From Cirrosporium novae-zelandiae (taxonomy: Eukaryota), in the NCBI GenBank assembly GCA_026023565.1, contig JAPETS010000032.1:124001-188000 (forward strand): 64,000 nt of DNA. The letters are read 5' to 3'. Position numbers and translations under genes: made by a program. Below the pieces are notes generated by a model. It searched no databases. It worked only from the letters and a program-made list of their open reading frames with translations, and was not told the origin of the DNA. Shown in pieces: positions 1 to 64,000 of the stretch; position 1 is the stretch's first letter, and the number at the start of each line of letters is the position of its first letter.

Positions 1-3000
1 CTTTCCTTTGAGAGCTTTTGCTTTGTATCTCGGGTTCTGATTGGGCACCTTGATCTTCATTGTCTGCGATGCCACCGGTCCAATCAAAACCACCGGTGCT
101 GAGACCGTTTGTCTTGAGTGGGCGGGGGTTCTCCTCGTCCGAACTATTATTATCGTCGTCGTCGCTGTCGTCGCTGTCGTCACTTTCTTCATCATCATCA
201 TCCTCCATCTCGATATCGGCAACTCCAGCACCTCCATCTGAGCTGTCTTCACTTTCTTCGTCCTGTTTCATAAGATCGTCCTTGTCCTCAGGAGCATCTT
301 CCATTTTTTGATCTGCCTTACTATCCGCATCTTGTTCCCGCTCCACAAAGTAAGAAGCCTTCAAACCGAAGCTTATCCGACGTTTCTCTAGCTCAATCTT
401 CAAGACTACCGCTTTTACAGCATCACCTTCACTATACAGTTTTTTCACATCCGCCACCCTCTCTTCTGCCATCTCACTTTGATGACACAGTCCGCTGACA
501 TTTGCAGATCCATCGACCACAATAAAGACCCCGAAATCTCCAACCTTCCGCACCTTGCCGGTAATGATCTGACCAACTTTCATATCATGGAATGTGAGGG
601 GAGGAACGTAATTTTCATCATTAAGAATAGACTCCTTTAGGGTCATTTGAATGTGGTTCAAAAGCGGATCAAGGGATATAATTTTGCCCTTCACTAGTTG
701 ATCGACTTGAAAGTTATTCTTCCAATCTTTGATAAAGGAGTCAGAAAGATCGGTTATCCGCACATATCCAGTCACATCATTGCCAAGGGTAACGAATAGG
801 CCATTGTTTGCAACATGCTTGACAAAGCCTCTTACAACATTGCCGACTTTGAGTCGTTCGGCAGAGGTAACTACAGGATCTTTGATGGGTAAAGAAGAGC
901 TCAAGACCTTCGATGGACGCATTGAAAGTGAGACTCGCTTATTCGGGATGTCGACAGAAGTAATACAAACTCGCACCATTTGGTTCCTTGTGTAGTTGGA
1001 AGGCTTGGCATTATCGTAATTGTCGTCAAGTTCGAGTAGAGAAACAGTACCAGAAAGGCCGTCCCCAAGTTGGACAATTACTTGTCGTTCCATTGTTTTT
1101 GTAACTCTTCCATGGAGGACCATACCTTGCGAAAGACTATCTAGCGTCACTCTTGTGGAAGTCTTTTGGGACCTAGCAGACAGATCAAGCTTTCCTTGCT
1201 CATGGTTCACCCCCGTCACTTCGACCTTGAGTGCAGAACCTATTGGGAAGTTTGTCCCTAAGTCCTCAAGTAGAGACAAATCGTCTGAAATCTCCATCAA
1301 GCGGATTCGACCTCGGATGCTCGGTGAAAGATTTACCCACACACAATCAGCATTAATATTATTGACAAAAGCCACCCAAGAAGATCCAATTTCCATTTGG
1401 TCTAATGAGAGAAGATCGTATTTAGTTCCTTTTTGCTTGCTTGGCTTAGCCGTTAATTCAAGGACTGGCTGCTTTGTACTACGATGGGTGATGGGTAGAA
1501 ATTTATGATTCCTTGAATCGTGGAGTCCAATAATGCGTACGGAAAGGATATCTCCTTTTTTGTATTGGCGAAGGGGTTGTTTCGGGTCTTTAATATTGTC
1601 CCAAGAGTCAAACACTTCAGACACATCGACTCGACCTTGCACACCGTCTGCCAGCTCCATATTGAGTTGAGTATTCTTGACAGATGTGATCTTAGCCTTC
1701 GTAAGCTTCCCTAAGACAAAGTCATTGAGCGACATCGAAACACCATCTACCGGATTTGTAGCAGGTCTTTCGGGAACTTTTGAATCGACCTCTTCAACTT
1801 TCCCCTTTTGGGTAAGATAAAACCTTTCCTGCGAGTAATCAATTCGTTGTACTCGGGCAGAAATTGACTGGAAGCGGCGCAAGCCAAAGGCGGGCAAATC
1901 AAGAGCTTCCATAGGTATCTGGTTCTTCCAGAGTAAGCCGGTGAGCCGGCTAGCGAATCGCACGAAGACTCCTTCGGGTGTGATATTATGAACGAAACCT
2001 TTAACCTCAGCTCCCTCCTGCACATCATCTAAAGACCTCAAGAGCTTGCCTTCTTTAGCTGCTGACACAAGACTGGGCTTGTCAGAAAGAAATACGAGTT
2101 TTCTAGTCTCTTGTTTTTCTAAGATCACCAGATCTTGAAGAGTCTGCCCAACACGGATCTTTTTCATTAAAGATGCATTCTTCTGCTCCGAGCCATCTGT
2201 GAGGTGGTCGATTGGTAATCGAGCTTTAATTGAATTGGCGAGATCAAGAACCACATCATCGCTGTTTAATTCCGTTACTGTACCTGATACAATATCTCCG
2301 GGTGTCAAATCATTGAAGGCTGCTTTCTGTTCTTCCCCAAAAAGTGAAGGATCCTTGCAGGATACAACCATTCGACCTTCTTCCGGATTAACAGAAAGAA
2401 CGTGGACATCAACCACCTGCCCAACGCGAAAATGCTGTTTGGGGTCTGCGATATATGCTTCACTCATTTCTGAAACAGGTAGAAATCCTCTGACATGGCC
2501 ATAAAATTGGACAACAGCACCGTTTGACTGAATCTTAATAAGGGTTCCTGGAGAACTGTCCCCGGGAGAGATATTATCGTAGGAAGACCATACTGGAGCA
2601 TCGCTATTCACTAGGCTTTTCTTCAGAGTCAAACGTATCCGTCTTTTGCTCACGTCCACGAGGAGCACTCGTGCTGACACAGACGTTCCTTCTCTAAACT
2701 TTCTTTCAGGGTGTTGCAGATGTATATCTGCTAAATGTATTTCTGATACCAAACCACTAATACCATCAGCAAGACGAATCAGTGCTTCGCTTCCACCAGC
2801 AGGGTTGATGATAAGTTTTTCCACCTTGCACTTAACATTTTCACCAACTTTCACATCTTCAATCCGTAGAAATGGCTGGTCGATAATTTTCTGTTCCATC
2901 GAAAGTAGGAAAAGGCGATCTACTGAGTTATACCCAGTAACTCGAGCTTGATGGACTGACCCAACTTTGTATTTCCCAGTTGCTTCTGATAGTGTCTCGA

Positions 3001-4595
3001 TTATATCGTCAGAAACCCGAGAAATGTGCACAAACCCAAGGTTATCCTTGACTCCAACGTTAACAAACAGGCCAATGTTCGGTTCAACTTTGACCACCTT
3101 GGCTTCGCTGACTGCGCTAGAAAGTGGGAGAGTTTTAAGAGGGTGTGGTTCCTGCTCGTCTTGATTTGATGAAGGTAAAAAATGAACAACATTTTTGAGA
3201 AGGGAGATTCCTAGTTTCCTCGTGCTTGAAGTCGGAAACGTGCAAATAATTCGGCTCTTGACTTTCATCCCAGGCTTATACTTCTTCCCAAGGTCTTTTT
3301 CCGACACAGCGCCAGAGTGAATGATATCAGCAGTAACATCTAGCATACCCATAATCTTACCTGCTAGACCCGAGGAGGTAACTTCTGACAGGAGCACTTC
3401 AACAGCAGTACCAGGTAAAAATGCATTAATAGTAGGGGCGTCGGTTAAGAAATGGTTTCTCTTTATGTTTCCAGCTCTCTGCAGATCAGCAGAAAGCTTG
3501 ACAATGTTACCATTAGAACTTAAACCTGTGATCAAACACAAAAATACAGCTCCTTCTTTGATCGTTTTGTAGTCCCGGCCTTCGCCAAGCTCTCGAGAGG
3601 ACATGAAGCCTTTGATACTTGTGCCACCCACTCCAATGTCCATGACCAAGCCGTGCTCTTCGATGCTGATGACAGAGGCCTGAAGAATGTTATGTGGTAC
3701 CAGATCACTCTTCGATAAACCTGAGTTGGCCTGGATTGGTAGTAAGGAAAGCTCAATATGCTTTCGGTTTTTACCCCCAGAATCCTCATTAGTCGATGTC
3801 ACATAAGCTCGGAGATATTGTCCAACAGAGAATAGTGATTTCAAATTAAGATCATCGTTTTCATCTTCATCATTTTCCTCCTCCTTTTCGATATCCATTT
3901 CTTCATCAGCTAAAGCTTGTAGCTTCTGGTTCAACTTCTCCGATATAGCGGTTATTGGAACGAAACCGATCAGATTGTTCGGGAGTGTGACGGTGATATC
4001 ATTGTCGTTAATACTAGCTACCTGGCCGAGGATAATCGACCCAGGAATAATGCGCTTCCCAGGGTTAGTCAATAATTTCATAAGAGCAGTTGATATTGCA
4101 TACCTTGTAGCTTAGCCCTTCAATTCTAATTCCAGCTTCCTTTTGCTCTGAAGCTGTTATTGACTTATTTTTCTTTAACCTGGATTTGGGAGGGATCTTG
4201 GTCAGGTTTTCTTCATCTTCAGCTTCCACTCCATCAGCTTCCTCATCCGTATCCTCTAAATTATCAGTCTTCCTCTTCAAGCCCTTCTCTTCGAAAAGTA
4301 CATCCTTCTTAGCTTGAATCTGGATCTGCTTCTTCTCTAGAGGAGTTAAGACGCTTCCACCTCCGCGAGGAAATGATGGCTCATCATCTTTGAGAAGAGT
4401 AAGCTGTGATTGTCGAGGAGCTGAGGCCGTGGATTTTGGTTGCTTGGTATTTTCTTTCGCAGGTCGGTTCGCAGAGTCGTCTGTCGCAGAGTTGTCCTTC
4501 TTCTTGTTGTGCGATTTACCATGATTTTCAATTTTTGACTTCTTTGGCTTGGATTGTGCATCTACCGGAGCCTCTTTTCGCTTTACAGGAGCCAT
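1..4595 (-). CDS. RRP5: rRNA biogenesis protein Rrp5 (S1-repeat protein), 3' part outside the window; exon 1 4595-4104, intron 4103-4055, exon 2 from 4054 off the left edge
   Basis: N-terminus has EPSFPRGGGSVLTPLEKKQI...IEGLSYK. A GTATGC donor, CTAAC branch and AAG acceptor join it to RIIPGSIILGQV. Downstream are repeated S1-like segments (e.g. GFVHISRVSD, GKVRKVGDFGVFIVVDGSANVSGLCHQSEMA). Confidence 0.93.
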
Positions 4596-4816
4596 TATGG
4601 TTATTGTCTGGAGCTCAAGATGCTACCTTGAACTTTTTCTCTTGGTCAAGAAATTTTGTGTATCGGTGGAAATGGGTGAGGGCCGATCTGCTAAGCCTGG
4701 TTTAGTTAGCATTATTTAGCGCACTGTCGGAGAATAATGATACCGTGAATACCGAATTGCTGACTAGGTACCTAGGTACTCACGTGCTACCCTCCTCTCG
4801 CCCAAAAAAACCCTGT

Positions 4817-4850
4817 ACGCGTGAACGAACTACCCACGTCTTTCGCGCGC
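4817..4850. promoter_or_regulatory. MCB (ACGCGT) and SCB/MCB-like (TTTCGCGCG) cell-cycle boxes in the RRP5/CDT2 divergent promoter
   Basis: ACGCGT at 4817-4822 and TTTCGCGCGC at 4841-4850, about 160-190 nt upstream of the CDT2 ATG. cdt2 is an MBF target in fission yeast. Confidence 0.55.
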
Positions 4851-5004
4851 CCATTAATCAATCCACTTTCGCCAGCCTTCCAGTCGTGTACCCGTACAAA
4901 GCCTATATTAATTCTCATCCTTTTGCTTTCCTTGGGCTCTGTCTTTGCTTCAATTGCTATTGCAAATCCTCTAATAAAACATTAAACCTTTTTGGATCTT
5001 TAAT

Positions 5005-7286
5005 ATGGCAGACTTCATTCCGTCTAGTCCTCCTCTTCCTCGGACAATGGATGTACTGCCTTCGTTCCATGAGGACATTCCCTCATCTCCACCAATCCCA
5101 TCATCCCCATCATTACCCTCTCAACATAGGATCACCAAACCAAAAAGACGGCCTCCAATTACTCCCAAGTCATTCACAAGATTTTTTACGCCACGGTCAT
5201 CGAGAGAAGGGGCTACCAGAATCAGTTCATCGAGGAAAGCCTTGCAAGACATCACTGGAACTGGAAGAAATGCTTCAAAAAAGGAAAAAAATGATCGAAG
5301 GGAAATTTTCTTTGCCGATCTAACTCCTAAGAGTTCCCCAGTTGCAGTAGATCAAGAAAACAATGGCGGTTCAAGAAAAAGAAGGAGGCAATTGCTATCC
5401 CCTGCCTTCACTGAAGGATCTTCGCCACTAAAACGGTTCCGGAACTCAGAAAATGTTGATGTCTTTGAAGATGCTCTAAACAATATACCGTCGTCGCCGC
5501 AACGTCCGTCAACTGCAGACTCGATGGTGACAACGAGATCTGTTGGTACCACCTGTGAAAATGACACCGTAGATGTACAAGAAGAGCTTCAAGCACTACG
5601 GGACATGCCCCTACCTTCCCCAATAAAGCGAAAAGGACAGTTCAATTCGCCTGGATATATTCTACAAAGATCTCTTACAGGGATGACTGGTGGCCGCAAC
5701 ACTCTTCGTAAGTTTCCTATCTAACATTTATATCCAATTGGTATCTCCATCTCTAGGTGGCTGCCAGTTATATCATTATTCTTCATATATGATATGAAAT
5801 GCCTCTCTAACAAATGCTAACATCCAAAATAGGGTATCAATGCGAAACGGCGAATTTCTATTCCATGCCTGAAGACCAACACCGCTGTGATAACGTGGCA
5901 GACGCAAATGTCCCCACTGTTCCCTTTTGTACGGCAAGCTGCAATACCAACTCCCTTGTTGCCGTTGGCGATGAAGACGGCGGTATTCGGCTTCTAGAAA
6001 CCTCCCAGAATGACGAAGTTGGCTTTTCCAAGGCGTTCCTCACGTTTCAACCTCATAAGAATGCCATTATGGACATCACCTTTTCTTCTGATGACCGTTG
6101 GCTTGCAACTGCCTCGGGTGATCAGTCTGCATGTATCATCGACATGGAAACCCGCAAGGTCCTCCATACCCTAATCGAGCACCAATCCTCCGTCAAACAG
6201 ATCAGATTTCAACCAGGGGGGAACGATAATGTGATAGCTACATCCAGCAGAGACGGCACTGTTCGTATTTGGGATCTACGCTGCGAGGGATATTCGGCTC
6301 CAAGATCCCGTACCCATCAACCGGTCTCAGAAGACTCGACTTTTCCCAAGTCCGTTAATACATTGTGGGGACCTCATTCTGGTGATTATAATTCTCGTCG
6401 TGGAACCGCTAGACGGGATGATGTTTCTGTCACTGCAATCTCCTTCCTCTCTGCAAGTCGGTCCAATCTCCTCCTTACTGCATCTGAGGTGGATGCTTGC
6501 GTCAAGCTCTGGGATTTGAGATATTCGAAACGACGAAACAGTCCAGCTACCCCTATATCCACCACACAACAGCCCGAGTCCCATCTTCAGCATCGCAGCT
6601 TCGGGCTGACTTCCATTGCGCTCAACACTGATTCAACACGACTTTATACAGTTTGTCGTGATAACACCGTCTATGCTTACTCCACCCCTCATCTAATCCT
6701 TGGACACGCACCCGAGCTTGACTTCTCTGATCCCAAATTCCGTCGTGCAACCAAGGACTGCAATACCGACGGTCTTGGCCCTCTATACGGTTTTCGTCAC
6801 CCTCAATTCAAAACTACAAGCTTCTTCGTCAAAGCAGCAATCCGCCCCGCGACCGAAACCCACCCCGAACTTCTAGCTGTAGGGAGCGGTACCGGTTCAC
6901 CAGTCCTATTCCCAACTTCTGAACGCTACCTCACACCCTTAAGCACAAATAAACCCAACAACGCAACAACCTCGCACATGTTAACGCGATCATCTCACCG
7001 CCCCCTCTTCCACCGCCAAGCCTCCCGCTCATTCTCAAAGCCCACAGAAACAATATCAATATACCAGCACGGTACAGCCCTCGTAGAAGGCCATAGCCGC
7101 GAGGTCACAGATTTAGCCTGGGGGCATGACGGTCAGCTTATTACGGTAGGCGATGATCGCACCTCTAGGTGCTGGCGCGAAGATCAGAGGGAGGCGAGGA
7201 ACCTACGCTTGCAAACGACGCCAGGGGAGAGGTGGGGTTGTGGGTGGGCGGACGTAGAACGGGGATGGGATGATGATGAAGAATAG
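5005..7286 (+). CDS. cdt2: WD40 DCAF, Cdt2/DTL homologue (CRL4 substrate receptor); exons 5005-5707 and 5833-7286
   Basis: An intron 5708-5832 (GTAAGT...GCTAAC...TAG) joins the two ORFs in frame. Motifs: LVAVGDEDGGIRLL, HKNAIMD, LATASGDQ, SRDGTVRIWDLR, TTSFFVK, GHSREVT. Confidence 0.85.
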
Positions 7287-8394
7287 CATTATGTTTGATG
7301 TTGCATGTTGCTAAGGCAAATATTTTATTTTGGCCTTCTTGAACTTGAGTTTTTTTTTTGGAAGAAAAGAGTCTGATGGATGCATGGATGTGCATTGAGT
7401 CCCTGTATCGACCCAGAAAAAGTTTCTGTTACGAATTATACGGTATAAAAAAATGGGTATGCTTGTTTGGTTTAACATTATTCTGGTATTTCCCGGCTAG
7501 CGAAGGGTAAGCCTTTGGTTGGCAGGCAGGCAACCCGAGTGCGTTTGATGAGTTGGATCTTAATAATAAATGTTATTGCTGTGTTGGATGAAGATGTTTT
7601 TTTTGTGTTGTGAATGTGTGTGGGGGGCATGAATGAGGGAGATATATTGGATAACTAGAATAGATGATATGAATTAAGTAGATAGATAAAGAAATATAAA
7701 TATTTATATATGAGCATATAGATAAGATATATGATCTTGGGAGTCCAATGAGTTTGTTGGTGGGCTTGGTTATTGACTAAATTCATTCTGCCAGCAAGGT
7801 ATGTAATCACAAGGATCATAACGTCGAGTAAAGGTCATGATTGATATGGATAATATTAGTATTTATTTGTTGCTTGCTTTTTATGTGTAGAATGCCGTGT
7901 CCTTAGATTTACAAAAAAGAATATGAAAGGCAAGTTGTTGCGGGGCAAGCCAACAAACACTCTTACCCCCCTGCCTAAGCCAAAAGACGTGAGGCATCCG
8001 TTAACTTAGAGTAGATGCCTAGTGTTAGGATATATAATCTAGTTGCGCCGTAACATAAGTGCTTTGGGAGCTAAGTTGTTTTGAAATGTTTTTAATTCAA
8101 TCATCAAGGTCTCCGCGATGATTCATACAAGGAAGCTAAGCTAAGCAGGTATTCACGTACTAGCTACTTACCAGCTATGCGTCTGTTTGTCTACCTAGAC
8201 ATTTTAGGTCTTGGGATGATCATACACCCTGGTACTCTCCCCCTATACATGTGGGCGGGGTTCGCATTCTGGTTTGTTCTGGGTCACATCCAAGACGGTG
8301 CTGTTCTAGACGCTTAGTGAGTTGCTAGTTACTCTCCAGATAGCCCGGCTTTTGGCTTGGCCATGCGTTCGAGCCATTCGGTTCCGCGCATTAG

Positions 8395-11300
8395 CTATAT
8401 CCTGTCCTCACTAACGGCCTTAAGATCGTCTTTGTATTCCTTTTGGATCCATTCGAGGTACGTTCGCCAGTTCTGGTGTGTGTTCATTGTGACGCTTGAG
8501 CTAGAAGCCACAGGGAAGGCCAGGTGAAGTTTATTCGACATCTTCAGGACGGATCTCTGTGCCTCCTGAGCCTTTTCGACCTCTTGTTTGACTGCGTTCT
8601 CCTTCAGTTTTCTGGATAGGACGGTGCGGAATCGATCTGCTAAGGGATCGAGATGGCGCTGGGTTTCCTCTGGCTCAAGATCGACTAGCTTTGTGAGCAT
8701 TAGATGGGAGAATGTACGGATATCGCTTTCGTCTTCGATGCCGTCGAGGATGCGTTCGAAGGTGCTGCTGATGTTCATGCGAGTGAAAACAGTGTCGAGG
8801 AAAGAGTAAAGAGTTTCATAGGCGCTCTGCCGAAATATTAGTAATAAGCGTCAATTGGAACAGAATGATGCTTCCTGACCTTGCGGACGTCGAGGCCATC
8901 ATCAACTTTATGCTTAAATGGACCCATCTGGACCTCTCGGATGAGCTCCGGTCTTTTCTTCGATTCATCAATGACTAAAGGAAGAAGTTGGCTGAGATGA
9001 GGAATTATTAATTCAGATTTATTATGCATCGCAGAGTTTAAAGTCGATAGTGCAAGGCGTCGATTTGCGAGATCTTGGTCAATAAGCATGGTGGTCAGCA
9101 TTCCGATGAAAATTGGCCTGAGAGTCTCGTCAAAGGATTTGCTGCTCTCTGCTAGAGTAAATCGTAGGGCTTGGATGACCATTCCACGTGTTGAAGGACT
9201 CGAGTCCGTGAGATGTTGCTGAGAAGCTATTAGTATAAAATTTCTAAAATGAGGGCTTTATCATACTTGAAGAAGCGGCAAACATGTTTTAGAATCAAGA
9301 ATAGCTAGTCTTCCAAGGCACTCGGCGCCAACTGCTTTATGCTCTTCTGCACTTGACGCGGCCATAACTTTGTCCCAGATCTCGTTACTGAATGGAACAA
9401 CATCCTGAGGGTTACTCCGTGAGTGCTGAACTATTTCTTTAATAGAATATAAACATATGTACTGAAGATTTTCGGTATCGTTCATGCTAGACAGAACCAC
9501 AGGGAGGTAGCCTTTGACATTGCCCGCACCAGCGTTTCCTAATGCAATTGCAGCGGCCAAGCGAACCTGATCGAATTTGGATGTGAAATACTTGACGAAT
9601 AGATCCGGACTAAGTGGAGATGAAGAGCCAAGCCGGGAGCCAATCTCTCCTAATACAGAAAGTGCAAGGCATTTGCGTTGGCTATCTTGTGCAGTGTGAA
9701 GCTCTGTCACAAAATCATCCACCGTAACACCAACCGACGGCCCACCAGATATTGCCAATGTTCCAATTGCTTTACCGACGGTTCCTGGGTCACCATTGAC
9801 ACCTACTTCTTGTAATAGACTATGCATTAGCTTACTTCCTGCTGACTGCTCACCGATTACCTGCACTAGCACAAGATAAGCGTCAAGAGCGGATCCAAGC
9901 AGGGCCTGTTGCGATGATCTCAGAATATGGCAAAGAACCTTGATCATATCATCTGTCATGACATTTTCCGGGCTTACGGGAGCCAGAGAAGCCAAAATAC
10001 GTAGCGCAGGACCTAGGAGTTGGAGATCATTGACCGTAAGAAGAGGAGCAAGCAAGTCTGTAAGATCCTTGACTATTTGACTATCCAGAACTTTAGACAC
10101 TGCTGGATTCAGGCATAGACATTTAAGTGCCATGAGACTGGATCCTCTCAACGCCCGGTCAGCCTTACGCAGTTGAGCTCCTAGCTCGAGAGCCACCTCG
10201 CCGACCCAGCCAGCAGAGAAGTCACCAGGATCTGTTGCGGCACTTGCAATAAGTTTTATAGCACGAACAGCGGAAATACGGGTCGTCTCATTCTTAAGCC
10301 GGTCTCGAATAAGGTCAAGAGCCGAGGACCTTTTCTCAGAGGGAAGAAATTTTGTGCCCTGTATTCCGGATGTGCGTGCTAATAATACACCTAATGCATG
10401 TATAGCTTGCTGCCGTACTTCTGCGTCGGTCTCGACTGAAGATATGCAATCGAAAATCACATCATATAAGCCAACTAACTGTTTTTCATTCCCAGAATCT
10501 GCGTCTGTACAACTTGGAGGCGTCAGGATTTTGATGAATTGTTCAGCGGCACGGAGACCCGCAATTGACACCTTGAAATAGGAGTCTGTTACAGCCGCAG
10601 TAATAGCAGGGACAATCTTACCAACAAACGCTTGCATGGGTTTTGTCGAGTGAGTTGCCCCAAGAGTGCTCAATAGGTCCAAGGCCTCGACGCGGAGAGT
10701 CCCTCCAGTAGCGGACGACGCTACGCCCATCTTTGTGGACCCAACAGCAGAAGAATTAGAGGCATTGAGGGTATCTATTACAGGGTTGATAACCTCACTC
10801 AAGTGTTCCATAAGTCCTCCTCGCTGGACCGCAATGAGTTCTCTGAGCATGGTCATGGCAGCTTGCTTAGTAGGAAGAGAGCTCTCTTTGATCAATTTCG
10901 CAGCGGCCGGTACAATTGTAGATTTAAGCTTATCAAGATCTGCTCTTGGGCCTGTATGAGGTGGAGATGATGGAGCAAGTTCTGGGGAGGAGGCTGAGCC
11001 ATCGTGTGCATCAAGCATACTTGCATCACTCGGCTCCCTTCGTCGTTTACGGGAGTATTGTGTTGAGTTCTGAGTATAACTGTCGTCCCCAGGCTGAGAG
11101 GTTGTAGGCAAAGATTGCTGACCTGTCTTCTGTATTAGAAGACTAGTAGCGGAAAGAATCTCAAGCCTGACATTTTCCTCTTTTTCCCGAAATCGCTTCA
11201 CAAGCTCTGGGGCGACCCTGAGGTACAATATACCGTTCTCCATCAGATCGACACCGGCTCTCGTTGAAATAATTGTGTGCAAAACTTTGACGGCACATCT

Positions 11301-12595
11301 ACGTATCTTCCAACTCATCTCATCGTCATCACTAAGCTCTTCTTCTTCAAAATCTTCGTCGTCAGCAAACCCATCTTCATTATCATCATCATCCATGTCG
11401 TCATCACTCATATCATCAACAACATTAGGATCATACGTTAAAAAGCGGAGCCCAGCAGCAATGCATTGCTTAGTAAATGGCCGCATGTCTTCCGGACAGA
11501 ATGCTAGGAGGCTCTCTAGTGTTAGGAGGGAAGCTTCTCGGACTTCTTCTATCTGCTGATTCATTGAACCTGACTCGGCTGCTTCGTCAAAGGACTCATC
11601 AAGTTTTTCTTGGCTGAGGGGACTGAGGACAAACGGTGCCATAACTTGGAGATGGGGCCCAAACTTCAAGGGAATTGTCCTAGCAATTGAACCGATTATG
11701 GAGATCAGAAGCCGTCTCTTAGCTGGAACAAGATGGCTATCACGTAGGTTTTCGATGATATCCGAAGTGAAAAGGCTGAGGTGCTCGCTTGAGAAAAAGA
11801 CAGCAAGTACTGAGATCGCTGTGACGGCCTTTTTCTTTACCACAAAGCTCACTTGGTTACTTTCAATCAATTCGGTACATGTTTTCTGCATAGCCCGCAA
11901 CTCAGATTCTTGAAGCATGGGTCCAAAACATCGAACAACTTCAATCAGGAGGTCCACACTTTCAGGGTCGATCGCATGGTTTTTTTGAATTTTGAGTAGT
12001 GACACCGTAGGTTTTGCATCCATCCTCTTTGGGTTAGGCATGACAACGTATCCTACCAATATCGGAATCAGAACTCTACTAAGGGCCATATAAGAATCTT
12101 TTGTCATTTGGGAAGGAGCCGTTCCAGGGACAGGACGTGGTAGCGTAGTAACAATGTTCCGCAATGCTGTCGATGGAATAGAGCTATCAATCGTATCTTT
12201 ACCTCCAACCTTTGAGATCTTGTTGAGCAGCACGGGGAGGACATCAGTATAGGAAACTTTGGTCGCCAAAGGTCCTAGGCTGTAGTAGATATAGTTAGTG
12301 ATGAGCGTTGAGGTGAAGGAATATCACAAAAGATCGGGGCATCTAACCATTTGATAGCCAGATTCTGGACTTCACCATTCTGGTCCCCAAGAACTGCCAA
12401 AATCCCATCAACCGCTCTCCCAGCAGTGACCAGGTCATTCTGAAGGAAACCCGGGTGTCCATTTTCTAACATATGAGTTAAGTCATCTAGAGCCATATAA
12501 CGGAGATCTGGGTCAGGATCTTGAAGTTTTGGAATTTGGGCCATAATATTCGAAGGCGTAGGGTTTGACGGTAGGTGGGATCCATGATTCGCCAT
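8395..12595 (-). CDS. CAND1: Cullin-associated NEDD8-dissociated protein 1 (HEAT repeats, TIP120 C-terminus); exons 12595-12348, 12279-9267, 9218-8880, 8826-8395
   Basis: Motifs DPDPDLRYMALDDL, DQNGEVQNLAIKCLGPL, SWKIRRCAVK, LKNETTRISAV and [26 protein letters not shown]. Three GT-AG introns restore the frame. Confidence 0.95.
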
Positions 12596-13225
12596 TATGA
12601 AGAGAGAAATTAAAGTGATGGCTTGATATCGGGATCAGTATATGGAAGTTATAACTTTGGCGATGTTCGGTGATGTTAGAGGACTTCTTAGGTTTACCTC
12701 ACGATAGTGGGGTTGGAGGAATAAAAGAATTGTGCTTGGGGTGCCTCTAGGGCAAGTGAAATGCGCGTAATAAAGCATGCACATAAACGATTGTTGTGTC
12801 AGGAAAGATGCAGCTCACAGCATCTGGAAGAAATATTTGATGAAGGTAGAAAGTAATTTCAGAGTTGTGAGAGGCTCAACTGACCCGCACTTCACTGGGC
12901 CAAACTCGAGATTCTAATGCGGAGGCATGAGGAGAGATAGCTGCCCTGACATGGATTGGGGGGGGGTTCTCATGGCACTTTTGGTTACGAGGTGGCTGAT
13001 TGATTGGCCTGTGCATTCTCGCTAGCGGTAAGTCCAGGCCCGAGCTCTTCCTGCTAAGTACAAGCAATATTATTTCATCAGGATGAGCGCAGGATTTCAT
13101 TTTTACTTCTATCTTTGAACAATCTTTATTCCAAGGTACGCACTTCTTCCATAACACCCCTCCCCTTCCCCCCTCTTTCCATATTTCATCAATTGATTTC
13201 TTAGAAGTTATCAAAATTGTCCCAA

Positions 13226-14206
13226 ATGGCCTCGCTGCGCGCAGCACCACTCCGCTCCATCCTAAGGTCCCAGGCACCAAGGCTATGCCGGAAGCCCCCG
13301 TATCAGGCACAGCTTTGGCGATCCATTCAAAAAAGGACGTATGCCAGCGCTAATGGCCATGGTGCACATGAAGCTGGTTCGGATATGCCATGGTATGCCT
13401 TTCTTGCTACTATTTGATTTCATCTCTACAGTTTATGGAAATTCACCTTTTCAACCTCAATTGGCCTTACGCATTGGTCTTTTAGCCCATTGGCTAACCT
13501 TTCTTTAGGTTGATAGGTTCTATTGCCATCACCTTGCCATGTCTGTACTTTGTTTGGCCGTCATCAAGTACACATGCGGGGGGTGGGCATGGAAAGCATG
13601 AAAAGCATGAAAAGAAGCCCGAAAAAGTTGAAGAAAGTGGCTCTACTGATGAGACTTCAGCTGAAGAATCCAAATCCGAGGAATCGGAAAGCAGTGATGA
13701 GGAGCAAGCTACACCAGATTCTTCTGATGATGAATCAGAAAAACCTGAAGCGGTAGTAAGGAAAGGCGACGGTGATGGGCCTAAAGAAGATACTGATGCT
13801 AAGGGTAGCAACAAGGCGCGAACTGAGAGCGAGGATGGTGCAAAGCAGGGTGAAAATAAAGAGACAGATAAAATCGCTGGTGATAAAGCGTCGAAGGATA
13901 TGGTAAGTTCTAATATTTTTTAATAGCATGTTCCGGCTCCAGAAGGATTGCTATCTTTCTATGTTGGAAAGAATGCTTCGCCTTATGTCCATACCTAATA
14001 ACGATGATCTTACTCAGAATGCCACGGCTACAAAACCCCCTGGCGGCGTAGGCACCCAGTCAGCGAAACAGGAAGGGCTATCAAATACCGATATCAAGCA
14101 CTCCACCGATACCGGGTCTAGTTCGGAGAAGAGCACCAAACCCGGATCCCCGGGGACCCCAGAATCCGCGAAGGTCAAAGGCACCATCGATTCACACCAA
14201 GAATAA
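13226..14206 (+). CDS. Conserved fungal hypothetical single-pass membrane protein, probably mitochondrial; exons 13226-13392, 13509-13902, 14018-14206
   Basis: Arg-rich presequence-like N-terminus ending ...KRTYAS, then SDMPW|LIGSIAITLP hydrophobic segment, an acidic linker and a GLSNTDIKHS...PESAKVKGTI C-terminus. Two GT-AG introns are in frame. Confidence 0.7.
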
Positions 14207-15417
14207 GCTCAAAATACATTATATGTGTTTCATCCTTGTGATATTATGGTGCTTTAATTATGCAGGGGACCGGAATAGCGTGAATTGTGAACTGGATGCG
14301 AGCGTCCTGCATAGAACATAGTCGCAGACGCCAGCTGTTGACCATGTATCAATTGTATATATAGCAAAGGTGTGCAAAAAAGACTAAAGAAGACGATATA
14401 GTCTATAGCGTTAAAGCAGCAGGTAGCAGTTGAATATGGTGTGCTATTAGTCAATGTTTACTACACCGTCACCGACAGTATGTGATCCCAACTTATATCC
14501 GCCTGTACCGTCGTCGGGTTATGTGGCTTGTGCTTTCTTAAGAGAAGCGAAGCTTCATCGTGGGTAATTGATGTTCTCAATCAAGCAAGCAATTCAAATA
14601 GTCACGGCTTCGTCCCAATGCTTTTATTGTTTTTCTGTTAACCACTTTTGTAAGCTCCTTGCTTCTTAAAGCCCTGGATACCTAGGTAGTTAGGTAATTC
14701 CCAATAGATATGCCTTGGCCTTTCACCTTTGAGAGGTAGACTCGTGTGATATTATGCATTATCCGAGTCGCCACTAAAATGACACTAAATCCTGGAAACA
14801 TGCTCTTCAGTCCAGAATGTTAATGACAGACTTCAATGACTGGTACTCTGGTACTTAGTGCGGAGAGCTTATGGTAGTGCAGGTGTGGTAGAAGTGTTGA
14901 TTGGGTGAGGGACCTGGTTCGCACAGCGCCTAAATTTATCACAAGCTGAGAAACTGCAAGTCCTACTCGAGTAAAGCTCTTCCAGGCTCAAAAGAGCTTT
15001 TACAAGCTTGGGATATCATTCATTATTACCCACCGGATGCATCTATTACGAAGCATCTGATTTTCAGTTCGGTGGGACCTTTAAGAAAGGAGAGAGTAGT
15101 TCCCTTCCCATAATAATATTAAAATCCAGATGATATCCCGTGGGTTTCCCTTGGAACCCCAGAACCATCGGATCCACCGCCATCTGTTAATTAATTTGTC
15201 AAACTCTTGCCTGTCTCTCAATCAACTGTTTAACCTTCACGATCCTTTCATGTTTTCCTGTTAAAGTATTTTCTGTACTATATAACTATACAGCTACGCA
15301 ACAATCCTATTATTTGCTTAACAAAGATTCCTCGGTGATAGAGGGGCAGTGTCTGAGTCGACCAACACAAAAGCTGAAGCTGATTGGTTCTGACCTTCTG
15401 ACATCAGCCCTTCCAAA

Positions 15418-16562
15418 ATGGATCCCGATAGCTACGTCAACCACCAACAACTTGGTATAAGCCCTCCTGCAGATGACACGTCGAGGCAACGATTTTCTTT
15501 TATGAGCACGCCGGTTGAAATGCATGCGCCAAGCTTTCCGCAATTTCCAGGCCCAACAGAACCAGCTATTACCCAGTCTCCAACATCGCCAGAAGCTGAT
15601 CCAAACTTATCCGAGATATATTTAAGTGATCAGCAATCGCAGTCACAGTCGCAACCCAATTTCCTAACCACAAAGCAAATTAAGGAGGGTATTGAAATCC
15701 CAAACCTTCCTGTTCCCACCGAGCCTCATCCGGCATTTTTCGCACCCTACGCAGATCAAAATATAATGTCTCAGTCTTCTCCGCCCTCGGAAACGCCTCT
15801 AACACATTATCCGAGACAGGAATCGGATCGAGAGATTCCTCGACCAAGACCAATTTCTATGGAGAAAGATGCGCCTACATCTCCTTTAAGTCCTATCCAT
15901 CCCGTACATCAACCCGACCAACCTTGGAGTCCTCAGTCGCTATCTCAACCTATATATCATCAGAATACACTACCAACCTACAACCCTGACGCTACTAGTG
16001 GTCCCAACGGCGTGACGCCAAATATCCACCAGCCTGGTCAAATAGCACATCCTAATCAAAATCTAAAGGGAGGAACTTGGAATCATGGAATCTGTGGTGA
16101 TTGTGAGGACGTTAGTTCATGCTGTATTGGGTTAATTTGTCCATGTGTATTGTACGGTAAGACAGAATATAGATTGTCACAAAAATCCTCAAAGAAGGAT
16201 GCAACAGACCTGCTGGGATACGAATCTTGTAATGGTTCCTGCTGCTTATTTGGGGTCATATGCCCCCTGTCTTGTAAGGATAGCTCTATCGTATTGTTAG
16301 CTTTGTTCTCTGCGCTAACCTCTAGTTAGGTATCTTAACGGCTGTTCAGCGACTCCGAATTCGGAAGATGTATAGAATCCAGGGATCGATATTTAGCGAT
16401 TGCGCGCATTCTTACTGCTGCCCTTGTGTTCTAATACAAGATGAAAAGGAGGTTAGATACCGTGAGAGATCCGCCCAGATCAATAGTGGCCTCGCCATGG
16501 GGGCAGGCACTACGGTCTATGTGTCGCCTCCTGGAATGGAATATGCTCCTCCACCCCGTTGA
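15418..16562 (+). CDS. PLAC8 (DUF614) Cys-rich family protein with Pro/Gln-rich N-terminus; exons 15418-16273 and 16330-16562
   Basis: Motifs WNHGICGDCED.SSCCIGLICPCVLYGKT and QRLRIRKMYRIQGSIFSDCAHSYCCPCVLIQDEKEV. Confidence 0.9.
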
Positions 16563-18433
16563 TTACGCTCATGAGTCCCTTACGACGTTAATCTAGGTGA
16601 CAAGTGGAGATGAGGCCAAATCCATGCTATAGAAGCATGTCATAGATAAGGGAACCCGTTATTTGGAATTAGAATGAGGACCAGTGTTCTCAATCCAAAG
16701 TTGAGGGTATTCGATAGTCCGAGAACGGGCAACCGAAGAGTTGCAGCGGCGACGAGAACATGAGTTATGATGCAGTATTCACAAGTCGGTATTCGCATAT
16801 ATGAGGGCTTCAAGCATAGCATCATCAGGCTAGAGAAGAACTCCAAATTTCGATTAAAATGGGCATTGCCGTTTGATATCGGGAGTGTTCCTAGCAAAAA
16901 GACCAAGGTAATAGGTTACCATCTTGAGTATCACACTTCTGGTTTGGACTTGGCTGGAAAAATGGCGAATCAATAAGCAGAGGGTTAACCTTGACCGGAA
17001 AAAAACAAATTCTTTCGGATGGTAGAGGAAATAAACGGGTAGTCCGGGAACAATCCACGTTGGTGCTGAATTAATTAGAGGGTTTTTTAACCGTGGACCG
17101 AGGAAATCGGAGTTGATAATATATGAGAGAAAAAAAAAACATCAATCCAATACTGGGCAAAAAAGCCGCACTGCTCAGAGATAAAGCGATAAAGAGGGGC
17201 CGATTTTTACCGACAGCAATGCAAGTCTTGGTGGAGATGGAGAAACCTTCTCAATCTCAGGCCGTACTAGATTAATTGTTGATGTTTGAACTCCGTAAAT
17301 GGGGCTTCCATCATATATTTACATGTCAAGGTGGGTGATATAAATGGATGGGGGTGAGCTGGAGTTGCATCTTAGATGAATTGATAATGAGATAGATCTA
17401 GAGAAGGTGTGGGGGGGGTTGGACCAGTTGACTGCAATAGAAGTGACTCTATTCGATCAACGGCTCAGATGTATGAGAACTTGTAGGATATGAAATGCAA
17501 AACACCAAATGTTACGTGGTAACTAACTGGTAACTGACTGATAACTTGGTAACTGGTAACTGGTAGAGGCAAGAGGGGGGTTAACGGGGTTAAGAATGTA
17601 ACCTAAATGGTTAAGCAAAAAGGCCAGCTCATCATCTGTGGAGCGGTAGAAAGATAAAATCAGCAGTTCAGGGTACTTTAGTCGAGATATGAGTGATGGA
17701 AGCGAAGTGGACAGAATTGCCAATAATTCAATAATTGGCCCATGTCACACACACACACTCACCGCGGTTTCTTCTTCTAGAAAGTAGAATCAATTCCAAA
17801 GTAAATGATGGAATTTCTTTCCCCCCCTTTGTTCTATGTGGACTTTTGTAATAAGATGGGATATTCTTGGGGGGCACTGGGGGTGTTCTTGGGGGGGCTT
17901 TTGGGGCTGATGGGGGTAGGCTTGCAATCTCCGGGTGAAGGTGAGCCGATTTCTGGGAAGGAAATCTCGGGGTCCCGATTGGGCCGGGGGAATACTTGGA
18001 CCTACTCGAAAGCTTAGTAAATCCACTAAATCCCCAACGAATTGAAAATCATCTAAGAATCCCGCCCTAGTCCCTCTTAGTCGTCCCTAGTCGTCCTAGT
18101 CTTTCTAGCCTTCCTTTGTTGCCGCAATCAGCACTGGTGGGCAAGAGAAGCCCGTTGTTTAAGGATTCCACTTATGATCTCACTTCAACACCATAGCATT
18201 TTGGGCCTGCGGAGCTCCTTTTCTTCGTTGTGAGTTCTCGACAACAACATTCCATGTTACCATTACAAACAAAAGCTAATTGACCTTCTACTCCAGATGC
18301 CTTATTTCTTCATACCTAGAACGGACTCACCATGAGGTCAGTCCGAATGAGGTTCGACAAGGAAAGACTCTCGCGCAGCTCCAGAGTGCGCCCCCAGTAT
18401 ATGATGCCTGGCATCTGTGAATAGCCCTTCAAC

Positions 18434-21400
18434 ATGGCATTCGTCAACCCAGGCTTCCTTCTAGGTATCCTTGTTATCCTTTACCTATTTACCTTCGTAC
18501 TCTTCGCCATCCTTCGTATCATTGCCGGAATATCTGTTCAAAGGATTGGCTACTTCTCCCTCCGGCGCATATCGTATACTTTGAAAGAAGGAATTATCAT
18601 TAATATTCATTCCCTTGGACTTCAAATACACCGTCCAACTCTTACCCGACCTACCTGGCTTACCCTCCGAATAACCGGTCTATCAGTGACCATCGAATCA
18701 AAGACATTAAAAGAACAAGGCAAAGATGGAAATAGTATTTCAGTGGAAGCGAAGGCCCCGATTACTCCACAGCCGGATATTAAGGTCAAGCCCTCTACCA
18801 GTCCGGTCGAATCATCAGAAAATGTACAACCCACCGGCGCAAATGAGCCTGCTAGTCACAGTGATGCTTGGGTTAAGCTCACTCGGTTAAAAGAGAAGAT
18901 TAAACTTCTCCACAGGAAGATACAATGGCTACAGTTGATTGATGTACATGCGACGGAGAGCTCCTGTATTTTTCCAGGGGTAGCAGAATTGCAAGTGGGA
19001 TCGTTTCTTATGCTAGTGGATACTAGACGACGAACAGTGGACAGGGGACGCCTTTTCAGACACAAAAAAGAGCCCGTGGGAAATCAAAAGCCAGCAGAGT
19101 GGATGTTGATCATGAATGGTGTTCTCTTTGCTTCAGAAGGGAAAGAATCTATAGAAATTGTGGACTTGGCAACTCTCAACGTTCATGGTCTTCTAATCCC
19201 CGAACTCGATGGTTTACGGGATGCCTCCATCTCTCTTAAACTTGGCCGGGTTCATATACCTTACGATGACTTCATCGGCTGTTACCGTCTTCTAACCCCT
19301 GCCACCATTCCATCGACCCCTCCAAAGTCTCCGAATCAAGAAGGCGGGGTCCTGTTTGATCAATTAGTGGGAGAGTTGGAGAAGCCTGAAAGCCATGAGG
19401 ATAAAATTATCCAGACTGTGTCCGACTCAAAGAATTTCGCGAGTTCCATCCTAGGCGGGATTCAGGAAATCCAGTTGGGGATCAGCTTTATCGGGATGTC
19501 GACCCAAATCCATTCACTAAAGACTACATCTTCCCCAATGTATCTCAATGCTGCTATGAACGAGTTCGGAATCGACCTTCACCGACTAGACTCCAAAACA
19601 CCTGCCCATCGAATGTATTTTCCGAAGGATGATGTTGCTCATCAAGCTTTGCTGGCAGCAATTTCTATCTCAATCAGTGTGGACGATGGCCGAGGTAGTC
19701 CAAACCGCTTGATTTATATACCAATGGCCACTACAACAATCAAGACAACTCTCCCATCCAAAACAGTTACCTCCTCGGACGATAAAGATGCTGCCACTCG
19801 TAATTCTAATATCCTTTTCGCAAACCTTGTGATGACGTCTCCTTCGGTGGATCTCGATCCGAGGCATTTACCTATTGTGCTCACCCTATTTCAATCCAAG
19901 AAGTCTCCGTCCCCAGTTGCACATAGGCGAGGCCATCTAATTTCGCGCCTTCTTCCAAAAGCCAACGTAAAATTTTCGATACATGAACCCGTATTAAGGA
20001 TTGTTTTACCACCAACCGCTGACAATTCCAAAGACAGTGATGACTATGAAATGCTAATTGCCTCAATATCATCAATATCATTAGATGTTGAATCATGCCA
20101 TTCGTCCGGAGGCGCCCTTCATTACTCTCTCGCTTCATCTGTGAGAGTATCATCTCACGAATTTTATTACCAGACATCGCTAGGTGAAAGACACAATCTG
20201 CTCATGTCAGAGAGCTTGGAACTGAAGGTACAGATGAGTGCCTCACCGGAAGTTTATATAGTGGCGTCTGGAAATATACGGTCTGTGTCTATGCACATGG
20301 TGAAGCCAGAGGTTAGTTTAGGCATTCGACAATTTATGCGGCAACTGAGACAGCGCTCTGGTGATGAAAAATCCCAAATCCCCAATTCCGCTAAATCTAG
20401 CGTGTTAAGGCGACTCCCTCCATGGCTCCTCGAATTTTACTTCGAGGGATCAGATATAAGCTTGGAAGTTGCTGGAATTGATGCAGATATTTCAAAGTGT
20501 ACCAGAGGCGTTGCCCTTCAATTAGAGTCATGGAGTGCCGAATACAAGGCACAGAAAGATGACCCAACCCAGAAACGTCAGTCTAGGAGACGTACAATAA
20601 GTCGATCAATTCCTGCTGATGATGCCATCTTCCTCCGAGTAAGCCCGCCCGCGCCTGCCCGTAAAAGGTCTGCAGACCAGACCGATGGTAGGCGCCTTGC
20701 CCTCCATGTCCGGAATCTCGAAGGGTTTGTTATCGAATCCTTAGACGTTTGGGAACCGGAGAACTTCCTTTCACTGCCAAGGTTCGAAGTCGCATTATCA
20801 ACATCTAATGATAGTCATGGTCCTATATTCCATATCAATTCTTACCTTAGATCATTTTTCCTAAACTACTCACTTTATCGGTTTTATGCTATAGGACTAG
20901 CAGCTACCGTTCTACAACAAGCCTTCAGAATCCATCCCTTCCCACCTACCAAGGATCCAGATACTACCCCCTCAAGTCCGGGTCTTTCTCCTTCGTCACC
21001 TAGTCATGCCCATATGCGGAGTTCGTCGACAAACCTAGAAATTACGGTAGTTGACGTCAAGGCTACCGTTATCCAGATTAAAGGAACAATGCCCCTAGAT
21101 CCTCCAATGATGCTTCAAGTTTATGGGCTTGAGGCTGGTCGTCATAGATGGTCGGCACCTTTTTTGAAAAGTAAACTGCTACGCCTCTATGCTGAAGCAC
21201 CTAAAGTGAAGCGTGTGTGGGCGCGGATTGTTTCTGTTAAGAACCTACGGGTGGATCTGCGACGAAACCGTAAAAAACGTGGCAAAGAAATTATTGAGGA
21301 AAAGTCTGTTGATTTAGCAATGGACTTTATACGCCTAGGCATTCCACATCAGCTTGTTATGCATCACATTTTTGACAATTTTGTTAATACTATGAAAGCG

Positions 21401-24400
21401 ACAGATCAATTGATACACCGGTTTAAGACTGGCACTAACGAATATGTTCTCGAGAAGTTGCCTGTGGGGCCAAAACGCGTTCCCAGGATATCTGTGCGCA
21501 CAAAAAGTCTAGCTTTCGAAATCGAGGATAGCCCATTTGAGTGGAAACTTGGATGCATCTATAGAACTGGTCTCTTAGAACAAAAACAGAGACTTGCTCG
21601 TGAAGAAGCTTTTAACCTTAAGGCGAAGAAACTTGAAGAACTTGAACATCGTCGTGGTACTTCTCGTTATCGGGCTCAATCCTCTCACTTATCGGGTCGT
21701 CCTCGAACCCAAGGCTCTACGAGACCTGAAATGAGACCACGGAGCAAAAGCGTAGATCCCCATGCCCGCCAGCCATCACCTTTGGGGCATCGTCGTGGTC
21801 GGTCAGTGCGATATGACACTAGCGGAAGATGCGGGTTTACCAGCTCTGCTCGAATATCTATCGAAGAGGCTCGACTCAAATTACAACAACATAACGCACA
21901 GAGCTGGAAGAAGAGAATTGACGCCACCCTCCGTTCTCAAGGAACTGCGATAAACGATATTCGATCACTCTTCTGGGGTGCAGATGAAATTACAGATGAT
22001 GAAGACTGCAAGGAACCAATCCTCAGCTTACCCGCACGACCAGGTCTTATGACAGCACTGGTTAGTGATGTGCATCTAATACTTGATAAGCCTTCTTTCC
22101 CCATACAGGAGTATCCCAAGTTTCTACATAAAATAGGCAAAGGAATGCCATTAGATATGAAATATGCACTGCTTGTTCCGGTGGGGATTCAACTCCACAT
22201 GGGTGAGGCGCGGGTCACTTTGCGGGATTATCCAATTCCCTTCTTACACGTCCCTGCAATTCGCGCCGGTCAGTCCCCACGGCTCCCTAGCTGGTCAGTG
22301 AGAACCGACTTTGTCGTTGCAGAAGAATACCGTGACTCTGAGTCAATGCGTTATGTCAAAGTAGATATAATACCGCCGGACAGCAGTGGCCAGCGTGAAC
22401 CCGCCGCAGGGTTTGCCGTCAACGTCAAACGAACGGTGTCTCCTGTTAAAACCTATTCAGAAATGGCGATCGAGGTGAATTCGAGTTTGCCAACTTGCAT
22501 ATCATGGGGAACTTCATACCAGCCTGTTATACAGGATATGATGATGGTGTTTGAGGGTTTCAGTAAACCACAAGTGGATCCTTCGGACCGCGTGGGTTTC
22601 TGGGATAAGATCCGAATTAGTTTTCATTCTCGGATGGTGGTATCTTGGAAAGGCGATGGTGATGTCCATCTAAGACTCAAAGGTTCACGGGATCCTTATG
22701 CCGTCACTGGTTTTGGATCAGGATTTATCATGTGTTGGCGTAACGATGTCAAGTGGTTGATTCATGCATCCGATGATCCAAGGAAATTTATGCAGGTCTT
22801 GAGTGGGGAATACGTCCTTGCAATACCGGATTATAGTAAGGCGGCCCGACAGGCGATGGAACAAAAAGACCAAGATTCGGAAAGCGTGAACAGCGGCTCC
22901 AGTACAAACAGCAGCAATCTCAGGAGTGCTCTGAAGTTTAGAAAAGTTGTCATGAAACTTTCTGGAAATGTTGAATGGACAGCCGGTTTGATGGTTGAAC
23001 GAAACACGGATGATGGTCAACGTTCTTTTGATTTCAAACCGCACTATGAAATCGTTTTGAAAAATCCCAAATTTGCTAAACCCTCAAACGGTCAAGCATA
23101 CGATGCCTTTAGAGGATTCCGCAGCCATCATATTCATCTTTCTCTATCGATTGTTGCTCCAGTCGATCGTGACTGGTCCGTCCATAACGCAAAGCCTTCG
23201 ATGAGCTACAATACTGTCCACCTCACCCCTAAGCTCTTTACCCATTTCTTCTCCTGGTGGACAACTTTCTCCGGTCCTATGGCACTCCCTGTGCGCCAAG
23301 GTAGACTCTGGCCTGGGGTGGAAAAAAGCAGTAAAAAATTTGGACGTCACTTGGCTACAATCAAATACAACCTCCTTCTATCACCCGTCTTTGTTGCGCA
23401 TATCTACAAGCATAAAGATGCTGAAGACTACGCCGAGCAAGATTTTGCCGCTACTGGATTGAAACTTCGAATTGATAGCTTTATGCTTGACCTTCACCAA
23501 CGTCGAGAAGAATTCACTACTCAAATCAAAGGGCAACCCGGGAGGGTCAATACTAGTGCAATGCGCATCAATCAAACGCAATTAGATATGATGTCGGCTG
23601 ATGTTAGGGCTGTTTCGGCCACCATTAGAGGGACATCGGTCAATGACATTAAACAAGCATCGGATGAGTCTCTAGCATCGTTCCAAGAGCCTACGTCGAC
23701 AGTTGATCTATCCAAATTTACCATCCCCGACAAAGATTTCTCATGGATTGATATGGACGATTTTGTGGAGACAGATTGGATACTGCCAGATGAGCCAAAC
23801 CCAGAAACACAGATACTACCACTCGCATTCGCCCCTCGCTTCACATATTTTCGCCAGACGGATCATAACGACAATATCTCTAGGGACACATCGAGATCAA
23901 GTCCCTTTGGGAATGAACCAACTCATTTCTGTATCATGTCTGAAGAGAACGATCCCCGCCGTGTTCAGTTGGATCTAATCAAGGAACGACTTGAGAGTCT
24001 TGAAGAGCAAATGGCTAAACATCGAAGGGAGATAGGGGATCAAGAACTACGGGTCATCCAAGATGGTCATAACATGGGTGGCGCACGAGAACGATTGGAG
24101 ATGCTTCTTGACCAAGACAAGCTCCTAAACAGAAAGAAGACTTTCTTACAGTCAGGCATGTATAATCTCTCACAGCAACTAAAAAGCAACAACTCTCACC
24201 CAATATCCGCTGCGGAATTTCAGAAACAACCATTCTCTAATAGACCCCCGACGCAAGATGAAAACCTCGAATCTGCACCATTTTCAGACTTTATCAGTGA
24301 CTTTAATAATCGATTCATTGTCCATAATATGCAGCTCAAGTGGAACAACTCCCTACGCAATATAATTCTCCGATACATTCACCAAGTTAGTCAACGACGT

Positions 24401-27216
24401 GGTTATGTGTACTACATGTCGCGAAAAGCTGTCAAGTTCATTTTAGATATCATTGAGGAACAAAGTAAATCTAAAGAAACGCACGGTGACATACCTCGAT
24501 CTTCCACCGAAGAAGGACCGGAGCCAAGTTCCCCTGCAAGTGAAGCTAGCCTCAACGATAGCCTGGAAGACCGTATACATCATATAATAGATCGAGGATC
24601 TAGATATGTTGACTCAAAGAACGAAGATGTGAAAGCAAAAAAGAAAGCAGAGGTCTCCGGAGAGAAAGGTGAAGATGTTGTGTCTGAAGAGTTTGCTCTT
24701 CAGAACAGTTATCATGTCCGGCTGATAGCCCCACAAATTCAATTCCAAAGCGAGAAAAGCCCGAAATCTTGTGTGCTTGTCACTGCTGAGGGTATGCAGC
24801 TCAAGGTTATTCAAGTAATGGACAAGGACCGCATGACAGATGATATAAGTGGTCTAGTCCAGAGAAGATTTACCATGCATATGGATGGTGCACAGTTCTT
24901 CGTTTCTTCCCAGAAGAAGGTCTTGAAGAATATCAATCTTTATTCTGGTAACCGTTATGGCAACCCTAAAAACTCGGCCTGGCCTCCTTGGGTATCTCTA
25001 GAGGTCATGTTTGACTTTGATTTAAACCCTGTTGGGTTTGACCGTGTCATTCAAAGAACATCTGCTTCACTGCGATATGACAAATTCAATACCCTCCGCC
25101 TCAAGTCAAACGACGAGGTAGCCAGTGGTGATCAGAGCATCAATCACAGCCCGGACAGGGATGAAAATGATATGGATCGCCTTTGGTTTGATTTCCCCAA
25201 GATTAGGGCTGTCTGTGACTCGTCACAATACTATGCAATCTATCTTGTGGTCCTCGATCTTTTAATGTATAACGAACCACTGGAAAAGGTTAGAAGTGAA
25301 AGACTTGAGAAGATTATGCTTGCATCGGATTTCAGCGATCTTAGAGGAGCTCCTGAAATGGTAATTAGCCTTCAGAATCGGATTCAACAGCTAGAAGAGA
25401 TTAAAACCCACTTCCAAGTCAACGAAAAATATCTTGATAGGCAAGGATGGCAAGATCGCCTTGCTGTCGAGCAGGATCTAGCAAGCTGCGAAGACGAGCT
25501 TTTTTTTATGATGAAAGCTATTACTACATCACAACGCAGACCAGAGGAAAGAGCTACGGAGCAGACGAGTGGGCTGCTAAGATGGAATTTATCCGCGTCC
25601 GAATTGGTGTGGCACCTTATGAGGGAGAAAAATGAGCCTTTGATGGAATTCCAGTTAAGAGAAGCCAACTTTCAGCGTACCGACAACAGCGATGGATCGA
25701 ACTACAACGAAATGACCATCAAGCACATTAGGGGATTAAATCTACTCCCAGATACTATCTACCCGGATATGATAGGCCCGTTTTTTGAACAAAACCAAGA
25801 TCCTTTGGATTATCAAGACGTAACGATGTTTCAGATGCAGTGGTGCATGCTTGAAGCCATTGCAGGCATTCCGGTTCTTGATGACTTTGAGGTTACGTTG
25901 TTTCCTATGAGGATTCAATTAGAACGGGAGACAGGGAAAAGGCTTTTTGAATATGTATTCCCTGGTATTGGCGCAAAATCCTTCGACAATAACAGTGGTG
26001 TGTCGCCTCTCCTGGTAAAACATAAACCACCTTCGGCTGAGGACCAGGATTCCGATGAAGAGGGCCTAGAACAGGAGGGCATGGAAATGAGCCAGACTGT
26101 TGGTGATGAAAAAAATAGATCAGAGCCACACACTCGAACGGGCTCTCTTGATCTCCGCCTTAGGCCAACTCTTTCCCTTCCCCCTTCACCGCGACCTTCT
26201 ACCTCCCCCAGACCGAAGGGGAACGAGCATCCCTTACGGTTATTTCAACAACAGCAGGAAAGACCAACTACAAGTCGCTCAACTACTCGCGGTATGAGCA
26301 AGAAATCGTCAGCTGACAGTCTACGTCTATTAGCACGCCGTTCCACTAGCTCGTCCAATAACACAACAAAGACCGGCCAAGCGGAGAAGGAGAAGACAAA
26401 GCGATTCGCTCTTCCTCGATCATCCTCTAAGGAAGAGAAACCCTCTGATGACCTAACCCAGATGATGACTCGAGCATCCAATTATATGATCCTAGCTCAT
26501 GCTAAGGTTCCAAGTGTCGTCCTTTGCCTAAGTTATAAAGGCCGAGGTGAACGTAATATCGAAGATGTACATGATTTTGTGTTCCGCCTACCACCTCTTG
26601 AGTATCGCAACAAAACTTGGTCTAACCTTGACTTGGCATTGCGACTAAAGAAAGATGTTATCAAAGCACTCATCTCTCACACCGGAGCCATAATCGGAAA
26701 TAAATTTTCGCATCACAGACCAAATAAGGCAAAGGTCAGCCATCTACGGGAGATGGTCAACTCATCGCAACTGCTACCAAACACTGATAGTTTAACAAAC
26801 CCTGCCAGTGATTCAAGCAGCATGTATGGCCCAAGTGTGATAGAGGGTCGACCGAGTTCAGAATATTCTCGAACGGACTCGTTTACATCTAGTATCCAAT
26901 CGGTCAATACGACAAGCCCTGTCGATCAGCGTTCAATTCGAGAACCAAATCCCCAGGCCTACGGAACCAATGGCCATTTGGATGTTCCTACTAATTCTGC
27001 TTCTGTCAGAGCCAACGGTGGACTAGAAGTTCCTAGGCCGTTCTCTCGTAATTTTACTGGTGACACCATAAGGGCTCGGCGGAGAGCAAGCTCGGCGGAT
27101 GAGCCTGAGGATAAGTAAGTTCTTTCCATTCCGAAAGCGTCCATGATCTAACATGTTATAGTACTCAGAGAAAAAGTGTCCTACTCCTCGGAAAAAAGCT
27201 TCTTTCTCGTAACTAA
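18434..27216 (+). CDS. FMP27: Bridge-like lipid transfer protein 2 (Hobbit/Fmp27/APT1 family); exons 18434-27114 and 27162-27216
   Basis: About 2,900 aa with an N-terminal TM segment, GFWDK motif (RVGFWDKIR), WPPW motif (SAWPPWV) and C-terminal Apt1 region (LEYRNKTWSNLDLALRLKKDVIKALISH). Terminal GTAAGT...TAG intron at 27115-27161. Confidence 0.93.
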
Positions 27217-28151
27217 TCGCAGTCGACCATCTCGTCGTTTCGTATGACTTCCGGATGTCTTCACTTGGCTCGTCCGGCTATGTATATATATATATATTTC
27301 CAGCTGTCGCTGGCTTTGAGTTTTTTGTACTTGTATGGCGTGAATGCGGCTACTTTAATTGCATCTCTCGGCGTTGATGTGCGCGGTGGAAGTTATGAGC
27401 TCCTCGGACGCGATCAAAATAGAAGGAAAGTGAGTCTTGTTGGTATTTCTGTGATGGATAAAGGGGTGCTTTTTGGACTTATGACGATGGGTTGGATTGG
27501 AGTATCACTGGCGGTTGATCACGTTCATTCGGATATATGACAAACCAAAAGCGATCTCTGGGATAGATAGCAGGAAATCGGAGCCTTCGTTTGGAGGGTT
27601 TGCATACATATGTTTAATGCAGTAAATAAATTCATATTCAGCCTCTTGTTAATTACAGTGGTGGTCCGGTTTAAGTTAAATTTTAAGCCTCAGTTGGGTG
27701 TCAATCCTTCCCGGCCTTTGAAACACGCGCTATGCATCCAGGTGACCGCCGGTTACCACCAAGTCCAAGACAAGAATCAATTTCATTCTTTTAAAAATCC
27801 AATCCTGCAAGGCTTTCAATCTGGCTGTCTGTAATTCTACGATTCGCAGCTTCGGCTTCCTATTCTACTACCACTCTTAATGTTCATCTGTGTGGGTTTG
27901 TTCTTCTATTTCCAGTCAGAGCGGAGCTCCTTGCCAACCTTGCGGCTGAGGCGGAGTAACAGGGCTTGGTGACAACTTGCATAGTACAAGTCACAACCCA
28001 CCAACCATCCATCTCTTCATTTCTATTCTCAGAAACCTGAATTTAAATAAATTACTTTAGTCTCTATATCAGGCCTTCAATCCTCAAATAATTAATTGAG
28101 AGAGTTGTGAGATCACCTTACAACTCAGCTGGCACCCACCACGAGGTCCCA

Positions 28152-30140
28152 ATGGCTGATGAGGACCCCTCCCCTCAACTTTCAATTCGTGATCGAATTG
28201 CAACTTTGAATCTGGGACAGGTTGGCAGAACTCAAGGAAATTCTTCCCCATCCAATGTATCTTCTTCTCATTTACCTCCAGTCCCTCCTACAAAAAGGCC
28301 CACGGTCGACATTCGCCGAAAAAGCGCTACTAATCCCATCAATGGCGCAGCATCCGGAAAATCAGTTGGCAATGAACCAATCGGAAAAAATAATAATAGC
28401 ATTCTTCCTCCTCCAACCATCACTCGAACAGGTCAGACAATAACAACGAAAGCGAAACCAGCTCCACCACCATTACCGGCAAGGCGTCCGTCAACCCAAC
28501 CTCCAGCCTTGCCCCCCAGAAGGCCTTCTGAACAACTGAGAAGAAAAATCTCTCTTGAATCAGCCTCTTCGGCCATATCTACTGTGTCCTCTAGATCTAC
28601 TGGAACCACCATATCGAAATCCAGGTCTCCTTCTCGTGACCCCTCTCATAGGATCAGAGCGCCCGTCTATGATCCCTCTGCATTGCCACCGCTTCCGCCC
28701 AAAAGAACAACTGAAACCAAAGCGCCCCAAAATGGTTACCGGAAGTTAGTCAAATCCGCATCTACTATCGGAATCAAACAGGTGTCAGAACCACCAAAAC
28801 AAATTAAGCCTCCTGTACCGTCATTCCAAAACGAACCTTTAACCCCACGGAAGCTTCCCCCACCGGCTTCACATGCAAGACCATCCGCACTATCTTTCGG
28901 TTTAAACAAAGAAAGTGAAACAACACTACCAGTCCCACAGAACAGGCCAATCAGTAGTTCATCGACAGAACAGGGGAATGCACCACCCCCCATACCATTA
29001 GCGACTCGACCAGATCTCTCCAAGATACAAGCAACAAAGCCAAAAGTATCACCATCAAGTTCACAAGCTGGGTGTATGAAATGTCGTGATTTTTCTGGAC
29101 CCGACAACCATGCTAAACAATTTCCGCGGCAGTCACTTCCTTCCAACAATCTAGACTGGCTAGCAAATCAGCTGACTGCACCTTTTTATTCACATACAGA
29201 CAAAGCTAGGGCAATCTTCACTTGGTTGCACTACAATGTTCGATATGATGTCGACGCTTTCTTCAACAACAGGGTAAAACCATCGACACCCGCTTCGACA
29301 CTTGCGTCTGGTTTAGCCGTATGTGAAGGATTTGCAGGCCTGTTCACGGCCTTGGCTTCTAGAGCAGGGCTAGAAAGCTTCGTTGTCGGCGGCCATGGTA
29401 AAGGTTTCGGTTATTTGCAACTGGCACCAGGTTCTCGGGTCCCACCCTTCGCCTCTAACCACGCCTGGAACGTTGTCAAAATTGACAATGGAGAGTGGAA
29501 GCTTATAGATGCGTGTTGGGGGGCTGGCAATGTGGGTGGGAAAGGCCAACCTTACAATCAGGTCTTTTCGCCTGTACATTTCACAATGGATAACAATGAA
29601 TTTGGACTTCGCCATTTCCCCACGAACCGAGATCATTTCTTCCGTATAGATGGTCGACCTAGCATTAGCTGGGAAGAATATATGTTAGGTGATCCTAGCA
29701 AGCCAGAGGGCAGAGAGACCCCTCAAATCTTCAACATGGTTGGACAAGAAGGCTTCCATGAATTAAAGTTCCTGCCGGCTGCAAAAACTATCAATATCCA
29801 CCAACACCCAGAGCCGATGATGCGCTTCCAGTTCGAGAAGATCTGTGAACATTGGGATCCTGTTCGCAACGGACGAGGTCCGCATTATCAGTACATTTTG
29901 GCGATCCATGGGCAAGATGGAAGAAAGGATGACTTTGTGCCATTTGAGAGCAACGGGATGTACTGGTGGTGCGATGTTGCGCCATATATGCTTGGGGCAC
30001 CAGGACAAACGGTGACGGCATTTGCAGTTACGACAGTCCAAGGGCAAGATGGCAGGGGATTGAGCATTGATGAATATCGTAATGCGAAAGGAAGGAAAGG
30101 TATGGGATTTGGAGGACTTGTAGCATGGCAGCTTGTATGA
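28152..30140 (+). CDS. Transglutaminase-like (KY/Cyk3-type) protein with Pro-rich N-terminus
   Basis: Motifs KARAIFTWLHYNVRYD, AVCEGFAGLF (catalytic Cys), NHAWNVV (His) and LIDACWGAG (Asp). Single ORF with ATG at 28152. Confidence 0.88.
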   Translation: MADEDPSPQLSIRDRIATLNLGQVGRTQGNSSPSNVSSSHLPPVPPTKRPTVDIRRKSATNPINGAASGKSVGNEPIGKNNNSILPPPTITRTGQTITTKAKPAPPPLPARRPSTQPPALPPRRPSEQLRRKISLESASSAISTVSSRSTGTTISKSRSPSRDPSHRIRAPVYDPSALPPLPPKRTTETKAPQNGYRKLVKSASTIGIKQVSEPPKQIKPPVPSFQNEPLTPRKLPPPASHARPSALSFGLNKESETTLPVPQNRPISSSSTEQGNAPPPIPLATRPDLSKIQATKPKVSPSSSQAGCMKCRDFSGPDNHAKQFPRQSLPSNNLDWLANQLTAPFYSHTDKARAIFTWLHYNVRYDVDAFFNNRVKPSTPASTLASGLAVCEGFAGLFTALASRAGLESFVVGGHGKGFGYLQLAPGSRVPPFASNHAWNVVKIDNGEWKLIDACWGAGNVGGKGQPYNQVFSPVHFTMDNNEFGLRHFPTNRDHFFRIDGRPSISWEEYMLGDPSKPEGRETPQIFNMVGQEGFHELKFLPAAKTINIHQHPEPMMRFQFEKICEHWDPVRNGRGPHYQYILAIHGQDGRKDDFVPFESNGMYWWCDVAPYMLGAPGQTVTAFAVTTVQGQDGRGLSIDEYRNAKGRKGMGFGGLVAWQLV

Positions 30141-31200
30141 ACCAGATGGGTGGGAATACGAGGCAATAGTAGGAACCAATCCGACAATGGTATTTCTTGA
30201 TTCGTCAATGGTTGTTGATGGATGAGGAATAGTGTTGGACCATTATGACGGAACAAAGAACCAGTGCCCAGCGAATTGGGACATTGTGCACAGTAATGTT
30301 ACTTTGGGAGTTTTTACTCGTGGAGTTGTGGTACTTTGGGAATGTTTTTCCCAAGATCTTGCTTCAGGTAGCACGAGAGCAGGTGACAAGGGGGGTAATG
30401 CGGGATGGTACTGGAGTACTGGAGTGGATGTGGGAGGGAAAGGGCTCGTGGCCAAACAAGCAAGGCAAAGACGGCTCTAATTCTGGTCGGATCGAACCGA
30501 TCTCCAGACGACCCAAAGTAGAGTAGAGTAAAAAGACCAAAAAAGACGTCAGGAAAATAATATGCAATACGATCTTAGTCAAGTAGTAAGTAAGTCATGT
30601 GTTGCTGACCTTTGGCATCAACCTTTGGAACTGAGTTATTTTATTTCATCTTAATTTTTATTCTGATGTTTCAACATGTTTTTGTGGCTTTATGGTCTGC
30701 CTTTTCTCTTACTTTTACCCTCGCTTACCCCAGATGGAGTAAGGTGTAATAGGTAGATATACAACCAAGGGAAAGAAACTGCGGGGGGGGAGGAAAGGAT
30801 AATAGACGGGGTGGAATTTCCAGGGCTCCATCTGTTTCAATAACCATAGAGAGTACAGTTAAAAGAAAATTTCCTTGTGGGAGAGTTCTAGAGTTCTGGA
30901 TGGATGGATGATGGATTTCTTTCTCAATGTTGCAGTTGCAACGTGACTAATATTTACCTAGGTACCTATTTGAGTTAGAAGTAGAGTAGGAACCAAGTCA
31001 GGTGAAAATGGAATGTCCGATTAGTCTATGACTCCCCACGGGTTGTCTTTTTGACGACGGATGTTTACCTGGTTGGGGGTTGGACTGAGTCTGGTGATGG
31101 GCTGCCACAGCTGGTTAAGGATGGTGGTCTGAGATGCCGAGGACCGCCTATCTTAAGAGAGACGGGAGGCGCTGAAGTTGGCGTCAACGGGTGTTACATA

Positions 31201-31326
31201 CCCCTGTGCGCCCCTGCACATCCCTGCCTACCCCAGTCATCCCCAGCCAACCCCCAGCCAACCCCCAGTCAACCTCCAGTCACCCCCAGTCACCCCCAGT
31301 CACCCCCAGTCACCCACCCCCCCCAG
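31201..31326. repeat. Imperfect 10-bp tandem repeat (CACCCCCAGT)n; most units contain a SYGGRG site on the minus strand
   Basis: Units visible at 31231, 31241, 31252, 31263, 31274, 31284, 31294, 31304 and 31321, with degenerate units from 31201. Confidence 0.85.
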
Positions 31327-32527
31327 CCATGCCTAGCGATACCCCAACTTCCGTCCCATCCGGATTTACACCCTCACCCAGATGTCTTTGGATAGTTTGA
31401 CAAATGCATGTGTCAAGCGCTTGTCAAGCTGGGGAAATGTGGAGTTAACAAGAACCAAAGATCTGAAATCTATAATCAACTTTTTATATTCTACGACTTC
31501 TTCTCAAGCTTTAGTTTCCAAAAACCGACCTCATTAGCCGAAAGCTTTATAACTAATTATTCCTTTAGCCTGTACTACAGTGAGTAAGATAATATGCGGC
31601 ATTTCTCTCTTCCTCCCCCCCTAGTCTCCCTGTCTGGACCGCTGATTGTATCAACCAGATCGACGAAGCGACCCCCGAAGCCTCTTCCTCTTACACCTTG
31701 ACGCCTCTTACACGAGTTTCGCAACGGTTGCAGCGAGTTAAAATGGAAGAAAACGGAGAAATAGGATTGGGGGGAAATTCTGCCGGCCAGATAACGGGAC
31801 TCCCACATCATTTATTGCCCACCGTGCCCACATTCGCCCACATTCCCTCCACTGCCCCCATTGCTTGCCCACATCTCTTCCCTGCAACTTCCCCAAGGAG
31901 CCCCACTGAAAATAGGAAAATAGGAAAGTAGGGAAAAAATTAAGAGGGAAGCATAACCTCTGATTGAACCACCTCTGTTTGGAAACCAAACACTTCATTC
32001 GCCATCAATAGCTAAACTAAGGCCAGAAATCCTTCTACCTGGATCGTGACCTTAACCACGGCATTGACTTCGTTTACGACTAATGATGGAAATATGGGGA
32101 TTGCCCTTCTCCCCCGGAGTCCGGAGCTATGGTGCCTGGACATTGGATATCTCATCTTCATCTGAACAGGAAACCCGTTGCTAGGTCAGGAGGTACAACA
32201 GCCTTCTCGGAATCACAACCATGGTTGGTGCAATTTAGTACCGTCATCGAGTTCGAGATTGATATCGAATGGTTCAGATCAGGACCCATCACTCCACTAA
32301 TGATCCGTAGAGACCAATAGGGACCAATAGGTATCAACGCTGATGCTCACATCCATGATCTGGCCTTGCGATTGACCCGACTATAAGATGCTATCCCTCC
32401 CTTTCCAAGTGTACTTTTTTATTCAGGCCTTTCCCTCGGCAATCACCAAGATCTAGGTTCCTCACGCAAACAACATTTGTCAACTTGTCAATTGTTTTCA
32501 TCTAGCCTCAATAGGTAGTTGATAACC

Positions 32528-34399
32528 ATGGCGATTGGCAACATCTACCTCATCTCCACCATCGCCATCATTGGCGGTGGTTTGTTCGGCTTCGATATTT
32601 CCTCAATGTCGGCCATCATCGTAACACCACAATATAAATGTTACTTCAACCAGGGCTCCGTCACCGCTGGAACTGATGACACATACCCATATCCAACATG
32701 TGCAGGTCCTAATTCCGACGTTCAAGGTGGTATTACAGCTTCCATGGCTGGTGGTTCGTGGTTGGGTGCACTGGTTTCAGGTATTCTTTCTGATCGTCTC
32801 GGTCGAAAGAAGGCTATTATGATTGGATCCTGCATCTGGTAAGCTAGAATTACCCCCATGTTGGAGAAGGATTTGTTTTTCTAATCATCTTCATCTGCCA
32901 GGTTAATCGGCTCCACCATCATCTGTGCCTCTCAAAACATTCCCATGCTCATTGTTGGCCGTATCATCAATGGTTTCTGTGTTGGTATTTGCTCTGCCCA
33001 AGTCCCTGTCTATATTGCCGAAGTGGCTCCACCCAGCAAGCGTGGTCGTCTCATAGGTGCTCAGCAATGGGCCATCACTTGGGGAATTCTGATTATGTTT
33101 TAGTACGTCTTAATTCTGGTAGTCCCTGTAAATGCTAGTACTAATATCTTATAAGCATTTCGTACGGTTGCTCTTTCATTAACGGCACAGCTGCCTTCCG
33201 TCTTCCATGGGGTCTCCAGATGATTCCCGCTATAATACTATTTGTCGGAATGATCCCTCTTCCCGAATCTCCCCGTTGGTTGGCTCGCAAAGACCGCTGG
33301 GAGGACTGCAGCGCTGTCTTGACTCTTGTTCACGGAAAAGGCGACCCAAACAGCCCATTCGTCCGAGCTGAAATGCAAGATATTAGGGATATGTGCGAAT
33401 TCGAGCGTAACAACTCCGATGTTACGTACCGGGAACTATTCGAGCCACATATGCTCAACCGTCTTCATATTGGTTTGTTCACTCAGATTTGGAGTCAAAT
33501 GACGGGTATGAATGTCATGGTAAGATCTACCGTTTCATATTTCGACTGCTTTCTATATTTAGAGAATGGAACCACCAAGCTAACTCTTACGTTCTTATCA
33601 GATGTACTACATTTCCTACATCTTCGAAATGGCGGGCCTCAATGGAAACAACCTTCTTGTTTCGTCCTCCATCCAATACGTCATCAACGTCCTCATGACC
33701 ATACCAGCTTTGATCTGGGTCGACCGCTGGGGACGTCGTCCAACCCTTCTTATCGGCGCCTTCTTCATGATGGTCTGGCTTTTCTGTAATGCTGGTCTCC
33801 TTGCAGGCTACGGCCATTATGCCGGCCCCGATGGCGTCAACGGTGACGCTGAAGCCTCCTGGGTTGTTCACGGTGCCCCCGCCAAGGGAGTTATCGCATG
33901 CTCGTATCTATTTGTCGCATCGTACGCTCCCACATGGGGCCCCGTCTCATGGACTTATCCACCAGAGCTTTACCCTCTCCGTGTTCGTGGCAAGGCTGTT
34001 GCGCTAGCCACATCCGCCAACTGGGCATTTAATTTCGCTCTCGGATATTTTGTTCCTCCCGCCTTTGTTAACATCAAATGGAGGACCTATCTCATCTTCG
34101 CCGTATTCTGCTTCACCATGTTCTGGCACGTATTCTTCATGTTCCCTGAAACCGCCGGCAAGACGCTAGAGGAGGTCGAGTACATCTTTACCGATCCCAA
34201 TGGCATCAAGTATATCGGCACGCCAGCCTGGAAGACCAAGGTCGATACCTCCAGGGCCGTTAAGCTCGAGCAGGGTGAACTGCAAGATGAGAAGAGGTTG
34301 CCATCCATTTCCCACGCCGAAGATGCGGCCGCAGTTGCTGATACAAGTCTGTCTGCGGATCCGGAGAAGACGGCGGCAACGGCGCAGGAATCTCGTTAG
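32528..34399 (+). CDS. MFS sugar porter, high-affinity glucose transporter (Hgt1-like); exons 32528-32838, 32902-33102, 33156-33519, 33602-34399
   Basis: Motifs GGLFGFDISSMS, SDRLGRK, QVPVYIAEVAP, PESPRWL, QMTGMNVMMYYI, DRWGRR and PETAGKTLEE. Three GT-AG introns. Confidence 0.93.
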
Positions 34400-36399
34400 A
34401 TAGGGGTTTCTTTTTGGTTTTTTGAGGATGAGAAGATGATGATGACGATGATGGATTATTGGTGAGTAATGCGTGGTACCATGTATATGCCTTCAAGAAA
34501 GACGAAACACATGAGGGGAGGGGAGGAAATGTTAAAGATATATTTCAATCTTGAAAAAAAAAGAAATTTCTGGGTAACATGTTCTTCTTCTCTTACAGAT
34601 GATACATATACCTTTCCTTCCCTTTCCCTTTTCTTTCTGATTTATTTTTCGATATGTATGTACGTTAGTTAATTGGTTAATCAGTACTTAATTTAAAGTA
34701 TACTGGCCACTTTGACTTGGTCTTTTTTTGTTGCTGTTGTTTAGAAATATACGTTATGAAGTAGGACGTAGGAAGTTGGACTTGTTAAATATATTAAAGC
34801 AAAACTAGATAAAACTGGATAATAAGGGGAAAGAGGGGAAGGAGGGGAAGGAGGGGAAGGGAAAATGAGCGGGGTTTTCCTTGGAAATAGAGGGGTAGCT
34901 ACTACTCTCCCTATTTGGGAATTATGAAATAAATAGACTCTGATAGTAGGAATTCTCTAGTATCAACCTATTACATGAATTAAAGAGTACATTCTGGAAT
35001 ATTGAAGGATAAGGGTAGATAGAACCTTAGGACTATAGAATAAATATTAGGGTTTTAGGAATTCCTGATGTTTTTCTCCCAAAATTGGTTATGATGCATA
35101 CTTTGATGTTAGGCTTCAGTTGTAACATTCATTGCAACTGACTTCTTCTTATACATAGATGATGATTCAACACACTTACAACATCCAATTTTATTTCATT
35201 CGAGACTATGACTTGTATTTGAAAAGGTGGACTGGATAGAAACAAGTCAAGGCTTGATTGATTGGGTTATTTCGTTATCTGCTTAGTGGGAGAGCAAAAG
35301 TTGGTGTTATTTAAGTAATAAAAAATGTTCTTGGCTAAATTGTAATCTAAGGGGGTCGCTTGGAAAATAGTTAGAATATAAGTAAGTCTCATCATCTTCC
35401 TGTCGGTTACAGATGCCAAGCTATGCTCACGCCTCAGGCATCTAATACACGCGACATCACATGACCTCGCGTTATATATTATCGCATCATATTCATATCA
35501 GTTTATACAACCTGGATCTGAGCCTGCGGGTAATCATTATTTTTTGCGGGGGAACCTTGTACTGTTGCCTAGCAACGCTTCCATTGTGTTCATCGGAGAC
35601 CTGCACGAACCCTTTCCGCCAGAACTTGGAACTCATTTTTTTGTCGAATTTTTGCGTCAGTACTATAAATCAGAACCTAATTTTTCTGGGGACGAAACAA
35701 ACACGGTATCAAGTAGATTTGATGTCCTACTCGAGTACATGTCTGCCTAATTCTACTCCTGTTTGTGGAAGTTTGGAAGTTGGAAAAGATTGTTTTGCAA
35801 GGGTGTCTACACAGCATCAATTGGTTTTACGGATTACCAGCTCCACACTTGCATATCTAGGCTTCTATTAACAAGAGGATGATAAGTATTCCAAGCCTTC
35901 AGCTAGGAACGACGAGAATCCGGACACGCCGGAGTAGCACATCGAGATCCTTTGAAATTATTGAAAGTTGGTTCTTGACTCACAAACACGGTGTGTAACA
36001 CATTTCTCAGAGTGTTTACTTCTGATGTGCATTGGCGGACAAGAGATGTGGCACTCATCCCTATGATTCACGCTCGAGCATTACAAGCAGACAAAGGATC
36101 AGTGTTGGGGGATGCAGTTGTTTGTTTCCCACTGGGTTAATTATCCAGCACCACTTTCTACCCCAAAGTGGTCTAGTTTAGAATCTACTTGACAGGGGGT
36201 CACTTTAGGATAAAGTTCCCCATCTGCCCCTACTAATCAATCTTGTTAGTTAGCAAGTCAAGGGAATCTCCAGCCTCTAGCCTCTTCACCACTCCTTGAG
36301 TGGACCAAGTGGATCTTCTCGCACAGTTACTTTGGAACAGGAACGCCAATCATTGTTGCGAATCTCTCGTCAGATCTTCAGATTTTCAGATAAGAACTT

Positions 36400-36522
36400 G
36401 TAAGTTTGCTCCGACTGTTTCTTAAATGGAATAAACAAACAAACAAACAAACAAACAACTCTATTATGACCGGATAGGCAAGACCTGAAATCGATTAATA
36501 CTAATAGAGATATTATTATTAG
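36400..36522 (+). other. Predicted 5'-UTR intron of the SPOK-like gene, containing an (AAAC)n microsatellite
   Basis: GTAAGT donor at 36400, CTAAT branch at 36501, TAG acceptor at 36520-36522, 10 nt before the ATG. About six AAAC units near 36433-36458. Confidence 0.6.
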
Positions 36523-36532
36523 TGCTTTAACT

Positions 36533-38680
36533 ATGTCGGAAAGTCCCACTATTGAGCAACTCCAGGAGCTGTTACAAAAAGAACAGGAGTCTCGACGTAA
36601 AGCTGAAGAGTCTCAACGTCAAGCTGAAGAGTCTCGACGTCAAGCAGAGTCGAAAATACAACGCACAACCTTCGGAGAATTTCTTGAAACCTGTCATGTT
36701 GTTCTTTCCAATCCCCTCATTGTTCAGGACAATAGGACCTTTGCCACAAAAGGTACCACCACGAATCCCAAAGGGAAGTATTGTCCCACCCATCTTCGCC
36801 ATTGGGATGATTTCCCTCAGGCACAGCAGCAGCTCTTTGATAACGTTCATGAACTGTTCCATCCCTCCTCTGAAAAACCGCAACGGCTTTTTTCGCCAAA
36901 GTTAGCACTGGAAGATCTTGGTCAAAGCCTATGCCGACGACCTCTTGCGAGCGAAGGTGATTTGCAATCTTACGAACGATTTGCGGTGGAAGGGAAGGTC
37001 ACCGATGTGGTATCCAACTTAATAAATATACCGCATGCCAACGAGAAATTTTCATTAGGAAAAGGTGTTGTATTTGAAAATCATGCTAACACGCTAAACG
37101 ATGATGTTGAAAAGGAACGATTCGGTAAACGTTCTCGGTTGGATCAGGTCTGCGTGTATCATAAAAACGACGGCAATCGCAGCCTCGCATTTGTAATTGA
37201 ATATAAAGCGGCCCATAAACTTTCGGTGGCATATTTTCGAGCGGGACTTCGGCCGATGAACCTTTGGGAAGAAGTGGTACAGCGAGTTACGGTGCCAACG
37301 GACCCTGATGAGAAATTAAAATATAATGCAGAGCGGTTGGTTGGGGCTGCCGTGACCCAAACTTTCTCATACATGATCGATGAGGGGATTGAGTATAGCT
37401 ACTTGACCAATGGTCTGGCACGTGTTTTTCTCCGAATCCGTCGCGATGATCCTACCACGCTCTACTATTATTTGGCTGAGCCGAATTTCGATGCCACAAT
37501 CGAGGATGAGCACGGGTTTCGATACGCACATACGGCGCTTGGTCGAGTTCTAGGTCTATGCTTGATGAGTCTTAATTCAAAAGTGCGAAGTCAAACGTGG
37601 CGGTCCGAGGCGAAGCAGCAGTTGCATCGATGGGAATATGATTTTGAATACGTTCTTAAACAGATGCCGATTTCGGAAAGGAAGCAGACTCCACCTGGAT
37701 CCGTATATCGAGAACCATCCTCTCCTTTTATCATTCGATCGGCATATCTACTCCGGCGGCGTCAAAATTGCGCACCACCAAACATTATTTCCAGGGACTC
37801 TCACAGCTCATCAGAAGAGTCTAGCGGGGATCAAGGTCCAGTCGATACTCCCAGTCGACCTGAAGGCGGTCAGAAAAGAAAACGGGTTCCGAATTCAAAC
37901 TTGTATTCGTCTCCAACTGGAGATCGAAGTCGACGCCATTCTGGGCATTCGCCTCAACAGTATTGCACACAGAAATGTTTACTTAACCTGAAAACTCGAG
38001 GCCTGTTAGATGAAAATTGTCCTAATGTCATGTTTCATCGCCAGAAAGTATGCGACAACCAGCATGCGATCGATCTGCCAGAACTGGTTAGGTTGACGAA
38101 ACAACAACTGGGAGCAGACTTGGATCATTACTGCGACCCTCTTGGGAAAAGCGGTGCACGAGGGGCTCTTTTCAAGATTACATTGATTTCACACGGCTAC
38201 ATGTTTGTGGGTAAAGGCACCAGGGATCGGTTTTTATATGATGCGCATCGCGAAGTTGGCGCGTATCGACGGCTGGAAAAAATTCAAGGTCTGGCCGTCC
38301 CAGTTTGTCTGGGAGGCATTGATCTGATTACGTGTTACTCTCTGGCTGCTGGGGTTGAAATTACGTACATGCTGTTGATGGCCTGGGGAGGTGAAATGGT
38401 AGATGACGTCCCAGGCCTATCACGACCGATTAAGCACAAGGAACTGGAACGGTCGATTCATGATGTGCGCCGGCTGGGAGTGAAGCATGAAGATCTACGC
38501 GGGCCGAATATGTTATGGAATCCGGAGCTTGGTCGGGTGTTATTGATCGACTTTTATGGACCAAGTTTAGTGGATATGGATGGTCGCAGAATCCTCGTGG
38601 AGATTTCACCTAATAAGAAAAGGAAACGGGTAAGGGACGAATTAGATCATGTGAAGCGGAAGAGACTTGTTTTAACTTAA
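36533..38680 (+). CDS. SPOK (spore killer)-family protein: coiled coil, PD-(D/E)xK nuclease, Cys cluster, kinase
   Basis: 715 aa with no introns in the CDS. Motifs recalled from Podospora SPOKs occur in the same order: RTTFGEFLETCH, GKYCPTHLRHWDDF, AFVIEYKAAHK, TQTFSYMI, QYCTQKCLL..LDENCPNV.FHR, GARGALFK..L..HGYMFVGKGT, HEDLRGPNMLWN and LIDF. Confidence 0.85.
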   Translation: MSESPTIEQLQELLQKEQESRRKAEESQRQAEESRRQAESKIQRTTFGEFLETCHVVLSNPLIVQDNRTFATKGTTTNPKGKYCPTHLRHWDDFPQAQQQLFDNVHELFHPSSEKPQRLFSPKLALEDLGQSLCRRPLASEGDLQSYERFAVEGKVTDVVSNLINIPHANEKFSLGKGVVFENHANTLNDDVEKERFGKRSRLDQVCVYHKNDGNRSLAFVIEYKAAHKLSVAYFRAGLRPMNLWEEVVQRVTVPTDPDEKLKYNAERLVGAAVTQTFSYMIDEGIEYSYLTNGLARVFLRIRRDDPTTLYYYLAEPNFDATIEDEHGFRYAHTALGRVLGLCLMSLNSKVRSQTWRSEAKQQLHRWEYDFEYVLKQMPISERKQTPPGSVYREPSSPFIIRSAYLLRRRQNCAPPNIISRDSHSSSEESSGDQGPVDTPSRPEGGQKRKRVPNSNLYSSPTGDRSRRHSGHSPQQYCTQKCLLNLKTRGLLDENCPNVMFHRQKVCDNQHAIDLPELVRLTKQQLGADLDHYCDPLGKSGARGALFKITLISHGYMFVGKGTRDRFLYDAHREVGAYRRLEKIQGLAVPVCLGGIDLITCYSLAAGVEITYMLLMAWGGEMVDDVPGLSRPIKHKELERSIHDVRRLGVKHEDLRGPNMLWNPELGRVLLIDFYGPSLVDMDGRRILVEISPNKKRKRVRDELDHVKRKRLVLT
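36587..36655 (+). repeat. 21-bp (heptad) coding tandem repeat, 3 copies, in the SPOK-like coiled coil
   Basis: GAGTCTCGACGTAAAGCTGAA / GAGTCTCAACGTCAAGCTGAA / GAGTCTCGACGTCAAGCAGAG, encoding ESRRKAE ESQRQAE ESRRQAE. Confidence 0.9.
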
Positions 38681-38901
38681 ATTTGCTTCATACTGTAAGA
38701 TCTGCAGTGACACGTCTTGGGGGTTGTAGGCTACGAGTGAGGAGAGAGCTGTCGTTATGCAAGCAGAAAAAAAGTTACTTGCAATTCCCTTTTACAAGAT
38801 AGGTTCCTGTTACGGTTCCCTATTAGGCTAGATCACTAGGGCACGTACCCTAGGCTCACCTTAGCTTAGATCTTTATCCAATAAATACCCACACCGGTTA
38901 A

Positions 38902-39162
38902 TGACACCGAGCACGCGGGACCCAAAATAAACGGGACTCACAAATTCCTTTTTTTTTGATTATTATTTTTCCTGGGGAGGCCTTCAAATTAAATTGTTAT
39001 TAAAATTAAACATTGATTTTGTTTGAAGGCCTCCCTAGGATCTTTTTTTTTTTTATTTTTGTTTTTGGGTGGGCGTAGTGTTGGGTAGGCACGTAGGCTG
39101 CCAGTGCTCGGGGAAAGGAATTTATGAGTCCTCTTTATTTTAAGACCCGCGTGTCCAGGTCA
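38902..39162. mobile_element. Non-coding foldback/MITE-like element with nested inverted repeats
   Basis: Outer arm CACGCGGGACCCAAAATAAACGGGACTCACAAATTCCTTT (38912-38951) versus reverse complement of 39114-39153, CACGCGGGTCTTAAAATAAAGAGGACTCATAAATTCCTTT. Inner 19-nt arms at 38971-38989 and 39021-39039 match at 17/19. No TSD seen. Confidence 0.65.
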
Positions 39163-40100
39163 CTTGTTGCTATAAGTACCTAGGGAGGTATGATATCATG
39201 TCATGGCGGCCTGCTATGCATGCGGATCTCGAGCCACTGAATTGATGGGGATTCTTTAAGTTAATGAGATAGACTCGATGGGTACAATGATATTTTAGAT
39301 TGCAACTGATGATTATATCTACGTAGTACTTGAGTACGAAAGCTCTTGATCTAACTTGACTAGATCTAGTATACTATTTTTCGTTGACATTGGATTATTA
39401 TTTCCGGGTACGCTGATGGCCGTTGGAATAGGTAGCTCCGCAACTGTTCCATAGTAGATATTTCCATCAGGTATGCATTCTTTACTCTTGGATATTTGGA
39501 AAATTGATTCTGTCTTCGTGATAAGGGGTGATGTTATTCCAGAGCATATCGTCACATTAGGTCTCTTGCCCTAGATGGCTTTTTCTGAGCTTCTACCTAG
39601 CAAGCAACACCACAATTAATTACGTGAAGTTCATTCACCAACGAGAATAGGCCTCACAGTAAGGTCATAATAAGCATAATTAACACTAATTACCCACCCT
39701 AAAAGTTCCCCAATCACGGACCGCACCGAAGATGCTTTAGGTGTTTGAGGTACTTTCACTAGGGTACCGCTGGGCGTCCTTCCTCCCTCGCTTTTGGGGG
39801 GAGGGGGGAGGGTATTCCAGCAAGAAAAGGCAACGGGCATTATCACTTTTCTAAAAAAAGAAGCATCTAAAATTATTAAACTGGCCTATATGTCCTCGAG
39901 CTTCTTTCACGCCTCTAAGGTGATGCAGCGTTTAAAAACCGTGACTGGGTTCATTAACTTGGTACCGCGTCAAGTTCCATTCACGATACAAATTCGTTGC
40001 AACATTGGACGGTCATTTTCTACCGACCTTTCTGGTAAGCGTACTTGCAAAATTCCTTTGGGCTGTTTTGTTAACTTCCTTTTCGTTCGCTACAGGATCC

Positions 40101-41705
40101 ATGGATCCAGATAAAGCTAGCGAAAACCCTTTCTTTCATTATACCTCTGGACGTTGGCTATGGGATGAGGCGAACCAGCTCCGAAAACGTTCCCAGCCTT
40201 TTAATATTGAAATGCTTAAAGAAACCGCGGCTAGATCAGTCAACGCGAGCTCTTGTATTAGTATGGCCAAACTGCCTGAAGGCTCAGATAATAGGGTCTT
40301 CTTGTTGACGATGGGTAACGGTGTGCAAGTCGTTGCAAAGATCCCTAATCCTTATCTCCCTCAGAAAGTCGTGATAGCTAGTGAAGTTGTAACTCTTGAT
40401 TTCTTTCGGAATGTATTGAATATTCCTGTTCCACAAGTCTTCGCTTGGAGCAGCAACAAAGATCAAGCCATCGGAGTGGAATATATTATTATGGAAAAGG
40501 CTCCAGGTAAGGAGCTTAGGGAATCCTGGGCAACTATGGATATATCGGACAGGGTGGACATCGTGTCTCAACTTGCGAGCATTCAAACGAAAATATCTTC
40601 TACTGATTTTAGATATTACGGGAGCTTGTACTATCGTAGCGAAACGAACGCTTATCTAGATATCCCTGGAGAGCCGGAGCGATTTTGCATTGGTCCTTCT
40701 TCCGCAATACGTTTTTGGGAAGCAGAACGAAGGTCTATGGATGAATACAGAGGGCCTTGTAAGCAAGCACGGGAACACGATTTCTCACATTCAACTAACA
40801 AACTATCTCGCAAAATAAGGGTCATTGCCTATCTCTTACGCGAAAGACACCGCAAAACGAGAGAGACAATGGATAAAGCGGTTTGCAGAACCTCACGATA
40901 TGGCTAATCCCTTGCGGCAGTCTGATGATCAAGAATCTCCTGACTGCCATATTCAACTTCTAGACAAATATCTGAAAATCATATCCCATTTGATATCTCC
41001 AAACCATGACCTACATCGATCCACACTTTGGTATCCCGATTTGAACTGTAGAAATATCTTTGTTGAGAATAACAAGATTGTATCAGCCTTCCGCTTTTTA
41101 TTACCTGCCGAATACCAAAGTTTCTCAAGATCAACGGGCCCCTGCTTTTTGATCTTCCTCCTGCCACAGGGCTCACCGCACAGGAGAAAAAGGAAAACTT
41201 ACTCAGGTATCAGCTTACGCAATTACAGAGGTTTTACATTTCTAAATTCCAAAATCTGGACAATGGGGTCTTCCGTGCCCTTTCCGACCCTCACGCCTTA
41301 ACTCGACAGCAACTTGTCGACTTTGCAGGGTCTACCTGGGAAGACGATGGACTATTTCTTTTCCGGGAAATGATGCATCGAACACGGCGTGACTGGGAGG
41401 AAATAACAGGTCGACCACGCTGCGAGTGTCCCGTGTCATTTAGCCCCGATGAACTTTCATCCCATACCGCCGAAGGAAAATGCTAGAATGATCATAGAGA
41501 CTTCTTCGACTTTCTCGGTATCCCTATTGACGGCTAGGTACACCCCGAGGACTTCGAAGCCAAGATAGAGACGATGCGGAATCCAGCTACAGAGATGATA
41601 GATGCTGCGGACGATAAGGAGGAGAAGAGACGTGCGCTAAGGGCTTGGAAGCTGACGAAATCAGGGACTACTATGTGCCTACCAGGCGATGTCATGGATA
41701 TCTAA
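40101..41705 (+). pseudogene. Aminoglycoside-phosphotransferase-like (APH/Aim9-like) kinase pseudogene; intron 40759-40819
   Basis: Motifs FFHYTSGRWLWDE, KLPEGSDNRVFLLTM, VVAKIP, ASEV.TLDF, PVPQVFAW and GVEYIIMEKAPG. The IDWQ motif is missing and the frame shifts at about 41081. In-frame TAG at 41484-41486 and 41535-41537. Confidence 0.85.
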
Positions 41706-42570
41706 TTAATTAGAAGTTTTGCTATCCAACACTGTTCCTAATAGACGGATGAAAGTGGACTATATGCTACCCAAAGCCAGCAAAACCCCTTGTTGCCGGA
41801 CCCATACCCATTTCGTACAAATCCGATAGGTTATTGTGTTCTTTTGAAAACAAAACTTAGGGAAAACATCCCAGTTTTCTTCACCTAGCAACAGCAAGCA
41901 GTAGCAGCAGCAGCAGCAGCAGAACTGGTGGTCGGGTCGTGTGCATCTCACTGGGTTGCAGAAGCAGCCAGCCGTTCAGGTAATCAATTGCAGACAGACA
42001 GACAGACGGTAATTAATTAGTATAACTGACCATAAATGAAAATTATCAAATCGTATAGTTAGAAGGGAAACCGGAAGACGGATGGATGATTCTTTTAATA
42101 TATATACATATATATATGATACAACAAAATCCAAATCATCTATATAATCATAAGCCAAAGAAAGGTGAAAGTGTGAAGAAGTAAAAGGTGTGGTTGTGAG
42201 GTTACCTTACCTACCTACCTATCTAACCCCTACCCCTTACCCAGCACCAAAAACCAAACACCAACCTAGAATCAAAGGGACAATTAATTCCCTTCCACAA
42301 CCCCAAGCCGCCGCCGCCGCAGACCCAAGCCATGCCATACCATGCCGAACCAAAACCCACCCCCTGCCCCCTTATCCGAATGGGCATATGCAGCATCATT
42401 TCATGCACAACACACATATTCTGTCTGTAGTTACAAAGGTCGTCGTCGTCGGACGCATCCCATCCATCCAGCCACAAAGTAATTACACACATCTAAAAAA
42501 AAGGCGTCAGTTTTTTTTTTCTTTCTTCCCCCGTTCCTCATCTATCAAGGCAATCAAATCAATAAATAAA

Positions 42571-44287
42571 TCAATCCCAATCGCCCCTCCATGTATCGTG
42601 CCCGTTCTCATCATCACCGATATCCTCCCCCCTCCTCTGCATCTCCAATTCTTCTCCCTTCCAAAAAGACTCATGATCCGCATATTGCTCGGCTTTCCGG
42701 CCTAAGATCTGATCTGCTTTTCCAGGAGACCTTTTTCCATTCGTAGGTACTTCTTTTGGTCCCGTAGAGGTCATGAGCCAGTGTCTGTTATCAGCTCCAG
42801 CCCCGTCCATATTCCCATTCCCGTTCAAATTCCCACCTGAGCCTCCGTTCAGCTGCGGTCGCCAATTTGGTACCCGCGAATCAATCGGCGCTCGACCCCT
42901 GCCTGCCATCTGTTGCTGTCCATTACTATGATTGTATCCCATAACAGCTGCACTGCCCTCCCACTCTTCCTCTCTAGCTTTCCGTACCCGCTCCCGTGCT
43001 TCCACCCACGCCTGGCTGGGCTCCCAGTTCCACCCATCACCAGTTGTGTTGCAGATGGGGAAAAACCAGAGTAAAGGAATCGGCCCAAACAGGTGCACCA
43101 GATTGCGCCGCCAGCCCAAGTCCCATGCGTTGGGAAGGGATTCCGAGGCTTGTTCGTCCAGGTACGACGAGTAGCGATCACGTTCGCGTTCACGTTCGCG
43201 CGCCACGAAGGAGTTGTAGGGCGAAGGCGTGGCATGTTGGGAGAGGGATCGGTGCGCTGGGGAGGATGAATGAGACATACTATGCGACGGGGAGGGTGAA
43301 GAGTGTCGGGATTCGCCTTCTTCAGGCCGCGTAATTCCTGGGAGGGCATTGGCGTGGATTTCATAGAGTTGCTGGCCAAGTTGACCGAGACTTGGAGGGT
43401 CGTGTTCTGAATCTGAGATGTTTGAAAACGTTGAGGAAGGGAAATGGTGGTGTTGTGCTGCTTTACGGAGGGGTGAGAGGTAGCGGGTCTTTTCTAGGCA
43501 TTCGATGGTTGTTTGGCCGCGTATTGACAGCCAAATGTGCCAGCATGTAAAACCTGTCAAGACTAAACCGATAATTCCAGATATTACGACTAGAAGGACA
43601 TAGTTCACAGGCATAAGTGATTCGACCCATTGTCCATCACTCAATATCTCGCACCAAAGCCACGAGGCCGAGAGGAGTAGACATGTCCAACAGAAAAGGC
43701 TAGTATAGACGAGGAACAGTATGAATGCCTTGTAATTATGCAATCCAACACAAGTTGCTAGCCACGGACAATGATGATCCATTTTCAATACACATCGTCC
43801 GCAGGTGGAGCAATGATGTGCGCGGTCTGGCTTCTGTGCCTCACATTTTTTGCAGAATCTTGTTTCGCCGGTTGAGCTAACCGTGACGGATTTGAAGGTG
43901 ATGGGTTCGTGGGTTGGTAGGTGACTATAGCCATTTTTCGAAGTGAGCGGGGAGCCTGGATCGGTGAAGACGGCAGTGGTATAAGACCAATTGAGAAGAA
44001 GGCAAAGAATGATTCCGAGAGTAGAACAAGCGCGCGCTAGATGGAATAATATATTAGCAAGAGTCCTATTTAATTTGACTGTATAGTTTACCTAGAACAG
44101 TATGATTTGGAAAGGCAAGTCCTATGTGCGCTTGGACCCAAACAGCCCAAGTACTAAGTCCGTAGATAAAAGCAAGGGGAAAATAAGTCACTCCGATGCA
44201 GCAATACCGTTCACATTTACGAGCACATGCCTTGGACCTTCGTCTAGGAATAGGTGAAGAAGGGACATCTTGGGCGAGAGTTGCCAT
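42571..44287 (-). CDS. PFA3: DHHC palmitoyltransferase Pfa3; exons 44287-44092 and 44036-42571
   Basis: Motifs [66 protein letters not shown] and [10 protein letters not shown]. Confidence 0.92.
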
Positions 44288-44835
44288 GATTCTATTTTTT
44301 ATAGACGAGAAAACAAGGGATTAGGAGTCTCCTCCCGATATCATGATTGTTGTTGTCGTCGTCGTCAGCGTCAAAAAGAGAATCAAGTAATCGAGTATTC
44401 GAGTAGTTAGGCAACAAATAACGGTGTTAATAAACCCCCAAAAAAGAATATAATAATATTATTAAAAAAAAAGAGACCATAAGAAAAAGGGATATTCATC
44501 CAAGTCGATTGGTAATCGTTGAGGTAAATTGCCAGATGCTGGATGCCAGAGATGCCGATAAATAATTAATTACCCTTACCCGTACTCTAAATACGCCATT
44601 CGTCATCTTACAGCCTTCCATCAGCCCGCCAAGCACCATTCTCCCAACAAAAATCTTCCAAAGGAATCGGAACGTTGTAACGCCCAATCCATCATAACGT
44701 TGAAAAACAGTGCCACATACAATACCTCGTAAATTAACCTGCATTTCAATTAACCCGCTTCCAGTCAATTATAATTTATAATTTATCTAATATTCCTACA
44801 AGGCTACAACCCTCCGCAAACTTTATAATTCTCCT

Positions 44836-47800
44836 TTATCCCAAAAGCATCCACCACCATGTTTTTGTGACGTAGGATTCCTTTTCGATTTTCTCAATTC
44901 CTCCAGCTTTGATAGCCCATTCGAGCACAATCTCTATCTCCCATCTTTCCATACTCGGTCTGGCCATCCTTGCCATTTCTGTCGCCGTCAAGCCAGGTCG
45001 TAACGCCACAGATGAGAGAACAGCTGCCAAAGCCATGCTCCACATCACGCTCACAAAGTTATCGTTAATGTCAAACCAGACTGGTATTTTGGACATGGGA
45101 CTTCGAAGATGATCATCCGGTATTGAAGGAAGAGGAGATAGAGGGTTACCATAGATATAAGACTCAGAAGGACGAAGTTCCATATCGAAAAGCAACCTTT
45201 TTTTATCCATCATCCGAGTCTTGTATCCTCCATCCGTGAGGCCCTTTTTGTTCATGGGCACATTTCGTGCTCCAATTTTCACCAAGTGATTTGCAACCAG
45301 ATTATGTACAGCGAGAACGTCGCCATCTTCGGCATGGAATGAGAACATGGCGACTCCATCCTCTTTGAATTGTTCATCGAGAGTGTTTTTGTAGGTAGCT
45401 GCCCGACGGAGGTCGTGCTCTTGTATGCTCTTCCGCATTTGATGGAGAAAGTACTCGGTTACATCGTAACCTCGACCAGGCAGGTAACGACCCTTGTTAG
45501 CTCTGGTAAGGACTCTGTTTTGAATGAGGTTATTAACTGCATCGTCCACACCCTTATTACCAATAATCTTTAATTTTTCAGCGGCCGCGTTCTGGTCGAA
45601 TGTACTTTCGGGTGTTATCACGTTTGCACGAACCCAATTTTTGGCAAGATCATAAAGCTCCTTTTCTTTGACGAAACCCTTCGCGGGTCGAATGGGGATG
45701 ACAAACGAAATTGCACTGAGACGCGCACGCCTATCAGTGACGGACTCGTTTGCATTGTCCTCGTGGAATATATCCATGTTGACTTGCTTGACTTCCTCGA
45801 TCTCTTTAATCTCGTATTGACGTTTAAACTCCTTTTTAGTGGCAGGAAGAGCCAGAACCTTGTCTGGACGTGGGTTGGGAAGGCGTGTATAGGCCCAATC
45901 AACCAAGCCGTTCCAGTCATATTCTGTCAGTTTGTTGAAATTGATCGGAGGAACGTCCCCGTTTTCATATGCCTGAATAAAAAGCTCCTCAAAAGTTCGC
46001 TGCATTTTGTCAACCAAAGTTCTGCTTGACTGAGATACTCTGCGCCATATATCGTGTATGAAGTCAACATCATACTTGTCGAAGAGGCTTGCCACAAGGG
46101 GCCAATCCACAGTCCTTTCCAACCCACCTATAACAGAGCGTATGACGACCACGGCAGTCATTACTCTCTGTTTCAAGGCTTGCGGGATGTCCCGATAGTT
46201 ATTACGAGTGCGACGGACAACAAGAGGCTGAGGCCCCTTGACTTGCTTAGTACTGAACTCATTTGCAAGTGTTGACACACGATGGCCCGTTTGACGGCCT
46301 TGACGTTTTTTATGGAATCTGCTGGTAGGTGCGAAACTTGATCCTGCTATATTGCGTGGCCCTTTCGGTCTCTTTAGCGGTTCTACATCATCAATCTTAG
46401 AATACCCAGGAACCTTCCGTTGATGCTTTTTGCCGTCCTCAAACAATTTTCCGGATTCTAGTTGCTCCAAAGTAACCATTCTGACCTCAGAGTCTTCGAG
46501 TGATGCTCCCGAAAGTACTGGTACAGAACATTTTGCTGAATTGAAAATCGCCTTACTTAATGCATCATCAGGTGTTTGATGCAATCCGGGAAATGTGTGG
46601 TCGATGAAATTCCAAGAGGGGGATATTTGGCTGATGGGGACTGTCCTTTCAAAGTCGCTCACTCTGTCAACCTCCCACATGAATTTACTCCGGTCCGGAT
46701 TTTGGCACTGCTCAAAACTCTTCGTCGCGTTTCGGCTATAAGTCAAAATATCTTGGAGGTTCTTTGGAACGCATGGTGTCAGCGCACCTAGGCGTTCTGA
46801 CGGGATTGGTGAATCATCCCAAACACCATCTTCCGAGTCTGCAGGTGAAGATGGCCTAGCTGATTTCTGCAATCGGCGTTCTCGAACGTAATCTCCAGGC
46901 ATCAAATCTTTCGGCAAAAGCATCGGCAGAGACTTTTTTGTTGAAACGGGTTTGGGCACTATCTTTGTGATTCCAAATTCCGTAGAGAAAACGCCAGAAG
47001 ACGGGTAGAATTGTTGAAGAGGCTGAGTTAGGCTAGTGACACAAATTCTATCAAAAGAATTTTCAAAATGATTAGGGTGGGATTGAGCTGACAGGATGAC
47101 AGTCCTTTTGTAGCCATGCATCTGGTTGCGTCGTTCCTCATCTTTGTTCTTTTTCTGAATATGGGGATATGCGGAAGCGAGTTCTTCAAGATCGGCATCC
47201 AGGTCCATGAAATCTTCAGAGTCTGATGCAGGGAGATCCGGATCGAACGGCAAATTTAATCCTTGGGGTGGCTCGGGAAGTAATGCTGGTACATGTTGTT
47301 GAAAGGGCAAAGATTGATGAATAGGTTGTAAGCGAGCGATCTTTCGAGAAGAGGCCGGCACTGGGTGTGTTGTTGGAGGGAGAGACGGTCTTCCTTGTTT
47401 GTTTCTCTTCTTATTGGTCCGAACTCGTTTCTCTTCAAGCCTAGCTTCACGAGCTTTCGTTGCTTCTTCCCTGGCCTTCCTCTTTTCTTCTATTTCCTCT
47501 GGATTTTGTTCAGCGTGCTTCAAATAGGCTGGAGGGTTTTCGATTTTTACTTTCATATCCGTGATGGTGAAAGCCTTGCGATCATTATCATTCCAGTTTT
47601 TTCTCAAGTCGGGATTCACTTCCGCTTCTGGTGGTATGTATATGGATGGTGACATTGCAATCATCTTCTTCTGCAGAGCTTGCACACGTATATCGTTTGG
47701 GCTCATATCATAGAAGGTAAACATATTTTTTGTGATCATGACTCCACTTTTATCTTTAAAACAGAAAACTAGTTGTTTGAGCTTTCTAGAGTCAACTAAA

Positions 47801-50800
47801 CCCTTGAGAGCAGTTTTGATTGTGCGTCCATCTGGTTTGCCGGTATGGCCTGCTTTCATCCAGAGGGTAACAAAAGGGTACCAGAGTTCCTTATCCCCAG
47901 GAAATATCCCATTACAGGATTGTAAGATTTTCATAATGATTTTCCTTCTCTCAACTCCGATCGAGCCGCCCCATGGCCCAGCCCTTGTCAAAGTCCTATA
48001 TCTTGCTCTGTTCCCGGATCCTGCTTTTGATGGAGGTTGGTTGTCATCAAAAGGTTTCTCACACAATGTAGGAAGTTCACATTGTGATCTATCCTGAGGT
48101 TGAGTTTCCTCTGCATTTCTACTAGGTTGTTCTGATGGATCCTGGTTATCCCATTCTTGGATTGCTGGAGTCAAAGCTGGGCTCTGATTACCTCGAGAAT
48201 TGTTTTCATTAGTTTCGGTTTCGTTTATATGAGAGTTACTCTTGCTTAGATGATCTGCCTTATTCTCTTGATCCTTGTCAACTTCTTTGTGAGATTCATC
48301 CGTGTCGTCATCTTCCATATGTTCGCTCATCAATTGGAATAAGCGGTCAGCTTTGGCATTCACATCGTTGGATTCCACTGAGTGGTCTCGGTTTCTTATC
48401 AGCGTATCCTCTACTGTCTGGACTACGCTCTCTTGGGCATCCTCTAAAGGAGCAGTGTCGGTTTGATTGATGGGAACAAATGATGTAAAGCTAGCATTGC
48501 CGGGTTGAGATTCTGCTTCCGTGTTTTGTATTGGGGAATTACTGCTACGTCTGCTTGATATTGAACTTTGGTTTATCTTCTTCGCTTCGGGGTGTTCAAT
48601 CAAAGGCGTAGAAGGCGACGAAAGTTGTCGTTTCCTCTTTTTAGTAGCTCTCGAAGGCTCCGATAGTGTGCTTTCAACAAGATCATGTGGAGAATTTGAA
48701 TTCAGAATCGAGTTTGAAGGTTCAACACCTATCATGGGAGATCCAGAACCAAAACTGGAGTGACTCTTGGAACGCATCCCGGAGGTTTCAGTGGCAACTC
48801 GAGATGCCAGCCAATTTGCGGTCCATTCTTCTGGTGCTTCTACGTTTCGTGGTGGAGGAGGTGGCGGGGGAGTATTTGGTTTGAACCATTCCAAATCTTT
48901 GATTCGTGGTGATCGGAACACTACTGTTTTAGTTCTTCGAGGTCGACCTTTGGTTGTTCTATCCGGGTCACGCCAGCCCTTTGGTGGAATGTATATCCCT
49001 GGAGATGAGCGATTTAAAAAGGCAGTCTCCTCTTCCAGCCACTTAGTATCGACTTGGCCCTTCTTCTTGTTTGAATAAGCTGCATTGGGTAGTTTTCGAA
49101 CAGCCGGTTTAGGGGGTGGAAGCATTAACTGTGGGCTTTCAATGGAATCTTTCACTCCTGCCGGTTCAGAAACATCTTCCACATCTTCCACACTTTGGGT
49201 TAATCCAGCAGCCGATGCCGTACGCTTCCTGTTATTAGGAGGGTTTCTTTTACTGTAGGTTCTTGTTGTCTTAGGTTTCTCATATGAAAGAATGATGGAT
49301 CCGTCTGGGAGCTTTTTCTGGACCGGGTCTTTCCGGCCCAGATGAAAAGGTTGAAGTTTGCTCCGGGATGCCTTGAGGCATTCGGCTATGGTATAACTTC
49401 CATCCCCCATTTGATACGGCTTCTGCTCAATTGGGAAGCCATAATCGTCTAGTTTCGGTTCCTCAATAGCCAGTCCCTTTTTCCCTTTGGCTTTTTTTGC
49501 GAGCTCCTTTCTATCGATCCGAACGGCTTCCCAAACGGAACGCCCCATCTTCACCCGTTCTTCAAATTTATCGTATGTATAATGGATATAATGAGCGGTT
49601 TTATGACCCATAGCAGTATCGCGGATGATTGCGAGATGGCGAAGATGGGGGGGTTGGGAAAGCTCCCAAATATCAACGACACGAGACAAATAATGTTCGA
49701 ACGGCCGGTAGTAGAAGGGACCACAGGTAGATAGTCTCAGATCCTAGTATCATACGTTAAAAAAGTCCTCATACCTACTAACGATGATTCAACCTACCAT
49801 CGTACTAATCCCATTAATCCCTGCCTTTTGAACTTCACTGAATAGTAGATTTGCGATGTGACGATCAGAAGTCCATTCTGGCAATTTCCTACCGACTTCT
49901 TGTACCTGAATTTGATTAGATTTTTCTTGAACTCCTGTTGCGACTTTTAGTGCATTCTCCGGAATATCATTAGGTTCAATAGCCTCATCGTCACTGCCAC
50001 TGCCTGCATCTTCAGCGTCATCTTTTGGTGGATCCGCAAGAGAGTTCTCAGAGATTTTGAGTAGAGAATCAATCTCTTTCTCCTGTGGTTCTCGGACAAG
50101 CTGAATACATTTGTAAAGCATGTCTTTCACTCGTTCTTGTGTACAGGTTGACCTTGCTCTGACTCGCTTCAAAAACCCTGCGCCCTCCAGTCTACGAACG
50201 AGCCTGGACAAAACTCGCGACCTCCATTTCGAGTCCACCACATCCTATAGAAGTCAGTTCAGATCAAATTCTATTGATTAACGGTCACTAGTTTTTTCCT
50301 TACCATATTTTTCTTGAGATCAATAACAGAGATGAGTTCCTTGCCTCTCAGCATATTAAAGATTTGTTGGATCCATATTTTGAAATCAATCACTCCCGTC
50401 TCCTCTTTAGGAGCCTCCCCGTTCCCAGATGCACTAACGGTAGCATCCCGGTTCCTGTGTTGATTTAAAAATTTGTAATGTATACAAAGACTTGTTTGCA
50501 TTTTCCTGGCCTGAACCTTTCTTTTCTCAATATAGCCTTTTTCTTGGAGAGTATCAAGGCGCCTTGGAGTCGATCTTTTGTCCTGCCCGCTGATACGTGT
50601 GACATCTGTTTGTAGGATTCCATTCTCGCGAGCAGATGCAACAATCTGTAAAAGTGCAAACTCCATTCCAGGTATACGCTTGAAATCTGGGCTATGGCCA
50701 GCAAGAGCATGCCACATTCGCTCTTGGCTAACATAGATCCTCAAAGCTCTGCTCTCCACTTTTCTTTCCTCTGTTTTGCTGGCCTTTTCGGAGTTTTCAG

Positions 50801-51468
50801 GGGCCTCTAATTGAGCCAAGCTTGGAGTATCAACTTGCATTGCATTGTCGGTTGCTCCACTCGTAGCAGCCTGTTCACGTTGACAGTTCGTTTCACTCTC
50901 AAGATTAGCATTCCAGGCTTCTATTCCCGATAAACTGAGTCCATTTCCAGTCCTGTCCTTTCCAACAGAGACATCTTTGCATTTGACGAGCCATGACCAA
51001 ACCTTTTCCTTTAGAACTCGGTCAACCGTTGGAGGTTTGAAAGTAGCTTGAGTTGATGTTCCGTCTTGGGAACCATTCTTGTAAAAAGTTTCAACAAAGG
51101 TTGAAAAGTCATCTAAAGAGGCTCCTGTGCCAAGCAGTGAGCATAGGTCCTCTATTTAAAATAGATACGCAGATGATGAAAAAAGTAATAAAAATGTGTA
51201 GCCAAGTCGCAAGCGAGGATCGAACAAGCTAGATGTATTCTCCAAAGCAAAAGGGTGCCAACTGAGCCAGATCACCAGTAAGGCCAGGATCAGGAGCCAT
51301 TGAGATTTCGCTTCAGTTTCTGCCCAAGCTACGTGCAACGCAATGTTTTTTCATAGCTGCTATGCTAGAGGCACGCACATTTGTTCCAAAGAAATGCTTA
51401 CCTTGTTCACCACACCAAGCGATCTCATCCAGAAGGAATTTGATCAAAGCATCCACACTCCTAGCCAT
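44836..51468 (-). CDS. TFC3: TFIIIC B-block-binding subunit tau138 (Tfc3/Sfc3); exons 51468-51402, 51124-50304, 50244-49798, 49743-44836
   Basis: N-terminus MARSVDALIKFLLDEIAWCGEQG. B-block domain IYVSQERMWHALAGH...LLQIVASARENGILQTDVTRISGQDKRS...LQEKGYIEK, then SQPPHLRHLAIIRDT and C-terminal IPVWFDI...RPG...WWW. GT-AG introns are in frame. Confidence 0.88.
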
Positions 51469-51563
51469 CTTCTCCCACCAGCTTCCTTTGATAAAGATAG
51501 AAAAGTTCAAGTCATCAAAGTAGGTAAAAAGGTTAGTAATAGAAGGGTTTTTGTGTTGAGTCT

Positions 51564-51577
51564 CGGATTCGAATCCG
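51564..51577. promoter_or_regulatory. Isolated palindromic B-box (candidate extra-TFIIIC site) about 96 nt upstream of the TFC3 ATG
   Basis: CGGATTCGAATCCG is a perfect 14-bp palindrome closely matching the B-box (GGTTCGANYCC type) on both strands, and it is not inside a tRNA fold. Confidence 0.6.
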
Positions 51578-53016
51578 CCTCAGTTTTCCGAGGGCGGGGA
51601 AAAGATTTCTTGGCATTATCAAAGCCTATCCATCCAGTTACTCCATTCATATATAATTACCGTGTTACCATAGCAATTTTTCATTACTTTCACTTTATTC
51701 AACAAAATCTTTATCGCCGAGTGAAGTTGAAAAGTTAAAAGCAAATTATCACTTATTTCAGAATCACCGACAAAGAGATAGCGTCGGTATTATCTATGAA
51801 AACTTAATAATTTTCACGTCACACTATTCCTATAATCGCTCTTTAATATCTTTGTACTGTACCATCTACAGAATGTAAGTTTGTATATGATGTGGTGGAA
51901 TGCACTTTTAAACGAAGAACAGAGATGGGTTGGGGGAACGATATTAAATCAAAGGAGATGATCACCCTCTTCCTCGAAAGGAGACAGAAAGTTCTCAGCT
52001 GGATTACCAATTGCACGTCTACCGTACCCACAGATGTTCATATTTCCATAAACGTTGAATAATGAGTCATATTATAACAGCGAGATATGCATCTGCAAAT
52101 AAAGTGAAAATTATGTTACCCTTGGAATTAAAGGCATGGTAGCATTGCTATTCTGATCAAATTTACTGTTTGACTGGTAAGCAGCAAAGCTAGGCTAGGA
52201 CTACATAAATTTCCATAGATATCTCCAACCACCTCATATGAATTCCCCTATTATACCTAGTTATATCCATCTATCCGCACAAACAATCAACAATGCCGCG
52301 ATGCATTCGCTCTTGGGTATATCCGAGGACCACCAGTACTAATAAACACCTTATTCTTTATCTCGACACCAGGAGACCTTCTGGGCAGGGCGTATCTGGA
52401 GGGGTGACGTCGAGGTACAGCTCCATCCGAACCCTATAACAGGCCAACTACTTAGACTTATATGTACAGTAATGAAACCTACTATCACAATATCAGCACT
52501 GTCACCTTTGAATACCTCTGTGGGTGTGGCGTTCGGATTCCCTAGAGCCAACCTAAAATATACTGCTATATGCGAGTTCGGCTTCGGCCTGCGATATGTT
52601 TACTAATGGATCTAGGGATGGATCTAGGGATATAGGAACAACCATAATTACTGATATGTGGCAAAAATTGCCTTGGATGCTTCATGTTGAGATATTCCAG
52701 CTCCTAAAAAAAGTGTTACGTGAGCTATGCCGTCTTTGAATCGGCAGATCCTCATCTCGGTGACAAGTGGCAAATCGACTCTTCCATTCAGATTGCCTTA
52801 GTTCGTCAACGTAACTAACAGAACAAAGGTCGGACAATTACCCGCAGAAATGTGCGTCAGTAAGCATAACTCGAACATATTACTGTAGATGCATTGACGA
52901 GGGAATTATTTCTGCAGCTCGGCAAAAACTACAGCCTCCGGTCTCCCAAAACCTTCAAAAAAAAAACTTGAAGCCCTGTAAACAAAGGCATAAAGGGGAT
53001 ATTACAAAAATATAAC

Positions 53017-53122
53017 GGGTTCTGCCGGAATTCGAATCCGGGGCCTCTCGCAGGTTGCAGTAACGCTGGTTAACTCAGGGTTGGAGCCCTAAGCGAGAAT
53101 CATACCACTAGACCACAGAACC
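53017..53122 (-). tRNA. tRNA-Pro(AGG) with a 34-nt intron (53053-53086)
   Basis: Reverse complement GGTTCTGTGGTCTAGTGGTATGATTCTCGCTTAGGG[intron]TGCGAGAGGCCCCGGATTCGAATTCCGGCAGAACCC, giving a 72-nt mature cloverleaf with a downstream T-run. Confidence 0.95.

Positions 53123-64000: not shown

Follow-up and report, generated by a model that had tools for sequence, protein, structure and literature searches.

A complete, intron-less coding sequence, encoding 715 aa and ending in a TAA stop, lies at 36533..38680 on the + strand of the window, by which we mean the whole 64-kb stretch of Cirrosporium novae-zelandiae DNA that was analysed. The initial annotation had described an intact 715-aa frame carrying K225, C478/C482/C496, D654 and LIDF, and all of these were confirmed in the ATG-to-stop frame, with EYKAAHK at residues 223-229, HED at 652-654 and LIDF at 671-674. 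Judging from its sequence, this single-exon gene belongs, as an intact member, to the Spok nuclease-kinase family, which is very common in fungi.

Membership of the SPOK family and a three-part architecture, both proposed at the outset, are supported by the homologue search, Pfam, the AlphaFold2 model, fold matches and the N-terminal repeat. Among the 8000 candidates scored, 280 proteins matched at E<=0.001, and the best 120, which are those listed, had E-values from 3.7e-268 to 2.1e-152 over 83-99% of the query, so that the assignment is not due to chance. The Pfam family PF27653.1 (SPOK2_N) has a precomputed match on the protein and on all 120 homologues listed. A local Pfam scan with a set lacking PF27653 returned only a sub-threshold hit to Jak1_Phl (E 0.11), which is not counted against membership because it reflects a gap between library versions. 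The family is large, with 811 representatives at E<=1e-30. The closest relative is only 58% identical, and in the tree the protein shares an isolated long branch with this relative alone.

Podospora proteins were absent from the 120 homologues listed for the protein and from the 120 listed for a Fusarium homologue used as query. Scanning 387 proteins for the SPOK3/SPOK1 landmark positions gave no exact match, and the cluster names of ten candidates included no Podospora, only Microsporum or unnamed entries. The likeness to Podospora SPOK1-4 is thus defined by the Pfam assignment and by motif spacing taken from the available text of PMC6660238. A PDB sequence search with the protein alone returned only Cdc7 (E 0.062); sequence comparison thus reveals no solved structure of a Spok.

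Domain architecture of the protein

The full-length AlphaFold2 model (mean pLDDT 83.6, pTM 0.80) shows the expected order of domains. At the N-terminus is a predicted coiled-coil-like long helix, residues 7-42 (36551..36658, +). Within it, Tandem Repeats Finder detected a 21-nt (7-aa) unit at 36587-36645, present in 2.8 copies with 92% matches; the heptad repeats noted earlier are therefore real. The N-terminal coiled coil built from a short tandem repeat, a feature of the Spok family, is accordingly predicted here as repeat plus modelled helix. The repeat copy number differs among homologues within two 90% clusters. The helix is followed by a folded domain without a family name, domain 1, at residues 43-187 (36659..37093, +), modelled with pLDDT mostly >90. 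This domain may pack with the nuclease unit or belong to it; the alignment of the model with BpuSI by VIA-align spans model residues 8-329, corresponding to protein residues 50-371.

A PD-(D/E)XK-type nuclease domain was assigned to residues 196-400 (37118..37732, +) from motifs and from VIA-align. Its signature is D204-x18-E223-x-K225 together with Q276-x3-Y280, a putative catalytic set in which the roles of the motifs were assigned after the portion of PMC6660238 available. Conservation was counted in a 68-sequence alignment that includes the present protein: the putative catalytic residues D204 (37142-37144, +) and K225 (37205-37207, +) are kept in 68 of 68 sequences and E223 (37199-37201, +) in 67, and in the QxxxY motif at residues 276-280 (37358-37372, +) Q276 is again kept in all 68. 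With residues 43-405, the best VIA-align matches were BpuSI (3s1s_A, Z 9.5), DrdV (Z 7.0) and HsdR (3h1t, Z 6.3; 2w00, Z 6.2), although the tool itself warns that Z 6-9.5 is a range in which a common arrangement can account for a match, and a mitoribosomal chain also reached Z 8.3. Twelve rows reached Z>=5.2, and nine of these were nucleases by title. Foldseek with the N-terminal model found nothing at E<=0.001 (best E 0.2), so the nuclease fold is taken from VIA-align. In the available text of Vogan et al. (PMC6660238), the best HHpred match of SPOK3 is HsdR (Uyen et al. 2009), and the V. vulnificus HsdR fragment 3h1t appears to be this same protein.

Between the two enzymatic parts lies a disordered linker rich in Ser, Pro and Arg, residues 407-473 (37751..37951, +; pLDDT <50), in which the basic stretch KRKR (448-451) resembles an NLS in sequence. 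It leads into a Cys/His cluster, C478-x3-C482-x13-C496-x5-H502-x8-H511 (37964..38065, +), identified by motif and alignment, all five residues of which are kept in 68 of 68 sequences. The spacing of C478, C482, C496 and H502 is exactly that of the SPOK cluster published in PMC6660238 (in the text available, C-x3-C-x13-C-x5-H-x7-H), with the last His, H511, at x8. The 8-residue gap between the two His is found in 64 of the 68 aligned sequences.

The short kinase domain, residues 512-685 (38066..38587, +), carries K561, E574, H652-E-D654, N659 and a DFG-like D673-F674; K561, E574, D654, N659 and D673 are kept in all 68 sequences. Its fold was recognised by Foldseek (Rio2, 1zar, at the top with E 2.5e-6, followed by other kinases), by VIA-align (Z 10-13.3 across residues 512-684) and by the family profile, which matched the Cdc7 catalytic loop in the PDB at E 1.6e-5. 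A precomputed Kdo match (PF06293) is present on a minority of the homologues. The protein ends in a basic tail (38588..38677, +) with NLS-like runs, KKRKR at 695-699 and KRKR at 708-711; in the model its pLDDT is low to moderate and residues 699-714 form a terminal helix.

Across these regions, identity to the nearest relative is 70% in the nuclease, 63% in domain 1 and 56% in the kinase, and falls to 39% in the linker and 37% in the tail; the median identity of the linker across the 68-sequence alignment is 21%. The alignment has 48 invariant columns. Conservation of the folded parts, with linker and tail diverging, would fit purifying selection on both enzymatic parts.

Genomic neighbourhood

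Upstream, at 33145..34399 (+), lie 3' exons that encode part of a sugar/MFS transporter, with Pfam Sugar_tr matches at E 3.6e-20 and 3.6e-43. Downstream, at 39749..41486 (+), an APH-family phosphotransferase is encoded in several frames (Pfam APH, E 4.6e-8 at 39945-40904), followed by a DHHC palmitoyltransferase gene at 42571..44091 (-; Pfam DHHC, E 1.8e-37). The possibility that the APH gene is a second Spok-like kinase was rejected, as it has no similarity to the Spok-family protein. The locus had been described as a gene-poor island between two housekeeping genes. The housekeeping setting holds, but the poverty in genes does not, the APH gene having been overlooked: the intergenic gaps are ~2.1 kb upstream and ~1.1 kb downstream, and gene density is normal.

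Signs of mobility were sought throughout the window. None of 36 of its ORFs scanned with Pfam encodes a transposase or a DUF3435 (captain) protein, a negative that covers the 64 kb, whereas a Starship of >64 kb could reach beyond. The 30-46 kb interval has no repeats other than two short inverted pairs, and there are no RIP-like indices or skew in the window, which holds a single Spok copy. The GC3 of the Spok gene is 0.431, against 0.40-0.43 in six of eight neighbours and higher values in the other two, 0.51 for the DHHC gene and 0.61 for a transporter exon. Long residency is suggested by the host-like GC3, the lack of RIP skew and of flanking repeats, and the isolated long branch, and the gene has the look of a single local copy long resident in core-type surroundings. 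This core-like, transposon-free location is unlike that of most characterised Spoks, and counts against a toxin/antidote role.

Among 80 Spok loci from metagenomes, none matched any of the nine neighbouring ORFs of the window (tblastn, E<=1e-5), a result of little weight because these loci are only 33-51% identical. The nearest relatives of one neighbouring gene are only 33-38% identical, which makes their genomes too distant for a presence/absence comparison. A search of sequencing runs returned one DNA run with the stretch, probably its source, and listed no RNA runs.

Comparison with characterised systems

The SPOK3 landmarks given in the initial annotation (K240, D667, C493/C497/C511 and the C-x3-C-x13-C spacing) are present in the available text of Vogan et al. 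2019 (PMC6660238), and the claims that the Cys spacing is the same and that the K-to-D distance is 429 here against 427 agree with the published positions. Other distances are also close: D to K is 21 and K to the first Cys 253 in both proteins, whereas K to the Q of QxxxY is 51 residues here and 54 in SPOK3, and the second His of the cluster follows after 8 residues rather than the 7 of Podospora. The order of parts (helix/coiled coil, domain 1, PD-(D/E)XK with QxxxY, linker, cluster, kinase) and the lack of an intron in the CDS are shared with Podospora SPOK1-4, whose genes carry an intron in the 5'-UTR. The Podospora genes, however, lie among transposons or in the Enterprise/Starship block rather than among housekeeping genes, and the present host is placed in a different class, with no sexual morph known. 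According to the same portion of PMC6660238, the K240A substitution of SPOK3 abolishes killing and leaves resistance intact, the C493A/C497A and C511A/S substitutions abolish resistance, and D667A, like the Cys mutants, is toxic except where wild type is expressed alongside. The D680A allele of Spok1 kills E. coli and yeast via DNA damage (PMC9972908).

Fusarium provides homologues outside Podospora that have conserved catalytic residues. Some of these homologues act as toxin/antidote elements in yeast or in vegetative growth, and for a fungus in which sex is not known this mode of action matters most. As given in the accessible part of PMC12693581, D-to-A alleles of two F. poae homologues (FuSpok1/2; PQ540985, PQ540984) were toxic in yeast, while four of the six homologues screened showed no toxicity despite conserved sites. 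In the text available of a preprint (bioRxiv 10.64898/2026.10.04.756499), a spok gene of F. oxysporum makes a dispensable chromosome more stable and confers a fusion-dependent competitive advantage in vegetative growth. FOXG_14774 (Fol4287 DC12), negative in yeast, is functional according to that same text. Since Fusarium homologues have been tested, the idea that a Spok outside Podospora would be new no longer holds. The Fusarium genes, which fall into four clades, are multi-copy and enriched on accessory chromosomes, with 33 of 408 in Starships, in contrast to the one copy in the core-like window here.

More distant comparisons bear on the separate parts. The type I, IIG and IIL restriction nucleases (HsdR 3h1t and 2w00, BpuSI 3s1s, DrdV 7lo5) share the D...ExK signature and align with residues 43-405 at Z 6.2-9.5 over 127-158 residues and 7-15% identity, but have motor, methylase and specificity modules that the Spok-family protein lacks. 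RIO kinases, Kdo/WaaP and OspG have a similarly short kinase fold that ends soon after the equivalent of D673-F674, whereas the Spok kinase shares its polypeptide with a nuclease and a Cys/His cluster. The killer meiotic drivers wtf and tdk1 of fission yeast and the bacterial toxin-antitoxin and restriction-modification addiction modules are functional analogies only, in that poison and antidote come from one locus and cells losing it die; there is no relation of sequence or fold, and in Spok both activities reside on one polypeptide. Comparisons of this kind between Spok and other killer or addiction systems are drawn in PMC9972908 and the available text of PMC6660238.

Likely function and significance

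On balance the protein is probably, by homology with the members that have been tested, a self-neutralising nuclease toxin/antidote, encoded by a long-resident core-type copy. The nuclease domain (D204/E223/K225) would cause DNA damage, and the Cys cluster and kinase (D654) would neutralise the nuclease in cells that still make the protein. Both activities are ones that we infer by analogy with tested Spoks; the architecture and its conservation were seen directly. The yeast-negative Fusarium homologues, inactive there despite intact active residues, count against such a role.

Another possible reason for the retention of the gene is a domesticated or originally non-selfish function in DNA metabolism, foreign-DNA defence or non-self recognition, with no addiction behaviour, which we consider unlikely. 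The core-type location, the host-like GC3 and the lack of a mobile-element context would suit it, as would the conservation of both domains in the relative that shares its isolated branch at 58% identity, a pattern consistent with vertical descent. NLR/HeLo-type genes adjoin some metagenome homologues (L013, L037, L051), and a native role other than toxin/antidote was raised, and deemed unlikely, by Sandell et al. in the accessible part of PMC12693581. However, the neighbours of this locus recur at none of the 80 metagenome loci, in the literature reviewed no family member has a demonstrated non-selfish role, and the patchy distribution and frequent pseudogenes described by Grognet et al. (PMC4022471) fit dispensable elements.

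It is less probable still that the gene is an inert relic, in which the frame is open and the motifs kept but both activities have been lost through changes elsewhere. The conserved active sites of the Fusarium homologues without effect in yeast (PMC12693581, text available) are a precedent for this, and the absence of listed RNA runs is compatible with it. However, a 715-codon open frame whose folded domains are far better conserved than its linkers argues for continued selection. The 48 invariant columns are also kept, by definition as the protein is in the alignment, and FOXG_14774, notwithstanding its yeast result, appears to work in its native host (in the same preprint text).

The least likely reading, and a very improbable one, is an active meiotic driver that would kill ascospores without the gene in crosses between carriers and non-carriers. 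It could appeal to the full Spok architecture with all killing and resistance residues present, to the fact that in Podospora a single Spok gene suffices for drive, and to reports that Spok1 kills in Sordaria too and that a distant homologue killed when expressed in Podospora despite an identity of only 33-34% to Spok1/2 (PMC4022471). However, Cirrosporiaceae are described as "sexual morphs unknown" (PMC6712537), the copy is single within the 64-kb window, has housekeeping neighbours and a composition like that of the host, and bears none of the hallmarks of transposons, and a driver stops driving once fixed. The earlier argument from the retention of all key residues to a candidate driver is weak: K225, D654 and the three Cys are kept in 68 of 68 aligned sequences, and since retention is the norm in a family of 811 representatives, a gene is not marked out as a driver by having its catalytic residues intact. 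Meiotic drive by this gene in C. novae-zelandiae is unsupported by sequence.

If the toxin/antidote protein has a selfish effect at all, a vegetative one, post-segregational or after hyphal fusion, is more plausible than demonstrable meiotic drive. A specific form of this, to which we give only a small chance, is a still-active element that has gone to fixation in the core genome of an apparently asexual and isolated lineage, the Xylobotryomycetes; the element would persist by killing nuclei or hyphal compartments that lack the gene after fusion or segregational loss. If true, this would mean a vegetative addiction role for Spok outside Sordariomycetes, accessory chromosomes and Starships.

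For now, the gene joins thousands of uncharacterised Spok homologues; in practice it is mainly of use as a compact, divergent test case, free of introns, for the toxicity assays published for yeast and E. coli. Should this copy prove active, the range of Spok-type self-neutralising nucleases would reach a deep, poorly sampled branch of the Pezizomycotina and a core-genome setting, and its activity would bear on whether the family was ancestrally selfish or ancestrally cellular.

The Spok-family ORF, its motifs and its predicted folds

By its sequence, the gene at 36533..38680 (+) is a genuine, intact member of the Spok family, with a 715-codon ORF that runs from an ATG start to a TAA stop. In its product, P0001, a script located the EYKAAHK motif (residues 223-229, including K225), the cysteine cluster C478-x3-C482-x13-C496, the kinase catalytic motif H652-E-D654 and, in the C-terminal part, L671-I-D-F674. 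Heptad repeats are also present, as a 21-nt tandem repeat at 36587-36645 (2.8 copies, 92% matches) inside a predicted helix of residues 7-42; every sequence feature named in the initial annotation (ORF, K225, three Cys, D654, LIDF and heptad repeats) is thus found. In addition, basic runs at residues 448-451, 695-699 and 708-711 look like nuclear localisation signals by their motif, which would agree with the statement of Urquhart & Gardiner, after Grognet et al., that Spok proteins localise to the nucleus (PMC9972908).

These motifs can be compared with Podospora SPOK3, as described by Vogan et al. 2019 (PMC6660238). There, the N-terminal coiled coil corresponds to a nucleotide repeat of variable length and is listed with a domain 1 of unknown function, a PD-(D/E)XK domain (motif 219-240, QxxxY 294-298), a C-x3-C-x13-C-x5-H-x7-H cluster and a kinase domain. 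The K240A mutant is reported to lose killing and retain resistance, C493A/C497A and C511A/S to be toxic without wild type present, and the kinase-domain mutant D667A to be toxic. The landmarks that the initial annotation had named (K240, D667, C493/C497/C511) agree with that account, and so do its identical Cys spacing and its K-to-D distance of 429 versus 427. Measured against the published positions, the other spacings of P0001 are likewise close to those of SPOK3: 21 residues in both from the Asp to the catalytic Lys (D204 to K225; 219 to 240), 253 in both from that Lys to the first Cys, and 51 versus 54 to the Gln of QxxxY. The last cluster His stands at x8 in P0001 and at x7 in SPOK3, x8 being also the spacing in 64 of 68 aligned sequences.

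The AlphaFold2 model of full-length P0001 (68-row alignment; mean pLDDT 83.6, pTM 0.80) has the helix at residues 7-42, a folded region to about residue 400, disorder at 407-473 and a folded C-terminal part. Foldseek matches this model to kinases in the PDB (best Rio2, 1zar, E 2.5e-6), VIA-align over 48,161 chains places kinases at Z 10-13.3 across residues 512-684, and a family profile matches the Cdc7 catalytic loop and DFG region at E 1.6e-5. When residues 43-405 were modelled alone as the nuclease part (pLDDT 88.9, pTM 0.89), Foldseek gave no match at E<=0.001. The best VIA-align match was the nuclease domain of BpuSI (type IIG; 3s1s_A, Z 9.5, with 158 residues aligned at rmsd 3.9). Lower-scoring matches were DrdV at Z 7.0 and two HsdR chains, the putative V. 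vulnificus fragment 3h1t (Z 6.3) and 2w00 of EcoR124I (Z 6.2). Judged by their titles, nine of the 12 rows with Z of at least 5.2 were restriction or other nucleases, two were a mitoribosomal chain (Z 8.3 and Z 7.0) and one was a hypothetical protein. These matches are in line with the D...ExK motif and the HsdR match given for SPOK3 in PMC6660238; since a Z below about 8 may arise from a common arrangement, we regard them as supportive of the PD-(D/E)XK reading, not decisive. The BpuSI alignment covers model residues 8-329 (P0001 residues 50-371, window ~36680-37645) and extends into domain 1, whose function is unknown in the literature, so that domain 1 may be an integral piece of the nuclease fold unit and not a separate module.

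Conservation and relatives within the family

The Spok family is very large. The homologue search with P0001 (8000 candidates scored) gave 280 proteins at E<=0.001, and PF27653.1 was precomputed on P0001 and on all 120 matches listed. PF27653 is named SPOK2_N in the ESM Atlas, and clusters carrying it have 52, 422 and 2593 members. An exhaustive phmmer search of 1.84 billion representatives found 2695 matches with a cut-off of E<=0.001, of which 1774 remained at E<=1e-10 and 811 at E<=1e-30. This agrees with the wide but patchy distribution reported by Grognet et al. 2014 (PMC4022471), in every major Pezizomycotina class but the two basal ones.

P0001 was aligned with 67 homologues picked among the matches listed for P0001 itself and for a Fusarium homologue (P0117), mostly near-full-length and hence biased to intact genes. 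All 68 sequences keep D204, K225, Q276, C478, C482, C496, H502, H511, K561, E574, D654, N659 and D673; E223 is kept in 67, H652 in 65 and Y280 in only 35. As a rule, then, family members retain both the "killing" Lys and the "resistance" Asp, and their presence does not single out P0001 as a driver.

The number of N-terminal repeats differs by whole copies inside two clusters of 90%-identity homologues (P0252/P0388-P0394 and P0249/P0395-P0397), the varying units being 7 aa in one and 14 aa in the other, that of Microsporum. Variable repeat numbers in the coiled coil, a feature described for Podospora Spoks, thus seem to extend across the family.

The closest non-self relative of P0001 is P0002, an ENA protein with 58% identity, the others among the matches listed reaching at most 52%; the best named ones listed are from Xylona heveae (46%), Aspergillus (45%) and Amorphotheca (43%). 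C. novae-zelandiae belongs to the Xylobotryomycetes (NCBI taxonomy), and the nearest other matches of the TFIIIC ORF in the window are only 33-38% identical, so that none of its close relatives has been sequenced. In a FastTree of 79 sequences, P0001 and P0002 form a pair (support 97) whose branches are long, 0.44 and 0.39, and that tree contains no further close kin of P0001; from this isolated pair, we see no sign of recent transfer into the host genome. Identity between the two is 70% in the nuclease, 63% in domain 1, 56% in the kinase, 39% in the linker and 37% in the tail, the pattern that would be expected under purifying selection on both enzymatic parts. Elsewhere in the tree, homologues from Fusarium, Stachybotrys and Emericellopsis (Sordariomycetes) and Acidomyces (Dothideomycetes) fall inside an Aspergillus/Penicillium clade, to which they are 57-76% identical (P0117, P0122, P0197, P0224, P0144). 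The cross-class incongruence is clear and compatible with horizontal transfer, and the nesting accords with published accounts of horizontal spread.

Genomic context

The gene neighbourhood of the Spok gene is ordinary. Pfam was run on 36 stop-to-stop ORF translations of the window, 14 that reach 110 aa and 22 of the 44 listed that reach 130 aa. Before the Spok gene it identified, in order, RRP5, a WD40 protein, CAND1/TIP120, PLAC8, Hobbit/FMP27, a transglutaminase-like protein and a sugar transporter ending at 34399. The first gene after it is an APH-family phosphotransferase (39749-41486, +; Pfam APH match on 39945-40904), followed by a DHHC palmitoyltransferase (42571-44091, minus strand), a TFIIIC subunit and a PGP phosphatase. 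The initial annotation overlooked the APH-family gene at ~39.7-41.5 kb in its "transporter-PFA3 interval", which is thus not gene-poor. The APH-family protein starts near "...FFHYTSGRWLWDE" and its ORFs occupy three frames, through either short introns or disruption; kinship with the Spok kinase was rejected, as comparison gave no relation.

None of the 36 scanned ORFs carries a transposase, reverse transcriptase or DUF3435 domain, and tblastn finds a single Spok copy in the window. Between 30 and 46 kb, direct repeats are absent and the inverted ones amount to two short pairs. Close to the gene lie an 8-nt repeat (36370-36391) and an (AAAC)x6.5 microsatellite (36433-36458) upstream, and an inverted repeat at 38970-39040 (25-nt arms, 88% complementary, 21-nt loop) ~290 nt past the stop codon. 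RIP-type dinucleotide indices show nothing unusual; the GC content of the Spok CDS is 0.472 and its GC3 0.431, which resembles the GC3 of Hobbit, TFIIIC, RRP5, CAND1 and APH (0.41-0.43). Overall, the genomic context is mild evidence against a mobile element or a recent invader. Farther along, the ORF at 58866-59783 (-) has a weak DUF7924 match (E 5.2e-5, under the Pfam cut-off), and beyond it lies the lowest-GC kilobase of the window (60001-61000, 0.357).

In metagenomes, 336 pattern matches, 272 of them coding for relatives, yielded 80 loci, none of which shares any of nine neighbouring ORFs of the window. The 37 loci that reach 15 kb or more have 131 ORFs of 300 aa or longer. The context scan took in 67 of these, with Spok ORFs and those of duplicate loci left out, and the contexts are mixed. 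For example, L016 has a DUF3435 (Starship-captain-type) ORF at 12637-13605 (-), ~0.6 kb downstream of the homologue, and L029 has a Tc1/mariner-type DDE transposase ORF directly downstream (12423-13757, +). NACHT/HeLo/TPR-type genes lie near homologues in L013, L015, L037, L048, L051 and L059; the remaining scanned contexts hold metabolic and housekeeping genes. Only L051, of the 80 loci, has two divergent Spok copies (3577-5676 and 10001-12088), each ~33% identical to P0001, ~4 kb apart and with a NACHT-domain ORF between them.

Possible activity of P0001

For P0001 itself, architecture, conservation and folds are what the analysis shows; the mechanism is taken over from tested homologues. 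By analogy, its nuclease domain would damage DNA: Spok1 D680A is reported to poison E. coli and yeast in a way that depends on the nuclease domain and leaves DNA-damage signatures (PMC9972908). The Cys cluster and kinase would neutralise this toxicity in cis and in trans, as described for SPOK3 (PMC6660238).

A Nectria (Fusarium vanettenii) homologue, with an identity to Spok1/2 of only 33-34%, is reported to have killed in Podospora (PMC4022471). In the yeast assays of Sandell et al. (PMC12693581), four of six Fusarium homologues, all with conserved active sites, had no toxic effect, and FOXG_14774 is one of these four negatives. A 2026 preprint (bioRxiv 10.64898/2026.10.04.756499) names the same gene as the spok of F. 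oxysporum Fol4287 chromosome DC12, for which it describes less chromosome loss and a competitive advantage dependent on hyphal fusion. In the light of this track record of intact homologues, we would put toxin/antidote activity of P0001 at about even odds.

Of the driver interpretation in the initial annotation, the intact Spok-family gene stands, while nothing specific points to meiotic drive. The family diagnosis that covers C. novae-zelandiae gives "Sexual morphs unknown" (PMC6712537). If P0001 is selfish at all, a vegetative mode is the more plausible one in a host without known sex.
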